This document shows, piece by piece, positions 1 through 64,000 of a DNA stretch of 64,000 nt. The stretch's first letter is position 1; the number at the start of each line of letters is the position of its first letter. The translations under genes and the position numbers were made by a program. Below the pieces are notes generated by a model. It did not search any database. It saw nothing but the letters and a program-made list of their open reading frames with translations, and was not told the origin of the DNA. This DNA is from Vicingaceae bacterium (GTDB lineage Bacteria > Bacteroidota > Bacteroidia > Flavobacteriales_E > Vicingaceae). The stretch spans positions 5,804-69,803 of the forward strand of contig JARGOE010000001.1 in NCBI GenBank assembly GCA_029210015.1, read 5' to 3'.

Positions 1-1155
1 GGAGTAGAGTATTTTGTCGGTGCAGATTGTGTAGATTCTACTAAGGTAGATGAAGAAATTCTTGCTAAGATAAATATGGTTAAATATCCTGATGGAAGTT
101 CAAAAAGCATTTTAGGGCCTTACTCAACTTTGTTAGCATCTGAGATAGCAAAAGAGAAATTAAAATCACAAAGTGAAGAATGTGAAAATGTTGAGGTTTC
201 TGTTAATGATAATGGTATTGAAAAAACGTTTAAGCAATATTATGCCTCAGAGTATACGAAGACTGATTTTGTTGAACCTACTATTCACGATAAATTAACG
301 GGTAATGATACTATTGTTGATAATGACACAACTGATATTGATAACGCTGTTGATTTGGTTGAAAATAAAGATTTAGATTTAAAAGGTGATGATTTGTCAA
401 ATGCTTCAGATAAATCAATAACAGGCTTAAGTTTCAAAGTGGAGATTGCAGCTGTGAGTGATACTAATGATTTCAATTTACAACATCTTGAAAAGTATGG
501 TAAAATAACAGCTAAAACATATCCAGATGGAATTACTAGATACACCTTCGGACCATTTGCGACTTTAGATGATGCCGAAAAATTTAGGCAGGGCTTAATT
601 GAGCAAGAAGGTAAGCATGAAGATTCTTTTGTTACCGTATTTGTTTTTGGTCAAAGAAAAGTATTTAATGATTTACCTGAAAAACAAAAAGAAGATTTGA
701 TAAAAACTACACAGGAAATAAAAGATACAGTTGAGACTTCGCCAGATCCAATTATTACAAAAGGTCCTTGTGTAACTGAAATGAAAGATTTTTCTTGGTT
801 TGTTGGCAAGGATTTGAATGATAAAACTGTATATGGTAAGCTAATAGATATGGGGGGAAGTTCATGCTCTGAAGGGTTAGAGTTTAAGGTACAGATAGCA
901 GCATATAGATTTCCTAAAAACTATAAATGGAATCATTTAAAACAATATGGGGAGCCTTTGGTTTTAGATTATCCAGATGGTATAACAAGGTTTACGCAGG
1001 GTACATTTGTTACAATGAGGGAAGCTGAAGTTTTAAGACAAAAGATTATTAAGTCTGGGCAAAAAGACGCATGGATAACGCCATTTTACAATGGTAAAAG
1101 AATGCTCTTAGAGGAATTGATTGCGGTCAATTTTTATGGTAAGAGTGTGAACTAA
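1..1155 (+). CDS. Secreted protein with three SPOR-like repeat modules (5' end lies outside the window)
   Basis: Frame 1 is open from nt 1 with no stop before the ATG at 76, so the ORF is 5'-truncated. Three ~75-aa modules share the pattern F-x-V-x-I-A-A ... YPDG[IS][TS][RK] ... G[PT]F ... AE. Examples are 'GLSFKVEIAAV..YPDGITRYTFGPFATLDDAEKF' and 'GLEFKVQIAAY..YPDGITRFTQGTFVTMREAEVL'. A partial copy sits at the window start ('YFVGADCV..KYPDGSSKSILGPYSTLLASEIA'). The SPOR assignment rests on pattern memory only. Confidence 0.6.
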   Translation, partial: GVEYFVGADCVDSTKVDEEILAKINMVKYPDGSSKSILGPYSTLLASEIAKEKLKSQSEECENVEVSVNDNGIEKTFKQYYASEYTKTDFVEPTIHDKLTGNDTIVDNDTTDIDNAVDLVENKDLDLKGDDLSNASDKSITGLSFKVEIAAVSDTNDFNLQHLEKYGKITAKTYPDGITRYTFGPFATLDDAEKFRQGLIEQEGKHEDSFVTVFVFGQRKVFNDLPEKQKEDLIKTTQEIKDTVETSPDPIITKGPCVTEMKDFSWFVGKDLNDKTVYGKLIDMGGSSCSEGLEFKVQIAAYRFPKNYKWNHLKQYGEPLVLDYPDGITRFTQGTFVTMREAEVLRQKIIKSGQKDAWITPFYNGKRMLLEELIAVNFYGKSVN

Positions 1156-1160
1156 GAAAA

Positions 1161-1186
1161 GGGTCGCCTTCGGGCGGCCTTTTTTG
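1161..1186 (+). terminator. Rho-independent terminator
   Basis: Hairpin GGTCGCC-TTCG-GGCGGCC (one G.U pair) followed by a T-run, a few nt after the TAA at 1153-1155. Confidence 0.85.
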
Positions 1187-1259
1187 TTTAAATTGATTAA
1201 TCTTTAATCCTTTTCTATTTCGGTATAAAATTTGTAAACTTGCTTCATAAATTATTATT

Positions 1260-2456
1260 ATGAAAAATATTTTATTAGCGTCTCTAATATTAGTTTCTTT
1301 TGGCTTTGTTGCTCAAACTAATTTGGTAGAGAATCCACATTTTAAACAAACAGAAAAAAAAGTTAAAGGTAAGGGTCAGATTTCTGCTGCTGGACCATGG
1401 ACATCCCCAACTTTAGTTCAAGCAGATTTATATGTTACTAAAACAAAGGTTTATGATATTGGTATACCAGATAATTCTTATGGTGAGGAGAAACCAATGG
1501 AAAAAGAAGGTTACGCAGGAATTGTTGCCTTCAGTTATAAGAATAAAGAGCCAAGGAGTTATTTGCAAACTAAATTATCAAAAAAGTTAGAGGCTGGTAA
1601 GGAGTATTGTGTTACTTATCATGTTAGTTTAGCAGATTTATCAAAATATGCTTGTAATTATTTGGGTGTTGCTTTATCTGATAAAGCAATGACTGCAAAT
1701 AATTCTGAGGTACTTAGTTTTGATAATGCTATAGTGAGTCGGAGGTTGACTGTTTATGAGCAACAATTTTATTGGATACCAATTTGTGGAGTATATAAAG
1801 CAAAAGGTGGGGAAGAGTATTTAACTATAGGAAATTTTACGCCAGATGAGAAGTTAACATTGAAGAAAGTGAAACGGCCTAGAGGTTTTACTAAGCCTCA
1901 AATATATAACGCATATTACTATATTGATAATGTTTCTGTATTAGAGAATTCAGGTAAATGTGATTGTGATGTGATTGATGGTATGCAGAATGCAAAAACG
2001 GTTGAAAGAGATTTTAGTAGTGAAAAGAGTAATGAAGCAAAGAATGTGAAGATTATTAATACTGATGGTTCAACAGCAGGTACTGCTACTAATAAAGCTT
2101 TAGCTACAGCTGCTACTAGTGAGTCTTTAAATGGTATGGTTGTTAGTTTTGATCCTAAATCTTTTTCTATGCCTGCAGATGGTACGGCTAAATTAGATAA
2201 GTTGGTAACTTATTTAAAGGAGAATAAAGATGCAAAAATTATTGTTTCTGGTTATATTGATGCTTCTGAAGCTGATACTGAAAAACTTGATGGTAGAAGG
2301 GCTGGGACAGTTTATAAATATCTTGTTTCACAAGGTGTAGTTAAAGAAAGAATTGAAAGAGAGATTGGGGGAGATGTTGCAATAGATGAAAAAGATAAAT
2401 TAAAAAATATGAGAGTTGAAATCACTATTGTGGATTCTGACTCTGAAGAAGACTAA
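1260..2456 (+). CDS. OmpA-family peptidoglycan-binding outer-membrane protein
   Basis: Signal peptide MKNILLASLILVSFGFVAQ. C-terminal OmpA_C-like block 'VVSFDPKSFSMPADGTAKLDKLVTYLKENKDAKIIVSGYIDASE..RRAGTVYKYLVSQGV'. Confidence 0.75.
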   Translation: MKNILLASLILVSFGFVAQTNLVENPHFKQTEKKVKGKGQISAAGPWTSPTLVQADLYVTKTKVYDIGIPDNSYGEEKPMEKEGYAGIVAFSYKNKEPRSYLQTKLSKKLEAGKEYCVTYHVSLADLSKYACNYLGVALSDKAMTANNSEVLSFDNAIVSRRLTVYEQQFYWIPICGVYKAKGGEEYLTIGNFTPDEKLTLKKVKRPRGFTKPQIYNAYYYIDNVSVLENSGKCDCDVIDGMQNAKTVERDFSSEKSNEAKNVKIINTDGSTAGTATNKALATAATSESLNGMVVSFDPKSFSMPADGTAKLDKLVTYLKENKDAKIIVSGYIDASEADTEKLDGRRAGTVYKYLVSQGVVKERIEREIGGDVAIDEKDKLKNMRVEITIVDSDSEED

Positions 2457-2485
2457 GAGGAATAGTTTAAGAAAAAGTATTAATA

Positions 2486-2514
2486 AAAAGCTCTGTTTTT
2501 CAGAGCTTTTTTTT
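2486..2514 (+). terminator. Rho-independent terminator
   Basis: AGCTCTG-TTTTT-CAGAGCT hairpin flanked by an A-run and a long T-run, 30 nt after the stop. Confidence 0.85.
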
Positions 2515-2609
2515 ATGTTTTAGTTTTTGTTTCTAGTTTTCAACTATTTTTTTAGGGGTTGTTAATAAAAAAATGTTAAAATATAGTAATCACCCCCCTT
2601 GAATATCTC

Positions 2610-2617
2610 TATTTTTG
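2610..2617 (+). promoter_or_regulatory. Candidate Bacteroidota -7 promoter box (TATTTTTG) upstream of the glutamine synthetase gene
   Basis: Exact match to TAnnTTTG, 37 nt upstream of the ATG at 2654. No well-spaced -33 TTTG was seen. Confidence 0.3.
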
Positions 2618-2653
2618 CTAAAAAATATAAAAATCAAATTTAAACCTTAAAAA

Positions 2654-4840
2654 ATGTCAACTATTAGATTTAAAGCTTTAGAAGATGTATTGGAAAGACA
2701 GCCAAAGCATGTTGAATTTCCTTCAGATAAAGCTTCTAATTATTATGCTACTAATGTTTTTTCTCAAGAAACAATGAGGGAGTATCTTCCAAAAGAAGCT
2801 TACCAAAGTGTTATGGCTTCAATTGATAAAGGAGCAAGGTTGGATAGAGAGATGGCTAATCAAGTAGCATCATCAATGAAAGATTGGGCTATTAATAAAG
2901 GAGCTTCACATTATACGCATTGGTTTCAGCCTCTAACAGGAACAACAGCTGAAAAACATGATTCATTCTTTAGCCCGATTAGTGGAGGTAGAGCTATTGA
3001 AAAGTTTGATGGAGAAAATTTAGTTCAACAAGAACCTGACGCATCTAGTTTTCCAAATGGTGGTATTAGAAATACATTTGAAGCTAGGGGTTATACTGCT
3101 TGGGATCCAACTTCACCAGCATTTGTTATTGGAAAAACGTTATGTATACCTACAGTTTTTATTGCTTATACTGGAGAGGCTTTAGATTTTAAAATTCCTT
3201 TATTAAAAGCGTTGCAAGCAGTTGATCATGCTGCAACAGATGTTTGTCAGTATTTTGATAAAAATATTATTAAAGTTAGTGCTAGTTTAGGTTGGGAACA
3301 AGAATATTTTTTAATAGATAAAGCATTATATAATGCAAGGCCTGACATTATGATGACAGGTAGAGCTTTAGTGGGGCATAATCCTGCAAAAGGACAGCAA
3401 TTAGATGATCATTATTTTGGTTCTATCCCAGATAGAGCAGTTGCTTTCATGAAAGAATATGAAATAGAAGCTCATAAGCTTGGGATTCCTGTTACAACTC
3501 GTCATAATGAGGTGGCACCTAATCAATTTGAATGTGCTCCAATGTTTGAGGAAGCTAACTTGGCAAACGACCACAATTTATTATTAATGGATTTGATGGA
3601 AAAGATTGCCCGTAAACATGATTTTCGAGTTTTATTGCATGAAAAACCATATGGAACATTAAATGGTTCAGGTAAGCATAATAATTGGTCGTTAGGAACA
3701 AATACAGGTGTGAATTTATTGGCTCCTGGAAAAAACCCTAAGACAAACCTTAGGTTTTTAACATTTTTTGTAAATACAATTAAGGCTATTTATGATAATG
3801 CTGATATTTTAAGAGCAAGTATTGCTTCTGCAGGTAATGATCATAGATTGGGGGCGAATGAGGCTCCTCCAGCTATTATTTCAGTATTTATAGGTTCTCA
3901 ACTAACAAAAATGTTAGATGATTTAGAAAAAAGTATTGGAGCTGGTAAATTAACACCTGAAGATAAAACTGAATTAAAGTTAAGTATTGGGAAAATACCT
4001 CAAATTTTATTAGACAATACAGATAGAAATAGAACTTCCCCGTTTGCATTTACAGGTAATAAGTTTGAATTCAGAGCGGTTGGTTCTGCAGCAAATTGTG
4101 CTAGCGCAATGATAGCTTTGAATGTTATTGTCGCTAAACAACTACAAGAGTTTAAAAAATCTGTTGATACTCGAATTAATAAAGGGGTTAAAAAGGATGA
4201 AGCGATATTAAAAGAGCTTCAAAAACTCATAAAAGAATCAAAAGATATTCGTTTTGAAGGGAATGGTTATGGAGAAGAATGGGTCAAAGAGGCTGCAAAG
4301 AGAGGATTGTCTAATTTAAAAGATACTCCTAGTGCGCTTAAAGTAATGATAGATAAGAATACTAAAAAAATATTTGGTGATTTGGGTGTGTTATCTGAAG
4401 TAGAACTTGATGCAAGATATGAGATTGAATTAGAGAATTATATAATGAAGTTGCAAATAGAGTCTAGAGTTCTGGGTGATATAGCTCAAAACCACATTAT
4501 TCCTACTGCTATAAAGTATCAAAACACTATTATATCAAATGTTAAAGGTTTGACTGATATTTTTGGAAAAAATTTGAAGTCATTAGCCTCTTCTCAGCAA
4601 GAAATTTTAATAGAAATTTCAGGGCATCTAAATGAGATTAGGGTTAATTCTAAAAAGATGTTGGAAGAAAGAAGGAAGGCAAATAAATTAAGTGATTCGG
4701 AAAAAATGGCGTTTGCATATTGTAATAATGTAAAGCCTTATTTTGATGTCATAAAATATCATTCTGATAAGTTAGAATTATTAATTGATGATGAGTTGTG
4801 GCCATTACCAAAACTAAGAGAATTGTTGTTTACTAGGTAG
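2654..4840 (+). CDS. glnN: Glutamine synthetase, type III
   Basis: 728 aa, the size class of GSIII. GS catalytic motifs 'RHNEVAPNQFECAPMFE' and 'HEKPYGTLNGSGKHNNWSL'. The N-terminus is typical of Bacteroidota GSIII. Confidence 0.9.
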   Translation: MSTIRFKALEDVLERQPKHVEFPSDKASNYYATNVFSQETMREYLPKEAYQSVMASIDKGARLDREMANQVASSMKDWAINKGASHYTHWFQPLTGTTAEKHDSFFSPISGGRAIEKFDGENLVQQEPDASSFPNGGIRNTFEARGYTAWDPTSPAFVIGKTLCIPTVFIAYTGEALDFKIPLLKALQAVDHAATDVCQYFDKNIIKVSASLGWEQEYFLIDKALYNARPDIMMTGRALVGHNPAKGQQLDDHYFGSIPDRAVAFMKEYEIEAHKLGIPVTTRHNEVAPNQFECAPMFEEANLANDHNLLLMDLMEKIARKHDFRVLLHEKPYGTLNGSGKHNNWSLGTNTGVNLLAPGKNPKTNLRFLTFFVNTIKAIYDNADILRASIASAGNDHRLGANEAPPAIISVFIGSQLTKMLDDLEKSIGAGKLTPEDKTELKLSIGKIPQILLDNTDRNRTSPFAFTGNKFEFRAVGSAANCASAMIALNVIVAKQLQEFKKSVDTRINKGVKKDEAILKELQKLIKESKDIRFEGNGYGEEWVKEAAKRGLSNLKDTPSALKVMIDKNTKKIFGDLGVLSEVELDARYEIELENYIMKLQIESRVLGDIAQNHIIPTAIKYQNTIISNVKGLTDIFGKNLKSLASSQQEILIEISGHLNEIRVNSKKMLEERRKANKLSDSEKMAFAYCNNVKPYFDVIKYHSDKLELLIDDELWPLPKLRELLFTR

Positions 4841-4865
4841 TTGGTCTACAGAAACCGAATTTTAG

Positions 4866-4898
4866 TCCCTCTAAATTTAATGTTTAGAGGGATTTTTT
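4866..4898 (+). terminator. Rho-independent terminator
   Basis: TCCCTCTAAA ... TTTAGAGGGA hairpin followed by TTTTTT. Confidence 0.85.
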
Positions 4899-4986
4899 AT
4901 GTGAATTATTTGTGAAATATACTTTGATTTATTGAAAAGATTTTTTTACTTTAGCGGCTATTCAAAGGATAAACTAACTTTTTGAT

Positions 4987-6993
4987 ATGAAAATATTTAG
5001 ATTAATTGGCGTATTTGCCTTAGTAACAGTGCTTAGCTTATCTGCTAATGCTCAAAAGAATTACAAGCAAGAGGCGGATGTTGCATTTGGCGGAAGTAAA
5101 TATTACAAGGCTATTGAAATGTATAAGAAAGCTTATACAAAAGAAACTAAAAAAGAGATTAAAGCTCAAATTTTATTTCAAATAGGAGAATGTTACAATG
5201 GTAAAAATGATGGCAAACAAGCGGCAGTTTGGTATAATAAAGCTATAAAAGCTTTGTATGAAGACCCAATTGCTATTTTTCATGTTGCTGAAATTTATCG
5301 TGCTGAAGGAAAGTACGAGGAGGCTATGACTGAATATAAAAAGTATAAAGCTGCTAATCCAAGTGATAAAAGAGCTGATATTGGAATAAAGTCTTGTGAA
5401 TTAGCTAAAGAATGGAAAGATAATCCGACAAGAACTGTCGTTAATCCAATGCCTTTATTAAATTCTGAAGATTATGATTTTTCTCCTGTATTTGCAGATA
5501 AGAAAAATATGGAACTATATTTTACTTCAACTCGTCAAGGTTCTGCTGGTTCTGAAGTTTCTGATGTGACAGGGATGAATTTTTCAGATATATATACTAC
5601 TAAAAGAGATAAAAAAGGAAAATGGAGTGAGCCAACTGTATTAAATGAGACAGTAAATTCTCCTGCTTCTGAAGGAGCATCATGCTTAAATAAAAAAAGA
5701 AATATGATTTTCTTTACAAGATGTGGTGTTGAAGAAAAAGGTGTGATGGGTTGTAGTATTATGTGGGCTAAGAAAGCTGGTCAAAAATGGGGTGAACCTG
5801 AAGCTATACCAATTGCTGCAGATACTTTTGCTGTTGGTCATCCTGCAATTTCAGCTGATGATAATACCTTAGTTTTTGCTTCTGATATGCCAGGTGGGCA
5901 AGGTGGTAAAGACTTATGGTATGTAACTTATAATAAAAAAGCTAAAACTTGGTCTGAACCAACTAACTTGGGTTCTGAAATTAATACTCCTGGAGATGAA
6001 ATGTTTCCTTTTATTAGAGAAAATGGAGAATTATATTTTTCTTCAAATGGAAGAGAAGGTATGGGAGGGCTAGATATTTTTAGTGCTGCAAGCGCTGGAG
6101 TTAATCAATGGAGTGGAGTAGAAAATGCTAAAGCTCCATTAAATTCTTCTGCTCATGATTTCGGTATTGTATTTGAACCTGGTCAAGAAAGAGGGTTCTT
6201 TACTACGAGTAGAGAAGGTGGTAAAGGTGGAGATGATATTTGGGAATTTTACTTGCCTCCAAAATTATTTACACTTTTAGTTAAAGTAAAGGATAAGGTT
6301 ACTGATGAATTATTAGTAAACGCTAAAATTAAATTAGTTGGTACTGATGGAAGTTCTGTAGAAGGTATTACTAATGAAAATGGCGAATATCTATTCGAAA
6401 TCAACGGAACAGAAAGATATATTAAAGAAGAAACATCTTATTCTTTAGTTGTAAGTAAGCAAAAATACTTAAATGCAAAAGGGAAAGAAACTACAGTTGG
6501 TTTAACTGAATCTAGAAATTTTGTACATGAATATGTATTACAACCAGTTGAAAATACTGTTATTAAGTTACCATTAATTGAGTATGCTTATAATAAAGCT
6601 GATTTGAGACCTAATTCTAAAGATTCTCTTAATTACTTATATAATATATTAATAGAGAATCCACAGATTACTATTCAATTACGTTCTCATACAGATTTTA
6701 GAGGGTCTGCTAGTTATAACCAAAAATTATCTCAACGTAGAGCTCAATCTTGTGTGGATTACCTTGTAAAAGAAAAAGGTATTGCAGCAGATAGAATCAC
6801 TGCAAAAGGTATGGGTGAAAATGAGCCAATTAAAGGTGCTGACGGTACTGTTTTATCAGAAAAGTATATTAAAGCTTTAAAATCTAAAGAAGAAGTTGAA
6901 GCAGCACACCAACGAAATAGACGTACTGACTTTAAAGTGTTAAGAACTGATTACGTTCCTAAAACTCCTGCTCCTACGGAAGGAGAGCAATAG
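4987..6993 (+). CDS. TPR / PD40 (TolB-like beta-propeller) / OmpA-domain outer-membrane protein
   Basis: Signal peptide. N-terminal TPR-like helices ('YYKAIEMYKKAY','EEAMTEYKKYKAANP'). Repeated 'FSPVF..D...LYFTS.R' PD40-like units. A CarboxypepD_reg-like segment ('LLVKVKDKVTDELLVNAKIKLVGTDGS..NENGEYLF'). C-terminal OmpA_C ('IQLRSHTDFRGSASYNQKLSQRRAQSCVDYLV'). Confidence 0.85.
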   Translation: MKIFRLIGVFALVTVLSLSANAQKNYKQEADVAFGGSKYYKAIEMYKKAYTKETKKEIKAQILFQIGECYNGKNDGKQAAVWYNKAIKALYEDPIAIFHVAEIYRAEGKYEEAMTEYKKYKAANPSDKRADIGIKSCELAKEWKDNPTRTVVNPMPLLNSEDYDFSPVFADKKNMELYFTSTRQGSAGSEVSDVTGMNFSDIYTTKRDKKGKWSEPTVLNETVNSPASEGASCLNKKRNMIFFTRCGVEEKGVMGCSIMWAKKAGQKWGEPEAIPIAADTFAVGHPAISADDNTLVFASDMPGGQGGKDLWYVTYNKKAKTWSEPTNLGSEINTPGDEMFPFIRENGELYFSSNGREGMGGLDIFSAASAGVNQWSGVENAKAPLNSSAHDFGIVFEPGQERGFFTTSREGGKGGDDIWEFYLPPKLFTLLVKVKDKVTDELLVNAKIKLVGTDGSSVEGITNENGEYLFEINGTERYIKEETSYSLVVSKQKYLNAKGKETTVGLTESRNFVHEYVLQPVENTVIKLPLIEYAYNKADLRPNSKDSLNYLYNILIENPQITIQLRSHTDFRGSASYNQKLSQRRAQSCVDYLVKEKGIAADRITAKGMGENEPIKGADGTVLSEKYIKALKSKEEVEAAHQRNRRTDFKVLRTDYVPKTPAPTEGEQ

Positions 6994-7011
6994 CTTTAAA
7001 TATAATATAAA

Positions 7012-7043
7012 AGTCCCGAAAATATTATTTCGGGACTTTTTTT
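7012..7043 (+). terminator. Rho-independent terminator
   Basis: AGTCCCGAAA ... TTTCGGGACT hairpin followed by TTTTTTT. Confidence 0.9.
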
Positions 7044-7096
7044 ATACCCTAAAACGAACTAGAATTGTAACTTTACAGCTCTATTTAAAAAGTAAA

Positions 7097-8269
7097 ATGA
7101 GTCAATCAGAAAGATATATGCAAAGAGGCGTCTCTGCCGATAAAGAAGATGTGCATAACGCAATTAAAAACATTGATAAAGGGTTATATCCTAAAGCATT
7201 TTGTAAAATTATTCCTGATATATTAACAGGAAGTGATAAGCATTGCGTTGTAATGCATGCCGATGGCGCAGGAACTAAATCTTCTTTAGCTTATGCTTAT
7301 TGGAAAGAAACTGGTGATGTTTCTGTATGGAAAGGAATAGCTCAAGATGCATTAATTATGAATATTGATGATTTGTTGTGTGTAGGAGCAGTTGATAATA
7401 TTCTATTATCATCTACAATTGGAAGAAATAAAAACTTAATTACAGGAGAAGTATTAGGTGCAATTATAAATGGTACAGAAGAATTGCTTGCTGACTTAAG
7501 AGAACAAGGAATTGGTATTTATTCAACAGGTGGTGAAACAGCAGATGTTGGAGATTTAGTTAGAACTATTATTGTTGATTCTACTGTTACATGTAGAATG
7601 AAAAGAGAAGACGTAGTTAATAACGCAAATATTGCTGTAGGAGATGTTATTGTTGGTTTAGAATCTTTTGGTCAAGCAACTTACGAGACAGATTATAATG
7701 GAGGAATGGGAAGTAATGGGTTAACTTCTGCAAGACACGATGTGTTTAATAAATCTGTTGCTGAAAAATATCCTCAAACTTATGATAATGCAGTCCCAAG
7801 CGATTTAGTATACTCAGGAAATTTTGGGTTGACAGATAGTGTTGATGGAGTTGATATCGATGCAGGGAAACTAGTATTATCTCCAACTAGAACTTATGCG
7901 CCAATTATTAAACAAATTTTGGATAAACACAGAAAGAATATTCATGGTATGGTTCATTGTAGTGGAGGAGCTCAAACTAAAATTTTACATTTTGTAGAAA
8001 ATTTACAAATAGTAAAAGACAATATGTTTGATGTGCCACCATTATTTAAAATGATACATGAACAATCTGGTACTGATTGGAAAGAAATGTATAAGGTATT
8101 TAATATGGGGCACCGTATGGAATTATATGTCCCTCAAGAAATTGCAGAAGATATAATTTCTATTTCTAAATCATTTAACGTTGATGCCAAAATTGTAGGT
8201 AGGGTTGAATCAGAAGGGGCTAAACAATTAACCATAAAAAGTGAATACGGAGAGTTTATTTATAACTAA
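7097..8269 (+). CDS. purM: Phosphoribosylformylglycinamidine cyclo-ligase (AIR synthase), long Bacteroidota type
   Basis: AIR-synthase-type motifs 'MHADGAGTKS' and 'STGGETADVGD'. The N-terminus 'RYMQRGVSADKEDVHNAIKNIDKGLYPKAFCKI' is typical of the ~390-aa PurM form. Confidence 0.8.
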   Translation: MSQSERYMQRGVSADKEDVHNAIKNIDKGLYPKAFCKIIPDILTGSDKHCVVMHADGAGTKSSLAYAYWKETGDVSVWKGIAQDALIMNIDDLLCVGAVDNILLSSTIGRNKNLITGEVLGAIINGTEELLADLREQGIGIYSTGGETADVGDLVRTIIVDSTVTCRMKREDVVNNANIAVGDVIVGLESFGQATYETDYNGGMGSNGLTSARHDVFNKSVAEKYPQTYDNAVPSDLVYSGNFGLTDSVDGVDIDAGKLVLSPTRTYAPIIKQILDKHRKNIHGMVHCSGGAQTKILHFVENLQIVKDNMFDVPPLFKMIHEQSGTDWKEMYKVFNMGHRMELYVPQEIAEDIISISKSFNVDAKIVGRVESEGAKQLTIKSEYGEFIYN

Positions 8270-8274
8270 GAGGT

Positions 8275-9354
8275 ATGAGTAGTTTATTAAAAAAATTAGA
8301 AGGAATAAATATTAGATATGATCAGGTTAGCGAACAAATCGTTGATCCTGAAGTAATATCTGATATGGATAGATATGTGAAATTGAATAAAGAGTACAAG
8401 GAACTTGGTGAGATAGTAGAGGTTTATAAAAAGTACAGGGATGTATTAGATAATATAGAATCATCTAAAGAAATTATTGCAAACGAAACAGATAAAGAGT
8501 TTGTGGATATGGCAAAAATGGAATTGGATGAGTTACTCCCTCAGAAAGAACAAATGGATGAGGAAATAAAAGTAATGTTGATTCCTAAAGATGAAGAAGA
8601 TAGTAAGAATGTTATTATTGAAATAAGAGCTGGTACTGGTGGAGATGAGGCAAGTATTTTTGTTGGAGATTTATTCAAGATGTATCAAAGATATCTGGAG
8701 AAAAAAGGTTGGAAAATCGATATAATGACAGTAAATGAAGGGACTGCAGGAGGGTTTAAAGAAATAGGGTTTAGTGTTGAAGGTGAGAATGTTTATGGTG
8801 TGTTAAAATTTGAATCTGGAGTACATCGTGTTCAGCGAGTACCACAAACTGAATCTCAAGGAAGGGTTCATACTTCTGCGGTAACAGTTGCCGTTTTACC
8901 TGAAGCAGAAGAGGTTGATATAGAGATTAGAAAAGATGACATTAGAAAAGATACTTTTAGGTCTTCAGGTGCAGGTGGTCAGCACGTAAATAAAACAGAA
9001 TCTGCCGTAAGGTTAACTCATATTCCAACTAATACTGTAGTTGAGTGCCAAGATGGTCGTTCTCAGATTAAGAATTATGATAAAGCAATGAAAGTATTAC
9101 GTTCTAGGTTGTATGAAGCTGAGGTGATTAAAAAGGAGCAAGAGAGAGCTAAAGAAAGAAAATCACAAGTATCTACTGGAGATAGATCAGCTAAAATTAG
9201 AACGTATAATTATCCACAAGGAAGAGTTACTGATCATAGAATTGGATTAACCCTTTATAACCTAGATGGTATTATTGGTGGAGATTTGGATGAAGTAGTA
9301 GATTCATTAAAAATTGCTGAAAATGCAGAAAAATTGCAAGCAGGTATAGAATAA
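8275..9354 (+). CDS. prfA: Peptide chain release factor 1
   Basis: GGQ motif 'SSGAGGQHVNKTESAVRLTHIPT'. The P-x-T recognition tripeptide ('RVPQTESQGR') marks it as RF1 type. No internal frameshift. Confidence 0.95.
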   Translation: MSSLLKKLEGINIRYDQVSEQIVDPEVISDMDRYVKLNKEYKELGEIVEVYKKYRDVLDNIESSKEIIANETDKEFVDMAKMELDELLPQKEQMDEEIKVMLIPKDEEDSKNVIIEIRAGTGGDEASIFVGDLFKMYQRYLEKKGWKIDIMTVNEGTAGGFKEIGFSVEGENVYGVLKFESGVHRVQRVPQTESQGRVHTSAVTVAVLPEAEEVDIEIRKDDIRKDTFRSSGAGGQHVNKTESAVRLTHIPTNTVVECQDGRSQIKNYDKAMKVLRSRLYEAEVIKKEQERAKERKSQVSTGDRSAKIRTYNYPQGRVTDHRIGLTLYNLDGIIGGDLDEVVDSLKIAENAEKLQAGIE

Positions 9355-9360
9355 ATATAA

Positions 9361-10173
9361 ATGACAAAACAAGAGTTATTCAATCAAATAAAACAAAAAC
9401 AATCGTTTTTGTGTGTTGGTTTAGATGCTGACATAAATAAAATTCCTAAACATTTATTACAAGAAGAAGATCCAATTTTTGAGTTCAACAAACAGATTAT
9501 TGATGTTACTAAAGATTTGTGTGTAGCATACAAGCCAAATACAGCTTTTTATGAAAGCTTAGGAGCTAAAGGGTGGGAATCATTACAAAAAACAGTTGAT
9601 TATATTCCTGATGATATTTTTACTATAGCAGATGCTAAACGTGGAGACATTGGGAACACTTCTAAAATGTATGCCAGTGCATTTTTTGATAATATGAATT
9701 TTGATTCAGTAACTGTTGCTCCATATATGGGAGAAGATTCTGTTAAACCATTTTTAGAGTTTGATAATAAATGGGTAATACTTTTAGCTTTAACGTCAAA
9801 TAAAGGGGCTGATGATTTTCAGTTTTTTACAGATGGAAGTGATAAGCTATTTGAAAGAGTTTTAACTAAATCGAAAGAGTGGGGGACGGATGAAAATTTA
9901 ATGTATGTAGTAGGTGCAACTCGTCCTGAAATGTTTGTTGAAATAAGAAAACATGTGCCAAATAATTTCTTGTTAGTGCCTGGAGTTGGTGCGCAAGGGG
10001 GTGAATTGAGTGAGGTTTGTAAGTATGGAATGACTAAGGATTGTGGCTTATTAGTTAATTCTTCACGAGGAATTATTTACGCTGGTAATGATGAAAATTT
10101 CGCAGAAGCTGCTCGTAATTCAGCTTTGAAAATTCAAAAAGAAATGAGTATCTTGTTAGAGAAAATTAATTAA
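9361..10173 (+). CDS. pyrF: Orotidine 5'-phosphate decarboxylase (type 2)
   Basis: Active-site motif '[13 protein letters not shown]', 270 aa. Confidence 0.9.
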
Positions 10174-10192
10174 TGGTTAAAAATATTAAGAT

Positions 10193-11197
10193 ATGGCAAT
10201 AGGAATAGTTATTAAGATAATTTTAGGTTTATTTGGATTGATGTTTACATTCGGTTTGTTTTTTATTGTAAAGCAAAAAACAGCTGTTGTAATAGAGCGT
10301 TTAGGTAAATTTCATAGAATTGCTAGTTCTGGTTTTAACCTGAAAATTCCTGTTTTAGATAAAAAAGCAGGTACTGTTAATTTAAGGGTAATGGAATTAC
10401 CTGTAGAGGTAGAAACAAAAACAAAAGATGATGTTTTTGTTAGAATGATAGTTTCTGTACAATATTATGTTGTTGAAAGTAATGAGGGTATAAGACAATC
10501 GTTTTACAAATTTGATAATCCAGCTAGACAAATTCAATCTTATGTATTTGATTCAATTCGTTCTGAAGTTCCAAATATGTTGTTGGATGATGTTTTTAGT
10601 GAAAAAGATAAAATTGCTAAAGCTGTTCAAACTGAATTATCTGAGACTATTGAAGAATACGGGTTTGCCATTGTAAAGGCTTTAATTACAGATATTGATC
10701 CTGATGCTAAAGTGAAGCATGCAATGAATGAAATTAATGCTGCAAAACGAATGAAAGAAGCAGCTAAAGAATATGCTGAAGCAGACAAAATTAAAGTTGT
10801 AGCAGCAGCAGAAGCAGAAGCAACGAGTAAAAAATTACAAGGTGAAGGTATTGCTAATCAGAGAGTCGCTATTGCAAATGGATTAAAAAATTCTGTTGCA
10901 GAAGTTAGAGGAGCAATGGAGGACGGTGTTACTGGTCGTGAAGTAATGAACATGCTATTTATGACTCAACATTATGATACAATTAGTCGTTTAGCTGAAG
11001 ATGGAGTAAATACTATTTTTATGCCTTATTCTCCAAGTAGTGTGGGCGATTTACAAACTCAAATTCAATCAAGTTTATTATCTGCTGATACAATTACTAA
11101 AACTACTACGCCTAAAGATATTGCTAAGGCAAGTATGAAAAGTAAACAAGCAAAAAGAGCATCTGATGATATAGCAAATCCTGAAGACTACGAATAA
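10193..11197 (+). CDS. SPFH/band-7 (stomatin/prohibitin-like) membrane protein
   Basis: N-terminal TM helix. SPFH core 'VVIERLGKFHRIASSGFNLKIPVLD'. Ala/Glu-rich coiled-coil tail. Confidence 0.8.
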   Translation: MAIGIVIKIILGLFGLMFTFGLFFIVKQKTAVVIERLGKFHRIASSGFNLKIPVLDKKAGTVNLRVMELPVEVETKTKDDVFVRMIVSVQYYVVESNEGIRQSFYKFDNPARQIQSYVFDSIRSEVPNMLLDDVFSEKDKIAKAVQTELSETIEEYGFAIVKALITDIDPDAKVKHAMNEINAAKRMKEAAKEYAEADKIKVVAAAEAEATSKKLQGEGIANQRVAIANGLKNSVAEVRGAMEDGVTGREVMNMLFMTQHYDTISRLAEDGVNTIFMPYSPSSVGDLQTQIQSSLLSADTITKTTTPKDIAKASMKSKQAKRASDDIANPEDYE

Positions 11198-11200
11198 GAA

Positions 11201-12472
11201 GTGAAAGAAGATTTCCTTCATTATGTATGGAAGTATAAGTTGTTTAATACTTCAAATTTGTTAACCACAAATAACGAAGAAATTACTATAATAAATTCTG
11301 GACAGCATAATACTAATGCTGGCCCAGATTTTTTTAATGGTAAAGTGATAATCGGTTCAACCACTTGGGCAGGAAACATTGAAATTCACATCAATTCATC
11401 TGATTGGTTAGCTCATAAGCATCAAAATGATAAAGCTTATGAAAATGTTGTATTGCATGTCGTTTTTAATGATGACAAAGTAATTTATGATATTAATAAT
11501 AATCCTATTCCAACACTAGAATTAAAAAAAATACTCAGTTCAGAATTAATTGATAAAAATAACTACTTACAAGTTTCTAAAGACTGGGTAGCTTGTCAAA
11601 AACAAATTAATACTGTTGATAATTTTACTATAAACACTTGGTTAAACCGTTTAGCAGTTGAACGTTTAGAACGAAAATCTGAAGAAATTCAAATTACCCT
11701 TAAACAAAACAAAAACGATTGGGAACAAACCTTTTATCAATACTTATTTAAGTATTTCGGACTAAAAGTAAACGCTTTACCATTTGAACAATTAGCAATT
11801 AATACCCCAGTTAAAATTGCTGAAAAGCATAACGAACTGAAATTTATTGAGGCTTTGTATTTCGGTCAAGCAGGTTTTTTAAAAGATGATATTGAAGATG
11901 ACTACTATGTTAGATTAAAGAAAGAGTATCAATTTTTAAAAGCTAAATTTAGTTTAAAACCAATCGATAAAAGTTTATGGAAATTACTACGGTTAAGACC
12001 CGCAAGTTTCCCAACAATTCGGATTAGTCAGTTAGCCAATTTATTAAACAATGAAACACGCTTGTTTTCAAAATTATTAGATGCAACTTCGGTAAAGGCA
12101 ATAGAAGAAATATTTAAAGTTTCAGCTTCAGAATATTGGAAAACTCATTATCAATTTGGAGTTGTAGTTGGAAAATCAAGCACTAAAAAGGTGGGTAAAA
12201 TATTGATTAATACATTAATTATAAATGTGGTTGTTCCATTTTTATTTGTTTACGGAAAGCAAAAACAGGATGAAAAGTTTTTAGAAAAAGCCTTAAATTT
12301 CTTAGAAAGTATAAAATCTGAAAATAATTCAATTATTACAAAATGGTATGAATTAAACGTGGCTTCGAACAATGCAATGCAAAGTCAAGCATTGTTAGAG
12401 CTTAAAAATAATTATTGTTCTCAAAAAAAATGTTTAAATTGCAGTATTGGGAGTGAAATTCTACAACAATGA
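11201..12472 (+). CDS. DUF2851 family protein
   Basis: The N-terminus 'FLHYVWKYKLF', the His-rich 'HINSSDWLAHKHQND..VVLHVV' block and the ~420-aa size fit DUF2851. GTG start. Confidence 0.7.
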   Translation: MKEDFLHYVWKYKLFNTSNLLTTNNEEITIINSGQHNTNAGPDFFNGKVIIGSTTWAGNIEIHINSSDWLAHKHQNDKAYENVVLHVVFNDDKVIYDINNNPIPTLELKKILSSELIDKNNYLQVSKDWVACQKQINTVDNFTINTWLNRLAVERLERKSEEIQITLKQNKNDWEQTFYQYLFKYFGLKVNALPFEQLAINTPVKIAEKHNELKFIEALYFGQAGFLKDDIEDDYYVRLKKEYQFLKAKFSLKPIDKSLWKLLRLRPASFPTIRISQLANLLNNETRLFSKLLDATSVKAIEEIFKVSASEYWKTHYQFGVVVGKSSTKKVGKILINTLIINVVVPFLFVYGKQKQDEKFLEKALNFLESIKSENNSIITKWYELNVASNNAMQSQALLELKNNYCSQKKCLNCSIGSEILQQ

Positions 12473-12693
12473 TTAATAAAATTTCATCATACTTTGAAAA
12501 ACAAACCTTCGGTGTTTGTGCTTGGTGGGGCGATAAACTTCAACTTAAATCTAGCCGTATTCGTATGTTTTTTATTTACCTTTCCTTTTTAACTTTTGGA
12601 TCGCCAGTTTTCATTTATTTGATAATGGCGTTTATTTTAGAACACAAAGAATACTTTAAACTTAAAAAGAGGAAATCAGTTTGGGACGTTTAA
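12469..12693 (+). CDS. PspC-domain small membrane protein
   Basis: 'GVCAWWGDKLQLKSSRIRMFFIYLSF..FIYLIMAFIL' matches the PspC-domain pattern. ATGA overlap with the upstream gene. Confidence 0.6.
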   Translation: MINKISSYFEKQTFGVCAWWGDKLQLKSSRIRMFFIYLSFLTFGSPVFIYLIMAFILEHKEYFKLKKRKSVWDV

Positions 12694-13730
12694 GCTACAC
12701 ACTATTTAATTTTAAATATTTCCGAAAAGTTTACATTGCCTTATTATTATTGTTAATAATAATGATGATTGGTGTAACTGGCTTTAGGTTAATTGAAGGC
12801 TACTCTCTTAATGAGGCTATATATATGACTGTTATTACAGTTTCTACAGTTGGTTTTAGAGAAGTTCGTCCATTATCTCCAGAAGGAAGAATGTTTACCG
12901 CATTTTTGATTATCTTTAGCTTTAGTACATTTGTATATGCTGTTACTTCAATTTCTAATTACATTTTAGATGGTGAGTACAAAATATATTTTAAAAATTT
13001 AAGAATAAATAAAAAAGTGGATAAAATATCTAATCATACAATTATTTGTGGCTACGGTAGAAATGGTAAGCAGGCTGCATTAGAATTGAAATCTCATAAA
13101 AGAAAATTTGTAATTGTTGAACAAGATAAAGATCTAGTTGAATTATTAAGAGAAGCACACGACATTCCATTTATTGAAGGGGATGCTACTTTAGAAAGTC
13201 ATTTAGAAAAAGCTGGAATTGCAACAGCAACTTCATTAATAACAACTTTGCCAAAGGACGCAGATAATTTATTTGTAGTGTTAACTGCACGTGAAATGAA
13301 TCCTAATTTATTAATTATTAGTAGAGCATCTAAAGATAACTCAGATAAAAAATTACGTAGAGCAGGTGCGGACAATGTAATTATGCCAGATAAAATTGGA
13401 GGAGCACATATGGCTTCTTTGGTAATTAAACCTGATGTGATAGAATTTATGGATTATGTAATGGGGCAAGGTACAATTTCGATAAACCTTGAAGAAATTA
13501 CTTTTGAAAATTTACCTGATGGATTAAAAAATAAAACAATTAGAGAATTAGGTATTAGAGATAAGTCTGGGGCTAATATTGTGGGATTTAGAACTCCTGA
13601 AGGTGAATATATAATTAACCCCTCTCCTGATACTGTAATTATGCAAAAAGCGAAAATTTTTGTTCTAGGAACCTTAGAGCAAATTGATGCTTTTAGAGAT
13701 TTTACTTCTCAGCAAGACGTACTAAAATAA
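12681..13730 (+). CDS. Two-TM pore-loop cation channel with RCK (TrkA-N/TrkA-C) domains and a non-canonical selectivity filter
   Basis: TM1, pore loop 'TVITVSTVGFRE', TM2, then Rossmann 'IICGYGRNGKQ' and a TrkA-C-like tail. The track start is TTG; in-frame ATGs follow ('MMIGV'). Confidence 0.75.
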   Translation: MGRLSYTLFNFKYFRKVYIALLLLLIIMMIGVTGFRLIEGYSLNEAIYMTVITVSTVGFREVRPLSPEGRMFTAFLIIFSFSTFVYAVTSISNYILDGEYKIYFKNLRINKKVDKISNHTIICGYGRNGKQAALELKSHKRKFVIVEQDKDLVELLREAHDIPFIEGDATLESHLEKAGIATATSLITTLPKDADNLFVVLTAREMNPNLLIISRASKDNSDKKLRRAGADNVIMPDKIGGAHMASLVIKPDVIEFMDYVMGQGTISINLEEITFENLPDGLKNKTIRELGIRDKSGANIVGFRTPEGEYIINPSPDTVIMQKAKIFVLGTLEQIDAFRDFTSQQDVLK

Positions 13731-13735
13731 ATTAT

Positions 13736-14638
13736 GTGAGAGTTTTAATTACAGGTAGTAATGGCTTGCTAGGGCAAAAGCTAATTAAACTATTAGGAAA
13801 TAAGCCTGATATTGAATTATTGGCTACCTCAAAAGGATTAAATAGAGTTTCTAATATAGAAGGCTATCAATACCAATCTTTAGACATTGCTAATCAAGAG
13901 GAAATTAATACTGTTTTTGATGCATTTACACCTAATACTGTGATAAATACTGCAGCATTGACAAACGTTGATGCTTGTGAAGACAATAAAGATTTGTGTT
14001 GGGATTTAAATGTAAATGCAGTAAAATACATGATAGCTGCCTCAGAAAAACATAATACACATTTAATACACCTTTCTACCGATTTTGTTTTTGATGGCGA
14101 AGAAGGACCCTATATGGAAACTGACGAGCCTAATCCATTAAGTTATTATGGAAAATCGAAATACGAAGCAGAGAAACTATTGCAGGCAAGCAACATTAAA
14201 TGGGCTATAGCTCGTACTATAATTGTTTATGGTGTTGCAGAAAATATGAGCAGAAGCAATATTGTGTTGTGGGCAAAAGAAGCTCTAGAAAAAGGAAATC
14301 CATTAACTATAGTTGATGACCAATTTCGTTCGCCAACATTGGCAGAAGATTTAGCCATGGGCTGCTGGTTAATTGCTGAAAAACAAGCACAAGGTATTTA
14401 TCATCTTTCTGGTAAAGACACTTTTAGTATAATTGACTTGGTTTATGCTGTTGCCGATTTCTACGGTTATGATAAATCTATTATTACTAAAATATCATCT
14501 GCTAGCTTAAATCAAACGGCCAAACGTCCATCCAAAACAGGTTTTATTTTAGATAAAGCCATTAATGACTTAGAATACTTGCCTTGTAGTTTTGAAGAAG
14601 GACTAGCGATTATTACGGAGCAGATGAATTATTCATGA
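13736..14638 (+). CDS. RmlD-type SDR (dTDP-4-dehydrorhamnose reductase family)
   Basis: 'ITGSNGLLG' Rossmann motif and 'YGKSKYEAE' YxxxK motif, 300 aa. GTG start. Confidence 0.7.
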   Translation: MRVLITGSNGLLGQKLIKLLGNKPDIELLATSKGLNRVSNIEGYQYQSLDIANQEEINTVFDAFTPNTVINTAALTNVDACEDNKDLCWDLNVNAVKYMIAASEKHNTHLIHLSTDFVFDGEEGPYMETDEPNPLSYYGKSKYEAEKLLQASNIKWAIARTIIVYGVAENMSRSNIVLWAKEALEKGNPLTIVDDQFRSPTLAEDLAMGCWLIAEKQAQGIYHLSGKDTFSIIDLVYAVADFYGYDKSIITKISSASLNQTAKRPSKTGFILDKAINDLEYLPCSFEEGLAIITEQMNYS

Positions 14639-15870
14639 ATACTAACAACTACTTAAAGTTAAAAATTGATAATAAAGAGCAATTTCAACAAAAGATATTG
14701 TATTATTTTATTGCGGTAAAAAACTTAGTATTTATCAATAAAAATAATGATGAAGCAAATTTAGTAGCTATTGCTAATTCATCAAAACAAAAAGAAAATG
14801 GTTGGCAATTTGGTTTTGTAAGTTACGATTATAAAAACCACATAGAGCCACAATTAAGTTCTAACAATCTAGACAGTATTCAGTTTGCTGAAAAGCATTT
14901 TTTTAGTCCAGATCTGGTGTTTGAAATAGCAAAAAATGAAGTGACAATTCATTATGAAACGTCACTTTATTGCGAAAATAAAGTAGCTGAATTATTTGTT
15001 GAAATAGGTAAGGTAGAATTAGATGCAGAATCAAATCAAAGCATTAAAATTACCCCTCGTTTAAGTAAAGAAGCATATTTAGAAAAAGTAACAGCTTTAC
15101 AGCAACACATTCAATTGGGCGATATTTATGAAATCAATTTTTGCCAAGAATTTTATGCTGAAAATATAGAAATAAACCCAATTATTTTATATCGTAAACT
15201 CAATAAAAAATCGCCAACACCATTTTCTTGCTTTTTAAAACACAACGATAATTATTTATTGTGTGCTTCACCAGAACGATTTGTAAAAAAAATAGGTGAT
15301 AAAATTATTTCTCAACCTATAAAAGGGACAATTAAAAGAGGAGGAACTGAAGCCGAAGATGAAGCATTAAAAGAACAATTGAAAAACGATCCAAAAGAAC
15401 TTTCGGAAAATGTAATGATAGTAGATTTGGTAAGAAACGATTTGTCTAAAATCGCTGAGAAGGGATCTGTTAATGTAGATGAGTTGTGTGAGATTTATAC
15501 TTTCCCACAAGTGCATCAAATGATATCTACTGTTTCGGCAAAAATAGAAAATGGCATTAGGTTAGATGATATTTTAAACGCTACATTTCCAATGGGATCT
15601 ATGACGGGAGCACCTAAAGTGCGAGCGATGGAATTAATTGAGGAATACGAAACAACAAAGCGTGGTTTGTATTCCGGAACGGTTGGTTACATTGATGTTA
15701 ATGGAGATTTTGATTTTAATGTGGTGATTAGAAGTATTACCTATAACCAAAAAAATAACTACCTTTCGTATATGGTTGGTGGAGCAATTACAGCGCTTTC
15801 AGACCCCGAAAAGGAATATGAAGAGTGTTTGCTAAAAGCCAAAGCAATGGTAGAAGTTTTAACTGAATAA
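14635..15870 (+). CDS. pabB: Aminodeoxychorismate synthase component I family (chorismate-binding enzyme)
   Basis: C-terminal chorismate-binding motifs 'FPMGSMTGAPK' and 'RGLYSGTVGY'. Short form. Confidence 0.8.
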   Translation: MNTNNYLKLKIDNKEQFQQKILYYFIAVKNLVFINKNNDEANLVAIANSSKQKENGWQFGFVSYDYKNHIEPQLSSNNLDSIQFAEKHFFSPDLVFEIAKNEVTIHYETSLYCENKVAELFVEIGKVELDAESNQSIKITPRLSKEAYLEKVTALQQHIQLGDIYEINFCQEFYAENIEINPIILYRKLNKKSPTPFSCFLKHNDNYLLCASPERFVKKIGDKIISQPIKGTIKRGGTEAEDEALKEQLKNDPKELSENVMIVDLVRNDLSKIAEKGSVNVDELCEIYTFPQVHQMISTVSAKIENGIRLDDILNATFPMGSMTGAPKVRAMELIEEYETTKRGLYSGTVGYIDVNGDFDFNVVIRSITYNQKNNYLSYMVGGAITALSDPEKEYEECLLKAKAMVEVLTE

Positions 15871-17184
15871 ATGCTAGAAAAATTTAAAACATATTATATA
15901 AATAACGAGCTATTTAAACAATCTGATAAAGTTTTGTTGGCGGTAAGTGGTGGAAAAGACTCTATGGCAATGTTGCAATTGTTTATTGCTGATAAATTAG
16001 ATTTTGGTGTAGCACACTGTAATTTTAATTTACGAGGAGCCGAATCTGATGCTGATGAACAGTTGGTGAAATCAGTTTGTGAAAAGTATAGCATTCCTTT
16101 TTATCAAAACTCTTTTGATACAATAAAATATGCTGCAGAAAATGGTATTTCTATACAGATGGCAGCAAGAGATTTACGATATAATTGGTTTGAGGAATTG
16201 ATTAATGAAAATGGTTACAGCTTTGTTGCTACTGCCCATCATAAAAATGATGTGGCAGAAACTATGCTAATTAACTTAATTAAAGGGACAGGTTTATCGG
16301 GGTTGCATGGAATTAAGAATAAATCAGGTAATATTATTCGACCGCTTTTGGATTTTACTAAAGAAGAAATTGATGTTTTTATTCAGGAGAACATTATAGA
16401 TTTTAGAGAAGATCTGTCTAATTTTGATAATAAATACACACGTAACGGAATTCGTTTAGATGTAATTCCTTTACTTGAAAAAATTAACCCAAATGCAATT
16501 GAGAGTTTGAATCAAACAGCTTCTTATTTAGCTGATTTAGAATTGATTTTAGAAGAAAAAATTAATAACGAGCTTGAGAAGTGTTCTCAAATAAAGGAAG
16601 ATAAAATTCTAATAAATATTACCCAGTTTAAAGAGCTATCACCCCTCCAAACTTACTTGTATTATTTTATTAAAGATTACGATTTTAATGCTTCAGATGT
16701 TCAAGATATTATTGCTTCGTTGGGCGAACAGCCTGGTAAGAAGTTTTTTAGTAAAACACATCAAATTGTAAAGGATAGAGAATATTTAATTATAACTAAA
16801 CTTGGCATTGAAAAACAGGAAACTTTAGTAATCAATTCTATTGAAGAACTCTCGTTGTATGATTTTGATGCAGAATTATATAATCTTAGTAAAGACTTTA
16901 AAATTGAACCATCTTCTCAGTATGCTTATTTAGATGCTGATAAAATTCAATTCCCACTAATTATAAGAAATTGGGAGGAAGGAGATGTTTTTCAGCCATT
17001 AGGTATGAGAGGGAAAAAGAAGCTCAGCGATTTTTTTATTGATAATAAAATGGATGTAATTACGAAGCAAAAAACTAAATTATTAATTCAAAACAATCAA
17101 ATTATTTGGGTTGTTGGTTTTAGAATTGATGATACCTTTAAAATTACAGAAAACACTAAAAAAGTATTAATTATAAAGTGTTAA
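15871..17184 (+). CDS. tilS: tRNA(Ile)-lysidine synthetase
   Basis: PP-loop 'LLAVSGGKDSMA', ~437 aa, with a TilS C-terminal domain. Confidence 0.9.
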   Translation: MLEKFKTYYINNELFKQSDKVLLAVSGGKDSMAMLQLFIADKLDFGVAHCNFNLRGAESDADEQLVKSVCEKYSIPFYQNSFDTIKYAAENGISIQMAARDLRYNWFEELINENGYSFVATAHHKNDVAETMLINLIKGTGLSGLHGIKNKSGNIIRPLLDFTKEEIDVFIQENIIDFREDLSNFDNKYTRNGIRLDVIPLLEKINPNAIESLNQTASYLADLELILEEKINNELEKCSQIKEDKILINITQFKELSPLQTYLYYFIKDYDFNASDVQDIIASLGEQPGKKFFSKTHQIVKDREYLIITKLGIEKQETLVINSIEELSLYDFDAELYNLSKDFKIEPSSQYAYLDADKIQFPLIIRNWEEGDVFQPLGMRGKKKLSDFFIDNKMDVITKQKTKLLIQNNQIIWVVGFRIDDTFKITENTKKVLIIKC

Positions 17185-17960
17185 TTATTGACCAAATCAA
17201 TCATCAATTTGAGTTAACAACAACTCCTAAACGAATTATTTCTTTGGTTCCATCACAAACTGAATTGTTATATGATTTGGGCTTGGACGATAAAGTTGTC
17301 GGAATTACTAAATTTTGTATTCACCCAAAAGAATGGTTTAACACAAAAATTAGAGTAGGAGGGACTAAAACAGTCAACTTTGAAAAAATTTCAGAGCTAA
17401 AACCCGATTTAATTATTGCTAATAAAGAAGAAAATACACAATCTGAAATAGAAGTTTTACAAAAATTATATCCCGTTTATACGAGTGATATTTTTAATTT
17501 AGATGATAGTTTAAAGATGATGGAAGCTATCGGTGAAGTAACCAATACATCTAAAAAAGCTACACAAATAATTAACCAAGTAAAAGCAGATTTTGATTCA
17601 TTAAAAGTGTCCCAAAATTCTATGACAGTATTGTATTTTATTTGGCAAAAACCATATATGACTATAGGTTCTGACACCTTTATTAATGATATGTTAAGTA
17701 GTTGCGGATTTAAAAATGCTTTAACTGATAAAACTCGTTACCCAGAATTAACTGAAGAAGAAATTAAAGATATTAATCCTGACTTAATCTTTCTGTCATC
17801 TGAGCCATTTCCTTTTAAAGAAAAACATGTTAAAATATTTCAAGAAACATGTCCTGAAGCTAAAGTAGTATTGGTTGATGGAGAAATGTTTTCATGGTAT
17901 GGGTCTCGTTTAACAAAAGCAAAACAATACTTTGTTGATTTGATTGAAAAATTGGCTTAA
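17178..17960 (+). CDS. Periplasmic-binding-protein-type (BtuF/helical-backbone metal receptor-like) protein
   Basis: 'RIISLVPSQTELLYDLGLDDKVVGIT' and 'KPDLIIANKEEN' are typical of class III substrate-binding proteins. No partner ABC genes are adjacent. Confidence 0.6.
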   Translation: MLIIDQINHQFELTTTPKRIISLVPSQTELLYDLGLDDKVVGITKFCIHPKEWFNTKIRVGGTKTVNFEKISELKPDLIIANKEENTQSEIEVLQKLYPVYTSDIFNLDDSLKMMEAIGEVTNTSKKATQIINQVKADFDSLKVSQNSMTVLYFIWQKPYMTIGSDTFINDMLSSCGFKNALTDKTRYPELTEEEIKDINPDLIFLSSEPFPFKEKHVKIFQETCPEAKVVLVDGEMFSWYGSRLTKAKQYFVDLIEKLA

Positions 17961-18014
17961 TTTTCTATCCTTAAACAAAAAATTATCAAACAACTACAAA
18001 AAATAGTATTCCTG

Positions 18015-20276
18015 ATGTTCTTTATTGGTTTTTCCAATTTAGGTCATGCCCAGAAAGTTGGTTTGGTATTTAGTGGCGGTGGTGCAAGTGGTGTTTCACA
18101 TATAGGTGTTTTAAAAGCCTTAGAAGAATATAATATTCCTATAGATTGTATTGCAGGAACATCTATGGGAGCATTGATAGGTGGGTTATATTCTGCTGGA
18201 TATTCTCCGAAAGAAATTGAAGAATTGTTTTTATCTCAACAATTTAGAGATTGGGCAGAAGGTAGAGTTGATAGCAAATATGAATATTACTTGAGGGAAA
18301 AGGATAAAGATCCATCAATGATTACTTTTAAAGTAGAAGTTGATACATTATTAGAAACAACATTGCCAACAAATTTGGTTTCACCAACAGCAGTAGATTA
18401 TGGATTGATGACTTTTTTAGCTCCTGCTGCAGCTAAATCTGAAAATGATTTTGATAAATTATTTATTCCATATAGGTGTGTGGCTTCTGATATTATTGCG
18501 AAAAAACCTGTGGTATTAAAAAAAGGTGATTTAGCAAAAGCGGTAAGAGCTTCAATGGCTTACCCGTTTTATTTATCGCCAATTCCATATGATGACAAAT
18601 TATTGTTTGATGGTGGACTATATAACAACTTTCCTGCAGATGTTTTATATTCTGAATTTAAACCAAATTTTGTGATAGGTAGCAATGTGTCTTCTAATTT
18701 TGAAGCACCAGATGAGGATAATATTGTGTCTCAAATTAAAGCAATTATATCTGACAATACCGATTATTCTATTGCACATGAAAACTCTATTTTAATTGAA
18801 CCTGAAGCTTCGGATTTCTCTTTGTTTGATTTCGATAAAAACGAAGAGTTAATTGAGATTGGATATCAAGCTACCTTAAAACAAATTCCTGAAATATTAA
18901 AGCGAATAGAAGATAGGGTAGATAAAGATGAGTTAACTAAAAAAAGAGATGCTTATAGAAAAAGTTTACCAAAATTAATATTTGAGGATGTTAAAATATT
19001 TGGATTATCTGAAGGTCAAAAAAAATACATTAGAAACTCAATTCGTATTAAAAATGACTCTATAACAGCTGAAAAATTAGAATCTCAGTATATTAAAATT
19101 TCTTCAGATGATAAGATAAAATCAATATATCCATCAGCAACTTATAATTCGGAAACTAATAAGTTTACACTTAATCTTAAAGCAAAAAAGGAGAAAGATT
19201 TGTTTGTTTCTTTTGGTGGTGTATTCTCTTCAAGGCCTATTAATGAAGCATATATAGGTCTGCAGTATAATGTTTTAGGTAGAACAGCGATGTCTATTAT
19301 GGCTGAAACTTATTTTGGTAAGTTGCATAATTCCATTTCGGGAGGATTTCGCTTAGATTTCCCTTTTAAAATTCCTTTATACTGGAAAACTACTTTTAAT
19401 AAGGATGGATGGGATTACTTTAAGAGTAGTACTACGTTTTTTGAGGATACAAAACCGTCTTTTCTTATACAGGAAGACCTTTATTTGAAATCAGAGTTAG
19501 CCTTTCCAGTTGCATACAAAGGAAAAGTTGTAATTGACGGAACGGTAGGGGAGTTAGAAAATAAATATTATCAGACAAAACAGTTTTTATCAACTGATAC
19601 TACCGATTTAACTAGGTTTAGAAACCTTACGGCTGGATTAAGGTTTGAAAGGAATTCTTTAAATGAAAAACAATATGCAACCCAAGGAAGTTTTTTATCT
19701 TTTGGAGCTAAATTTATTAGAGGTGCTGAAAAAAATAAACCAGGATCAACATCATTAATAAAAGATGAATTTGATACTATTTTAGACTGGGTTCAATTCA
19801 AAATTACTTATGACAAATATTTTTTAAGAAATAGTAAAGTAAATTTTGGAGTTTTTGGTGAAGGAGTATATAGTAATCAGCCATTTTTTAATAATTATAC
19901 TGCTTCTATATTATCATCTCCAGCTTTTCAGCCTATATCAGAAAGTAAAACTTTATTTCAAGAAAATTTTAGAGCACATAGTTACTTTGCTTTAGGGCTT
20001 AAAAATGTTAATCAAATATTTAAAAATACTCAGTTGAGATTTGAAGGTTATTTGTTTCAGCCTTTTAAGCAAATCTTGCCAGATAATTTAAACAAGGCCT
20101 ATTATGGTAAAGAATGGCAGGTTCAACAATTTATCTTTTCTGCAGCTCTAGTTTATAAGACTCCATTAGGTCCAATAGCAATTAATGCTAATTTTTACGA
20201 CAAGTTTGATGAGCCGTGGAGCGTGTTGTTCCATTTTGGTTATTTAATATATAATAAGAAGAGTATGGAGCAATAA
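18015..20276 (+). CDS. Patatin-like phospholipase fused to a C-terminal Omp85/surface-antigen-like beta-barrel (PlpD-like architecture)
   Basis: 'GLVFSGGGASG' oxyanion motif, 'GTSMG' GxSxG serine, 'FDGGLYNN' catalytic Asp. The C-terminal ~400 aa is beta-rich with alternating hydrophobic residues. Confidence 0.8.
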   Translation: MFFIGFSNLGHAQKVGLVFSGGGASGVSHIGVLKALEEYNIPIDCIAGTSMGALIGGLYSAGYSPKEIEELFLSQQFRDWAEGRVDSKYEYYLREKDKDPSMITFKVEVDTLLETTLPTNLVSPTAVDYGLMTFLAPAAAKSENDFDKLFIPYRCVASDIIAKKPVVLKKGDLAKAVRASMAYPFYLSPIPYDDKLLFDGGLYNNFPADVLYSEFKPNFVIGSNVSSNFEAPDEDNIVSQIKAIISDNTDYSIAHENSILIEPEASDFSLFDFDKNEELIEIGYQATLKQIPEILKRIEDRVDKDELTKKRDAYRKSLPKLIFEDVKIFGLSEGQKKYIRNSIRIKNDSITAEKLESQYIKISSDDKIKSIYPSATYNSETNKFTLNLKAKKEKDLFVSFGGVFSSRPINEAYIGLQYNVLGRTAMSIMAETYFGKLHNSISGGFRLDFPFKIPLYWKTTFNKDGWDYFKSSTTFFEDTKPSFLIQEDLYLKSELAFPVAYKGKVVIDGTVGELENKYYQTKQFLSTDTTDLTRFRNLTAGLRFERNSLNEKQYATQGSFLSFGAKFIRGAEKNKPGSTSLIKDEFDTILDWVQFKITYDKYFLRNSKVNFGVFGEGVYSNQPFFNNYTASILSSPAFQPISESKTLFQENFRAHSYFALGLKNVNQIFKNTQLRFEGYLFQPFKQILPDNLNKAYYGKEWQVQQFIFSAALVYKTPLGPIAINANFYDKFDEPWSVLFHFGYLIYNKKSMEQ

Positions 20277-21029
20277 TTAAAATGTTTTCAATTCTAAATT
20301 TTCTCCATCAAAAACAGCGTATGTGTTATGCTTAATCCATTCTCCTAAATTGAAATAGGAAGTTTTTTCGTTTATTTTTATTTCTAAGGGTAAATGCCTA
20401 TGCCCAAAAATAAAGTAATCTATAGAGTTATCCTTTTTAATGTAATCTTTACAATATATAATTAACTGTTCTTTTTCTTCTCCGTGAAAAACTTCATCAT
20501 AACTCAAATTAGTTCTTCTACTTTTTCTACTCCATGCATTAGCAATTCCAATTCCTAAATTAGGATGTATTCTTGCAAAAGCCCACTGACATACCTTGCT
20601 AGTAAAAACTGATTTTAGCATTTTATACTTGTTATCTCCTGGCCCTAATCCATCACCATGACCAATGTAAAATTTTTTACTGCCATATTCTTTAATAATA
20701 GGCTCTCTGTATAATGTGCAACCTAATTCTTTAGGAATATAATCGAAAATCCACATATCATGATTTCCAGTGAAAATATGAATTGGAATACCACTATCTG
20801 TTAGTTCTGCAATTTTTCCTTGAAACCTAACAAAGCCTTTTGGAATAGCATTTTTGTATTCAAACCAAAAATCAAATATATCTCCAACAAGGTAAATTTC
20901 TTTTGCGTCATTTTTTATTTGGTCAAGCCAAGAAATAATTCTCTTTTCTCTAATCAAACTTTCTTTTTCATTAGGAGCGCCTAGATGAAAATCTGAAGCA
21001 AAATATATTTTTTCTCTAGTTTGGTTCAT
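20277..21029 (-). CDS. lpxH: UDP-2,3-diacylglucosamine diphosphatase
   Basis: Calcineurin-like metallophosphoesterase motifs 'SDFHLG','GDIFDFW','GNHD','GHGD','GHRH', 250 aa. Confidence 0.85.
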   Translation of the reverse strand: MNQTREKIYFASDFHLGAPNEKESLIREKRIISWLDQIKNDAKEIYLVGDIFDFWFEYKNAIPKGFVRFQGKIAELTDSGIPIHIFTGNHDMWIFDYIPKELGCTLYREPIIKEYGSKKFYIGHGDGLGPGDNKYKMLKSVFTSKVCQWAFARIHPNLGIGIANAWSRKSRRTNLSYDEVFHGEEKEQLIIYCKDYIKKDNSIDYFIFGHRHLPLEIKINEKTSYFNLGEWIKHNTYAVFDGENLELKTF

Positions 21030-21031
21030 TA

Positions 21032-24000
21032 TTACATTTCAAAATTACGAGCAAACTTAAACGGGTTTAATGTGTTTAAATTGAGTGTAAATCTAATCTT
21101 TTCTCCGTAATTCAATTGATTTAAGTCGCTTGACATAACCACAGGGAAATATATTTCAAATATTTTAGGTACAATATTAAGTGATAAACCTATGTTGTAT
21201 GCGGGATCAGATACTGCATCAATTTCATTGTTGTTAAAATCTCGATCTTTAAATCCTATTAAACCAAAATCGCCATAAATACTAATGGTTCTTGTAAATA
21301 AATTACTTTTTACATTTATCGCGGACAGCCAAGAATCTCCAGAACGTATCGTTGTTAAATTTTTAAAACCTCCATCTGTTATGGCTGCTTGTTGGTTTAA
21401 AAAATGATTTGGTGTGTTTCTTGCGACAAAAATTTGCTCATAGGTATAATCAGAGTTTCCACTCAAGTTATAATGGTAACGTCCATTTGTATTGTCATTG
21501 AGAATAAATCTACCTAAAAATATTCTGATATCTAAACCAGTTTTATTCTTTTTATATGCAAAATGGTAATTTGCTTCTAAGTCCAATTTAATAAAATCAG
21601 TAGCTTGTTGAACAACAACATTAGCAGTGAATGGGTTAATAGGATGAGTATTTTTGATGCCTAATATTAGCCTGTTTATGTAATAGTTTTCCATATCTAT
21701 ATCATAAACATTTTTTCCTTCAATATTTAAGCTATAGTTGGCTTTTTCTTCAATGATATTGATGTTTTCAAGTTTAATAAAAGCTTGACTAAATTGTCGA
21801 GCTCTTTTTTTCTTAAAGGTAAGTTCTAAAGTTGGGTTAATTTTGTAGTACTCTAAAACATCTCTTCCTTTGGAGTGTTGTTCTGTGTTAAACCTTAAAT
21901 AAGAGAATGAGGATGTGGTTGCTCCAATGGCAATATCTTGAAATAAATTATTAGGTGTTATGTGGTAATATGCACTTGCATATCCATTTATATTTTCTGA
22001 ACTAAATGCATACATTGGAGCTATAACATATTCAAACTTTTTAGATGGGATTGTAGAATTATAGAATGCCATTCCTAACATTCCTTTATCATTCATATTT
22101 ATACCAGCAATAGGAGCAAAAAACAACTGTGTTTTATCTGGATTCTCAACACTTCCAATTAATTGTAATCTTAGAGGTTCTGTCTTTTTTAGTAATCCTT
22201 TTACTTGTAAGTTATTGTTTTTACGTTTAGCTTCAGGGATGTTTAATTCAGCATCAATACGATATTTATAAAAATCTCCTTTAGGGAAGCTCACAAAACT
22301 TTTCTTATCTATAGACTCAAACCATTTGGTAGTTGTAATTTTTCCAGCTTTAGTAACTCCAGAAATAGAAAAGGGGCCATTAACACCTCTGTTTCTTACT
22401 TTAATTAAAACATTTTCAGGATTTGATGTATCCTTTTTAGTTCTAACAATTTTATAATCTAATGATTTAGTAGTTTTTATTAAGTCATTAAAAAACCACT
22501 TTAAATCTTTACCAGTTTCATCTTCAAAAATATATTGTAAATCTTTCGGTTGAGGATGTTTAAACTTCCATTCGTTAAAATAACGTTGCATACATCTATC
22601 GTAAACTTCTTCTCCTAAATAAGCCATTAAATAATCAAAAACTATAGCTGTTTTAGAATAAACAATTCCACCATAATTAAGAGATGTGTATTCAGCAGCA
22701 TCAAATTCAATAGGTTGATCAAGGTTTCTTCTTTGATTAAATAAATAAGCTAACTCGTAACTAGCTTTGTGCTTATATTGAGTAATATCAAATAATTTTA
22801 ATGGGCTTTTTTCTACAACAGAATCTAAACCTATTAATCTTCTATTAGGATATTTGGTTTCTATGTATCTATTTTCATTCATGGAATTTAACCCTTCATC
22901 CATCCAAGGGTGAGCTCTTTCATTTGAACCAAGTATTCCATAAAACCAGTTGTGTCCAACTTCATGCATAATAACAGTTTCTAAACCGAAATCGTTTCCT
23001 GATTGTCCTATAACAGTAATGTTTGGATATTCCATGCCTCCACCAGCTGATAAAGCTCCGTCTACTGCAGTTACATGATTGTATGGGTAGTCTCCATTCC
23101 ATTTAGAATAATAGTAAGTCGCGTCATTTAAATATTCTATACTATTCATCCATAAATCAGCTTCATTATTAGTAAACATTGCCCAAGTAGTAACTTTTCG
23201 TTTACTATAAGGTAGTTCTACTTCACCTTTTAAAACATGATAACGTTTATCTGCAAACCAAGCAAAATCATGTACTTTTTCTTGATGATAATGTAGAGTT
23301 TTAGTTTGATTGCTTGATTTTGGAAATGACATATCTCGGTAATCAAACGAATCCTTTTTAGCAGTTAATTTTGCAATGTTATTAAGCCACTCAATTTCCT
23401 TTTCACCGTTAATTAAATCACCGGTTGCTCCAACTACATAATTTTTTGGGAGAGTAATGGAAACGTCAAAAGTTCCATATTCCGAGTAAAACTCTCCCTG
23501 GTCTAAATATGGCATTTGATGCCAGCCATCATTATCATAAACAGCAGGCTTAGGGTACCATTGAGTAATTTGATAGGATTGTCCCATATGCCCTAATCTA
23601 GAAAAAATGCCTTTAGGTATTTTTACATTAAAGGGAGTGTTAATAATTACAGTATCTCCTGGCTTCAGTGGGTCTAATAAAAAAACTTGACAAATATCTT
23701 CATGTTCCTTATCATAATACCATTCTAAAGGCTCATTATTAACTTTAAATTCTAAACCATTAATATAACCCATGATACTATCTGGAGCATGATAAAGTAA
23801 AGTGCTATGTTCTTCTAATTTTTGATTTCCCAATGCAGAATTATATTTTTTGTAGGCATTAGGCCAAAGGTGAAAATATATATAGTTTAATGTTTTTGGT
23901 GAATTATTAATATAGGTTATAGTTTCAGAAGCTTTTAATTGATGTTTTTGATCATCTAGCTCAACATTGATTTGATAGTTGACTTCTTGTTGAAAGTATG

Positions 24001-24067
24001 AATCTTCTTTTTGAGAAAATCCTAATAAAGAATAAAAAACTAATATGAATAGAAATACAGATCGCAT
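21032..24067 (-). CDS. M1-family zinc metallopeptidase with a ~450-aa C-terminal beta-rich extension
   Basis: Signal peptide. Gluzincin motif 'HEVGHNWFYG' plus 'WMDEGLNS' (HExxH-18-E). 1011 aa. Confidence 0.85.
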   Translation of the reverse strand: MRSVFLFILVFYSLLGFSQKEDSYFQQEVNYQINVELDDQKHQLKASETITYINNSPKTLNYIYFHLWPNAYKKYNSALGNQKLEEHSTLLYHAPDSIMGYINGLEFKVNNEPLEWYYDKEHEDICQVFLLDPLKPGDTVIINTPFNVKIPKGIFSRLGHMGQSYQITQWYPKPAVYDNDGWHQMPYLDQGEFYSEYGTFDVSITLPKNYVVGATGDLINGEKEIEWLNNIAKLTAKKDSFDYRDMSFPKSSNQTKTLHYHQEKVHDFAWFADKRYHVLKGEVELPYSKRKVTTWAMFTNNEADLWMNSIEYLNDATYYYSKWNGDYPYNHVTAVDGALSAGGGMEYPNITVIGQSGNDFGLETVIMHEVGHNWFYGILGSNERAHPWMDEGLNSMNENRYIETKYPNRRLIGLDSVVEKSPLKLFDITQYKHKASYELAYLFNQRRNLDQPIEFDAAEYTSLNYGGIVYSKTAIVFDYLMAYLGEEVYDRCMQRYFNEWKFKHPQPKDLQYIFEDETGKDLKWFFNDLIKTTKSLDYKIVRTKKDTSNPENVLIKVRNRGVNGPFSISGVTKAGKITTTKWFESIDKKSFVSFPKGDFYKYRIDAELNIPEAKRKNNNLQVKGLLKKTEPLRLQLIGSVENPDKTQLFFAPIAGINMNDKGMLGMAFYNSTIPSKKFEYVIAPMYAFSSENINGYASAYYHITPNNLFQDIAIGATTSSFSYLRFNTEQHSKGRDVLEYYKINPTLELTFKKKRARQFSQAFIKLENINIIEEKANYSLNIEGKNVYDIDMENYYINRLILGIKNTHPINPFTANVVVQQATDFIKLDLEANYHFAYKKNKTGLDIRIFLGRFILNDNTNGRYHYNLSGNSDYTYEQIFVARNTPNHFLNQQAAITDGGFKNLTTIRSGDSWLSAINVKSNLFTRTISIYGDFGLIGFKDRDFNNNEIDAVSDPAYNIGLSLNIVPKIFEIYFPVVMSSDLNQLNYGEKIRFTLNLNTLNPFKFARNFEM

Positions 24068-24678
24068 TATTTTCCAATTTTCTCTTTAATCATTGAAGTT
24101 AAAATATCAATAGCCACTTTGTTTTCACCACCAACAGGAACAATCATGTCTGCATATTTCATAGTTGGCTCAATAAATTGGTTGTGCATTGGTTTTAAAG
24201 TTTTTTCATAACGAGTTAAAACCTCTTCAATATCTCTACCTCGCTCTGTAATGTCTCGTTTAATTCGTCTAATTAATCTGTCATCAGCATCTGTATGAAC
24301 AAATATTTTAATATCACACATGTCTCGAAGTTCTTTGTTTGTGAAAACTAAAATTCCTTCTACAATTAAAATTTCTTTTGGATGAACAATTTTATAATCG
24401 TTAGATCTAGAGTGGGTAGTGTATGAATAAATAGGTTGTTCAACATTTCCCCCTCTTTTTAAATCTTGTATATGTTTTAATAATAAATCAAAATCAATAG
24501 AGTTGGGATGGTCATAATTTATTTTCTGACGATCTTCAAAGGTAAGTTGACAGTTGTCTTTGTAATAGGCATCTTGAGGAAGAATAGTTACGTTTTCTTC
24601 TGGTAAACTGTTGGCAATTTTATTAACTACGGTTGTTTTCCCAGAACCTGTTCCTCCTGCTATACCTATTATAATCAT
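24067..24678 (-). CDS. udk: Uridine kinase
   Basis: P-loop 'GIAGGTGSGKTT', 203 aa. Confidence 0.9.
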   Translation of the reverse strand: MIIIGIAGGTGSGKTTVVNKIANSLPEENVTILPQDAYYKDNCQLTFEDRQKINYDHPNSIDFDLLLKHIQDLKRGGNVEQPIYSYTTHSRSNDYKIVHPKEILIVEGILVFTNKELRDMCDIKIFVHTDADDRLIRRIKRDITERGRDIEEVLTRYEKTLKPMHNQFIEPTMKYADMIVPVGGENKVAIDILTSMIKEKIGK

Positions 24679-24685
24679 AAGTTAT

Positions 24686-25810
24686 TTAAAATATTGAAGC
24701 TAATTTATTTTCTAATTCAACACCCCTTAAATTTTTACCTATTATTTTTCCTTCAGTATCAATTAATAAGGTAAAAGGAATGCTTTGAATTCCATAAATA
24801 GGGACAATTGAAGATTGCCAACCTTTTAAATCACTTACATGGCTTTTCCATTTTAAGCCATCTTTTTCTATGGCAGTTAACCAATCTTGTTTTGCATTTT
24901 GTTGTTGAGGCATACCATCAAGTGATACACTAAATACTTCAAATCCTTTACTATGGTATTTGTCGTAAGCCATAACTACATTCGGGTTTTCAGCTCTGCA
25001 GGGTCTACACCAAGATGCCCAAAAATCAATCAACACCACATTTCCTTTTAATGATGATAATGATATAGGATTTCCATCTTTATCAGCTAAAGTAATTTCT
25101 GGAGCAGGCTCTCCAACAAACAACTTTACCATTCCTTCAACCTTTTTGTGGAAGTTTGTATAGTAAGGAGTTCCAGGTAATGATTTAGCTAAAGCCTCAT
25201 CTACTTTTTTAAATTGTTCAAAGTAAATTTCAGGGTCTAATTGTTCCACCGCAGCTAAACTCAATAAAGAACCTGGGTTCTTGTCAATTATATTAATATA
25301 ATATGCTTTTAGTTTTGTTTCAGAAGAAATAGATATAGTTTGAATTTTAACGAAAAGGTCAGGATCATTTCTATTAGCTTCATAAACTCTATTTAAGGAG
25401 TCTTGAAGTAAATAATCCTTTTTTACTTCAATGTTAAATTCTTTTAATCCTTGGGAACCTTTAGAGCCTTCAACAGTATAACTGTCCATTAGATTTGTTC
25501 CATCACCATTTATAATGGGAGTTTCGTTTACATCTAGAATAAGATTAATAAAATTTTGATTGTTAATTCTCAGCCTGTAATATCCTAAATTTTCAACAGA
25601 ATAGTCAAAGCTATAATTTCCTTCAGCATCTATAATTGCGGTATCTTTAGATACTAATTCTGTAGGCATTAAATAATCTAAATAGATTGGTGTACCTTCA
25701 GGAAGATTAGATAAATTACCGTTTATTTTACTGCCATTCAATGTGTTCGTATCGCTACTTCCACAAGCAATTAGTAATGTAGGAATTATAAATAAAAATA
25801 ATTTTCTCAT
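24686..25810 (-). CDS. TlpA-family thiol:disulfide oxidoreductase lipoprotein
   Basis: Lipobox 'LLIACG'. Thioredoxin-fold CxxC 'FWASWCRPC'. Confidence 0.8.
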   Translation of the reverse strand: MRKLFLFIIPTLLIACGSSDTNTLNGSKINGNLSNLPEGTPIYLDYLMPTELVSKDTAIIDAEGNYSFDYSVENLGYYRLRINNQNFINLILDVNETPIINGDGTNLMDSYTVEGSKGSQGLKEFNIEVKKDYLLQDSLNRVYEANRNDPDLFVKIQTISISSETKLKAYYINIIDKNPGSLLSLAAVEQLDPEIYFEQFKKVDEALAKSLPGTPYYTNFHKKVEGMVKLFVGEPAPEITLADKDGNPISLSSLKGNVVLIDFWASWCRPCRAENPNVVMAYDKYHSKGFEVFSVSLDGMPQQQNAKQDWLTAIEKDGLKWKSHVSDLKGWQSSIVPIYGIQSIPFTLLIDTEGKIIGKNLRGVELENKLASIF

Positions 25811-25820
25811 AATATAAATT

Positions 25821-27269
25821 TTAACCGAGCATTTCTCTTATTAGTTGATTGGCTTTTTTAGGGTCTGCTTTCCCTCCGGAAACTCTCATAAGTTGTCCCA
25901 TTAAAAAGCCAGTAAGTTGTTTTTCACCGTTTTTGTAGCGTTCTACTTCGTCAGGATTTTGTTCAAAAACTTGTTTGATATAATCTACAATAGCATCATC
26001 TCCACTTTCTTGAATTAGGTTAAGTCTCTCCGCTATTTCTAAAGCACTCTCTTTTCCGTTAATCTTTAATGGAAATATTTTTTGTTCAGCTATTGAGTTA
26101 CTAATTTTTCCAGAATCAATTAACTCTATAATTTCTGCAACATCCTTAGGTTTCATGTTAGATAACCCTTCAATGGTTTGTGCATTTTTATTTAGGTGAG
26201 ATTTTATTGGGCCATTAAGCCAATTAGCTGCTGCTTTATAGTTTTTTGTTAAGCTTGTTAATTTATCAAAATACAAAGCAACTGGTTTAGATTCAATAAT
26301 GATATTAGCATCATAATCTGACAATCCAAATTCTTGAGTATACTTTTTAAATAAATCATTTGGCATTAATGGTAAAGTTTCTTTTACCCGATCAATGTAA
26401 TCCTGTTTAACTAATGTTGGTTGTAAATCTGGCTCAGGAAAATACCTGTAGTCATGAGCTTCTTCTTTTGATCGAAGTAAAAATGTTGATCCATCAACTG
26501 CATTGAAACTTCTGGTCTCCATATTTATTTGCCCACCAGCTTCTAATAAATCTATTTGTCGTTTAATCTCATACTCAATAGCTCTTTTAACATTAGATAT
26601 CGAGTTCATGTTTTTTGTCTCAGTCCTTTCTCCGAAATTCTCAGAACCTTTTAACATTACTGAGACATTGGCATCACAGCGTAAGCTGCCCTCTTCCATA
26701 TTGCCATCGCAAATTTCTAGGTATCTAACCAATTTTCTAACTTGACTAACATATTCAGAAGCTTCTTCAGCCGACTTTATTTCAGGTTCTGAAACTATTT
26801 CAACTAACGCTACACCAGCTCTGTTTAAATCAATAAGTGTGTTGAAAGGATCTTGATCATGAATACTCTTACCTGCATCTTCTTCTAGGTGTATTCTTGT
26901 TATATTTATGTTTCGCTCCTTATCTGTATTAGGAAAAAGAGTGATATGTCCATTGTTACATATTGGAGTAGTATCTTGGGTTATTTGATATCCCTTAGGT
27001 AGATCTGCATAGAAATAATTTTTACGGGCAAATTCATTATGTTCTCTAATATCTGCATTAACTGCTATACCAAGTTTAACAGCATACTCAATATTGTTTT
27101 TATTTATACGAGGTAAAGTTCCAGGATGTCCTAGAGAAATAGGGCTAATATTAGTATTTGGTAAATTTCCAAATTCAGTTGAATCAGATGTGTAAGCTTT
27201 ACTTTTTGTAGAAAGTTGGGCATGAATCTCTAACCCAATGACAGCTTCATATTTATCGTAAATACTCAT
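25821..27269 (-). CDS. gatB: Asp-tRNA(Asn)/Glu-tRNA(Gln) amidotransferase subunit B
   Basis: N-terminus 'YEAVIGLEIHAQL', 482 aa, C-terminal GatB/YqeY domain. Confidence 0.95.
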   Translation of the reverse strand: MSIYDKYEAVIGLEIHAQLSTKSKAYTSDSTEFGNLPNTNISPISLGHPGTLPRINKNNIEYAVKLGIAVNADIREHNEFARKNYFYADLPKGYQITQDTTPICNNGHITLFPNTDKERNINITRIHLEEDAGKSIHDQDPFNTLIDLNRAGVALVEIVSEPEIKSAEEASEYVSQVRKLVRYLEICDGNMEEGSLRCDANVSVMLKGSENFGERTETKNMNSISNVKRAIEYEIKRQIDLLEAGGQINMETRSFNAVDGSTFLLRSKEEAHDYRYFPEPDLQPTLVKQDYIDRVKETLPLMPNDLFKKYTQEFGLSDYDANIIIESKPVALYFDKLTSLTKNYKAAANWLNGPIKSHLNKNAQTIEGLSNMKPKDVAEIIELIDSGKISNSIAEQKIFPLKINGKESALEIAERLNLIQESGDDAIVDYIKQVFEQNPDEVERYKNGEKQLTGFLMGQLMRVSGGKADPKKANQLIREMLG

Positions 27270-28088
27270 TTATGAATAAATTTCTTTCAGTAATTCTTTT
27301 ATTATTAAAGTCATTTTAGGTTCTGCTTCTTTTGCAACCTCCTGAACCTCTTCATGACTTATTTCTACAATTTTCCCATCAACTCCCAAATCAGTAATAA
27401 TAGACATTGCCATGCATGGTAAATCCATATGTCGAGCAACTATAACTTCAGGAACAGTACTCATTCCAACAGTGTCAGCTCCTATGATTTGAATATATTT
27501 ATATTCAGCAGGAGTTTCAAATGTTGGGCCGCTTAAAACTGCATACACACCTTGCTGTAATTTAATATTGTTTTGTTGCGCAATACTAAATACTTTATTG
27601 TTTAAATCTTTAGAGTAAGGTTCACTCATGTCTGGAAATCGAGGTCCTAATTCATCAATATTTTTTCCTCTTAATGGATTGTCAGGTAGTAGGTTAATAT
27701 GATCAGTGATTAACATAATATCACCTATTTCAAAATTAGCATTTACCCCACCGCTTGCATTACTTAAAAACAAATTTTTAATTCCTAGCATTTTCATAAC
27801 TCTTATAGGAAAAGTACATTCTTTTAAAGAGTAACCTTCATAGTAATGAAATCTACCTTGCATAGCAACTACAGGGACACCGTTTAAAGTTCCAAATATT
27901 AATTGACCACTATGGCCTTGGACTGTTGAAACTGGGAAATTTGGAATTTCAGAGTAGGGAATAGCAGTTTCCACTTCTATTTCTGATGAAAGGTTCCCTA
28001 AACCAGTTCCTAATACAATTCCCGTAAAAGGTTTAACTGATGTTTTATTCTCTAAGAATGATTTAGTTTCCTGTATTTGAGCTAACAT
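27270..28088 (-). CDS. Purine nucleoside phosphorylase (inosine/guanosine type)
   Basis: 'GRFHYYEGY' and 'ADTVGMSTVPE' motifs, 272 aa. Confidence 0.9.
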   Translation of the reverse strand: MLAQIQETKSFLENKTSVKPFTGIVLGTGLGNLSSEIEVETAIPYSEIPNFPVSTVQGHSGQLIFGTLNGVPVVAMQGRFHYYEGYSLKECTFPIRVMKMLGIKNLFLSNASGGVNANFEIGDIMLITDHINLLPDNPLRGKNIDELGPRFPDMSEPYSKDLNNKVFSIAQQNNIKLQQGVYAVLSGPTFETPAEYKYIQIIGADTVGMSTVPEVIVARHMDLPCMAMSIITDLGVDGKIVEISHEEVQEVAKEAEPKMTLIIKELLKEIYS

Positions 28089-29133
28089 AATCTAATATTT
28101 GTTTATCAAAATTCGCTTTATCTTCACTACTAAAAAAATCTATTTTAATAGGGACATAATAAATAGGAATATCTTGAATGTCTTTTAAAATTTCGGGCAA
28201 AGATAATCGCATTATATCTTTTTCCGTAGTAATTATAATTTTATTATCGCTATTTATATTAACAAAACGATTTTTAATTTTTTCTACGTCAGTTTTTGTA
28301 AAATCATGGTGGTCAGGAAACTTTATGTGTCCTACTGATTTGTATTCATTTTTTATATGATTTAGAAGAGGTAATGGTTTAGCAATTCCTGAAATTAATA
28401 ATGCATCAGTTTCTTTGCTTACTAGAGTTTTGTCTAATTTTTTTGAATTTTCATAATGTTTAGATTCGGAATATTTTATGTTGGAGAAATAAAGTTTCTG
28501 ATATGCTTTAGGATTGATGTCTTTTGCAATCTTTTTCAATGTGTTTTTGTTAGTATTAATTGGAGTTTTAGAAACGATAATAATGTCCGCTCTTTTATAC
28601 CCTTCGCGCCACTCTCTTAATCTGCCAGATGGCATTAGGTAGTCATTAGTAAATATATTATTAAAGTCAGTAACCAGTATGTTTAGCCCTGGCTTTATTG
28701 CTCGATGTTGAAAAGCATCATCAAGTAAAATTACTTTTGTGTTTGGTTTTAATTTTAGAATTTCAGTTGCCCCTTTAACTCTGTCTTCGCATACGGCTAC
28801 ATTAATAGAGTTAAATTTCTGGTAAAGCTGTAAGGGTTCGTCACCAATTTCTTGGCTAGTAGATGTTTTTGAGGCTAAAATGAATCCAGAAGTTTTTCGT
28901 TTATAGCCCCTACTAAGGGTTGTTAATTCTAAATTGCTTAATAGGCGTATTAAATATTCTGTCAAAGGTGTTTTTCCGCTTCCACCAACTGAAAGGTTTC
29001 CAATAGCGATGGTAGGAACCTTAAAAGATGTTTGTGAAGTTACTTTCCAATCATAAAGTTTATTTCTGACTAATATAGTTATTCCATATAACAATGAAAT
29101 AGGGGAAAGTATTATTTGTAAAAGAGATTTCAA
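28063..29133 (-). CDS. lpxK: Tetraacyldisaccharide 4'-kinase
   Basis: P-loop 'GNLSVGGSGKTP', N-terminal membrane helix, 356 aa. Confidence 0.9.
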   Translation of the reverse strand: MKSLLQIILSPISLLYGITILVRNKLYDWKVTSQTSFKVPTIAIGNLSVGGSGKTPLTEYLIRLLSNLELTTLSRGYKRKTSGFILASKTSTSQEIGDEPLQLYQKFNSINVAVCEDRVKGATEILKLKPNTKVILLDDAFQHRAIKPGLNILVTDFNNIFTNDYLMPSGRLREWREGYKRADIIIVSKTPINTNKNTLKKIAKDINPKAYQKLYFSNIKYSESKHYENSKKLDKTLVSKETDALLISGIAKPLPLLNHIKNEYKSVGHIKFPDHHDFTKTDVEKIKNRFVNINSDNKIIITTEKDIMRLSLPEILKDIQDIPIYYVPIKIDFFSSEDKANFDKQILDYVSSNTGN

Positions 29134-29244
29134 AACATTGTAAAACTAATAAATTTGAATAACGAATATTTTGTGATTCAATAAGTTTTTTTTAGCCATT
29201 TAAAATAAAAATGTAAAAAACGTGTTATTTTAAACAAGAAATCA

Positions 29245-29252
29245 TATCTTTG
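29245..29252 (+). promoter_or_regulatory. Candidate -7 promoter box (TATCTTTG)
   Basis: Exact TAnnTTTG, 6 nt upstream of the ATG at 29259, implying a very short or absent leader. No clear -33 element. Confidence 0.35.
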
Positions 29253-29258
29253 TTTGTA

Positions 29259-29603
29259 ATGAAGTACAACTACTTAAAATATAGCGCACTCTTAGTTGGG
29301 ATTATTCTAATTTCAATTATGACTTCTTGTACCAAGGGTGATGAGCCTGTGCCTATGTCGAACACTGTGAGTGTTGATGCTGAGGATGTGTCTATGATGC
29401 GCGAAGGAGATCTTACTGGTGGGGGTGATGGAGATGGGGATGTTTCTATAGTAGGTGGTGATAATAATGAAGATGATGATGACGATACTATAATTGGTGG
29501 GGATGATAATGAGGATGATGATGTTGATGTTGTTGGAGGTGATGTGATTATAGGTGGTGGTTTAACTGGTGGCTCTTCAGATGGTGGTAAGGGTGGTAAT
29601 TAA
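29259..29603 (+). CDS. Small acidic Gly/Asp-repeat lipoprotein
   Basis: The track ORF starts at a TTG (29250). The in-frame ATG at 29259 gives MKYNYLKYSALLVGIILISIMTSC, a signal peptide plus lipobox. The mature part is dominated by GGD/NEDDDD repeats. Confidence 0.55.
   Translation: MKYNYLKYSALLVGIILISIMTSCTKGDEPVPMSNTVSVDAEDVSMMREGDLTGGGDGDGDVSIVGGDNNEDDDDDTIIGGDDNEDDDVDVVGGDVIIGGGLTGGSSDGGKGGN
29451..29549 (+). repeat. Imperfect coding tandem repeat (~39-42 bp units)
   Basis: 'gtaggtggtgataataatgaagatgatgatgacgatact' / 'ataattggtggggatgataatgaggatgatgatgttgatgtt' / 'gttggaggtgatgtgatt', encoding (I/V)(V/I)GGD(N/D)NEDDD... Confidence 0.7.
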
Positions 29604-29677
29604 TTCTGTATTACTCCTAAAGTTTCCTTTTCTTTTTAAATTTTCTATTTTTTCTTTTAAATATTAACCGTTTACAA

Positions 29678-29699
29678 ATTGGTTTATTGAAAAACCAAT
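29678..29699 (+). other. 8-bp inverted repeat (ATTGGTTT-N6-AAACCAAT) between the lipoprotein gene and the receptor gene
   Basis: Perfect 8-bp arms with no following T-run. It could be a weak terminator or a protein-binding site. Confidence 0.3.
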
Positions 29700-29726
29700 A
29701 ATAGTTAATATATTTACTCAAAATAA

Positions 29727-29759
29727 TTTGGTTTCATAGTTTTATATTATATATCTTTA
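29727..29759 (+). promoter_or_regulatory. Candidate Bacteroidota promoter (TTTG-N21-TATCTTTA)
   Basis: -33-like TTTG at 29727-29730 and a near-consensus -7 box TATCTTTA at 29752-29759, 47 nt upstream of the ATG at 29807. Confidence 0.4.
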
Positions 29760-29806
29760 CGCCTCTTTATTTGCACTAAATATTAAATTAGATTAAAACG
29801 TTAAAT

Positions 29807-32800
29807 ATGTTAAGAAAATTAGCTGTATTTGTGGCTGTGTTGTTCGTTGCAACAACTGCAATAGCTCAACAAGGGACTATTAAAGGAAAGATGTTGGATA
29901 AAGATAATGGTGAGCCATTAGCTTTTGCAAATGTTGTATTAATGAAAGGTGGATCTCAGGTGGCTGGGACTATGACTGATTTTGATGGGAAATTTACATT
30001 CCCTGCTTTAACTCCTGGTAAATATACTGTTCAAGCTACTTATGTTGGGTATCAACCAATGCAAGTTAATGATGTTGTTGTTACAAGTGGTAAAATTACT
30101 TTTGTAAAAGATATTAAGGCATCATCTAGTGCAGAAAATATTGAGGAGTTTGTTGTTATAGATTATAAGGTTCCTTTAATTGATCCTGATCAAACTTCCT
30201 CAGGTGGGACTGTTACTGCTGAAGATATTAAAAAGATGCCAGGACGTTCTGCGGCTTCTATTGCTGCAACTGTCGGAGGTGTTTATTCTCAAGATGATGG
30301 GGGTTCCGGGCTTAGTGTTAGGGGGTCTAGAACTAGTGGTACTGATACTTATATTGATGGGATTAAAGTTAGAGGGGGATCGAATTTACCTAATTCTGCA
30401 ATCGAACAAGTTTCTGTTATTACTGGAGGTATTCCAGCTCAATTTGGTGATGCGACAGGTGGTATTGTAAATATTACTACTAAAGGTGCTTCTAAAGATT
30501 GGTTTGGTGGTATAGAGTATTTAACTTCTGGGTTTAAAACAGGTGATGATGTTGTTGGGTTGGATAAATTTGGTTTTAACCTTTTAGGATGGAGTGTTTC
30601 TGGGCCTATAATAACAAGAAAAGATTCTTTAGGAAACAAGAAAGATGCAATTGCAGGCTTCTTCTTTTCTGGTGAAGCAAAACATGAGGTAGATCCTAGA
30701 CCTTTTTATAATGGAGACATGAAAGTTAATGATGCTTTAATGTTGGAGTTAGAAGAAACTCCTTATTTACAGAATTTAGGTGAGCAAGGTGGAGTTATTA
30801 ATAGTGCTAGTTATGTTGGATTAAATGATTTAGAGGAAACACCTTTTAGATTAAATGTTGCTCGTAAATCATTAAATTTAGCAGGCAAGATAGATTTAAC
30901 AACTTCAAAAACTACTAATGTTGCTATTGGTGGTTCTTTCGATTATAGAGATGCAAATGATTATGTTAGAAATAATACAAATGCTTTTTCTTTATTTAAT
31001 TCTGCTAATAATCCTCAAAGGATAAATCAGACATGGAGAGTTTATGGTAGATTTACTCAAAGGTTTGAAAACTCAGATGATGAAGAAAATCCATCATTAA
31101 TTAAAGATGCTTTTATAACTTTTCAGGTAGATTATTCTAAAGTAAATCAAACAGTTCAAAGTGAAATACATAAAGATAATCTTTCTCATTATGGATATAT
31201 TGGAAAGTTTACTACTACAAGGACTCAAGTTTATGAGGTAGGTACCGATACTGCTTTAGTTGTTGATGCCAACGGAAATTTAACAGGAGATACTTTAAAT
31301 GGGTTCTTTTCTAATTGGGCTACATTACTTTATGATTATGAGCCTGGAACTTTAAATCCAATATTATCTAATTATACATCTAACTATTATGATGTGTATT
31401 CTAATGATCCAGAAGGTCATTGGGATAATAGAGAAAATGTACAATCTTTTGGTGGTTTGATAAATGGAGATAATCCAGGGAATGTATATGGGATGTGGTC
31501 TTCAATGGGTAGAGTGAATAATGCTTATAGTGTTAATGATCAATCTCAATTTAGAGTTTCTGGTCAAGGTAGTGCTAGTATTAAAGATCATTCATTAAAA
31601 ATTGGTTTCGAATACGAACAAAGAAATGATAATTTTTATAGTGTAGCTCCAGTTGGTTTGTGGGGATTAGGAAGGCAGTTAGTAAATACACAAATTGAAC
31701 AAAGAAGTTTTGAAGAAGGTACTTTTAGTCAAGAAATATGGATAGATGGTATTCCTGCATATCTATTCGATCAGGCATATGACCCTGATGCACACAATAC
31801 ATTCGATAAAAATTTAAGAGATGCATTAGGTATGCAAATCGATGGTACTAATTGGATTGATTTTGATTCATATGGAGCTGATGTTTGGAATATTGATATG
31901 TTTTCACCAGATGAATTAATATCTAATGGTGGTTTTGTTAATAGTTTTGGTTATGACCATACTGGTGAAAAATTATCTGGTAACCCTAGTGTAGATGATT
32001 TCTTTACTAAAACAGATGATAATGGTGATTACTTAAGAGAGAACCCTGGTTTTAAACCAATTTATGTTGCAGGTTTTATTCAAGATAAATTTGCTTTTGA
32101 TGATTTGATTTTTAATGTTGGTATACGTATAGATAGATACGATGCAAATCAATCAGTATTAAAAGATAAATACTCTATGTTTCCAGTTAAAACTTTAGGT
32201 GAAATTGAAACTGGTTCTGAGATTATACCAGATAATATCGGTGATGATTTTGTTGTTTATGTTGCAGACGCTACAAATCCTAATGCTGGTGATATTGTTG
32301 GTTATAGAGATGGTGATACTTGGTACAATAAGGAAGGTGAGTTGATAACAGATCCTTCTATTCTTAATTCATCAGGTGTACCTAATCCATGGTTAGTAGA
32401 CCCTAATGATGATCAAGTTTTTGCTGATTTAGATGGTGAATCTTTTAAGGATTTTGAGCCACAAGTTAATATTTCTCCTAGAATTGCATTCTCTTTCCCT
32501 ATATCTGATGAAGCTTTGTTTTTTGCTCATTATGATGTTTTAACTCAAAGACCTGAAAGTAACAATAGAATGGATTTAATAAGTTATTTAGGATTTGGTG
32601 CAGGTGGTACTAATATTTTTGGTGGATATTTTAATAACCCTGCGTTGAAGGCAGAACAAACTATTGATTACGAATTAGGTTTTCAACAAAAATTAGATAA
32701 CTATTCTGCATTAAAAATTTCTGCTTTCTATCGTGAAATGAGAAATCAAGTTCAATCTACTCAAGTTATTGGTGCTTACCCAGGGAATTATTTTACTTTT

Positions 32801-33550
32801 GATAATCAGGATTTCGGTACTGTAAAAGGATTTACAATAAGTTATGACTTAAGAACAAAAGGTAATGTTTCCTTACGAGCTAGTTATACATTGCAGTTTG
32901 CTGATGGTACCGGTTCAAGTACAACTACATCTCAAAACTTGGTTTCTTCAGGTAATGGTAACTTAAGAACTTTAATTCCTTTAGCTTTTGATCAAAGACA
33001 TAGAATTATTGTTGCTGGTGATTACCGATATGGAAAAGGTAAAAACTATAATGGTCCTGTAATGTTTGGAAAAGATATTTTACAAAACACAGGTTTAAAT
33101 GTTACTATGAGATCTGGTTCAGGGACTCCTTATACAAAAAGATCAAGAGTTAATGGTTCTGGTGTATTATTTACTTCAAATGGTATTAGTCCTCAAGAAG
33201 GTCAATTAAATGCATCTCGTTTACCTTTTAATACAACTGTTGATGTTAAATTAGATAGAACTATTGATTTACAATGGGGTAAAGGTGAAGGCGAAGATAG
33301 AAAAGAAGCAACTTTAAATGTTTATATACAAACATTAAATGTTTTAAATGCTGAAAACATAATTAATGTTTACGGAGCTACAGGGAATGCAAATGATGAT
33401 GGATTTTTGAATGCTGCTTACCAACAATCATATATTGTGAATCAAGCTGATGAGAATTCATTTAGAGATCAATATGCTGTAAAAGCTGAGAATGGGTTTA
33501 ATTATGCTTTACCTAGAAGAGTTAGATTAGGTGTACAATTGAACTTTTAA
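29807..33550 (+). CDS. Oversized TonB-dependent-receptor-like outer-membrane protein (CarboxypepD_reg + plug + ~1000-aa barrel)
   Basis: Signal peptide ending 'AIAQQ'. CarboxypepD_reg-like 'GTIKGKMLDKDNGEPLAFANVVL..DFDGKFTF..GKYTVQATYVGY'. Plug-like 'LSVRGSR..TYIDGIKV..IEQVSVITGGIPAQFGDATGGIVNITTK'. C-terminal '...RVRLGVQLNF' with a terminal Phe. Confidence 0.85.
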   Translation: MLRKLAVFVAVLFVATTAIAQQGTIKGKMLDKDNGEPLAFANVVLMKGGSQVAGTMTDFDGKFTFPALTPGKYTVQATYVGYQPMQVNDVVVTSGKITFVKDIKASSSAENIEEFVVIDYKVPLIDPDQTSSGGTVTAEDIKKMPGRSAASIAATVGGVYSQDDGGSGLSVRGSRTSGTDTYIDGIKVRGGSNLPNSAIEQVSVITGGIPAQFGDATGGIVNITTKGASKDWFGGIEYLTSGFKTGDDVVGLDKFGFNLLGWSVSGPIITRKDSLGNKKDAIAGFFFSGEAKHEVDPRPFYNGDMKVNDALMLELEETPYLQNLGEQGGVINSASYVGLNDLEETPFRLNVARKSLNLAGKIDLTTSKTTNVAIGGSFDYRDANDYVRNNTNAFSLFNSANNPQRINQTWRVYGRFTQRFENSDDEENPSLIKDAFITFQVDYSKVNQTVQSEIHKDNLSHYGYIGKFTTTRTQVYEVGTDTALVVDANGNLTGDTLNGFFSNWATLLYDYEPGTLNPILSNYTSNYYDVYSNDPEGHWDNRENVQSFGGLINGDNPGNVYGMWSSMGRVNNAYSVNDQSQFRVSGQGSASIKDHSLKIGFEYEQRNDNFYSVAPVGLWGLGRQLVNTQIEQRSFEEGTFSQEIWIDGIPAYLFDQAYDPDAHNTFDKNLRDALGMQIDGTNWIDFDSYGADVWNIDMFSPDELISNGGFVNSFGYDHTGEKLSGNPSVDDFFTKTDDNGDYLRENPGFKPIYVAGFIQDKFAFDDLIFNVGIRIDRYDANQSVLKDKYSMFPVKTLGEIETGSEIIPDNIGDDFVVYVADATNPNAGDIVGYRDGDTWYNKEGELITDPSILNSSGVPNPWLVDPNDDQVFADLDGESFKDFEPQVNISPRIAFSFPISDEALFFAHYDVLTQRPESNNRMDLISYLGFGAGGTNIFGGYFNNPALKAEQTIDYELGFQQKLDNYSALKISAFYREMRNQVQSTQVIGAYPGNYFTFDNQDFGTVKGFTISYDLRTKGNVSLRASYTLQFADGTGSSTTTSQNLVSSGNGNLRTLIPLAFDQRHRIIVAGDYRYGKGKNYNGPVMFGKDILQNTGLNVTMRSGSGTPYTKRSRVNGSGVLFTSNGISPQEGQLNASRLPFNTTVDVKLDRTIDLQWGKGEGEDRKEATLNVYIQTLNVLNAENIINVYGATGNANDDGFLNAAYQQSYIVNQADENSFRDQYAVKAENGFNYALPRRVRLGVQLNF

Positions 33551-33587
33551 TAAATTAAAGATAGATTAAGATAAAAATATAACTGTT

Positions 33588-36500
33588 ATGATAAAAAGAA
33601 TAGCAATAGGTTTATTAGCAATATTCACAGTAACAAGTGTTTATTCTAGAAGAGTTATGAATAATAACAGCAATGGAGGTAATAATCCTACACCAGCTGC
33701 AGGATGTGCATCAGCAACCAATATTGCAATTTTAGAACTAAATAATGTTAGAGCTAGAATTGAAGGTACTGGAGGAAGTATGTTTCAAGATAGATCAAAC
33801 AATATTGCTGATTATGAAATTCCAAAAAGAGGAAGTAGTAGTGATCCTAAGTATACATCTATTTATGCTGGAGCTTTATGGATGGGAGGAAGAGATGTTA
33901 ATGGTCAATTAAAAATTGCTGCTGTTACTTTTAGAACTTCAGGTAATGATTTTTGGCCAGGACCTTTAAATACTTCTACTGCTGAAATTGATGCAGCAAC
34001 TTGTTCTAAGTATGATAAGTCTTTTGGTGTTTCTAGAGCCATGGTAGATGAGTTTGTTGCTTGGTATCAAGCAGGTGTTGATGATGCTTTAAATAACACA
34101 ACTACTCAGCAAGATGATTTTCCAGGATACCAAATTCCTGATGCAATTTTAGATTGGCCTGCTCACGGTGATATAGGTTTAGGCCAAGATTGGCACTTAG
34201 CACCCTTTTTTGATAGAGATGGCGATGACTTTTATGACCCTAATGCAGGAGATTATCCTAAGTATGATTTAATTGGAGATATTGATTGTAGAACGACAAG
34301 AGATGTACGTCTATTTGGAGATACTACAATATGGTTTGTTTTTAATGATAAAGGAAATACACACTCTGAATCACAAGGGCCATCTATTGGAATGGAAATT
34401 AGAGGTCAAGCTTTTGCATTTGCAACAAATGATGAGGTTAATAATATGACTTTTTATAACTATGAAATGATTAACCGATCTACTTTTACATTAACTGAGA
34501 CTTATTTTGGACAATGGATTGATGCCGATTTAGGTGGTTCTACAGATGATTACGTAGGATGTGATGCTGAAAGAGGTTTAGGTTATTGTTATAATGGTGA
34601 TAATACTGATGAAGGAGGAAATGGCGTTGAAGGTTATGGTACAACTCCACCAGCTATTGGGGTTGACTTTTTTGAAGGACCTTATGCTGATAATGACGGT
34701 ATTGATAATCCGTTGACACAAAACGTTCCTGTTGCTATAGCTAATGGTGGTATACCTTACAAAGGTTTGGGTATTGGTTATGGAGATGGTATAGTTGATA
34801 ATGAGCGTTATGGAATGAAGAAATTTGTTTATTATAGTATTGGAGGTGGACAGTTTCCTGGAGATGGAGATCCGTCAAGTGCTTTAGATTACTATAACTA
34901 TTTAAGAGGAAGATGGAGACTTGGTGGTGCACAGATGGTGTGGGGTGGAAATGGTAATGGTGCCTCTTCAGGAGGAACTGTTCCTGCTGATTTAATTTTC
35001 CCTGGAGCATCTGATCCTTTATTTTGGAGTACAAAAGGAGTTCCTGCTACTCCTGCTAACTGGTCAGAGCTTGATGCTCTTGGACCTAATAATCCTAACC
35101 CAGTCGGTGATAGAAGATTTTTAGAAAGTGCAGGTCCATTTACTCTAGAACCTGGTGCTGTAAATGATTTAACTGTTGGTATTGTATGGGCAAGAGCAGT
35201 TTCTGGAGATAATTTTGAGTCAGTTAATTCTTTAAGAGTAGCTGATGATAAAGCTCAAGCTTTGTTTGATAACTGTTTTAAAATTGCTGAAGGACCAGAT
35301 GCACCAGATATTACTTTCCAAGAAATGGATAGAGAAGTAATATTATATTTAAGCAATAGACGAATATCAAATAACTACAATGAAACTTACAATCAAAAAA
35401 ATCCTTTCATTGCAATACCTGATACACTAGATGGTGTATATCAAGGTGATGATGATGATAAGGATACCTTAAAGTTTTATAAGTTTCAAGGGTATCAAAT
35501 TTATCAAGTTAAAAATGGATTAATTACTGTTCAAGAATTAGATGATCCAAATAGCGCTAGATTAGCTGCTCAAGTTGATTTAAAAGATGGGGTTACTCAG
35601 TTGGTTAATTTCACTTATGATGAAAATTTACAAGCCAATGTGCCAAAAGAGGAAGTGAATGGAGCAGATGAAGGAATTAAACATTCATTTAGATTTACAA
35701 CTGATTTGTTTTCAGAAGGTGATGCGCGATTAGTTAACCATAAAACATATTACTACATTGCTATAGCATATGGGTATAATCAATATAAGAAGTATGATCC
35801 ATTAGACCCATTAGCGTTAGACGGACAAAAAGAGCCTTATATTGCTAGTAGAAAACAGGCCGGAGGTTCAGGTATTTCTTCTTTTTCAGTAATACCACAT
35901 AACCCTGCACCAGAAGCTGGAGGAACAGTTGCTAATTCTGCATATGGTGATATGCCTCAGATTAAAAGGATAGAAGGACAAGGGAATGGTGGAAATGAAT
36001 TACAATTGACAGCAAGTTCAGAAGCATCAATAGTAGCTAATAACTTTATGGATTTCCCAACTTACCAATCAGGTCATGGACCGATTCAAGTAAAAGTTGT
36101 AGATCCATTAAATGTTAAAGCTGGTGTTTATAGAGTTCAATTTAAAGACACAGTAACAGCAGGAAGTTTGGATGATGCATTTTGGACTATTCATGTTCCA
36201 AACATTGGAAATGGAATAGATTCTATTAATGCGGACCAATTAATTACTATTGAGAATGAACAATTGTTGTTGGATTACGGAATATCATTATCAATTAAGC
36301 AAGCAGCTAAGCCTGGAGAAGAAAAAGAGTTAGGTAGTGGTGTAATTATTGGTAATGTAGAGTATGCAGATTCTACTAAGAAATGGTTAGGAGGTTTTGC
36401 TGATAGAGAAGGACAAACTGACGCTAATTGGATTAGATCTGGAAACTCTGTATTTGATGTTGGAAGCGTTGTTGATCCTTATAATGATTACGACAATGGT

Positions 36501-37646
36501 AATTTCCAAGATCCTGAATCAGATTTTGAAGGATTAGTTGATAAGACTTGGTCACCATATAGATTGGTTTCATTTGTAAAACCACCATCACCAACAACAG
36601 GAACTATGGTTGATGCTGTAGGTTTAGCATTATTAAGCGGTTCTGGGCCAAGAGGAGCAAATTTAGAAGATTTACCGTCAGTTGATATTGTATTTACATC
36701 AGATAAGAGTAAATGGAGTAGATCTATGGTTTTTGAAGCTAGAAATGATGTCGTACTTGCAGAAGGAGGAGCTAAACATCTAGAATTAAGAGCAGGAGCT
36801 AGTGTAGATAAAAATGGTAATCCAGATGGAGATGGTACTGGTATGGGATGGTTCCCAGGTTATGCTATCAACTTGGAAACAGGAGAAAGATTGAATATTG
36901 CTTTTGCTGAAGATAGCTGGTTAGCTGGTGAAAATGGTAGAGATATGAAATGGAATCCGACTTCAGTTGAGACCGGAGGTGTGAACCAAGAATTATTGAT
37001 GGGAGGAAAGCATTATGTATATGTATTTAGAAAAGCATCATCAGGTGTTTCGTTTCCAGCTTATGATGGTTGTGCAACATTACGAACTGAGTTTAATGGA
37101 GCAGATGTGAAGAAAATGTTAGCAATGAGAACATGTGCTTGGGCTGGTATTCCTATGTTAGAAGAAGGGCGTTCATTATTAGAGACAGATGCAAGAGTTA
37201 GATTACGTGTAGAGAGACCATATGAAAGCTTTGCAACAGCTTCTACTACAAATGGCGGATTACCTATGTATGAGTTTGATATGACAGGGATGGAAGTCGA
37301 AACAGGAAGTATGACAGCTATGGATTCAGTATTAGACTTAATTAATGTTGTACCAAATCCTTATTATGCTTACAGTGAATATGAAAATGATAAATTAGAT
37401 AACAGAATTAAGATTACTAATTTACCTGAAATATGTACTATATCGATTTATAATATTAGTGGAACATTGATGAGAAGATATGTGAAAGGAGATCCAAAAA
37501 CTAGTTTAGATTGGGATTTAAAGAATTTTGTAAATGTACCTGTTGCAAGTGGAGTTTATTTAATTCATGTTGATGTACCAGATGTTGGAGAAAGAACATT
37601 GAAATGGTATGGAGTTATGAAACCTACTGATTTGAACGGTTTTTAA
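33588..37646 (+). CDS. 1352-aa secreted protein of unknown function ending in a T9SS-type C-terminal sorting domain
   Basis: Signal peptide 'IAIGLLAIFTVTSVYS'. No catalytic motif recognised. The C-terminal ~95 aa, 'VVPNPYY..IKITNLPEICTISIYNISGTLMRRY..LDWDLKN..VASGVYLIHVDVP..GERTLKWYGVMK', matches the Por-secretion-tail pattern. Confidence 0.8.
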   Translation: MIKRIAIGLLAIFTVTSVYSRRVMNNNSNGGNNPTPAAGCASATNIAILELNNVRARIEGTGGSMFQDRSNNIADYEIPKRGSSSDPKYTSIYAGALWMGGRDVNGQLKIAAVTFRTSGNDFWPGPLNTSTAEIDAATCSKYDKSFGVSRAMVDEFVAWYQAGVDDALNNTTTQQDDFPGYQIPDAILDWPAHGDIGLGQDWHLAPFFDRDGDDFYDPNAGDYPKYDLIGDIDCRTTRDVRLFGDTTIWFVFNDKGNTHSESQGPSIGMEIRGQAFAFATNDEVNNMTFYNYEMINRSTFTLTETYFGQWIDADLGGSTDDYVGCDAERGLGYCYNGDNTDEGGNGVEGYGTTPPAIGVDFFEGPYADNDGIDNPLTQNVPVAIANGGIPYKGLGIGYGDGIVDNERYGMKKFVYYSIGGGQFPGDGDPSSALDYYNYLRGRWRLGGAQMVWGGNGNGASSGGTVPADLIFPGASDPLFWSTKGVPATPANWSELDALGPNNPNPVGDRRFLESAGPFTLEPGAVNDLTVGIVWARAVSGDNFESVNSLRVADDKAQALFDNCFKIAEGPDAPDITFQEMDREVILYLSNRRISNNYNETYNQKNPFIAIPDTLDGVYQGDDDDKDTLKFYKFQGYQIYQVKNGLITVQELDDPNSARLAAQVDLKDGVTQLVNFTYDENLQANVPKEEVNGADEGIKHSFRFTTDLFSEGDARLVNHKTYYYIAIAYGYNQYKKYDPLDPLALDGQKEPYIASRKQAGGSGISSFSVIPHNPAPEAGGTVANSAYGDMPQIKRIEGQGNGGNELQLTASSEASIVANNFMDFPTYQSGHGPIQVKVVDPLNVKAGVYRVQFKDTVTAGSLDDAFWTIHVPNIGNGIDSINADQLITIENEQLLLDYGISLSIKQAAKPGEEKELGSGVIIGNVEYADSTKKWLGGFADREGQTDANWIRSGNSVFDVGSVVDPYNDYDNGNFQDPESDFEGLVDKTWSPYRLVSFVKPPSPTTGTMVDAVGLALLSGSGPRGANLEDLPSVDIVFTSDKSKWSRSMVFEARNDVVLAEGGAKHLELRAGASVDKNGNPDGDGTGMGWFPGYAINLETGERLNIAFAEDSWLAGENGRDMKWNPTSVETGGVNQELLMGGKHYVYVFRKASSGVSFPAYDGCATLRTEFNGADVKKMLAMRTCAWAGIPMLEEGRSLLETDARVRLRVERPYESFATASTTNGGLPMYEFDMTGMEVETGSMTAMDSVLDLINVVPNPYYAYSEYENDKLDNRIKITNLPEICTISIYNISGTLMRRYVKGDPKTSLDWDLKNFVNVPVASGVYLIHVDVPDVGERTLKWYGVMKPTDLNGF

Positions 37647-37686
37647 ATTTAATAATAAAGATAGAATACAATATATACTTTAGAAT

Positions 37687-38769
37687 ATGAAGAAAATTAA
37701 AATATCAATCTTATTAGTAGCAGCTTGTTGTTCAGCTAATTTATTTGCTGGAAATGAAGACAGAGCTGGTGAAGCAGGTGCTTCTCAACTACTTATTAAT
37801 CCTTGGACTAGAAGTGTCGGATTTGGAGGTGCTAATACAGCTTCGGTTACCGGCCTTGAAGCTATGGGTTTAAATATTGCAGGATTAGCTTTTACTAGAA
37901 AAACAGAATTATTAGTTAACCATAAAAGATATTTGGTTGGTAGTGATGTTAGTATAAATAGTTTTGGATTCGCTCAAAAGCTAGGGGAATCTGGAGTGCT
38001 AGGGGTTTCTGTAATGAGTATGAAATTTGGAGACATTGATATAACTGAAGTTAATTTACCTGAAGGTGGTATTGGTACTTTTTCTCCTTCATATACAACA
38101 ATAGATGCAGGATATTCTAAGAAATTTTCTAATAGTATTTCTGGTGGATTAGGAGTTAGAATTATTAGTGAGTCTATTGCTAACGTATCTGCTCGTGGAT
38201 TTGCATTTGATGCTGGTGTTCGTTATGTAACAGGAGATAACGATCAAATTAAGTTTGGTATTGCTTTAAAGAATGTTGGGCCTAGTATGAAATCTTCAGG
38301 TGATGGACTTTCTTTTACTGAGATAAACGATAATAATGGTGTTGAAATTCAGTCAACACAAGATCATAGAGCTGCTGCATACCAGTTACCTTCATTATTA
38401 CATATTGGAGCTTCTTACGATTTTTATTTAGCTGCAACTACAGATAGTACAAGTAGTGAAATTTCTTCGGACCATAGAATTACAGTTGCTGCTAACTTTA
38501 CTTCAAATTCATTTACAAAAGATCAATATAGAATTGGTTTAGAGTATGGGTTTAAAAACATGTTTATGTTACGAGGTGGTTATGTGTTAGAACAAGGTAC
38601 TTGGTTTGATTCTGAAAAAAGGACTTCAGTTTATACTGGGCCTGCTTTCGGAGCTTCATTTGTTGCTCCTTTAGGTAAAAAAGGTACAACCTTTGGACTA
38701 CATTATGCATACCAAATGACTGAAAGTTTTGAAGGAACTCATAGTATTGGAATAAAATTAGATTTATAA
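37687..38769 (+). CDS. PorV/PorQ-family-like (FadL-like) outer-membrane beta-barrel
   Basis: Signal peptide. The N-terminal motif 'AGEAGASQLLINPWTRSVGFGGANTASVTGLEAMGLNIAGLAF' resembles the PorV/PorQ family signature. Alternating beta-strand pattern to the C-terminus, 360 aa. Confidence 0.65.
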   Translation: MKKIKISILLVAACCSANLFAGNEDRAGEAGASQLLINPWTRSVGFGGANTASVTGLEAMGLNIAGLAFTRKTELLVNHKRYLVGSDVSINSFGFAQKLGESGVLGVSVMSMKFGDIDITEVNLPEGGIGTFSPSYTTIDAGYSKKFSNSISGGLGVRIISESIANVSARGFAFDAGVRYVTGDNDQIKFGIALKNVGPSMKSSGDGLSFTEINDNNGVEIQSTQDHRAAAYQLPSLLHIGASYDFYLAATTDSTSSEISSDHRITVAANFTSNSFTKDQYRIGLEYGFKNMFMLRGGYVLEQGTWFDSEKRTSVYTGPAFGASFVAPLGKKGTTFGLHYAYQMTESFEGTHSIGIKLDL

Positions 38770-38798
38770 AATATTAAAACACATATTTCAAGTTTTTA

Positions 38799-38827
38799 AA
38801 GAGAACTCAAATTTGAGTTCTCTTTTT
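38799..38827 (+). terminator. Rho-independent terminator closing the outer-membrane module
   Basis: AGAGAACTCAA-A-TTGAGTTCTCT hairpin followed by TTTTT. Confidence 0.9.
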
Positions 38828-38847
38828 GGCTTTAAAAGAATTAGGTT

Positions 38848-39321
38848 ATGTCACAAGTTAATTATTATACAAAAGAGGGTTTAGACAAATTAAATGAAGA
38901 GCTTGACCAATTAAAAAATGTTGAGAGGGGAAAAATTTCAGCTCAAATTGCTGAAGCTAGAGATAAGGGAGATTTGTCGGAAAATGCTGAATATGATGCA
39001 GCTAAAGAAGCGCAAGGTTTGCTAGAGTTAAAAATATCTAAACTAGAAACAATTATTTCTTCAGCTAGAGTTGTTGATGAATCTCAATTAGATACATCTA
39101 AAGCATTAATTTTATCTAAAGTTAAAATTAAGAATGTTGCAAATGGTGTTGTAATGGAATATACTTTGGTTTCGGAAAAAGAAGCTGATTTGAAGCAAAG
39201 ACGTATTTCTGTTGATTCTCCTATAGGTGAAGGTTTGTTGGGTAAATCTGTAGGGGATATTGCAGAGGTTAAGGTTCCTACCGGAATAATCAATTTTGAA
39301 ATCATTGAAATTTCTAGATAA
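38848..39321 (+). CDS. greA: Transcription elongation factor GreA
   Basis: 'GDLSENAEYDAAKEAQ' signature, 157 aa. Confidence 0.95.
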   Translation: MSQVNYYTKEGLDKLNEELDQLKNVERGKISAQIAEARDKGDLSENAEYDAAKEAQGLLELKISKLETIISSARVVDESQLDTSKALILSKVKIKNVANGVVMEYTLVSEKEADLKQRRISVDSPIGEGLLGKSVGDIAEVKVPTGIINFEIIEISR

Positions 39322-39710
39322 TGGCTTCTATTTTTACTAAAATAATTAATAGAGAGGTTCCAGGATATATAATTGATGAAAATGAAGATTTTATAGCATT
39401 TTTAGATGTATTTCCTTTAGCTAAAGGACATACATTAGTTGTTCCTAAAAAGGAGGTTGATTATATTTTTGATTTAGATGAACAAACCTATATAGGTTTG
39501 CAAAAATTTGCTAAAAAAGTAGCATTAAAAGTTGAAAAAGCAATTGTGTGTGAACGAATTGGTGTTGCAGTAATTGGTTTGGAAGTGCCTCACACTCATA
39601 TTCATTTAGTACCTATTAATAATGTGTCAGATATTGATTTCTCAAGGCCTAAATTAAAATTTACTGAAGTGGAGTTTAAAGTTATTCAAGAAAAAATTAT
39701 TGGAGCTTAG
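39321..39710 (+). CDS. HIT-family nucleotide hydrolase
   Basis: Histidine triad 'HTHIHLVP', 129 aa. Confidence 0.9.
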   Translation: MASIFTKIINREVPGYIIDENEDFIAFLDVFPLAKGHTLVVPKKEVDYIFDLDEQTYIGLQKFAKKVALKVEKAIVCERIGVAVIGLEVPHTHIHLVPINNVSDIDFSRPKLKFTEVEFKVIQEKIIGA

Positions 39711-39714
39711 AATT

Positions 39715-40269
39715 TTAGGATTTAGTTCTTTTAGGGTTTTGTTTTACAAACGCACCCCATCCAGAATATGATTTTTGTGACTGAGGTTTCCCCATTTGAA
39801 AATAATGGCAAACAGCTACAGCTAAACCATCTGTTGCATCTAAATGTTTAGGTAGTGCTTTTAATTTTAAAATGTTTACCAACATACCTGCTACTTGTTC
39901 TTTTGATGCAGTTCCTTTTCCTGTTATAGATTGTTTTATTTTTCTAGGAGCATATTCAGTAACAGGAATGTCTTTATCTAAAGCAGCTGCCATTGAAATA
40001 CCCTGTGCACGCCCTAACTTTAGCATAGATTGAGCATTTTTACCCATAAAAGGGGCTTCTATAGCAAATTCGTCTGGCTTATATTCGTTGATTAAGTACT
40101 GTGTTCTTTCAAATATTTTGCTCAGTCTCATAAAATGGTCCTCTATTTTATTTAATTCAATAGAACCCATTGCTAACATGTTAATTTTATTATCAATGAT
40201 TTGAATAACTCCATAGCCCATTATGGTAGTTCCAGGGTCAATTCCTAATATTATTTTATCTTTAATCAC
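39715..40269 (-). CDS. ruvC: Holliday junction resolvase RuvC
   Basis: 'ILGIDPGTTIMGYGVI' RNase-H-like N-terminus, 184 aa. GTG start. Confidence 0.9.
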   Translation of the reverse strand: MIKDKIILGIDPGTTIMGYGVIQIIDNKINMLAMGSIELNKIEDHFMRLSKIFERTQYLINEYKPDEFAIEAPFMGKNAQSMLKLGRAQGISMAAALDKDIPVTEYAPRKIKQSITGKGTASKEQVAGMLVNILKLKALPKHLDATDGLAVAVCHYFQMGKPQSQKSYSGWGAFVKQNPKRTKS

Positions 40270-40316
40270 AATAACAAAGTTAAACGTATTAATTTAACAC
40301 AATAAAATTTGTTTTA

Positions 40317-41267
40317 TTGGTTAACAAAGTCTCATACAAATATATTAATTTACTATTCAGGTTATTTCTTGGAGTTGGAGCAGTTATCTACATTTATTAT
40401 AAGATAAGAGAAGATTGGGGAACTACTATAGTTAAGATTGATTTTTCAAATATTGAAACTAACTATTTATTACTTGCATTTTTACTTGTTTTCTTTAATT
40501 GGGGTATAGAAGCAATAAAATGGAAGTATGTTATTCGTAAAACATTAAATATTTCATTTTTTAAAGCATTTAATTATACTTTAACGGGAGTTACGGCAGG
40601 TTTATTAACTCCTAACCGTATTGGAGAAGTACCATTTAGAGCATTATTGCTTGGTAAAAAGTATTTTAAAGAGATTACTCTTAAAACCTTAGTATCAAGC
40701 TATAGTCAAATGATAATAACTTTTATTATCGGGCTTTGTGGCTTAATGGTTACCTATCATTTATTCGATTTTGGATTCGATGTAAATTTATTATTTGGAG
40801 TTTTTATACTTATAGCTTTAGTAATGCTATTACTTTACTTTAAGCTTCATAATGTTAAATTATTGCTATACAAGATTCCTTATCTAAAGAACAATCAATT
40901 AGCTGATGCATTAGGAGTATTTTCTTACAAAGAGCTATTAGTTATTTTAGGATTAAGTTTTTTGAGATATTTAATTTTTTCTTTCCAATATTTTTTAGCC
41001 ATGGAAGCTTTTGGAATTGATATGATTAACTTAACTTCAATTTCATTAATTCCTGTATGCTTTACTGTCGCATCATTTATACCTACAATTTTATTTTCTG
41101 AAATTGCTGTTAGAGCCTCAGTTGCACTGTTTATATTTGGTTTGACTTCAGATTTAAATATATCAATTATGGCAGCTTCACTTATGTTATGGAATATTAA
41201 TGTAGCTTTTCCAGCATTATTAGGATTATTTAATTTACGTAAGATTAAAATTTTATCAAGGGGTTGA
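40317..41267 (+). CDS. Polytopic membrane protein, lysyl-PG-synthase-TM / flippase-like family
   Basis: ~8 hydrophobic segments, 316 aa. TTG start. The family call is pattern-based. Confidence 0.55.
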   Translation: MVNKVSYKYINLLFRLFLGVGAVIYIYYKIREDWGTTIVKIDFSNIETNYLLLAFLLVFFNWGIEAIKWKYVIRKTLNISFFKAFNYTLTGVTAGLLTPNRIGEVPFRALLLGKKYFKEITLKTLVSSYSQMIITFIIGLCGLMVTYHLFDFGFDVNLLFGVFILIALVMLLLYFKLHNVKLLLYKIPYLKNNQLADALGVFSYKELLVILGLSFLRYLIFSFQYFLAMEAFGIDMINLTSISLIPVCFTVASFIPTILFSEIAVRASVALFIFGLTSDLNISIMAASLMLWNINVAFPALLGLFNLRKIKILSRG

Positions 41268-42370
41268 TTTATTTTATACTATTAATATCATGTATAACCT
41301 TACTCTATTGTACTTCAATGGTAGTTGTCACTATTGGCTTTTATAGAGAAAGACAGGGAATCAATAAATCAAAAAAAAATGTAAAAATATCGGTATTAAT
41401 ACCTGTTAGAAATGAGGAGGAAATGATAATAAAATGTTTAAATTCTCTTGAAAATCAAAATTACGATAAGTTAGATTTTGAGATTATAATTATTAATGAT
41501 CATTCAACAGATAAAAGTGTTGAGTTAATAAAAAAGCATATTGATATTTCTTCTTATGATTATAGTTTATATGAGTTAATTGATCAAAAATCAAAAAAAG
41601 AAGCATTAAAATTAGGGGTTAGAAATGCTACCTATTCTATAGTTGCAACTACAGATTCTGATTGCGAATTGCCAAAGAATTGGTTAAATATTATAGCGAG
41701 TAAAATAGATGGGAAAGATATGTTGCTTGGACCTTTAATGTTTAAAAATGGTAAAGGATTTTTAAATAAATTTCAGATATTAGATATGATGGCAATGCAA
41801 GGTTTGGAGTTTGGAACGCTAAATTTTGGAACCCCAATATTAAATAATGCTGCTAATTTAGCTTATAAAAAAGAGTCATTGATGGATGTTGGAGGTTATG
41901 ATAACTACTTAACACCTTCTGGAGATGATGTTTTTTTATTAGAGAAGTTTATAAATAATAATAAGCTGATTGTGGGGGGGCTGACTAAAAGTTTTATAGT
42001 AGAAACACCTTCTGAGAAAGGCTTAAAAGCATTTTTTAATCAGCGGAGGCGTTGGTCCTCAAAATCCAAATTTTACAAAAATAAGTCGTTAATATTTTTC
42101 AGTGTAATTATCTTAATTCAAAATATTGTAAGTCTTTTTATCTACATTGGTTTGCCTTTGGTCGAAAATTATTCAAGTGTATTAACAATCTTGTTGCTAA
42201 GTAAATGGGTTATTGATTTTATATTATTACTTTTGGTAGCCTCTTTTTTCGATAAAAAGAGAGTGTTAATTTATTTTATTCCTGTTCAATTGTTATATCC
42301 AATTTACCTTGTTGGTATATGGATTGCATCAATAACAATGAATTATAACTGGAAAGGGAGAAAATATTAA
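41264..42370 (+). CDS. Membrane-embedded family-2 glycosyltransferase with a Q-R-R-R-W motif
   Basis: 'VLIPVRNEE','IIIINDHSTD','TDSDCELP','PSGDDVFL','FNQRRRWSSKS'. N-terminal TM and 3-4 C-terminal TM helices. Confidence 0.8.
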   Translation: MIYFILLISCITLLYCTSMVVVTIGFYRERQGINKSKKNVKISVLIPVRNEEEMIIKCLNSLENQNYDKLDFEIIIINDHSTDKSVELIKKHIDISSYDYSLYELIDQKSKKEALKLGVRNATYSIVATTDSDCELPKNWLNIIASKIDGKDMLLGPLMFKNGKGFLNKFQILDMMAMQGLEFGTLNFGTPILNNAANLAYKKESLMDVGGYDNYLTPSGDDVFLLEKFINNNKLIVGGLTKSFIVETPSEKGLKAFFNQRRRWSSKSKFYKNKSLIFFSVIILIQNIVSLFIYIGLPLVENYSSVLTILLLSKWVIDFILLLLVASFFDKKRVLIYFIPVQLLYPIYLVGIWIASITMNYNWKGRKY

Positions 42371-43608
42371 TGAGTAGAAAAAAACAAGACATATCATCTA
42401 AATCATTGTCGTCAATAGCTTGGCATAGATTGAAGAAGAATAAATTAGCTTTATTTGGACTTTTTATAATTGTTTGTGCATTTTTTATCGCTGTTCTTGG
42501 ACCTATGATACGTCCTGATGGAACACCAATGGCGAATGATCAAATTCTTGAAATTACTACTCAACAACCAGGTTTTTCAGTTGATTTATTAAAGGTTAAG
42601 AAAAATAAAAAGAAACATGAATCAAGTATTTGGGAGATTGTAAATACTGGAGTAGAAAATGATTTTACTACTGTGCCCATTTATGATTATAGTTTTGAAG
42701 GGTACAATTTAGTTGTAGAAAAATATACTGGTGGAGATGTAAATGACGGCCAGGTAATGAGGTATAATTTGGCTGATATTGTATATGCTACAGATCATAA
42801 CGAAATTGTAGAAAAAAATGGATTCTTAGATTTCTATACTATTGATGATGGTAAAAAGCATATCTCAATAGAAGAGTTGAAAGAAGAAGTTCAGAACAAT
42901 CATATTGTATCGGAAAAATATTATTTAGGAACAGATAAGTATGGTCGAGATTTGTTGAGTAGATTAATGGCTGGAACATGGATTTCACTTCTGGTAGGAT
43001 TTATATCTGTTTTTATTTCTTTGTTTATAGGTATTACATTAGGAGCATTAGCTGGTTACTTTAGAGGATGGATTGATGATGTTGTGATGTGGTTTATCAA
43101 TGTGGTTTGGTCTATCCCAACTTTATTATTGGTAATTGCTATTACCATGGCATTAGGAAAAGGAACAACTCAAGTATTTATTGCAGTTGGTTTAACTATG
43201 TGGGTTGAAGTTGCTAGAGTAGTTAGGGGGCAAATGTTAAGCTTAAGAGAAAAAGAATTTGTTGAAGCTGGACGAGCTTTAGGGTTTACTAATGGTAGAA
43301 TTATATTTAAGCATATGATTCCAAATGTATTAGGACCTGTAATTGTAATTTCAGCAATTAATTTTGCCGCAGCAATATTGATTGAAGCTGGATTAAGTTT
43401 CTTAGGTATTGGAGCACAACCACCACAGGCTACTTGGGGTAAAATTATAGCAGAACATAAAGGGTATTTAATTACAGGGAAAGCTTATTTAGCTGTACTA
43501 CCAGGTATTGCAATTATATTAATGGTATTAGCCTTTGTATTGGTAGGAAATGGATTGAGAGATGCTCTTGATTCTAAAACAGTAGATGCAAACCCCGCAG
43601 CTGTTTAA
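42370..43608 (+). CDS. ABC transporter permease (DppC/OppC type) with a long extracytoplasmic insertion
   Basis: EAA-type loop 'EFVEAGRALGFTNGRIIFKHMIPN'. An insertion of ~150 aa follows TM1. TAATG overlap with the GT2 gene. Confidence 0.8.
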   Translation: MSRKKQDISSKSLSSIAWHRLKKNKLALFGLFIIVCAFFIAVLGPMIRPDGTPMANDQILEITTQQPGFSVDLLKVKKNKKKHESSIWEIVNTGVENDFTTVPIYDYSFEGYNLVVEKYTGGDVNDGQVMRYNLADIVYATDHNEIVEKNGFLDFYTIDDGKKHISIEELKEEVQNNHIVSEKYYLGTDKYGRDLLSRLMAGTWISLLVGFISVFISLFIGITLGALAGYFRGWIDDVVMWFINVVWSIPTLLLVIAITMALGKGTTQVFIAVGLTMWVEVARVVRGQMLSLREKEFVEAGRALGFTNGRIIFKHMIPNVLGPVIVISAINFAAAILIEAGLSFLGIGAQPPQATWGKIIAEHKGYLITGKAYLAVLPGIAIILMVLAFVLVGNGLRDALDSKTVDANPAAV

Positions 43609-44996
43609 AATAGTAATAATCCTGAAATATATATTGCCATTCCAATTAACATCATGTATAATGTATATGGCAGAATTTCTTTTGCTTTAAGCCCTGTTAT
43701 TCCTAATAATGGTAATGCCCAAAAAGGTTGAAGCATATTGGTTAACTGATCACCATAAGCTAAAGCCATAATACTTTTAGGTAAAGAAATCCCTAAATCC
43801 ATAGCAGATTGAACTATAATTGGACCTTGAACAGCCCATTGACCACCTCCGCTAGGCACAAAAACATTAACTAATCCTGCACTAAAAAAAGTGTAGATAG
43901 GATACGAAGTTTCTGTAGAAATAGAAACAAAGAAGTTAGCTATTTCATTAACTAATCCAGAGTTACTCATAATACCCATAATTCCAAAGTATAATGGAAA
44001 CTGAATTAATATTCCTGAAGCACCACCTATTGCTTTATCTAATGCTTTTAAAAACTGATAGATATTTTTATGAAATAGAATTGCTAGTGAAAATAGTAGT
44101 AGATTAATATTGTTAGGATTGAAGAATTTTAATAAATCAAATTGATAATCTATTGCCACTTTATAGCCAACATAAAATAGCAGGATAATTCCAAATATTA
44201 ATATAAACCATCTAGAATAATCTAATATTTCAGCACCCTCTTTTTTTTGAGTTATAATTTCAGAATTATCATTGTCTGTTATATTTATAGTTTTTTCTTC
44301 ACTTCTTTTTCCTAGCCAATACATAGATATAGGCAGCAGTAATACTAATAGAATCATTACAAAAATATTCATTGAAGATCCTACGGTTTCCCAATAAGAA
44401 ATTTGCTCTGGTAATATAGCTAATTGATTTTCTGGTATAAGTCCATTAATCATTGCTTTTAAATGACCAGGTTCTGCAACTTTAGCTAATGATGAACCAG
44501 ATAAACCTCCATGCCATACTAATAAAGCAGAATAACCTGCTGCACCAATAATAGGGTAATTTATTTTTATATTTTGTTTCGTAGCGTGTTCAGCCACTTT
44601 GCGAGCGAAAATAGCTCCAAAAATTAAACCTAATCCCCAGTTAAATAGGCCAACTAAAACAGTAAGAAAGGTAACTAAAGCAGCAGAATTAGCTGTATTG
44701 TTACATTTCTTAACCGCTAAACTTATGATGTGATTTACTGGTTTGGTTAATGCTAAAATATGCCCTAAAACAAGCATTAGCATCATTTGCATAGCAAATA
44801 CCATTAAGCCACTGTTCCAAATACCTTCTTCCCAATATTTTAATAATTGAATTGAATAGTTGCCAGCAGTTTCAGAACTGGGTTGGGTAACAAAAAAAGC
44901 AATAAAAAAAGTAACTATAGTTAATACTATAGCAATTGTAAATGGAGTAGGAAGCAAGTACTTAAATACTTTAGTGTATTTATCTGTAAAACTCAT
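43605..44996 (-). CDS. Polytopic transporter, AtoE/short-chain-fatty-acid-transporter-like
   Basis: 463 aa with >10 hydrophobic segments. The family call is from memory of the AtoE-type pattern only. Confidence 0.55.
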   Translation of the reverse strand: MSFTDKYTKVFKYLLPTPFTIAIVLTIVTFFIAFFVTQPSSETAGNYSIQLLKYWEEGIWNSGLMVFAMQMMLMLVLGHILALTKPVNHIISLAVKKCNNTANSAALVTFLTVLVGLFNWGLGLIFGAIFARKVAEHATKQNIKINYPIIGAAGYSALLVWHGGLSGSSLAKVAEPGHLKAMINGLIPENQLAILPEQISYWETVGSSMNIFVMILLVLLLPISMYWLGKRSEEKTINITDNDNSEIITQKKEGAEILDYSRWFILIFGIILLFYVGYKVAIDYQFDLLKFFNPNNINLLLFSLAILFHKNIYQFLKALDKAIGGASGILIQFPLYFGIMGIMSNSGLVNEIANFFVSISTETSYPIYTFFSAGLVNVFVPSGGGQWAVQGPIIVQSAMDLGISLPKSIMALAYGDQLTNMLQPFWALPLLGITGLKAKEILPYTLYMMLIGMAIYISGLLLF

Positions 44997-44997
44997 T

Positions 44998-45834
44998 TTA
45001 CCCTAACAGAACTTTCCAAGCATCCATTACTTGGTTGTTAGCTAATAATTCTTTAGCAGCTTGGTGTTTGTCTTCTGAAGGAGTTGAGTAATTATTAATT
45101 TCTTCTTGACTTGGGAAAGCTTCAATACTCCCCAATAAACCTAAATCATTACCTGTTAAAATAGAACTATTTCTAATCTCTACTGGAATTTGATCTACAC
45201 CAATTCCTATAGTTGTAATTGGTTTTTGGATTTCAAACATAGAGTTTTCATTAGCTCTACAATACCAGTTTCCACCCATACGACTAACCAAATCAATTTT
45301 ATGTTGGTCTATCATTCCTTTATCATCTAGTATATCTTCTTTAATATGAATTCTTAAAACTTCACATATAACTAAATTTCCTGCACCACCATTTTGTCCT
45401 AACTCCACAACATCGTTCACTTTACATTCAAACTGAACAGGAGATTCTTTAACTCTAAAAGGTTTTATAGTTTCAGAAGCGATTGGTGTTAGTCCTGATT
45501 TTTCAAACTCATCAATTTCAGATTCATAAGGAGAACTTGATAAAGACATTTGCTGAACGATATCGTAATTAACAATATTAATAACTACTTCTTTTGTAGC
45601 TTTTACATTATCAAAAGTGTTTTTAGTAGCTCCTGTTTTTCCACTTCTTGCAGGAGAAAATACCATTATTGGAGGATTAGCACTAAAAACATTAAAGAAG
45701 CTGAAAGGGCTTAAATTTTTCACCCCATTTTCATCAACAGTACTTGCAAAAGCTATTGGTCTTGGACCCACCGCTCCTAATAAGTAATGATGTAATTTAG
45801 GTACTTCTATTTCTTTAGGATTTATAGTCAACAT
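44998..45834 (-). CDS. Flavin reductase-like (FMN-binding split-barrel) protein
   Basis: 'PRPIAFASTVDENGVKNLSPFSFFN' is typical of the flavin reductase-like domain. Confidence 0.6.
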   Translation of the reverse strand: MLTINPKEIEVPKLHHYLLGAVGPRPIAFASTVDENGVKNLSPFSFFNVFSANPPIMVFSPARSGKTGATKNTFDNVKATKEVVINIVNYDIVQQMSLSSSPYESEIDEFEKSGLTPIASETIKPFRVKESPVQFECKVNDVVELGQNGGAGNLVICEVLRIHIKEDILDDKGMIDQHKIDLVSRMGGNWYCRANENSMFEIQKPITTIGIGVDQIPVEIRNSSILTGNDLGLLGSIEAFPSQEEINNYSTPSEDKHQAAKELLANNQVMDAWKVLLG

Positions 45835-45837
45835 ATA

Positions 45838-46638
45838 TTATGGAATAGTTATATCATATACAATATCGTACAGCTGAGTTGTTGCAAGATTATTACAACC
45901 AGAACCAAAATCTAAAATTCTAAAAGCTTTATTTTCAGGAGTTACTTGAACAATTCCTGAGCTAATCCAGTTACAATTTCCTTCTAAGGTTAAATCAGAA
46001 TTAATAGATGCTATAAATTCATTACCTTCTCTAGTTACACCTGATGCAGTACCTGAAATGTTATAAGTGTCGTCAAGTATTGATGCTGTAGCTGAACCAT
46101 TAACTATTTCTATAGTTTGAATACCTGACCACTTAAATATGTTATTGTTTTTAACATATGTAACATCAGTTGCAGTAAGTGTGTAGTTCGGAAGATTATT
46201 TATTTTTCCATTAAAAGAATAAGAAAGGTTGCCAGTTATGCCTAAATTATACTGTGTATAATTATTAAAATTCACATTAACTAAACTTCCACTAACATCG
46301 TATTTATTAGAAAAAGATAAAGTTATAGATCCAGTTTTATCATAACAAGATCCATTAAATTGAATTGTTATTGTCATTGGGTTTGAGATGGTGTCAATGA
46401 TAAGTGTATCACAGCCATACAAACTAGTAGTATTAGCTAGATTATTGTTTGTAATACCTTTTACGCTATTGGCAGCGTAATGAGCTAGTTTAAAAATTTC
46501 ATAAGTATCACTTTGACCTTTTGCGTAGCTTTTTGAGGAATTTACTGATGTATCTTGATCTCTATCAGAATCTGGAATATTACATTGGGAAATCAATAAT
46601 GTAAAAATGATTGCAAAAAATGAATATATATATTTCAT
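45838..46638 (-). CDS. Hypothetical lipoprotein
   Basis: Signal peptide plus lipobox 'LLISQC', followed by the acidic stretch 'NIPDSDRDQD'. Asn/Ser/Thr-rich beta-type sequence. Confidence 0.5.
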   Translation of the reverse strand: MKYIYSFFAIIFTLLISQCNIPDSDRDQDTSVNSSKSYAKGQSDTYEIFKLAHYAANSVKGITNNNLANTTSLYGCDTLIIDTISNPMTITIQFNGSCYDKTGSITLSFSNKYDVSGSLVNVNFNNYTQYNLGITGNLSYSFNGKINNLPNYTLTATDVTYVKNNNIFKWSGIQTIEIVNGSATASILDDTYNISGTASGVTREGNEFIASINSDLTLEGNCNWISSGIVQVTPENKAFRILDFGSGCNNLATTQLYDIVYDITIP

Positions 46639-46670
46639 AACAACAGCTTTATTGGTTTTAGTAACTAAAA

Positions 46671-47180
46671 TTAGTTGATTTTTTCATAAACGGCAAATGT
46701 GTGTTTATAAGGGTTTTTCTCATCAGGCTCAACTGTAAGCTCACTTTTCTTTTTCCACACATTGCTATCTATTTCTGGGAAAAAAGTGTCTGCATCAAAT
46801 GATTGATGTACGAAAGTGATGTACATTTTATCAATTAAATTATTCTCTAAAGCATCTTTGTAGATTTGACCTCCACCAATAATAAAAAGTTCCTCCTCGT
46901 TATTAGATTTAGCATAATCAATAGCATCTTTTAAATTATGCTTTACCACACAACCATCTTCTTTAAAGTTCGTATTTCTTGTTAAAACAATATTGGTGCG
47001 ATTAACTAAAGGTCTATATTTTTCTGGAATAGAAATGTAGTTTTTACGACCAGTAATAATATGATGATTTAAGGTTTTTTCCTTAAAATATTTCATGTCG
47101 TTTGGTAAATGCCAAAGCAAATCGTTGTCTTTGCCAATACCGTTATTATCTGCAATAGCTACAATTAAAGATGTAATCAT
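46671..47180 (-). CDS. folA: Dihydrofolate reductase
   Basis: 'VAIADNNGIGKDNDLLWHLPNDMKYFKEKT' DHFR signature, 169 aa. Confidence 0.95.
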   Translation of the reverse strand: MITSLIVAIADNNGIGKDNDLLWHLPNDMKYFKEKTLNHHIITGRKNYISIPEKYRPLVNRTNIVLTRNTNFKEDGCVVKHNLKDAIDYAKSNNEEELFIIGGGQIYKDALENNLIDKMYITFVHQSFDADTFFPEIDSNVWKKKSELTVEPDEKNPYKHTFAVYEKIN

Positions 47181-48925
47181 TTAGTTAACCATTTATTAAA
47201 TACAGCATTCTTTTTTTCATCATCATTAAAAATGAAATAGCGTGTATTTCCTTTTTCTTTTAATGGAAAGCTAATCGTTTGCATTAAATTATCTCTGCTA
47301 ATTAAAACGTCAATTTTATCGCCTACCTTTTTATCAACTATAAAATCACTAGCATCATCATTAACTCTAAAGCCATTAATTGAAATAATTTCATCATTAA
47401 CATTTAATCCGCCTTCATAAGCTGATCCCCCTCTGTAAACTGTTCTAATTTTATTTCCTCCAGATAAAGAGATACCTAAACTAGGCTCATGGTTTACTAT
47501 AGCTTCTACTTTCATGTTGGCATATCCCATAATAGTTTCATAATCGAAAGTTTGAGTGCCATTAATGTATTTTGCAAAAAAGTCATCTAGTTTTAAGCTC
47601 GACACTTTTTCTAAAGTAGCTTGCATTTCTTTATTAGTAAAACCTCTTTTTTCTTTTAAGTAAAAGTCTTTATATAAGGTTTGCATCACATTGTCTAAAT
47701 TCTTTTTCCCTTTTGTAGCATTACAAATCATTAAGTCTAGCATGTTAGCAATAACAGAACCTTTGGTGTAATATGAAATAGTAGTGTTGTAACTATTTTC
47801 ATTATGTCGGTAAGCTTTTATCCATGCATTAAAACTCGCATCAGCTGCTGGTTGAACTTTATTCCCTGGTTGGTTTTCAATTCTGTTTATTGAACCTGTA
47901 AACTTTCCAATAATTTCACTTTCGGTATAAACTCCAGCTCTGTACAATAATAATTCATCATAGTAGCTGGTAAAACCTTCCATCACCCATAAAAGGTGAG
48001 TATAGTTTTCATTGTTATAATCAAAAGGACCTAATTCAATAGGTCTAATTCTTTTCACATTCCATAAATGGAAATACTCGTGAGCAACTAAACTTAAAAA
48101 ACCTTTGTATTGATCTGGTCCATATGTCCAACGGTTAACTTGAAGCGTAGTAGAACTTAAATGTTCTAAACCTCCACTTCCAACAGTTAAGTTGTGTATT
48201 ATAAATGTGTATTCTTTATTTGGGTTAACGCCAAAAACATCAGTACAGGCTTTAGTAATTTTAGCCATATCTACTTTTAGTTTTTCAATATCATAATTTC
48301 CCTTACCATACATTGCTACATGGTGCAAAACACCAGCAGAAGTGAAATCAAAAGTTTCTTGGTTACCAATTTCTACAGGAGAATCTACTAAAATATCATA
48401 ATCAGGTGCTTTATAAACAAAACCTTTTCCTTCTACTTTAGGTAACGAGGTGCTTACTTTTTTCCAATCTTTAAAAGGGATGATTGTAAGGTTATGAGGA
48501 ATGTTTTTTAATTCGTTAATGTACATAAACATGCTTGTACCATTAAAGTAACCGTGAGAAGCGTCTACAAAGCTTGTACGTACACTTAACTCAAAAGCAT
48601 ACACTCTGTAAGTAATGTTTACGTTGTTGGCTTTTTTAGAATAAATACGCCAAGTGTTTTTATTGATTTGCTCTGTTCTGATTAACTTTTTATTGAAAGA
48701 AGCATTTACATCCTCTACACTTTTAGCAAATTCTCTTACTAAATATGAACCTGGAGCCCAAACAGGCATTTGTATATCAAAATAATCTTTTTCGTAATCG
48801 CTCACATTCATTTTAACCTCAAAATAATGAGTATGTGGCTCTGGCATAGAAACTTCGTAACTTATTTGTTGCGAATGCAGTATAAATGATGACAAGACAA
48901 AAAATAGTAGTAATAGCTTTTTCAT
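47177..48925 (-). CDS. M61 glycyl aminopeptidase with a C-terminal PDZ domain
   Basis: 'AHEYFHLWNVKRIRP' motif. PDZ-like 'GGLNVNDEIISINGFRV'. Signal peptide. Confidence 0.85.
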   Translation of the reverse strand: MKKLLLLFFVLSSFILHSQQISYEVSMPEPHTHYFEVKMNVSDYEKDYFDIQMPVWAPGSYLVREFAKSVEDVNASFNKKLIRTEQINKNTWRIYSKKANNVNITYRVYAFELSVRTSFVDASHGYFNGTSMFMYINELKNIPHNLTIIPFKDWKKVSTSLPKVEGKGFVYKAPDYDILVDSPVEIGNQETFDFTSAGVLHHVAMYGKGNYDIEKLKVDMAKITKACTDVFGVNPNKEYTFIIHNLTVGSGGLEHLSSTTLQVNRWTYGPDQYKGFLSLVAHEYFHLWNVKRIRPIELGPFDYNNENYTHLLWVMEGFTSYYDELLLYRAGVYTESEIIGKFTGSINRIENQPGNKVQPAADASFNAWIKAYRHNENSYNTTISYYTKGSVIANMLDLMICNATKGKKNLDNVMQTLYKDFYLKEKRGFTNKEMQATLEKVSSLKLDDFFAKYINGTQTFDYETIMGYANMKVEAIVNHEPSLGISLSGGNKIRTVYRGGSAYEGGLNVNDEIISINGFRVNDDASDFIVDKKVGDKIDVLISRDNLMQTISFPLKEKGNTRYFIFNDDEKKNAVFNKWLTK

Positions 48926-49083
48926 AGACTTAAAACTGTTAAAATGAGTTAAAAAGTAAAGTTACCTAAAATAAAATAGGTGATGAGGGAGTTATTAAGT
49001 TTTATTGGTAGATACTAATACATAAAAGGCAAGCAAAAGATGATTATTTTTTGTAAATTTAAAACTCACAAATTACCTAAGGC

Positions 49084-49296
49084 ATGGCAGTAATAACTAA
49101 GATTAAATCAAAAAAAATGTTGGAGTACAGTAAGAAAGTGTTGAGGAAAGTAAGTTTTGATGTTTCGTTATTTAAGAAGGAGCTTTCTAAAGCCTATCAA
49201 AATTTATTAGAAGAAGAGATAGAAGAATTGATGAATTGGGTATCCAAGAATTTTGGCGCTCAATATGTACTGCAACCCATTTACATTAAAAACTAA
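49084..49296 (+). CDS. Small hypothetical protein
   Basis: An ORF only. The likelier start is the internal ATG at 49117 ('MLEYSKKVLRKVSF'). A strong terminator follows. Confidence 0.35.
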   Translation: MAVITKIKSKKMLEYSKKVLRKVSFDVSLFKKELSKAYQNLLEEEIEELMNWVSKNFGAQYVLQPIYIKN

Positions 49297-49314
49297 GTTT
49301 AACTTTTAAAAGAT

Positions 49315-49347
49315 AAAAAAAGCCTCAATGAAAATTGAGGCTTTTTT
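49315..49347. terminator. Bidirectional rho-independent terminator between convergent genes
   Basis: AGCCTCAAT-GAAA-ATTGAGGCT hairpin flanked by AAAAAA and TTTTTT. Confidence 0.9.
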
Positions 49348-49366
49348 ATTTAGACTTATTTTATAT

Positions 49367-52300
49367 TTATTCTCCCTTCCACTCATCACCTCTGCCAGGT
49401 GTGTAAGGTACTTTAGCATCTGTTAATTGCTTCTCTATACTTTCAACATCAGCAATTAAGGTTTTAACTTTTGCTAAAACTGGTGTGTATTCTTCTTGTG
49501 CAATTTTAATGTTGTTTTTACCAGTTGTTGTTGGTGCAGAAGTAGAGTTCCAAATGCTGTAAACTACAATTTCTACTCTGTCCATTATGCTTGGGTAAGT
49601 TTCAAATTCATGTTTACTAATGTCTCCATCTCCCCATAATTCAATAGCAATTTGTTTGCTTGTTGCTTTTAATGCATCAATTTTTGCTAACCAACTCATA
49701 TGTAAATTAGGATAATGTTCCACTGCTTGTTTTAAGTATTTAATACGGTTATTAATTTCGCCTAATTGGTTACTTGTGCCACTAACACTTCTTCTTAATT
49801 CGCTTACTTCTTTTAAGAAAGCCAATGCAGCTACTTTATCTTCAGCAGGTAAAGTTGTATGGTTTAATAATTCTATTTCAAAAGACTTGGGTTCTCCTAA
49901 TTTTTCTACTTTATTATCTTTTCCTAAATAAGCTGTTACTGTGTAAGTTCCTGGTAAAGCCATTTGCCCAACATCAGCAGAACCATATCTTCCAACTTTA
50001 GCAGTTTTTAATTTAATAGGTGAAGTAGAAGTGTAACGGAAATTCCAAACTACTTCATTCATACCAGCTTTAGCACCAGTTTTAATTTTTTGGATTTCAT
50101 CACCTTGCTCAGTTTTAATTACAAATAGGAGATAAGCACCTTCTTCATCAGCCTCTTTCCTTATTTCTTCTTCAGTTGGCCAAAAATCATCATCCGTTTT
50201 CTTTTCATTAGCTCTTCTAGTTTCTTGAGCAGTTTTTAAGGTATCACTAAAATAATATCTAATTACACTTCCAACTGGTGGGTTAGGTGTTGCAAAAAAG
50301 CTTTCGCCTTGTGCATTTTTACCCTTGTATCCTAAAGGGTTAGAAGTATTAAACATTAATCCCTTTTTTACATCAAAAATGTGGAAACGCTTGTCTAATA
50401 ATTTTTCGTCAGCCAACTCTCTTAAAGGAGCATAGTTATCTAAGACATAAAAGCTTCTACCAAAACTTGCTAAAACTAAATCGTTTTCTCTTTGTTGTAT
50501 TTCCATATCTCTAACAGCAATAGTTGGTAACCCAGCTTTTAACTGTGTCCATTCCTTACCACCATTTAAAGTAACAAAAACACCATACTCTGTACCCACA
50601 AACAAGATATTTGGGTTTACATGGTCTTGCTCAATACAATATACCGCTTGGTTTTTTGGTAAGTTACTTGCTATTGATACCCAACTTGCACCTTTATTAG
50701 TACTCTTTAAAACGTAAGGCTTAAAATCTCCTTTTTTATGATTGTTAAATACTGCAAAAACGTTGTTTTCATTATGTTTAGATGCTCTTAATTGATTTAC
50801 ATAAGTCATTGCTGGAACTCCAGGGAAACTAATATATTTTGTCCAGCTATCACCACCATTATCAGAAACTTGCACTAAACCATCATCAGTACCAACATAT
50901 AATAGACCATCTTTTTTGGGAGATTCATCTAACGCAACGATATTACCATAAATTGTAGTCGATTTGTTTTTCATTACAGCATCAATACTCCAAACTTTAT
51001 CCATTACTTTAAACTTGTTTCTGTCTAAACCTCTGGTTAAATCTTGACTAACTTCTTCCCAAGTATCACCTCTGTCATCACTTTTAAATAATTTTTGGGC
51101 AGCAAAATATAAACGTTTGTTATTGTGTGGGCTAATTAATAACGGAGCATCCCAGTTCCAACGTAAAGCATCTCCACCCTTTTTAGGGAAAGGTTTAATA
51201 CCAGTTTTTTCTCCACTTTTTTTATCGTAACGCACTAACCAACCGTATTGAGATTGAGCATAAACAATGTTTTCATCTTTAGGGTCAATTTGAGATTCGA
51301 AACCATCACCACCATTGGTAATGTACCAATCAGAATTTACAATACCTGCATTGTTGGTAGTTCTTGATGGACCACCTTGGCTATTGTTATCTTGTGTTCC
51401 TCCATAAATATTATAAAAAGGGAATGCATTATCTGTAGCTACTTTGTAATACTGAGTAATTGGTAAGTTGGGCTTATACTGCCAATCTCCAGCAGCATTC
51501 CATGTTTCATACATTCCACCATCACAACCAACTAACCAATGATTTGTATCATCAGGGTCAATCCACATACAGTGATTATCTACGTGTTTGCTTTTTTCTC
51601 CAGTCTTTTTAAATGTTTTACCACCATCTTCAGTATGATGTAACCAAGTTGCCATTGAGTAAACTCTATTTTCATCTTTAGGGTCGCAAACTAACTCTTG
51701 GTAATAGTTGCCACTTGTAGAGTAGCTGCTTCTCTTTTCCCAGCTTTCACCTCTGTTGGTACTTCTAAAAACACCACCTTTACCTTGACTTGCTTCTACT
51801 ATGGCATAAATAAATTCTGGGTTTGCGGGAGAAATTGCTAACCCAATTCTTCCCATATCAACGCTTGGTAATCCACTGTTAATCATTTTCCAAGTTTTAC
51901 CACCATCAGTAGTTTTATGTAATCCAGATTCTGGACCACCACCAACATAAGTAAATACATGTCTTCTTCTTTGGTGTGCAGAAGCATAAATCACATCAGG
52001 GTTTCTTGGATCCATTACTATTTCTGCAATACCAGTATGTTTAGAAATTTCTAATACGTTTTTCCAAGTTTTACCACCATCAGTAGTTTTATAAACACCT
52101 CTTTCTCCTCCTTCGCTCCAAAGTGGACCGTAAGCAGCAACATAAACTATGTCAGAATTTGTTGGATGAACGATAATGTTACCAATATGCTCAGATGTTT
52201 TTAAACCTACATTTTCCCAAGTTTTACCACCATCTAATGATTTGTATACCCCGTCACCATAAGCGACACTTCTTTGGTTATTGTTTTCACCAGAACCAAC

Positions 52301-52633
52301 CCATATTACATTTGAATTATTTGGATCAATTGTTACACAACCAATAGAATAAGAGCCTTGGCTATCAAAAATTGGATTGTATGTTGTACCTGAGTTAGTA
52401 GTTTTCCACACACCACCACTTGCAACAGCTAAGTAATATTCTGAATGATTATTTGGGTTTACCGCTATATCTGCAACTCTTCCAGAAGTAAATGCCGGTC
52501 CAACACTTCTAAATTTTAAAGTGCTATATAAACCTGAGTTATATTTACTTTTTGGTTCTGATTTTTTCTTTTTTTGTGCGTTAACGTTAATTGCAAGAGC
52601 AATTGCTAATGAAGCTATTAGTAATTTTTTCAT
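49367..52633 (-). CDS. BNR/Asp-box repeat, sortilin (VPS10)-like beta-propeller protein
   Basis: Many S/T-x-D-x-G-x-T-W boxes ('SLDGGKTWE','TTDGGKTWK' several times,'SDDRGDTWE','SDNGGDSWT','TLNGGKEWT'). Signal peptide, 1088 aa. Confidence 0.85.
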   Translation of the reverse strand: MKKLLIASLAIALAINVNAQKKKKSEPKSKYNSGLYSTLKFRSVGPAFTSGRVADIAVNPNNHSEYYLAVASGGVWKTTNSGTTYNPIFDSQGSYSIGCVTIDPNNSNVIWVGSGENNNQRSVAYGDGVYKSLDGGKTWENVGLKTSEHIGNIIVHPTNSDIVYVAAYGPLWSEGGERGVYKTTDGGKTWKNVLEISKHTGIAEIVMDPRNPDVIYASAHQRRRHVFTYVGGGPESGLHKTTDGGKTWKMINSGLPSVDMGRIGLAISPANPEFIYAIVEASQGKGGVFRSTNRGESWEKRSSYSTSGNYYQELVCDPKDENRVYSMATWLHHTEDGGKTFKKTGEKSKHVDNHCMWIDPDDTNHWLVGCDGGMYETWNAAGDWQYKPNLPITQYYKVATDNAFPFYNIYGGTQDNNSQGGPSRTTNNAGIVNSDWYITNGGDGFESQIDPKDENIVYAQSQYGWLVRYDKKSGEKTGIKPFPKKGGDALRWNWDAPLLISPHNNKRLYFAAQKLFKSDDRGDTWEEVSQDLTRGLDRNKFKVMDKVWSIDAVMKNKSTTIYGNIVALDESPKKDGLLYVGTDDGLVQVSDNGGDSWTKYISFPGVPAMTYVNQLRASKHNENNVFAVFNNHKKGDFKPYVLKSTNKGASWVSIASNLPKNQAVYCIEQDHVNPNILFVGTEYGVFVTLNGGKEWTQLKAGLPTIAVRDMEIQQRENDLVLASFGRSFYVLDNYAPLRELADEKLLDKRFHIFDVKKGLMFNTSNPLGYKGKNAQGESFFATPNPPVGSVIRYYFSDTLKTAQETRRANEKKTDDDFWPTEEEIRKEADEEGAYLLFVIKTEQGDEIQKIKTGAKAGMNEVVWNFRYTSTSPIKLKTAKVGRYGSADVGQMALPGTYTVTAYLGKDNKVEKLGEPKSFEIELLNHTTLPAEDKVAALAFLKEVSELRRSVSGTSNQLGEINNRIKYLKQAVEHYPNLHMSWLAKIDALKATSKQIAIELWGDGDISKHEFETYPSIMDRVEIVVYSIWNSTSAPTTTGKNNIKIAQEEYTPVLAKVKTLIADVESIEKQLTDAKVPYTPGRGDEWKGE

Positions 52634-53109
52634 AGTTGTTGTGTGTTTTTCATATATTCTGCTACATCACTTTTTTCAAAAGGATAAGCATTAAAAGTAC
52701 CTGTAGCTTTCGCTACAGTTTTGTTATGTTGGTTTTTTATTTCGCCCGAAGCGAAAATAATTCTATTTCCTTTTTTATCTACAAGCCCCATTCCAGTTAA
52801 AATGTCATCTTCAAATGCGGGGTCATAATAACTTATTTTAAACTCAATGGTAGAAACTAATTTACCTTCTTCGGCTACTGCACTTAAAGCTGCAACTCCT
52901 AAAACTCCATCCATCATTGCGGCAATTACACCACCATGTGCTGCTGTTGGAGTAGCTAAGTGTTTAGCTTGAATGGTCATTTTATACTTAATCTCACCTT
53001 GGTTAATAATCTCCAATTCAAAATTATTATCCTTACCAAATTGGTTAACTTGATTATATATTTCGATGAGTTTTTCCATGTAAAATGCTAAGATAATAGC
53101 GATTAGCAA
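52630..53109 (-). CDS. PaaI-type hotdog-fold thioesterase
   Basis: 'AHGGVIAAMMDGVLGVAA' motif. The likely true start is the internal 'MEKLIEIY'. Confidence 0.8.
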   Translation of the reverse strand: MLIAIILAFYMEKLIEIYNQVNQFGKDNNFELEIINQGEIKYKMTIQAKHLATPTAAHGGVIAAMMDGVLGVAALSAVAEEGKLVSTIEFKISYYDPAFEDDILTGMGLVDKKGNRIIFASGEIKNQHNKTVAKATGTFNAYPFEKSDVAEYMKNTQQL

Positions 53110-53136
53110 ATTAACAAAACCGTTTATACTTTTTTG

Positions 53137-53901
53137 TTATAGCTTAGTAACAGAACCAGCACCACTTATAACTTTAGTGATTTTTGGATTGCCTTTATAC
53201 TTCACACTTCCAGCTCCAGAAACCTCTACTTTAAGAGTTTTCTTAGCAAACACTTTAGCACTTCCAGCTCCAGAAATATCTACTGAGGTATGTTTTGTTT
53301 TTAATTTTTCTGCTTGTAAATCACTCGCTCCTGACAATTCAATGTCAAAATTTTCTGCCTTACCTCTTAATGTTGTTTCACTTGCACCACTCATATCCAT
53401 TGTTAAGCTGATTACATCAACACCTAAATTGATGTCTGCTGCTCCGCTAATATTAATTTCTAAATTTTCACCGTCTAAAGTTCCTTTAGAATTTAATTCT
53501 ACAGCTCCTGAAATATCTATATCAGTTATATTTTTAACAGTTATATAGAGCTTTAATGATTCAGCATTACCAATAGGTTTTTTACTTTTAATATAAAGTG
53601 TATTGCTTTTGGTTTCAGTTTCTATTAGTTCGATAAGGTTATAATCAGCTTCTATTTCTAATTTTTCTGTATTTCCTTGGTTTATGAAGACTTCAAAATG
53701 TCCTGATATATCAATTTTATTAAAAGAATCAGTTGATCTTTCTTCAGTTGTAACATTTCCATCCCCATCTATACTATTAACGCATGAATAAAATGAAAAA
53801 GCTAAAACAATTAAGAATAAAATACGTTTAAAAACCATAAGTTTATTTTTTATAATAAGTTTGTATAAAAGTAATAATTTGTAGCTCAAACGGCTAAACA
53901 C
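53137..53901 (-). CDS. DUF2807 (head GIN-domain, beta-helix-like) lipoprotein
   Basis: Seven repeated 'xSGA(x)x' strands ('ISGAVEL','ISGAADI','MSGASET','LSGASDL','ISGAGSA','VSGAGSV','ISGAGSV'). The likely start 'MVFKRILFLIVLAFSFYSC' carries a lipobox. Confidence 0.65.
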   Translation of the reverse strand: MFSRLSYKLLLLYKLIIKNKLMVFKRILFLIVLAFSFYSCVNSIDGDGNVTTEERSTDSFNKIDISGHFEVFINQGNTEKLEIEADYNLIELIETETKSNTLYIKSKKPIGNAESLKLYITVKNITDIDISGAVELNSKGTLDGENLEINISGAADINLGVDVISLTMDMSGASETTLRGKAENFDIELSGASDLQAEKLKTKHTSVDISGAGSAKVFAKKTLKVEVSGAGSVKYKGNPKITKVISGAGSVTKL

Positions 53902-53923
53902 AAAAACTAAAATTTAAAGAACT

Positions 53924-54778
53924 ATGAAATTGTTTAAAGCATTATTATTAATGGTATGTGTAAATGTATTTTTTTCATGTAACACAGACGAATTAGAGAA
54001 TAAAATTGCTGAGTTAGAAGCTGAAAAATTAGAGTCTAATGGTCAATTAGATGACAAGGAAGAGTTGATTGTCGAGTTTATTGGTGATATGAATGAAATT
54101 CAGGCAAATCTTGCTCAGATTAAAGAAAGAGAAAATTTGATGACTGCTCGATTTGATAAAGGGAATGTTGAAATGAATGAAACAATGAGGGATGAGATTA
54201 TGGGAGATATTGAAATGATAAACAATTTGTTATTAGAGAATAAAAACAAAATGGTATCATTAAACTCTCGCTTAAAAAAATCTAATTTAAAGATAGTTGA
54301 GCTAGAAAAAATGATTGAAAATATGACAATGCAGATTCAAGAGAAAGATGCTCAAATTGCAAATCTTCAAACTCAGTTGGCCGAAGCAAATGTTCAATTA
54401 GCTGTATTGTTTGAAGAATACAATAATAGACTAGAAGAGATGGGGAATCAAGAGGATAAATTAAATAAAGCGTTTTATTGTTATGGATCATCTAAAGAAT
54501 TATTAGAGCAAGGTGTTTTAACAAAAGAAGGTGGGTTTATTGGAATAGGTAAAACTAAGAAGCTTTCAGATGATTTTAATAAAGAATATTTTACTCAAGT
54601 AGATATTACTTTGTTTTCAGAAATAGCTTTAAATGCTAAGAAAGCTAAATTAATAACCAACCATTCTCCAGAATCATATAAGATAGAAGGAACTGATGGT
54701 TCTGCAGAAAAATTAGTAATTACTGATGCTGAAAAATTTTGGGCCTCATCAAAATACTTAGTAGTAATAGTTGAATAA
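53924..54778 (+). CDS. Coiled-coil lipoprotein, unknown function
   Basis: Lipobox 'VFFSC' followed by the acidic 'NTDELE'. Long heptad-like Glu/Leu/Asn region. Confidence 0.5.
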   Translation: MKLFKALLLMVCVNVFFSCNTDELENKIAELEAEKLESNGQLDDKEELIVEFIGDMNEIQANLAQIKERENLMTARFDKGNVEMNETMRDEIMGDIEMINNLLLENKNKMVSLNSRLKKSNLKIVELEKMIENMTMQIQEKDAQIANLQTQLAEANVQLAVLFEEYNNRLEEMGNQEDKLNKAFYCYGSSKELLEQGVLTKEGGFIGIGKTKKLSDDFNKEYFTQVDITLFSEIALNAKKAKLITNHSPESYKIEGTDGSAEKLVITDAEKFWASSKYLVVIVE

Positions 54779-54796
54779 TTAGTTATACTAGAATAT

Positions 54797-54829
54797 AAAA
54801 AAACCGCAAATAAGATTTGCGGTTTTTTT
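54797..54829. terminator. Bidirectional rho-independent terminator between convergent genes
   Basis: CCGCAAA-TAAGA-TTTGCGG hairpin flanked by AAAAAAA and TTTTTTT. The T-run abuts the stop of the minus-strand gene. Confidence 0.85.
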
Positions 54830-56816
54830 ATATTCTAATTCCAACTAGGCAGACATCATCAATCTGTTCTAGCTCTCCTTTCCATTCTGAAAATTCTTTA
54901 TATAGAAGTTCTTTTTGTTCTAATAAGGGTAATGAATTTATAGAAAGTAGTTTTTCTTTTAATGGTTTGTATTTATACTTTTTGCCTTTTTCTCCTCCAA
55001 ATTGATCTGGGAAACCATCAGTCAAAAGGTAGATAGTATCTCCGTTTTGTAAATTAACAGTATGGTTTGTAAAAGGCATTTTATTCATGTATTTGCCAAT
55101 AGGTTGTTTATCTCCTTTTGTTTCAATTATTTCATTGTTTCTAATAATCCATAGTGGATTGTTAGCTCCTGCATACTGTAACTCTAAGTTATTTAAAAGA
55201 CATAGAGCTATATCCATCCCATCTTTAATGTTGGCTTCACTTTTTTCAAAAGTTTCAATAACAATATCTCTTGTTTTATTTAAAATCTCAGCAGGTTCAA
55301 CTAATTGAAACTCCCTTACAGATCTATTTAAAGCATTATTACAAACTACACTTACCATTGCTCCAGGAACTCCATGCCCTGTGCAATCTGCTACAGCGAA
55401 CAAAATTCCATTCTGATTTTTTTCCATCCAATAAAAATCTCCAGCAACAATATCTTTGGGTAAATACAAAACAAAATTTTCAGGTAAAGTTTTTTTAATT
55501 AAATTATTAGTTGGAAGAATAGCAGATTGAATACGTTTAGCATATTGAATACTATCAGTTATATCCCTATTTTTCATTTCAATTTGTTTCTTTTGTACTT
55601 CTAAAGTTTCATTTACTTTTTTCTTAGTAATATTTCCTTTTACAGAAATTACAACAATAACAATTAGAAGAATAAGACCTGTTGAGCCTCCAACAATAAT
55701 CATTTTTTTTTGGGTAGCTTGATATTTCGCTTGTTCTTGTTGCTTTAATATCTCGGCTTCTTTTTCCTTAGTTTCATAAAGAGCATTCATCTCAGCAACA
55801 GAGTTAGCATTTTCTTTGTTGAAAATTTCATCTTTTAGCTGATAAGCCATTTTTAAACTGTGGTTTGCTAAGGCTAAATTGTTTTTTTGCTCATATATTT
55901 TTGCTGTAGTTTCATAAATTTCAATCATTTCGGGTTTTGCATCTAAATCGGTATATATTTTTAATCCTTGACTAAGAAATGAAATAGCTTCACTATGTTT
56001 GTTTTGCTCAGTTAACAAACTACCTAAGCAGCTATACATATTTGCTTGCTGCCACTTATCATTTATTTTTTCAGCTTGTTGAAGAGACTTAAAGTATGAA
56101 GTATATGCTTCGTCATATTCTTTGAGTACAGCATGGACTTCACCAACATTTCCATTAATTAAGGACATACCTCCTAAATCTTTTAATTCGATATATATGT
56201 CTAAAGCTTTTGAATAATAGGTTAAAGCTGTATCGTTATTTCCCATGTCTGAAAAAGAATTTCCCAAATTGTTATAGCATGTAGCTATGTCCATCTTTAA
56301 ATTATGATTTAGGTAATAGTTAAGAGCTTTTTCAATGATATTTATAGATTCTTTATAGTTACCCAAATAATAATGAATTATACCAATATTATTGTAGCAA
56401 GTACTCATGCTATTAGAGTCATTAAGGGCTTCAAAAATTGAAAGTAGCTCGTAGTTTTGCTGTTGAGAAATTGCATATCTTCCCATAAAATCATTTGCAT
56501 AACTTTTATGCATTAATGCAGTTATTCTTCCAGTCTCGTAATTTATTTGTTCTGCTAAACTATAAGATTTAGTGGCATAATTTAAAGCTTTAGGGTAATT
56601 ACTATCTAAGTAGATACTTGCAATATCGTTCAGTACATCAATTTTAGTTGAATCATCAGGAAGAATTCTTTCTAGTTGCAATAAACTATCTAAGGTTTTG
56701 TCATCAGCTTTAATGAAAGTTGTACATAAGGAAAAAGTCAAAAAGAATATAAGATGAAAAAATATTTTTGCTGACTTCATAGCTGAAAGGTAGTGATTTG
56801 AAATCAGACAGCCCAA
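54828..56816 (-). CDS. Transmembrane sensor phosphatase: extracytoplasmic TPR array + TM helix + cytoplasmic PP2C/SpoIIE domain
   Basis: N-terminal signal/TM (likely start 'MKSAKIFFHLIFFLTFSL'). ~7 TPR units ('YNNIGIIHYYLGNYKESI','YNNLGNSFSDMGNNDTAL'...). Coiled coil. TM 'MIIVGGSTGLILLIVIVVISV'. PP2C motifs 'AGDFYW','ADCTGHGVPGA','TDGFPDQFGG','IDDVCLVGIRI'. Confidence 0.85.
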   Translation of the reverse strand: MGCLISNHYLSAMKSAKIFFHLIFFLTFSLCTTFIKADDKTLDSLLQLERILPDDSTKIDVLNDIASIYLDSNYPKALNYATKSYSLAEQINYETGRITALMHKSYANDFMGRYAISQQQNYELLSIFEALNDSNSMSTCYNNIGIIHYYLGNYKESINIIEKALNYYLNHNLKMDIATCYNNLGNSFSDMGNNDTALTYYSKALDIYIELKDLGGMSLINGNVGEVHAVLKEYDEAYTSYFKSLQQAEKINDKWQQANMYSCLGSLLTEQNKHSEAISFLSQGLKIYTDLDAKPEMIEIYETTAKIYEQKNNLALANHSLKMAYQLKDEIFNKENANSVAEMNALYETKEKEAEILKQQEQAKYQATQKKMIIVGGSTGLILLIVIVVISVKGNITKKKVNETLEVQKKQIEMKNRDITDSIQYAKRIQSAILPTNNLIKKTLPENFVLYLPKDIVAGDFYWMEKNQNGILFAVADCTGHGVPGAMVSVVCNNALNRSVREFQLVEPAEILNKTRDIVIETFEKSEANIKDGMDIALCLLNNLELQYAGANNPLWIIRNNEIIETKGDKQPIGKYMNKMPFTNHTVNLQNGDTIYLLTDGFPDQFGGEKGKKYKYKPLKEKLLSINSLPLLEQKELLYKEFSEWKGELEQIDDVCLVGIRI

Positions 56817-56818
56817 TA

Positions 56819-57454
56819 TTAATAGATGTTTCCTAACTTAATTTCGATAGTTTTTTGTTCTGTATCACCAAATTGTTTGGTTGTTTCTATTAAATAAATA
56901 TCAACTCTTATTGTTTTTGTTTTATGCTTTCTAATAACTGAGGCTTCCATAATTCCTTTGTAATTATTACTCGAATCTTTATCTAAAGGAATCGAAAATA
57001 TGATATTGTTAGTTAAGAAATTAACAGTTTTGTTACGTTGTTTTATTAGTGAAATAAGTCTAGAAAGTTTAATACTTGATTCTTTTTGGTCAATTATTGA
57101 AGAATCTGTAATTGTTATAGTATCACTAATAAAAAGTTCTTTCATTAATTCTTCGGAATGTTTAACTAATCCTTTGTCCATTTTGGGATTAGACACAATT
57201 TTCAAATAATCTAAAAAATCTTGAAATTTTTGTTGTGCTCTCAGTTCAAAAGCCGCTTGTTGTTCTATGCTTAAACTTTTGGGTAACTTATTAATATTTA
57301 GTTCTTCAGTAAATTCGGCATTATTCCCCGGTATTGATTTTGATTCTTCTGCTGGAGCTACAGCATCTTCATATCTACTTTCTCCAGCACAAGAGAATAA
57401 AACTAATAGCAAGTAAAAACTAATTATATGTAATACCTGTTTAAACATTTTCAT
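56819..57454 (-). CDS. Lipoprotein of unknown function, co-transcribed with the TPR-PP2C gene
   Basis: Lipobox 'VLFSC' followed by 'AGESRYEDAVAP'. 2-nt gap to the downstream gene and a 14-nt overlap with the upstream gene. Confidence 0.55.
   Translation of the reverse strand: MKMFKQVLHIISFYLLLVLFSCAGESRYEDAVAPAEESKSIPGNNAEFTEELNINKLPKSLSIEQQAAFELRAQQKFQDFLDYLKIVSNPKMDKGLVKHSEELMKELFISDTITITDSSIIDQKESSIKLSRLISLIKQRNKTVNFLTNNIIFSIPLDKDSSNNYKGIMEASVIRKHKTKTIRVDIYLIETTKQFGDTEQKTIEIKLGNIY
57353..57397 (-). repeat. Copy A of a 45-bp inverted repeat (encodes FSCAGESRYEDAVAP)
   Basis: Its reverse complement ttctcttgtgctggagaaagtagatatgaagatgctgtagctcca matches 58858-58902 at 40 of 45 positions. Confidence 0.85.
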
Positions 57455-58370
57455 CTTGTTTTTGTTTAAATCGCATTATAGAGATTTTATCTCCAGAGTA
57501 AATAGTTTCTATTATTTCAATACTTTTTAAGCTTTTTGTTGGAGTGGTTAATTTGTCTATAAATTCCTTTTTGTTAAATAACTCCATTCCTGTTTTTTCG
57601 TCTTCATATACCTGATATATTCTAGCATCATCAGTTAGCATTAAACTTAGTTGTTTTCTTCTTTTTCTCCAGTTAGTTACTTTCGATTTAGAAAATAAAT
57701 GAATCATTAAAGCGTAATCGTTTGTTTTTAATTGAATTTGTTCTTCATTAATGCTTTTGTTATGAACTATACGAGTTATGGTATCGGGTTTATAGTAGGG
57801 TGAGCGAACAACAAATTGTATTTGTTTATCTTTTGTAACTAACGAAAAACAGCCATTACTATCACACTGAGTTACCATTGGTGATTCATTTTGCTTTATA
57901 ACTACCACCCATATAGGACTATTTTTAATAGGAGCTTTTAAGTTAGCATCTACAAAACAAAATTTATAGGTCTTGTTTTGAGGTATAAATTGGTAACCAA
58001 TAAAAACAATTGAAAGAACTAATAGAATAATAATTAATATTAATGGATTTCTTTTTTTAACCTTTATACTAGGTTCTTCTTCAATTTGAAATTTACTTTT
58101 TAGGTCATTCCAATTTTGATATCCTGCATACTCACATAAAATATTTAGCATATCAATTCTTGGAAGCTTTTTTGTTTCTGTTTTAATATGGGTATAAAAC
58201 CATTTTTCAGAAATTCTACCATTTACTTTATCTAGTAAATCATCTTGTAGATATATAATCTCTTGTCGTTTCCACTTTTCAATGTCTAAATCAACAGAAA
58301 AATTAAGTTGTAGTGTTTTTGCAACTTCTTTTTTCAGGATTTTAAAATATTTCAAATCTTCTTTAGACAA
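57441..58370 (-). CDS. Membrane-tethered protein: cytoplasmic HTH-like N-domain + TM + extracytoplasmic domain
   Basis: N-terminal 'ISEKWFYTHIK....LPRIDMLNILCEYAGYQNWNDL' resembles the HTH-like N-domains common in Bacteroidota signalling proteins. TM 'LILIIILLVLSIVFIGYQFI'. ~180 aa lie outside the membrane. TTG start. Confidence 0.55.
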   Translation of the reverse strand: MSKEDLKYFKILKKEVAKTLQLNFSVDLDIEKWKRQEIIYLQDDLLDKVNGRISEKWFYTHIKTETKKLPRIDMLNILCEYAGYQNWNDLKSKFQIEEEPSIKVKKRNPLILIIILLVLSIVFIGYQFIPQNKTYKFCFVDANLKAPIKNSPIWVVVIKQNESPMVTQCDSNGCFSLVTKDKQIQFVVRSPYYKPDTITRIVHNKSINEEQIQLKTNDYALMIHLFSKSKVTNWRKRRKQLSLMLTDDARIYQVYEDEKTGMELFNKKEFIDKLTTPTKSLKSIEIIETIYSGDKISIMRFKQKQDENV

Positions 58371-58394
58371 TTGATAATTAGGGTTTTAAGTCTG

Positions 58395-58411
58395 TTTTAC
58401 AATTTGTAAAA
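58395..58411. promoter_or_regulatory. Perfect 17-bp palindrome TTTTACAA-T-TTGTAAAA in a divergent promoter region
   Basis: Read directly from the sequence. It lies 25 nt upstream of the TTG start at 58370. Two further TTTACA(A/G) direct copies lie at 58415-58421 and 58426-58432. Confidence 0.5.
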
Positions 58412-58464
58412 TAATTTACAAAGGGTTTACAGGTATTCTTCAAAGCTATGGTAAAAATGGCTTG

Positions 58465-58472
58465 TATGTTTG
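58465..58472 (+). promoter_or_regulatory. Candidate -7 promoter box (TATGTTTG)
   Basis: Exact TAnnTTTG, 29 nt upstream of the ATG at 58502. It lies inside the longer track ORF, which supports the shorter start. Confidence 0.4.
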
Positions 58473-58501
58473 AGTTATTGTTTAACCCAAAATTTAAAGT
58501 T

Positions 58502-58741
58502 ATGAAAAATTTAATGCAAAAATTAGTTAAGGCAACTCTTTGTTTAGGTGTTGTAAGTGTATCATTAATTGCTTGTAGTGAAGATGTTCAAGAAGACACA
58601 AACATTATCACATTAGATCAATTAAACGATGAATTGAATAAAATCGATTCAACAGTAAATGATACAAATGTAGTGGTAGAAGATTCTTTAGAATTTGAGC
58701 CAGTAGATGTAGAAGAAGTTGTGGAAAAGGAAGAGGAATAA
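58502..58741 (+). CDS. Small acidic lipoprotein
   Basis: The internal ATG gives 'MKNLMQKLVKATLCLGVVSVSLIAC', a signal peptide plus lipobox, followed by 'SEDVQED'. Glu/Asp/Val-rich tail. Confidence 0.5.
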   Translation: MKNLMQKLVKATLCLGVVSVSLIACSEDVQEDTNIITLDQLNDELNKIDSTVNDTNVVVEDSLEFEPVDVEEVVEKEEE

Positions 58742-58747
58742 CATCTA

Positions 58748-58777
58748 AAAAAGCGAGCGGTAAAATGCTCGCTTTTA
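58748..58777 (+). terminator. Rho-independent terminator (moderate)
   Basis: AGCGAGC-GGTAAAAT-GCTCGCT hairpin followed by TTTT. It overlaps the ATG at 58765 used by the track ORF, which argues for the 58813 start. Confidence 0.5.
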
Positions 58778-58812
58778 TTAATTCATTACCAATAACTCAA
58801 AAAACAATTATC

Positions 58813-59676
58813 ATGAAAAAGAATCTTTTAATAGCAAGTATAATGGCTATAATGCTATTTTCTTGTGCAGGAAAAAGTAGATATGAGGATGCTGCAGCTC
58901 CAATTGTGGCAGGAAATGCCAAAGCTGAAGCATATGATGAAATAACTGAAGGTCTTGAAGAGGAAGAATATAGTTCGAACTCAGAAGATATAAAGCAAGA
59001 TAATCCAAAAACGGTTTTCACTTATAATAGAAAGTTAATTAAAGAAGGAAGTATAACTTTTGAAACTTCGGATGTTAAAGCCACAAAAAATATAATTGAT
59101 AAGGCTACAAAGCAGTTTAATGGATACTTGTCCGAAGATAATGAATATGATTATGGGTATAGAATTCAGCATAATGTTACAATTCGTATACCATCAGAAA
59201 ATTTTGATAATCTATTAGCTTCAATCTCAAAATCTGTAGAAGAAATGGATGACCAAAACATTTCTGTAAGAGATGTAACTGAAGAGTATGTAGATGTTGA
59301 AGCACGATTAAAATCAAAAAAGAAAGTGGAAGAACGTTATTTAGGATTATTAAGTAAAGCTTATAGCGTTGGTGATATTTTACAAGTAGAGCATGAATTA
59401 GCAAGAATAAGAGAAGATATTGAAAGAGTAGAAGGTAGGTTAAGATATTTAAAAAATCAAGTTAGTTTAAGTATTTTAAGAATTACTTATTACGAAACAG
59501 TTGAAGTAGAAAATAGTTTTGGATTTGGAAAAAAAGTTGGTGATGGGTTTGAAAATGGTTTTAAAGGATTACTATGGTTCTTTATCGGATTAGTAAATAT
59601 TTGGCCATTCCTATTTTTTATAGCTATAGGAGTATGGTTTTTAGTGAGATGGATAAAGAGAAGAAGTAAAAAGTAA
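58813..59676 (+). CDS. DUF4349-family lipoprotein with C-terminal membrane helices
   Basis: Start 'MKKNLLIASIMAIMLFSC' (lipobox). DUF4349-type core 'VTIRIPSENFDNLL..VRDVTEEYVDVEARLKSKKKVEERYLGLL..ELARIREDIERVEGRLRYLKNQV'. C-terminal TMs 'LLWFFIGLVNIWPFLFFIAIGVWFLV'. Confidence 0.75.
   Translation: MKKNLLIASIMAIMLFSCAGKSRYEDAAAPIVAGNAKAEAYDEITEGLEEEEYSSNSEDIKQDNPKTVFTYNRKLIKEGSITFETSDVKATKNIIDKATKQFNGYLSEDNEYDYGYRIQHNVTIRIPSENFDNLLASISKSVEEMDDQNISVRDVTEEYVDVEARLKSKKKVEERYLGLLSKAYSVGDILQVEHELARIREDIERVEGRLRYLKNQVSLSILRITYYETVEVENSFGFGKKVGDGFENGFKGLLWFFIGLVNIWPFLFFIAIGVWFLVRWIKRRSKK
58858..58902 (+). repeat. Copy B of the 45-bp inverted repeat (encodes FSCAGKSRYEDAAAP)
   Basis: ttttcttgtgcaggaaaaagtagatatgaggatgctgcagctcca. 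40 of 45 positions are identical to the reverse complement of 57353-57397. Confidence 0.85.
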
Positions 59677-59690
59677 ATTAATAAATTTAA

Positions 59691-59722
59691 AAAAGCCCTG
59701 CTATCAAATAGCGGGGCTTTTA
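59691..59722 (+). terminator. Rho-independent terminator
   Basis: AGCCCTGC ... GCGGGGCT hairpin (one G.U pair) followed by TTTT, with an A-run upstream. Confidence 0.6.
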
Positions 59723-59760
59723 ATCATTTCTATTTAAATATGGCTTAGAAATATTACTAA

Positions 59761-59785
59761 AAAAGAAAAGTAGCCATTTGGCTAC
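59761..59785 (-). terminator. Possible minus-strand terminator for the small ORF
   Basis: GTAGCCA/TGGCTAC inverted repeat overlapping the stop codon, followed on the minus strand by TTTTCTTTT. The loop is very tight, so only part of the stem can form. Confidence 0.4.
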
Positions 59786-60057
59786 TTTAATATTCTGTAA
59801 ATTTTCTGTTCCAAGTTAATGGGTAAATGAAAGGTTGTAATTTCTAGTTTATGATCTTTATAATTAACTCTTACTAGTCCTTGGCAGCGCTCAATATCTC
59901 TTTTTACTGGATTTAATGCTCGTTCAATACTTGTTTTAATACTTGTTACAAATGATTTTTGGATGCTATCAGTAATTTGAAAATATGAAACATCATTGTA
60001 TCTTAAATCTAAATTGTCCATAACTAATAATTTTAGTGTTTGAACATAGGTTTGCAA
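59782..60057 (-). CDS. Small hypothetical protein (probably the ~79-aa form starting 'MDNLDLRYN')
   Basis: An ORF only, with no family recognised. It is bracketed by terminator-like hairpins on both sides. Confidence 0.35.
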   Translation of the reverse strand: MQTYVQTLKLLVMDNLDLRYNDVSYFQITDSIQKSFVTSIKTSIERALNPVKRDIERCQGLVRVNYKDHKLEITTFHLPINLEQKIYRILK

Positions 60058-60067
60058 GCATCATACC

Positions 60068-60100
60068 AAAAACAAAATAGGGGGCTTTAGCCCCCTATTT
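60068..60100 (-). terminator. Rho-independent terminator of the BlaI/BlaR1-like operon
   Basis: AATAGGGGGC-TTTA-GCCCCCTATT hairpin followed on the minus strand by a T-rich tract, ~40 nt past the stop at 60142. Confidence 0.8.
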
Positions 60101-60141
60101 ATAGTCCTTGCAACTAACTAATTAATTGCTAGGTGTGAATA

Positions 60142-61293
60142 TTATTGCATTTTAAAACTAACTGGTAAAGTCATTTTAACTTTTACATTTTTACCCTTAT
60201 CCTTTCCTGGGGTCCATTTAGGCATTGCTTTAACAACTCTAAGAGCTTCTTTATCTAGAGGTTCTGCTGCACTTTTTGCAACTGCTGCATCAGTAACATT
60301 ACCTTTTTCATCAACTATAAAGGCTATGTATGCAACACCCGACAATCCAGTTTCTTTAGGGTAATTTATGTTTTCGCTCATATACTTTATCATGGCGTCC
60401 ATACCACCTTTAAATTCAGGCATAACTTCAACATTGTCTTTAGCATCTACTTGGTTAGTTGAAACTTCTGTTGTATTAGCAACAGCTTTTTGATTAATAC
60501 TCACAGTAGCAAAAATTATAGCTACAGGAATTACTAAAGCATATTTTAACATGCTTAAACTTTTTGTTTTTGTTGTTTTCATCATCATGATTCTCCTTTT
60601 TATTAATGGTTTATAATTAAAATTGTTTGCTAACATACTGCAATTCACACCTAGCAGTTGAGCAATAAGGACTGATGAATAATTTTCTTTACTATTTTTT
60701 GAAGCGATATTATCCGCAATAAATTCATGGTTACATTTTACTGAGTATGATGCTAACCAAACAAAAGGGTTCCACCACAGAATAATTTTTAAAAGTTCAT
60801 AAGTTAAAACATCTATAGAATGTAATTGAGTTGAATGAACTCTTTCATGGGTAATAATTTCTTTTTTACTTTCTTCATCTAATTCTTTTGGAATGTGGAT
60901 AAAGTTGAAGAATGAGAAGGGAGCAATATTAATTTCTTTGCCTCTTTTTATATGATTAATTCGAATAATTATAGTTGTTAGGTTATATAGAAGCTTTATT
61001 GCAAAAAAAGCTGAAATAGCAATATATCCTGTACTAATAACATCCATATAGCTATAGCTTGTTGATGCATTTAACGAACTGCTTAATTTTATAGTCGGTA
61101 AAGAGATAGTATAATAGTTTGTAATTGTTTCACTCCAATTTATTAATGGGATAATAAAGGAAAAAGGAATTATAAGTAATAAGTAAAAACGGTTCACTTG
61201 AAAAAAAGTGCTGTTTTTAAAAAATAAGAAATAGATTAAATACAATAAGGTAAATAGTCCCCCAATTTTTCCAATATATATAAGTTGTTCCAT
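60142..61293 (-). CDS. BlaR1-like M56 peptidase sensor fused to a TonB C-terminal domain
   Basis: Four N-terminal TM segments. Zinc motif 'THERVHSTQLHS'. C-terminal TonB_C-like 'VEVMPEFKGGMDAMIKYMSENINYP..GVAYIAFIVDEKGNVTDA'. Confidence 0.8.
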   Translation of the reverse strand: MEQLIYIGKIGGLFTLLYLIYFLFFKNSTFFQVNRFYLLLIIPFSFIIPLINWSETITNYYTISLPTIKLSSSLNASTSYSYMDVISTGYIAISAFFAIKLLYNLTTIIIRINHIKRGKEINIAPFSFFNFIHIPKELDEESKKEIITHERVHSTQLHSIDVLTYELLKIILWWNPFVWLASYSVKCNHEFIADNIASKNSKENYSSVLIAQLLGVNCSMLANNFNYKPLIKRRIMMMKTTKTKSLSMLKYALVIPVAIIFATVSINQKAVANTTEVSTNQVDAKDNVEVMPEFKGGMDAMIKYMSENINYPKETGLSGVAYIAFIVDEKGNVTDAAVAKSAAEPLDKEALRVVKAMPKWTPGKDKGKNVKVKMTLPVSFKMQ

Positions 61294-61294
61294 A

Positions 61295-61648
61295 TTATTT
61301 TGAATTGTTTTTTAATAATTCGTCAATCTCGTTAATGTCAATATTTTTTTCTTTCACAAAAAAAGACATCATAGCTTCTGCCGATCCACCAAAAAAATTG
61401 CTTACTAGATTATTAGTTTTTAATTTCATGTAATCATCTTTACTAATAATAGGGTGGTATTGATGTGTTTTTCCATATGCAGTATAACTAACAAATTCTT
61501 TTTTTTCTAATATCCTTACAATTGTAGAAACAGTATTGTATGCTGGAGTTGGCTCAGGAAGTTCAGAAACTATTTCTTTTACAAAACACTTTTGTTTTTC
61601 CCATATTACTAGCATTATCTGCTCCTCTGCTTTTGTTAATTCTTTCAT
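61295..61648 (-). CDS. BlaI/MecI/CopY-family winged-helix repressor
   Basis: 'LTKAEEQIMLVIWEK..FVKEIVSELPEPTPAYNTVSTIVRILEKKEFV', 117 aa. 1-nt gap to the BlaR1-like gene. Confidence 0.85.
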   Translation of the reverse strand: MKELTKAEEQIMLVIWEKQKCFVKEIVSELPEPTPAYNTVSTIVRILEKKEFVSYTAYGKTHQYHPIISKDDYMKLKTNNLVSNFFGGSAEAMMSFFVKEKNIDINEIDELLKNNSK

Positions 61649-61652
61649 ATTT

Positions 61653-61683
61653 CAAATATATAACTAAATATTTAGTTATACAA
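61653..61683 (-). promoter_or_regulatory. Candidate promoter TTG-N20-TATATTTG with a 22-bp perfect palindrome (61659-61680) filling the spacer
   Basis: The minus strand reads TTG-tataactaaatatttagtta-TATATTTG-aaat-ATG. The palindrome TATAACTAAAT/ATTTAGTTATA is perfect. Confidence 0.55.
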
Positions 61684-61802
61684 CTATTAAATTAGTTTTA
61701 GGCTGTTGAAAGGTCTTAAATGTGTTGATATTAGTTAATAAACGGTTGGTTTAAAATAGTTAAGTTTTTAATTTTTGTATATTTAACGTATAAATTTACA
61801 AT

Positions 61803-62312
61803 ATGAGAAAGGTATATAGTTTTGCATTAGTAATAATTTTGTTTGCCATATTGATTGGTGCAAGAGCTCCTTATGCTCCTGCTAAATCTAGTAGTCTAGA
61901 AATTAAAGGGTATGTTTTTAAAGGAGATGAAAAGGTTAGTGATGCCCTTGTTAGTCTTTATCAAAATAACCAAGTTGTACAAAAAGAAATAATCAAGAAA
62001 AGTAAATTTCAGTTTATTTTGTTTAGTGATATGCGCTATATGGTGGAGATAAGCAAAGAAGGTTGCGTCACAGAAAGAATACAAATTTCTACTAAAGAAA
62101 AAACTGAATATTCTGGAAAGTATCTATACGAGTTTAAAGTAGATTTAATGGATTTGAAAAAATTCAAAGGGATAGATATTTCAGATCTTGATTTTCCTAC
62201 AGCTCTAATAAAGTACGATCCTAAAGAAGGAGAATACTTACATGATTTATCCTATAGTCAACAAGTGAAAGATGAGTTAAAAAAATTGAAAGCTGAAGCT
62301 AGAAAAAAGTAA
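61803..62312 (+). CDS. Secreted hypothetical protein with a CarboxypepD_reg-like N-domain
   Basis: Signal peptide. 'LEIKGYVFKGDEKVSDALVSLYQNNQVV' resembles carboxypeptidase-regulatory-like beta-sandwich starts. Confidence 0.45.
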   Translation: MRKVYSFALVIILFAILIGARAPYAPAKSSSLEIKGYVFKGDEKVSDALVSLYQNNQVVQKEIIKKSKFQFILFSDMRYMVEISKEGCVTERIQISTKEKTEYSGKYLYEFKVDLMDLKKFKGIDISDLDFPTALIKYDPKEGEYLHDLSYSQQVKDELKKLKAEARKK

Positions 62313-62699
62313 TTATTTTAAAGATTTTATAACAGCGTATGGTCCCATTCGGCTTTGTACATGAGCTTGGTTTTCATCACAATGGTCCCACATCCCGTCT
62401 TTTATCTCAACTTCAACACTAATCCCATTTCCAATATACTGTTCTAATTCTTCGTGAGTTAAATTACTCTCACATAGTTTAATAAAGTAGTCTTGTACAG
62501 AACATCTTAAATAGAGCTCCTTAAAAACAGCAATTTTTCCTCCTTTATTTACAAATTCTTTTTCGATTAATTGGCAATTATAAATATTGGGTGTTGCGTT
62601 TTCTTTAGAAATAGATTGAGATTTTTCAACAGTTACACTTTTGGTATTATTACATCCAAAAATGAATATTAAAAAAAATATGTAGGTCAGTTGTTTCAT
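62313..62699 (-). CDS. Cys-containing lipoprotein co-transcribed with the second TPR-PP2C gene
   Basis: Lipobox 'IFIFGC'. ATGA overlap (62696-62699) with the upstream gene. Confidence 0.5.
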   Translation of the reverse strand: MKQLTYIFFLIFIFGCNNTKSVTVEKSQSISKENATPNIYNCQLIEKEFVNKGGKIAVFKELYLRCSVQDYFIKLCESNLTHEELEQYIGNGISVEVEIKDGMWDHCDENQAHVQSRMGPYAVIKSLK

Positions 62700-64000
62700 A
62701 TTTTAATTCCTAATACACAAACATCGTCAATTTGTTCTAGGTCACCTCTCCAGTTTTCGAAAGTATCATTTAATACTTCTTTTTGTTGGTCTAAAGGAAG
62801 ATGAGATATTTTTAATAATAAGTTTTTAAATTGTTTATACATAAATTTCTTCCCTTTAGGTCCGCCAAACTGGTCTGCATAACCATCAGAAAAAAGATAG
62901 ATACAGTCATCCTTTTTTAAACTAATAACATGATTTGTGAATTTTGATTCTTTATGGTGCTTACCAATATGTTGTTTGTCTCCTTTAATTTCTATTAATT
63001 CATTTTCTCTTATGATGTATAAAGGGTTGTTAGCGCCAGAAAATTGAAGTTGATTTGTAGAGAAATTTATGGCGCAAAGTGCTATATCCATTCCATCCTT
63101 AACATTATTGCTCTCAGTTTCAAATCTGTTTTTCACAAAATCTCTAGTTGTATCTAACAAAATACCAGGGGTAATTGAAGCTTTTTGTTCTAATCCATGA
63201 TTAAGGGCGTTAGAACAAACTACAGAAACCATAGCTCCAGGAACTCCATGGCCTGTGCAATCTGCTGCGGCAAAAAATATTTCGTTATTTACTTTTTCCA
63301 TCCAGTAAAAATCTCCTGCTACAATATCTTTTGGTTTATACAATACAAATGAATTAGGTAACTGTTTTTTAAAAATCTCATTACTAGGTAAGATAGCTGC
63401 TTGAATTCTTTTAGCATAGGTAATACTATCTGTTATTTCATTATTCTTTTCTTCTAAAAGTATTCTTTGGTGATTGATTTTAGCGCTAAGCTTTCGAGCT
63501 CTAATAAAAATAAATATGACGAACATTATAATAACTAAACATAGTATTACCAAAAATATCAATTGAGAGATTTTAGATTTAGCATTTAAAGTATTTAATT
63601 GTTCATTTTTAATTTCTAATTCTTGTTGGGCAATTATTTTTTGATTTTCACTAAAGGCTAATTCTGTTTCAATTTCATTTATTTTATTAATTCTCTCGAT
63701 ATTGTATATTTCTGTTTCAATACTATCATTTATTACTTTTGCTAGATATGCACTCTTATAATCACCTTGAATTTCATATAGTTTTATAAGTAATAGGTAA
63801 GATTCATTTGTTTCATGCATTAAGTTATTGCTAGTTGCAATAGCAATACTTTTATATAAGTGGTTTTCAGCATTTTTATAATCTTTTTGTGCAAAGTAAC
63901 TTTCGGCCATTTCCATATAAATGGTCGTTTTACTATCTATCATGTTTTCATTTTCAGCAACTGATAGAGCTAGTTTGAATTCTGATAATGCTTTTCTATA
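62696..64000 (-). CDS. Second TPR + TM + PP2C/SpoIIE sensor phosphatase (N-terminus outside the window)
   Basis: The reading frame stays open from 63943 to nt 64000 ('YRKALSEFKLALSVAENEN-MIDSK...', TPR-like). TM 'LIFLVILCLVIIMFVIFIFI'. The PP2C motifs are near-identical to the 54828-56816 paralogue ('AGDFYWMEK','ADCTGHGVPGAMVSVVC','IDDVCVLGIKI'). Confidence 0.85.
   Translation of the reverse strand, partial: YRKALSEFKLALSVAENENMIDSKTTIYMEMAESYFAQKDYKNAENHLYKSIAIATSNNLMHETNESYLLLIKLYEIQGDYKSAYLAKVINDSIETEIYNIERINKINEIETELAFSENQKIIAQQELEIKNEQLNTLNAKSKISQLIFLVILCLVIIMFVIFIFIRARKLSAKINHQRILLEEKNNEITDSITYAKRIQAAILPSNEIFKKQLPNSFVLYKPKDIVAGDFYWMEKVNNEIFFAAADCTGHGVPGAMVSVVCSNALNHGLEQKASITPGILLDTTRDFVKNRFETESNNVKDGMDIALCAINFSTNQLQFSGANNPLYIIRENELIEIKGDKQHIGKHHKESKFTNHVISLKKDDCIYLFSDGYADQFGGPKGKKFMYKQFKNLLLKISHLPLDQQKEVLNDTFENWRGDLEQIDDVCVLGIKI

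Follow-up and report, generated by a model that had tools for sequence, protein, structure and literature searches.

A conserved gene trio encoding a TonB-dependent transporter, a T9SS-sorted protein and a PorV/PorQ-family barrel as a candidate outer-membrane surface complex in Bacteroidota

The surface lipoproteins SusD, BtuG and XusB are ligand-capture or lid partners of other Bacteroidota transporters. In the T9SS attachment complex of Porphyromonas gingivalis, the C-terminal domains (CTDs) of PorZ and PorU remain uncleaved and PorQ, which is proposed to pick up a substrate of its own there, at the translocon, anchors PorZ (PMC10947112). The alginate utilisation locus of Rhodothermus marinus contains the genes tonB-hypA-hypB, which encode a TonB-dependent receptor (2805 nt), a protein with a T9SS type A sorting domain (2181 nt) and a PorV/PorQ-family protein (1056 nt) and were left as hypothetical in the paper concerned (PMC9530828). 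The locus described here, from a Vicingaceae bacterium, contains a trio of genes, ORF2-ORF3-ORF4, that is not described in any paper found in the literature.

Within the window, which is the whole 64-kb stretch of DNA that was analysed, four co-directional ORFs are separated by gaps of 203, 37 and 40 nt (Table 1). The ORF coordinates, gaps, lpxK and greA flanks and domain calls given in a first-pass annotation are reproduced, as are the lack of a SusD or PorU partner at the locus and the terminator, for which a stem-loop followed by Ts is found after ORF4, at 38798-38825. The promoter-like motifs that it reported can be read at both sites, but a sigma-70 scan reveals no enrichment, with fewer sites than in shuffled sequence. 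Housekeeping genes surround the trio locus, and no regulator, CAZyme or other substrate-indicating gene is found among its neighbours. A PorE-family gene lies within the window (577.5 bits against a cutoff of 600), which indicates that a T9SS is likely present.

ORF1 encodes a small acidic lipoprotein with a lipobox Cys (...IMTSC) after the signal peptide, an acidic low-complexity body and repeated IIGGDDNEDDDD-like motifs. The presence of comparable acidic lipoproteins 5' of ORF2 is confined to the closest loci (L001, L002, L003, L005, L009 and L014), and a small basic secreted protein occupies the ORF1 position in other clades. ORF1 is a clade-specific accessory gene outside the conserved core. 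The four-gene module proposed initially is therefore correct in gene content, but its core consists of three genes, with ORF1 retained only in the closest relatives.

Table 1. Positions of the genes, domains and putative signals at the locus
Feature	Position	Strand	Remarks
lpxK	28063-29133	minus	upstream flank
Promoter-like motif TAtcTTTG	29245-29252		consensus match only
ORF1	29250/29259-29603	+	117/114 aa; 114 aa counted from ATG
Bacteroidota-type promoter-like motif TTTG ... TAtcTTTA, 5' of ORF2	29727-29759	+	consensus resemblance only
ORF2	29807-33550	+	1247 aa, C-terminus ...QLNF
ORF2 carboxypeptidase-regulatory-like domain (aa 24-98)	29876-30100	+	Pfam PF13620, 60.3 bits
ORF2 TonB-box-like segment EEFVVIDYKV (aa 113-122)	30143-30172	+	resemblance to TonB boxes
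ORF2 plug domain (aa 131-220)	30197-30466	+	Pfam PF07715, 41.5 bits vs cutoff 23.9
ORF3	33588-37646	+	1352 aa
ORF3 N-terminal module (aa ~37-565)	33696-35282	+	invariant Asp/Asn/Gly loops; conservation profile
ORF3 C-terminal T9SS sorting domain (aa 1253-1352)	37344-37643	+	atypical
ORF4	37687-38769	+	360 aa
Terminator-like hairpin 3' of ORF4	38798-38835	+	12-bp stem, 4-nt loop, T-rich tail
greA	38848-39321	plus	downstream flank
greA and HIT-family genes	38848-39710	+	NCBIfam; synteny marker, no claim as functional parts

Judged by its predicted structure, ORF2 is a genuine TonB-dependent transporter; its signal peptide is followed by an N-terminal CarboxypepD_reg extension, the plug and a barrel whose strands are separated by long segments. 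The CarboxypepD_reg and plug motifs noted earlier are matched by the Pfam models, and the terminal Phe is present. The N-terminal domain matches the N-terminal extension domains of the TonB-dependent receptor 6ytc and the SusC homologue 9hfj in a PDB sequence search, and SusC/RagA is not matched by ORF2 in NCBIfam. The TonB-box-like segment lies between the extension and the plug and is moderately conserved; its region is predicted by AF2 to be disordered (pLDDT 22-43, model residues 1-30). The AF2 model of residues 100-1247 (pLDDT 83.8, pTM 0.83) yields 210 Foldseek matches in the PDB at E<=1e-3, the best of which are PfeA, PirA, Cir, FhuA and FusA (E ~1e-24, target-normalised TM 0.58-0.79); B. 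thetaiotaomicron B12 and siderophore transporters that were solved with lipoprotein partners (8bmx, 9gbc) are also matched. The barrel had been described as oversized; however, ORF2 superposes on standard TonB-dependent transporters, and the barrel itself is most likely not larger than usual because the extra residues of the model are located between the barrel strands. These inter-strand segments are about as conserved as the barrel (45-59% versus 51-82%), which fits a fixed protein partner. The plug is among the best-conserved parts of ORF2 (73% identity).

The product of ORF3 is a secreted protein with several domains, composed mainly of beta strands, that ends in a T9SS sorting domain; its family, with 7286 representatives at E<=1e-3, is unclassified. 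Apart from this CTD, no Pfam family is found in ORF3 or in 25 relatives, of which six match Por_Secre_tail and six match FlgD_ig. The CTD is the most conserved region of ORF3 (65% identity versus 40-57% for the body), and the linker that precedes it (aa 1236-1252) is poorly conserved (33% identity). The CTD, noted initially as a Por-secretion-tail-like end, contains the motifs PNPYY, ISIYNISGTLMR and ASGVYLIHV...K. Its score against TIGR04183 is 19.6 bits, under the cutoff of 23. The score against the CTD region of the PorZ model is 23.9 bits, and the CTD of the PorZ structure 5m11 gives a weak profile match. Additionally, the N-terminal module exists alone in paralogs of 580-730 aa, where it is joined to a classical type A CTD (alignment and tblastn partial matches); the CTD of these short paralogs is an ordinary one at 48.5 bits. 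The high conservation, the slightly better score on the PorZ CTD than on the generic type A model and the ordinary CTDs of the short paralogs suggest that the ORF3 CTD is kept after export and remains uncleaved. The poorly conserved linker ahead of the CTD makes sortase cleavage of ORF3 possible as well.

The AF2 model of ORF3 residues 36-1235 has a pLDDT of 84.6, and Foldseek searches of the PDB and BFVD reveal no close solved fold. Together with the Pfam and NCBIfam results (the latter contains no family for ORF3), this bears out the statement that ORF3 belongs to no characterised family. Part of ORF3 exhibits a weak Foldseek likeness to glycoside hydrolases and phosphorylases (GH15-like, GH116, GH94 and GH65), which would accord with a PUL-like division of labour that involves no stable complex. 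In that case, ORF3, at the surface or released, would act on a polymer as an enzyme or binding protein, with ORF4 serving only as the shuttle for its secretion and ORF2 taking up the products. The gene order shared, by annotation, with the Rhodothermus alginate utilisation locus and the expansion of ORF3 paralogs, which is frequent in substrate-facing proteins, are also in favour of such a role. However, the structural matches are of low quality (TM 0.10-0.21, rmsd >9 A), no catalytic motif, recognisable binding site or CAZy-type domain is detected in ORF3, catabolic and regulatory neighbour genes are absent at the locus, and the exceptional conservation of the CTD is unexpected for a signal that is merely removed, which makes this division of labour rather unlikely.

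ORF4 passes the NCBIfam PorV_fam model NF033709 (145.7 bits, cutoff 90), in agreement with its earlier designation as a PorV/PorQ-type barrel. The scores on the equivalog models are below the cutoffs for PorQ (74.6 versus 220 bits), PorV (69.7 versus 250 bits) and PorV2 (52.6 versus 325 bits), and all three assignments are rejected. A PDB sequence match is obtained with F. johnsoniae PorV (6h3i_F, E 3e-7), in addition to a partial Pfam PorP_SprF match (28.3 bits) and a score of 31.8 bits on the PorP/SprF model, the cutoff of which is 90.55. From these profile scores, ORF4 is a PorV/PorQ-family outer-membrane barrel, but not PorV, PorQ or PorV2.

The marginally higher score of ORF4 on the PorQ model than on the PorV model and the slight closeness of the ORF3 CTD to that of PorZ raise the question of whether ORF3 and ORF4 are part of the T9SS machinery, as a lineage-specific PorZ/PorQ-like attachment or sorting accessory to which ORF2 gives TonB energy or a docking site. 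The very high conservation of ORF3 across orders (41-47% over 1350 aa) and the fixed place of the module beside greA on the chromosome are typical of core machinery, and in a single cluster of closely related Vicingaceae genomes an ORF3 duplicate lies ~1.4 kb upstream of the PorV2 and PorU2 genes. However, this adjacency is confined to one narrow lineage and is probably incidental, as the copy is a recent duplicate that is 99% identical to the trio gene. Beyond the CTD, ORF3 has no similarity to PorZ, PorU or any model of a T9SS component, and paralogs in multiple copies, together with short variants whose CTD is ordinary, give the picture of a cargo family. To our knowledge, no TonB-dependent transporter is a T9SS component. 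Membership in the machinery is accordingly regarded as unlikely.

For each of ORF2, ORF3 and ORF4, full-length homologues (40-90% identity) number in the hundreds to thousands, which indicates that they are not chance ORFs. The order ORF2-ORF3-ORF4 is present in 62 of 78 genome loci, from the Flavobacteriales (Vicingaceae, Crocinitomicaceae, Brumimicrobium, Fluviicola, Salibacteraceae and Parvicellaceae) and from Bacteroidales MAGs, with median gaps of only 23 and 28 nt (61 loci). The synteny therefore extends beyond the source genome, and the similar trios that the first-pass annotation mentioned in other genomes do exist within Bacteroidota. A locus of Rhodothermus has the same order by annotation. 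The ORF2 subfamily is found only within the trio, and all three independently looked-up ORF2 homologues lie in one. ORF3 and ORF4 occur without ORF2 in two loci (L118 and L147), which identifies them as the tighter pair. Several ORF3-family paralogs are present per genome. Solo long ORF3 homologues, with ORF2 and ORF4 absent within 5-9 kb, are found in 18 metagenome loci, solo homologues are found in seven genome loci, and three genomes carry both a trio copy and a solo copy; the family can thus function, or at least persist, outside the trio.

In 57 of the 62 trio loci, ORF4 is followed by greA and a HIT gene, as is also the case in L079, L081, L162, L118 and L147. Because these two genes, whose functions are surely unrelated, are equally syntenic, gene order by itself is no proof of a shared function. 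ORF2, ORF3 and ORF4 might likewise be functionally unrelated and held together only by inherited gene order, as the frequent presence of ORF3 without the other two would allow. The uniform gaps of ~20-30 nt in 61 loci from two orders, the restriction of this ORF2 subfamily to the trio and the outer-membrane or surface nature of all three products render such a coincidence highly improbable. Additionally, a CTD protein encoded beside a dedicated anchoring barrel has experimental precedent in the case of PorP-like barrels (PMC9143113).

Given the gene identities, folds, conservation and synteny established here, we tentatively propose that ORF2, ORF3 and ORF4 constitute a single operon, the products of which may build a dedicated outer-membrane surface complex. 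ORF3 would be exported by the T9SS, and its sorting domain would be retained rather than cut and held non-covalently by ORF4 as a private PorV/PorQ-family barrel, a tether modelled on PorZ/PorQ and PorU/PorV. The tethered ORF3 could then act as the extracellular ligand-capture or lid partner of ORF2 in TonB-powered uptake. The transport might also run in the opposite direction, with ORF2 exporting or releasing a protein or polymer and ORF3 and ORF4 as the surface receiver, as the TonB-dependent transporter Oar of Myxococcus is needed for secretion of the PopC protease (PMC6434023). However, ORF3 already has a complete T9SS signal, so a second export route would be unneeded, and the nearby genes include no candidate exported substrate; an outward role of ORF2 is very improbable. 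If the proposed uptake complex exists, the partner of its transporter would be delivered by the T9SS instead of being a surface lipoprotein, and the trio, which is widely conserved yet unstudied, would represent a novel type of complex for uptake at the surface.

Among the known systems, Oar of Myxococcus xanthus resembles ORF2 as a TonB-dependent transporter tied to a secreted protein (PMC6434023). Unlike ORF3, which is equipped with a T9SS signal, the protein that Oar exports carries no secretion signal. The annotated order of Rhodothermus marinus tonB-hypA-hypB is identical to that of ORF2-ORF3-ORF4, a comparison made by annotation alone; in Rhodothermus, genes for alginate lyases and for catabolism surround them, and both the receptor and the CTD protein fall well short of ORF2 and ORF3 in length. 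In SprB-SprF and PG1035-PorP, the gene for a large CTD protein is also directly followed by that for a dedicated small anchoring barrel of the wider PorP/PorV superfamily (PMC9143113). However, ORF4 is in the PorV/PorQ branch, unlike SprF and PorP, and the ORF3 CTD motifs are type-A-like, unlike those of type B cargo. The surface-protein gene directly follows the transporter gene, as in SusC-SusD, BtuB-BtuG and XusA-XusB, and ORF2 carries an N-terminal extension domain of the Bacteroidota type. In contrast to these pairs, ORF3 is not a lipoprotein but a 1352-aa T9SS substrate that has a putative anchoring barrel to itself, and, unlike in SusC-SusD, ORF2 is outside the SusC/RagA family and SusD is absent at the locus. 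The body of ORF3 shows no relation to the propellers of PorZ or to the C25 peptidase of PorU, ORF4 is below the equivalog cutoffs of PorV, PorQ and PorV2, and the putative trio operon, unlike the attachment complex, also encodes a TonB-dependent transporter. The likeness to PorZ-PorQ and PorU-PorV, in which an uncleaved CTD tethers a T9SS-exported protein to a PorV/PorQ-family barrel (PMC10947112), is found in the ORF3-ORF4 pair: ORF4 passes the PorV/PorQ family model, the best, although weak, matches of the ORF3 CTD are to the PorZ CTD, and ORF3 may be retained in the same manner.

The window derives from a Vicingaceae MAG. The four co-directional genes described in the first-pass annotation lie on the forward strand as reported, with spacings of 203, 37 and 40 nt, and are flanked by lpxK on the minus strand upstream and greA downstream; a terminator-like 12-bp hairpin with a T-rich tail is likewise located 3' of ORF4. 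The Bacteroidota-type promoter-like motifs reported for the locus are readable, but they amount to a resemblance to the consensus, and a sigma-70 scan returns fewer sites than in shuffled sequence. The NCBI names of the three large proteins are generic only: carboxypeptidase regulatory-like domain protein (ORF2), T9SS C-terminal target domain protein (ORF3) and PorV/PorQ family protein (ORF4). Upstream, several unrelated genes lie between lpxK and an lpxH-like gene that scores below the model cutoffs: udk, gatB and the genes for an M1 peptidase of 1011 aa, a thioredoxin-fold protein and a purine nucleoside phosphorylase. Vicingus serpentipes shares most of this layout, namely the M1 peptidase, the kinase, the phosphorylase and lpxK. 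Elsewhere in the window, a protein of 1088 aa that contains Sortilin/Vps10 and BNR repeats scores 140.6 bits against the "F510_1955 family glycosylhydrolase" model (cutoff 175).

Coordinates of the features discussed (window positions, residues, or positions within numbered loci carrying ORF3 relatives)
Feature	Location	Strand	Remark
ORF1	29250/29259-29603	+	acidic lipoprotein
ORF2	29807-33550	+	1247 aa
ORF3	33588-37646	+	1352 aa
ORF4	37687-38769	+	360 aa
Promoter-like motifs	29245-29252; 29727-29759
Terminator-like hairpin	38798-38825
greA, HIT gene, ruvC	downstream flank of ORF4
lpxH-like gene to lpxK	20277-29133	-
PorE-family protein	4987-6993	+	668 aa
Sortilin/Vps10 and BNR protein	49367-52633	-	1088 aa
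CarboxypepD_reg	ORF2 aa 24-98		Pfam
TonB-box-like EEFVVIDYKV	ORF2 aa 113-122		before the plug
Plug PF07715	ORF2 aa 131-220		41.5 bits, cutoff 23.9
Long inter-strand segments	ORF2 model residues 196-253, 415-474, 515-652, 681-786, 1079-1138
CTD (C-terminal T9SS sorting domain)	ORF3 aa 1253-1352
PorV/PorQ family NF033709	ORF4 aa 31-359		145.7 bits, cutoff 90
Basic Lys-rich protein	L011 3767-4081; L016 3705-3998; L020 3728-4009; L074 3724-4020
Short ORF3 paralogs	L098/L099 8410-14041; L006 8074-12076; L013 11968-13965
ORF3 duplicate near PorV2/PorU2	L007 13504-19780; L008 8709-14984; L012 7608-13805
ORF3 copies on OZ260100.1	L007 8001-12065; L043 8001-12056
Split ORF3	L081 12767-16977

A search that took one genome for each GTDB species yields 78 loci with ORF3 relatives, and ORF2, ORF3 and ORF4 follow one another in the same order in 62 of them, with median gaps of 23 and 28 nt (61 loci measured) and with greA and the HIT gene directly downstream in 57 of the 62. 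The module is real and more general than could be known from a single sequence, and the first-pass annotation's statement that similar trios occur elsewhere is borne out within Bacteroidota. These loci span Flavobacteriales and Bacteroidales MAGs, with ORF3 identity down to 41-47%, and the cultured carriers include Vicingus serpentipes and three Brumimicrobium species, B. mesophilum, B. aurantiacum and B. oceani (together L058, L060 and L066). Three ORF2 homologues that were looked up independently all lie in such a trio. That the three genes are merely unrelated neighbors is very improbable.

The core consists of three genes and not of four as proposed earlier. ORF1, the acidic lipoprotein with the motif IIGGDDNEDDDD, recurs only in the closest loci and is rejected as a fourth core gene; in other clades its position is occupied by a small basic secreted protein or by nothing. 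This protein, observed in 10 loci, is strongly basic, Lys-rich, about 95-104 aa long and encoded just upstream of the transporter gene on the same strand, and the clades that carry it are those without the acidic ORF1.

ORF2 is a real TonB-dependent transporter. It has a signal peptide, and Pfam detects the plug domain that characterizes these proteins. The AF2 model of residues 100-1247 (pLDDT 83.8, pTM 0.83) shows the barrel fold, and its DSSP string gives a count of approximately 22-23 long strands. In Foldseek, the alignment spans the entire model for PfeA, PirA, Cir, FhuA, FusA and BtuB, and the model also matches B12 and siderophore transporters of B. thetaiotaomicron, with E values of 1e-24 to 1e-20 and target-normalized TM scores of 0.58-0.79. 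The chain ends in a C-terminal Phe, and a stretch before the plug that is predicted to be disordered may be read, by resemblance, as a TonB box. We consider export of a substrate by ORF2 in the manner of Oar (PMC6434023) highly unlikely.

The barrel of ORF2 had been described as oversized. The full-length alignment to standard transporters does not support a strand number above the usual one; the modeled barrel is most likely of standard size because the extra 300-400 residues are located in long segments between its strands. We take these segments to be putative extracellular loops. Their identity to the window protein is 45-59%, versus 51-82% for the strands, and they are almost gap-free. 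In an NCBIfam scan at E<=0.1, ORF2 gives no match to the SusC/RagA model and only weak matches of the siderophore-receptor type, and it is not a member of the SusC/RagA family. The earlier statement that a SusD partner is missing also holds, as the gene that follows ORF2 is ORF3.

ORF4 passes the PorV/PorQ family model and matches the solved PorV structure 6h3i_F in sequence. It fails the equivalog cutoffs for PorQ (74.6 versus 220 bits), PorV (69.7 versus 250) and PorV2 (52.6 versus 325), whereas the true PorV2 in locus L007 scores 514.5 bits. As judged from these sequence scores, ORF4 represents a distinct branch of the family. Among the loci examined, no other PorV-like genes except PorV2 have similar neighbors.

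The body of ORF3 constitutes an unclassified family because only weak or CTD-limited matches are found. No Pfam family is detected for ORF3 at E<=0.1, a Pfam scan of 25 relatives at E<=1 returns CTD models only, and profile and sequence searches of the PDB find no relative besides the CTD of PorZ, a weak match. The AF2 model, which covers residues 36-1235 without the CTD (pLDDT 84.6), is mostly beta-strand. Its Foldseek matches are poor and generic (TM 0.10-0.21): those in the PDB are multi-domain glycoside hydrolases and phosphorylases, and those among viral models are phage proteins annotated with FN3. Beyond the CTD, Pfam, NCBIfam, the PDB and Foldseek therefore agree with the first reading that ORF3 belongs to no characterized family. 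The family is very large: representatives of 50%-identity clusters number 7286 at E<=1e-3, and 2098 remain at E<=1e-30. Its alignments contain many invariant Asp/Asn/Gly-rich loops (e.g., DADLG...DDYVGCD, DNDGIDN and GDGIVDNE), which we take to resemble calcium-binding loops, and no catalytic signature of a known type is recognized in them.

Several identities for ORF3 were considered. The reading of the invariant H259 and C325 as a clan-CD peptidase dyad is rejected, as the model consists entirely of beta-strand in this part of the protein. A disguised PorU, which would make the pair porU-porV, is also rejected: neither ORF3 nor its 25 relatives match Peptidase_C25 or T9SS_sortase, whereas the true PorU2 in L007 scores 704.8 bits. 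The match to PorZ is limited to profile positions 661-741 of 757, which correspond to the CTD, and its score of 23.9 bits lies far below the cutoff of 260; the PDB profile match to 5m11 is likewise confined to the CTD, and ORF3 is not PorZ. An S-layer protein such as TfsA/TfsB is unlikely, as such a protein would not be conserved to this degree (41-47%) between orders.

ORF3 carries a readable signal peptide and the CTD motifs PNPYY, ISIYNISGTLMR and SGVYLIHV...K. It scores 19.6 bits against TIGR04183 in NCBIfam, below the cutoff of 23, and Por_Secre_tail and FlgD_ig each match 6 of the 25 relatives in Pfam. This atypical CTD is the best-conserved part of the protein (65% identity versus 40-57% for the body), unlike what is expected of a signal that is simply removed. 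The short paralogs of 580-730 aa, by comparison, combine the N-terminal module of ORF3 (aa ~45-570) with an ordinary type A CTD (48.5 bits); some are single genes, some follow a long solo copy, and some form a tandem of three. The window also encodes a protein that combines an OmpA domain with a beta-propeller and scores 577.5 bits against the PorE-family model (cutoff 600), which suggests that the genome possesses a T9SS.

ORF3 also occurs outside the complete trio. Loci L118 and L147 contain ORF3-ORF4-greA-HIT without ORF2, and in 18 metagenome loci and 7 genome loci a long homologue of ORF3 is present but both partners are absent from its vicinity. In three genomes, the solo copies are 99%, 86% and 77% identical to the trio copy and are recent duplicates of it. 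The 99% pair lies on chromosome OZ260100.1, one copy in a trio and one solo, approximately 214 kb apart, which points to a very recent duplication or gene conversion. In the Vicingus serpentipes type strain (GCA_007993035.1), ORF3 is split into ORFs of 720 and 711 aa by a frame change near residue 682, through either a pseudogene or a sequencing error.

Within the trio, ORF3 and ORF4 are the tighter pair. A T9SS accessory pair composed of these two proteins is a rather improbable explanation. In three closely related Vicingaceae genomes, an ORF3 duplicate lies ~1.4 kb upstream of genes that pass the models for PorV2 (514 bits) and PorU2 (705 bits), which NCBIfam labels "putative type IX sorting system protein PorV2" and "putative T9SS sortase PorU2"; no paper on these NCBIfam-named proteins was found. 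The link between the ORF3 paralog and PorU2/PorV2 is rejected because it is restricted to one narrow lineage and involves a 99% duplicate copy, and the proximity is probably incidental.

PorZ and PorU of P. gingivalis retain uncleaved CTDs; the PorQ barrel anchors PorZ and has been proposed to gather its own substrate from the translocon (PMC10947112). By analogy with PorZ and PorU, ORF3 may be exported by the T9SS and then stay bound to ORF4 through its CTD. As ORF2 belongs to the same tight operon, is a real transporter and has long inter-strand segments that are conserved, it is most economical to suppose that the tethered ORF3 would act as the extracellular partner of ORF2 in TonB-dependent uptake. 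Each step of this combined model, in which ORF3 is exported, held on ORF4 and serves uptake by ORF2, is one that we infer, and we advance it tentatively, as having slightly less than an even chance. The alginate utilization locus of Rhodothermus marinus contains a TonB-dependent receptor, a T9SS type A sorting-domain protein and a PorV/PorQ-family protein in the same order by annotation (PMC9530828), the latter two encoded by hypA and hypB (GenBank ON640824, next to ACY48056); this shared order speaks for a function in nutrient uptake. A PUL-like enzyme or binder that accompanies an importer with no stable complex would share such a layout, and we regard it as unlikely. A further reading, namely a three-component outer-membrane machine of a hitherto undescribed type in which TonB-powered transport and T9SS-dependent surface display are physically coupled, ORF4 is a third functional branch of the PorV/PorQ family and the ORF3 body is a new large domain family (>7000 representative clusters, no Pfam entry), is possible but doubtful.

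TonB-dependent transporters of Bacteroidota are understood to work with surface lipoproteins, and the recognized fates of T9SS cargo are release, lipid anchoring and incorporation into the secretion machine. If the trio forms one complex, it would represent a third arrangement, and PorV/PorQ-like barrels would gain a role outside secretion itself. Additionally, the ORF3 family is a large annotation gap, with thousands of members more than 40% identical across orders and no family or structural relative. The hypothesis is directly testable by genetics and native proteomics in the cultured carriers.

The components are of known kinds; no description of their combination, the ORF4 branch or the ORF3 body was found in the literature. 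For the gene-pair logic, the nearest systems are type B CTD cargo proteins with PorP/SprF-like barrels (PMC9143113). PorZ-PorQ and PorU-PorV are nearest for the tethering logic, and transporter-lipoprotein pairs for the transport logic: the proposed partner role of ORF3 would match that of SusD, BtuG and XusB, from which ORF3 differs in its route of delivery.

Follow-up and report, generated by a model that had tools for sequence, protein, structure and literature searches.

A lipoprotein-linked membrane protein behind a conserved operator suggests a new type of membrane-anchored gene regulator in Bacteroidota

Two adjacent genes, g1 for a membrane protein and g2 for a lipoprotein, stand behind the same operator across Bacteroidota, which suggests a new type of membrane-anchored gene regulator. 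In the Vicingaceae DNA analyzed here (64,000 nucleotides, hereafter the window), ORF calling places g1 at 57441-58370 (309 aa) and g2 at 56819-57454 (211 aa), both on the minus strand. The conserved unit is this pair with its operator and not, as the earlier note had it, a module of three genes. Our proposal, whose chance of being right we put just short of even, is that g1 is a membrane-tethered autoregulator which, with g2 as periplasmic co-sensor, controls its own operon and divergent envelope-lipoprotein genes; that g1 binds DNA is a step that we infer. We read g1 as the regulator because of its adjacency to g2, the conservation, geometry and specificity of the operator, a reciprocal metagenome test and the conservation of the g1 N-domain.

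The operator array, delimited by sequence, by conservation across loci and by the metagenome test, occupies 58396-58432 (no strand assigned) and consists of four 7-nt half-sites, which in g1 orientation are CTGTAAA (58432-58426), TTGTAAA (58421-58415), TTTACAA (58410-58404) and TTGTAAA (58402-58396). Its perfect core dyad, TTGTAAA-N4-TTTACAA at 58404-58421, is the sole exact one in the 64-kb window. The palindromic site noticed earlier beside the start of the unit is indeed present and far from chance. The general form of the array is TTGTAAA-N4-TTGTAAA-N4-TTTACAA, frequently with another TTTACAA; it starts about 50-57 nt upstream of the g1 start codon (46-79 nt over the aligned loci), and the half-site spacings are fixed at 11, 10 and 21 nt in the aligned loci. 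Across 11 Vicingaceae intergenic regions the block hardly varies; the corresponding g1 proteins share 64-85% identity with that of the window. Among 70 other loci, 67 have TTGTAAA within 150 nt upstream of g1, as against 6% of background windows, and dyads with no or one mismatch number 54 near g1 versus four in the rest of the 1.14 Mb of flanking sequence; of these four, three lie 270-850 nt upstream of g1. When metagenomes were searched with the motif alone, a g1 homologue was adjacent in 89/118 usable stretches (approximately 75%). Several of the non-g1 matches precede genes for small lipoproteins or secreted proteins, and some of the contigs also carry g1-g2; no transcription factor gene recurs beside the motif, including among the non-g1 metagenome matches, and apart from g1 the locus has no conserved protein that faces the cytoplasm. 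Upstream of the array, a further conserved element (58434-58445, minus strand; TTTGAAGAATAC in the window, consensus tTtGAAAaAC in 69 aligned loci) overlaps a match, TAGCTTTG, to the Bacteroidetes -7 box pattern. This element may belong to the promoter or be a fifth, degenerate half-site, and the array itself could lie in the 5' UTR.

In a survey of approximately 10 kb on either side of each g1 locus, g2 directly follows g1 in all but one of the Bacteroidota loci with enough sequence, and this adjacency was seen in Flavobacteriales, Bacteroidales, Cytophagales, Chitinophagales and Sphingobacteriales. The two genes overlap by 14 nt in the window and mostly by 4 nt in other loci. The g2 product is predicted to be a periplasmic lipoprotein of an undescribed family, with neither a Pfam nor a PDB match: its lipobox reads LVLFSC in the window, the Cys column is invariant in 30 homologues, which bears out the lipoprotein assignment of the earlier note, and a core of the form RAxQKxxDFxDY...KxFG...LG is conserved in the homologue alignment. 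The g1 family shows a Pfam domain in 0/924 homologues, and both g1 and g2 lack a Pfam or NCBIfam model and any relative of solved structure. Hydropathy and flanking charge give g1 one hydrophobic segment (aa 104-132), with KVKKRN on its N-terminal side, and the AF2 model (mean pLDDT 82 overall, 90 in the N-domain) places helices at 1-93 and the TM helix at 109-127, followed by a beta-sandwich (133-213) and an alpha/beta domain (219-303). Together these describe an N-in, single-pass inner-membrane protein with the beta-sandwich and the alpha/beta domain predicted to be periplasmic; two Cys residues of this periplasmic part are conserved in the homologue alignment.

The most conserved part of g1 in the alignment is its cytoplasmic N-domain (aa 1-95), modeled as five helices. 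It contains an invariant block, GRISEKWFYTHIK...PRID, and variation is almost absent from its predicted third helix, SEKWFY(T)H(I)K, and from several basic residues; no covariation ties this helix to the operator because both are nearly invariant. The domain is confined to the g1 architecture across 280 representative clusters. The search for a DNA-binding fold gave no support for a helix-turn-helix (HTH) from Pfam, NCBIfam, PDB sequences, Foldseek or hhalign. An HTH family was found in neither 23 N-domains nor 105 diverse g1 members with Pfam, a PDB profile search returned no match, and Foldseek with the N-domain model returned nothing below E = 1, its best PDB match, the XRE repressor DdrO, being no better than noise (E = 3.9, TM 0.38). 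An hhalign comparison with a small set of six classical XRE domains reached a probability of just 0.6%, and the helix pattern together with the stretch K..KLPRIDML..L..YAGY is XRE-like by eye only. The PDB holds thousands of HTH structures and a canonical HTH is normally findable, so that one in the g1 N-domain should have been found, and we count this against g1 as the regulator. Two class assignments were tried and rejected for g1: a ToxR-like winged helix (PF00486), with no Pfam match in g1, the 23 N-domains or the 105 members and no Foldseek match at E < 1, and a class I ECF anti-sigma factor, with zf-HC2 and RskA undetected and a sigma gene absent from the conserved neighborhood. The topology that the earlier note gave to g1 stands in its single TM helix and outside C-terminal part; its label "HTH-like / ToxR-like" is not supported, neither a winged-helix nor an XRE domain being detectable. 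Its picture of a membrane-bound g1 acting at the palindromic site receives indirect support from a site that is phylum-wide and travels with g1 and from the N-domain being the most conserved part.

The operator separates g1 from a divergently transcribed ORF, orf97 (58502-58741, plus strand; probable start MKNLMQK at 58502), which encodes a small acidic lipoprotein whose sequence is conserved across Vicingaceae loci (53-67% identity); a separate copy of the operator stands 108 nt ahead of a paralogous small-lipoprotein gene in a distant lineage. Downstream of orf97 lies a gene for a DUF4349 lipoprotein with a C-terminal TM helix (58765-59676, plus strand; Pfam DUF4349, 8e-56), and in other lineages a divergent DUF4349 or VWA/YfbK_C gene again adjoins g1. 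Both orf97 and the DUF4349 gene are probable members of the regulon.

We envisage that the five-helix N-domain of g1 would bind, either as a dimer or as a pair of dimers, the TTGTAAA/TTTACAA array of its own promoter region, whose half-sites are phased approximately 11 bp apart. The beta-sandwich and alpha/beta domains, together with co-translated g2, would sense an envelope cue by a logic akin to that of ToxR/ToxS or VtrA/VtrC, and the output would be transcription of g1-g2 and of divergent envelope lipoproteins (orf97 and DUF4349 here, a VWA/YfbK_C protein in other lineages). In the Vicingaceae lineage, g3, located between g2 and the terminator, would fall under the same control, its substrate presumably being a STAS-type partner-switching protein encoded outside the scanned window ORFs. 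The interaction of g1 with g2, the nature of the signal and the choice between activation and repression are also parts of this mechanism that we infer.

The third gene, g3, is found at 54828-56780 on the minus strand (650 aa) when it starts at ATG 56780, as in the database gene call for the same contig (100% identity and coverage), or at 54828-56816 (662 aa) from TTG 56816. The three minus-strand ORFs and the 14-nt overlap of g1 and g2 are as the earlier note described them; its 2-nt gap between g2 and g3 holds for the most upstream TTG only, the database ATG leaving a 38-nt spacer in which folding found no hairpin. The product carries a signal-like segment (16-37), approximately 300 aa of periplasmic TPRs, a TM helix at about 373-393 followed by KKK, and a cytoplasmic SpoIIE domain (469-661), with Pfam matches to TPR_12 (4e-29) and SpoIIE (PF07228, 2.8e-19; 70.3 bits versus a cut-off of 25, spanning positions 3-190 of the 192 in the profile). 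Its acidic motifs, GDFY 459, DCTGHG 477, TDG 599 and DD 653, are ones that we take to be Mn2+ ligands. The topology reported earlier for g3 is upheld, and we regard g3 as a putative SpoIIE/RsbU-type PP2C phosphatase. Against SiaA (NCBIfam NF038263) only the PP2C half matches (aa 403-662, 1.7e-58, 198.7 bits versus an equivalog cut-off of 700), and against FimS (NF053520) aa 23-421 do (8e-29, 100 bits versus a cut-off of 600). The family has at least 7,999 homologues, with several paralogues per genome, and a second TPR-TM-SpoIIE paralogue, absent from the earlier note, lies in the window at 62696-63943. In agreement with that note, no STAS protein, RsbW-type kinase or sigma factor was found among the 30 ORFs scanned of the 51 window ORFs of at least 100 aa (nearly all those under 360 aa included), and neither a STAS substrate nor an anti-sigma-type kinase among the Pfam-annotated flanks of relatives.

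Folding revealed a bidirectional, intrinsic-terminator-like hairpin at 54789-54837 (no strand assigned), which ends both the g1-g2-g3 unit and a convergent Cbp1-family gene, and so confirmed the terminator that had been described as closing the unit. The stem is perfect over 23-25 bp, A and T runs flank it on both strands, and its fold energies of -27.8 and -29.8 kcal/mol (z = -10 and -11.5) were matched by 0/200 shuffles; a terminator consensus scan did not pick it up. Since no terminator lies between g2 and g3, g3 is probably co-transcribed with g1-g2 here. A PP2C gene follows g2 in only 5/105 g1 loci with room for one, all five being close relatives, and g3 itself occurs there only in some Vicingaceae-level relatives, in 0, 1 or 2 copies depending on the relative. 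In the closest reference genome, whose flanks are identical, g3 is missing and an equivalent terminator hairpin lies directly 3' of g2. Consequently, g3 is a lineage-specific local add-on at the 3' end of the operon, and its position is not to be read as conserved functional coupling; the earlier note had itself named lack of synteny in relatives as what would speak against its integrated module, and for g3 that is what the survey found.

That g1, g2 and g3 form one integrated envelope-sensing machine, in which the lipoprotein and the TPR array sense jointly and the PP2C acts with or on a membrane-bound DNA-binding protein, is improbable. The tight packing without an internal terminator, the common terminal hairpin, the order g1-g2-g3 retained in several relatives (66-88% g1 identity) and the fact that all three products face the periplasm would fit it, but approximately 95% of the g1-g2 loci with room lack g3, as does the closest reference genome despite its identical flanks. 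Moreover, the number of g3 copies at the position varies, the gene belongs to a very large paralogous family with copies nearby, one of them paired with a different lipoprotein, and g1 and g2 have no features peculiar to g3-bearing genomes. Another reading, which we consider improbable too, makes g1 an anti-sigma or anti-activator type whose N-domain sequesters a sigma or transcription factor, freed for the operator by a signal through the periplasmic domains and g2. Anti-sigma factors share the layout of g1, in which one TM helix joins a short helical cytoplasmic N-domain to a periplasmic part, with a lipoprotein as accessory, and DUF4349 and VWA/YfbK proteins, frequent companions of ECF sigma and anti-sigma pairs, would be fitting company. 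However, the conserved neighborhood of g1 holds no sigma or transcription factor gene, no zf-HC2 or RskA domain was detected in g1, and an operator with dyad symmetry and four phased half-sites is unlike a -35/-10 ECF promoter.

The absence of any detected HTH or other DNA-binding fold in g1 speaks instead for a third alternative, in which g1-g2 is a target: an unlinked soluble factor (e.g., a Crp/Fnr- or Rex-like dimer) would bind the operator, and g1-g2 would be a non-regulatory envelope complex whose N-domain binds a cytoplasmic protein or the membrane. We judge this unlikely, though a good deal short of negligible. Other envelope-protein genes likewise have the operator upstream, a pattern to be expected of a small regulon, and the dyad resembles CRP (TGTGA-N6-TCACA) and Rex (TTGTGAA-N4-TTCACAA) sites. 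Nevertheless, approximately 75% of the exact metagenome occurrences are at g1, which is typical of the promoter of an autoregulated factor, no transcription factor gene recurs beside the others, and only four near-perfect dyads lie elsewhere in 1.14 Mb, three of them 270-850 nt upstream of g1. An unlinked factor also leaves unexplained the extreme conservation of the cytoplasmic domain, with its invariant polar and basic residues.

Regarding g1 as the DNA-binding autoregulator, we tentatively go further and suggest that it may be the founder of a family of membrane-tethered transcription factors, so far seen in Bacteroidota only. Its domain of approximately 95 aa would be an undescribed DNA-binding module for a four-half-site operator and, with g2, g1 would run a small envelope regulon (small lipoproteins, DUF4349, VWA/YfbK), which in Vicingaceae captured a TPR-PP2C phosphatase and so a route to Ser/Thr phospho-signaling. 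Hundreds of Bacteroidota species, ranging from marine Flavobacteriales to Bacteroidales and Cytophagales, conserve both the pair and its operator; Flexithrix dorotheae DSM 6795 and Fulvivirga sp. M361 are among the culturable carriers. The combination of a protein family with an almost invariant cis-element makes the proposal directly testable with the 95-aa domain and TTGTAAA-N4-TTTACAA. If the proposal is true, Bacteroidota, where ECF/anti-sigma and hybrid two-component systems dominate signaling, would gain a new DNA-binding module as well as a new circuit for envelope stress or envelope sensing. The annotation logic for TPR-SpoIIE phosphatases, an abundant group, is also corrected, since g3 beside g1-g2 is no sign of conserved functional coupling.

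Among known systems, the transmembrane SpoIIE/RsbU-type PP2C phosphatases include Chlamydia RsbU, P. aeruginosa SiaA and B. subtilis SpoIIE. Like them, g3 combines a predicted periplasmic sensor, a TM helix and, on the cytoplasmic side, a PF07228 domain complete in its acidic metal-binding motifs; unlike them, its sensor is a TPR array rather than a Cache or HAMP module, and no gene for a STAS substrate, kinase or diguanylate cyclase adjoins it among the scanned ORFs. In g3, the part running from the signal segment through the TPRs to the TM helix recalls the FimS-type Bacteroidetes sensor kinases with periplasmic TPRs, whereas the output domain is a PP2C phosphatase and not a histidine kinase. 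ECF anti-sigma factors with accessory lipoproteins are built like g1, with a helical N-domain on the cytoplasmic side, a single TM helix, a part in the periplasm and an accessory periplasmic protein (here g2), but g1 has no detected anti-sigma domain and no sigma gene in its conserved neighborhood. ToxR/ToxS, TcpP/TcpH and VtrA/VtrC are Vibrio membrane-bound one-component regulators with an OmpR/PhoB-type winged helix (PF00486). The N-domain of g1 differs from those of ToxR, TcpP and VtrA in having no detectable relation to PF00486 or any known DNA-binding domain, and g2 differs from ToxS, TcpH and VtrC as a lipoprotein of an undescribed family in another phylum, Bacteroidota. These systems and g1 have in common one membrane pass with the N-domain in the cytoplasm and the C-domain in the periplasm, a co-transcribed gene for the periplasmic partner directly downstream (g2, which overlaps g1), and phased repeats in the promoters of envelope genes, on which the action of g1 is proposed.

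The palindromic site that the earlier note had seen at the start of the unit is an array of half-sites at 58396-58432, upstream of g1, the gene for a 309-aa single-pass membrane protein. In the g1 orientation (58432-58396) it reads CTGTAAA-ccct-TTGTAAA-ttat-TTTACAA-a-TTGTAAA, and it contains a perfect dyad, TTGTAAA-N4-TTTACAA (58404-58421), the only exact match in 64 kb. This block is nearly invariant in 11/11 Vicingaceae intergenic regions, where it sits between variable flanking bases. Outside the family, 67 of the 70 loci have TTGTAAA in the 150 nt before g1, as opposed to 6% of background windows, and 47/82 loci carry the exact hexamer dyad. Half-sites are spaced by 11 nt when both are direct and by 10 or 21 nt when direct and inverted, and the dyad begins 46-79 nt ahead of the g1 start codon, 50-57 nt being the commonest distance. 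Over the 1.14 Mb of DNA from the loci, 18-mer dyads with no or one mismatch occurred 54 times near g1 and four times elsewhere, three of the latter still 270-850 nt upstream of g1. The array stays with g1 whatever the divergent neighbor, be it VWA/YfbK_C, DUF4349, or another gene.

In a reciprocal test, metagenome contigs were scanned with a 29-nt pattern alone, which returned at least 120 stretches, 118 of those listed with room. Among the matches listed, a g1 homologue lay directly downstream of the motif in 85/118 and adjoined it in the other orientation in four more; five non-g1 matches had 108 nt downstream of them the gene of a 78-aa small lipoprotein, paralogous to the small lipoprotein divergent from g1, two preceded a conserved 175-aa secreted protein (78-89 nt upstream), two another secreted protein, and the rest were chance occurrences in extremely AT-rich or repetitive DNA. 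Three of the five contigs with the motif before the 78-aa lipoprotein also hold g1 and g2, the lipoprotein gene that follows it (L085, L135, L158). Copies outside the g1 promoter are present in L158 (copy and gene at 1079-1107 and 1215-1451), L085, L102, L135, L111, and L142, and the genes behind them, for the 78-aa lipoprotein and the 175-aa secreted protein, are further candidates for the regulon. On the counts within and beyond the regions upstream of g1, and on the reciprocal scan, we reject a global-regulator site or a chance palindrome. As to the operator being the sigma-A promoter itself, no consistent TAnnTTTG or TTTG pattern was found. Conservation, geometry, specificity, and the reciprocal scan together point to a dedicated, phylum-wide operator that would act mainly at the g1 promoter, with a few extra envelope-protein targets.

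The ORF scan places the three-gene unit on the minus strand at 54828-58370: g1 (57441-58370, 309 aa, TTG start), g2 (56819-57454, 211 aa), and g3, a phosphatase gene (54828-56816, 662 aa counted from the first TTG). The 14-nt overlap of g1 and g2 reported previously holds; between g2 and g3 a spacer of 38 nt is more likely than the 2-nt gap, because the public gene call for the same contig starts g3 at ATG 56780, giving 650 aa with 100% identity and coverage. The bidirectional terminator said to close the unit is evident as a perfect 23-25 bp hairpin at 54789-54837, flanked by A and T runs, with folding energies of -27.8 and -29.8 kcal/mol on the two strands (z = -10 and -11.5), which also ends a convergent Cbp1-family lipoprotein gene. 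An Rfam search of the intergenic regions gave no family at gathering score.

In a scan of one genome per species, 331 loci encoding g1 relatives were obtained and 80 kept, spanning Flavobacteriales, Bacteroidales, Cytophagales, Chitinophagales, and Sphingobacteriales. A g2 homologue directly follows g1 in all loci with room but one, mostly with a 4-nt overlap. In the closest reference genome (L004, 85% g1 identity), the flanks match on both sides (DUF4349, small lipoprotein, g1, g2, Cbp1-like, DUF2807, thioesterase, and a 1088-aa BNR protein). The g1 protein has a single transmembrane (TM) helix preceded by basic residues, and its AlphaFold2 model (mean pLDDT 82) comprises five cytoplasmic helices (aa 3-93), the TM helix (109-127), and, on the periplasmic side, a beta-sandwich (133-213) with weak CarboxypepD_reg-like matches in a few family members and an alpha/beta domain (219-303) weakly linked by Foldseek to SnoaL/NTF2-like domains. 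The lipobox cysteine of g2 is invariant in 30 homologues, which share a conserved core; for g2, no Pfam or PDB match and no relation to the g1 C-domain was found, and DUF4349 proteins returned by an iterative g2 HMM were treated as contamination, matching through the shared lipoprotein N-terminus. Pfam and NCBIfam have no model for either family, and searches of a literature library on the module, the operator motif, and Bacteroidetes proteins of the TPR-SpoIIE type gave nothing relevant; both families, like the operator, appear to be undescribed.

The most conserved part of g1 is its cytoplasmic N-domain, in which Q42, S54, Y59, P70, R71, D73, and L75 are invariant and E55, K56, W57, F58, and K63 nearly so among 105 representatives with 28-49% identity to the g1 studied here. 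Its relatives form 280 representative clusters, all of them the same ~310-aa architecture or fragments of it, and among these the domain was never found in another architecture. The model of the domain is confident (pLDDT 90, pTM 0.81); even so, its description as HTH-like was not borne out. Pfam and NCBIfam with the whole protein, Pfam with 23 N-domains and with 105 diverse members, a PDB profile search, Foldseek with the full and N-domain models against PDB and BFVD, and hhalign against a small XRE alignment were all negative or at noise level, the best Foldseek match of the N-domain model, the XRE repressor DdrO, included (E = 3.9, TM 0.38). On visual inspection, K..KLPRIDML..L..YAGY..W.D looks like the C-terminal half of an XRE domain, which we offer as a lead only.

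The architecture previously given for g3 was recovered: a signal-like segment (aa 16-37), TPRs (about aa 40-340), a TM helix (about 373-393) followed by KGNITKKK, and a SpoIIE domain (PF07228, 2.8e-19, aa 469-661) with the GDFY, DCTGHG, TDG, and DD motifs. Its sensor half is similar to the periplasmic TPR sensors found in FimS-type kinases and its PP2C half to SiaA, both scoring far below the equivalog cut-offs. The family counts at least 7,999 homologues, annotated "TPR protein / RsbU", with several paralogues per Vicingaceae genome. Among genome loci, g3 follows g2 only in L007, L009, L010, L011, and L012, from Vicingaceae or close Flavobacteriales with 66-69% g1 identity; it is missing from that position in L005, L006, L013, and L014, and also in L004, where a terminator hairpin lies directly 3' of g2. 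With 92 metagenomic g1 loci added, g3 occurs in 5/105 loci with room for it, so that about 95% lack it; metagenomic relatives at 81-88% g1 identity carry it on the same contig, with gene order verified in L204. Given this patchy presence, and the two tandem copies in L010 and L011, g3 is an insertion between g2 and the terminator, lineage-restricted and variable in copy number. The gene is probably co-transcribed with g1 and g2 here, because the spacer is short and without a terminator (no hairpin was found in the 38 nt), and would then be expressed under the same operator.

Relatives have two tandem g3 paralogues after g2 and further TPR-SpoIIE genes within ~10 kb (L010 11548-15752; L011 9618-13828; L204 20655-21980); L204 has three paralogues within 22 kb, and this region appears to be a hot spot of expansion of the family. 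Another phosphatase-lipoprotein pairing, missing from the earlier note, lies at 62313-63943 on the minus strand, where a second TPR-TM-SpoIIE paralogue (62696-63943; 46% identity with g3) shares 4 nt with the gene of a 128-aa lipoprotein without family match (62313-62699). This paralogue has the same position in L006, L010, L011, L013, and L204, and is followed by the 128-aa gene in L204. As noted before, no STAS protein, RsbW-type kinase, or sigma factor is encoded among the 30 ORFs scanned in the window, and the phosphatase substrate is presumably encoded elsewhere in the genome.

Divergent from g1 on the plus strand is orf97 (58448-58741; start most likely at 58502, MKNLMQKLVK...LIAC), a small, very acidic lipoprotein gene kept in Vicingaceae, always between the operator and the DUF4349 lipoprotein gene. 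Outside Vicingaceae the divergent gene most often encodes a 530-aa vWF_A/VWA/YfbK_C protein (L001 6238-7836; L002 6186-7790; ~27 other loci), sometimes followed by DUF4349, which suggests a conserved functional link of g1-g2 with these uncharacterized envelope proteins. A 47-nt inverted repeat (57353-57399 and 58856-58902, 89% complementary) flanks g1, the operator, and orf97. One arm codes for the lipobox of g2 and the first residues of its mature chain (LFSCAGESRYEDAVAP), the other for the same part of the divergent DUF4349 lipoprotein (LFSCAGKSRYEDAAAP). In several Vicingaceae relatives, though not in L004, both proteins have a CAG[ED]..Y motif; gene conversion, an invertible segment, or a sorting signal common to the two lipoproteins could account for the repeat. 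The DUF4349 gene is followed by two strong hairpins resembling terminators (59691-59721 and 59767-59788), the second terminator-like on both strands and adjoining a conserved 91-aa ORF (59782-60057) without family match. Beyond, on the minus strand, a BlaI/MecI-type repressor (61295-61648) is encoded upstream of a BlaR1-like Peptidase_M56 membrane protein ending in a TonB C-terminal domain (60142-61293); this fusion also occurs in L204, and a BlaR-like gene in L004.

Of the conserved proteins at the locus, only the g1 product has a cytoplasmic domain. Its third helix, SEKWFY, shows practically no variation, nor do the half-sites; in the lineage of L158, the spacer of the operator at g1 is 6 nt long and helix 3 is SEKTFY. 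We tentatively favor g1 as a membrane-tethered autoregulator that would act, through putative DNA binding, at the operator in its own promoter; weighing the evidence for and against g1 as the binder, we rate this at somewhat under an even chance. An unlinked soluble regulator, which would fit the failure to identify an HTH or other DNA-binding fold in the N-domain, is a less likely rival; no transcription factor gene recurs beside the motif. That g1 is instead an anti-sigma-like sequestering factor seems improbable. Least probable is the integrated three-part sensor of g1, g2, and g3 proposed in the earlier note, as the absence of g3 from most loci means that it lies outside the conserved mechanism.

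If g1 is an autoregulator, the g1-g2 pair is like ToxR/ToxS and VtrA/VtrC in logic, but those systems are defined by a winged-helix domain, and on that point g1 stands apart from them. Within the SpoIIE/RsbU PP2C family the g3 phosphatase is ordinary; its TPR sensor is FimS-like, and it is not a SiaA equivalog.
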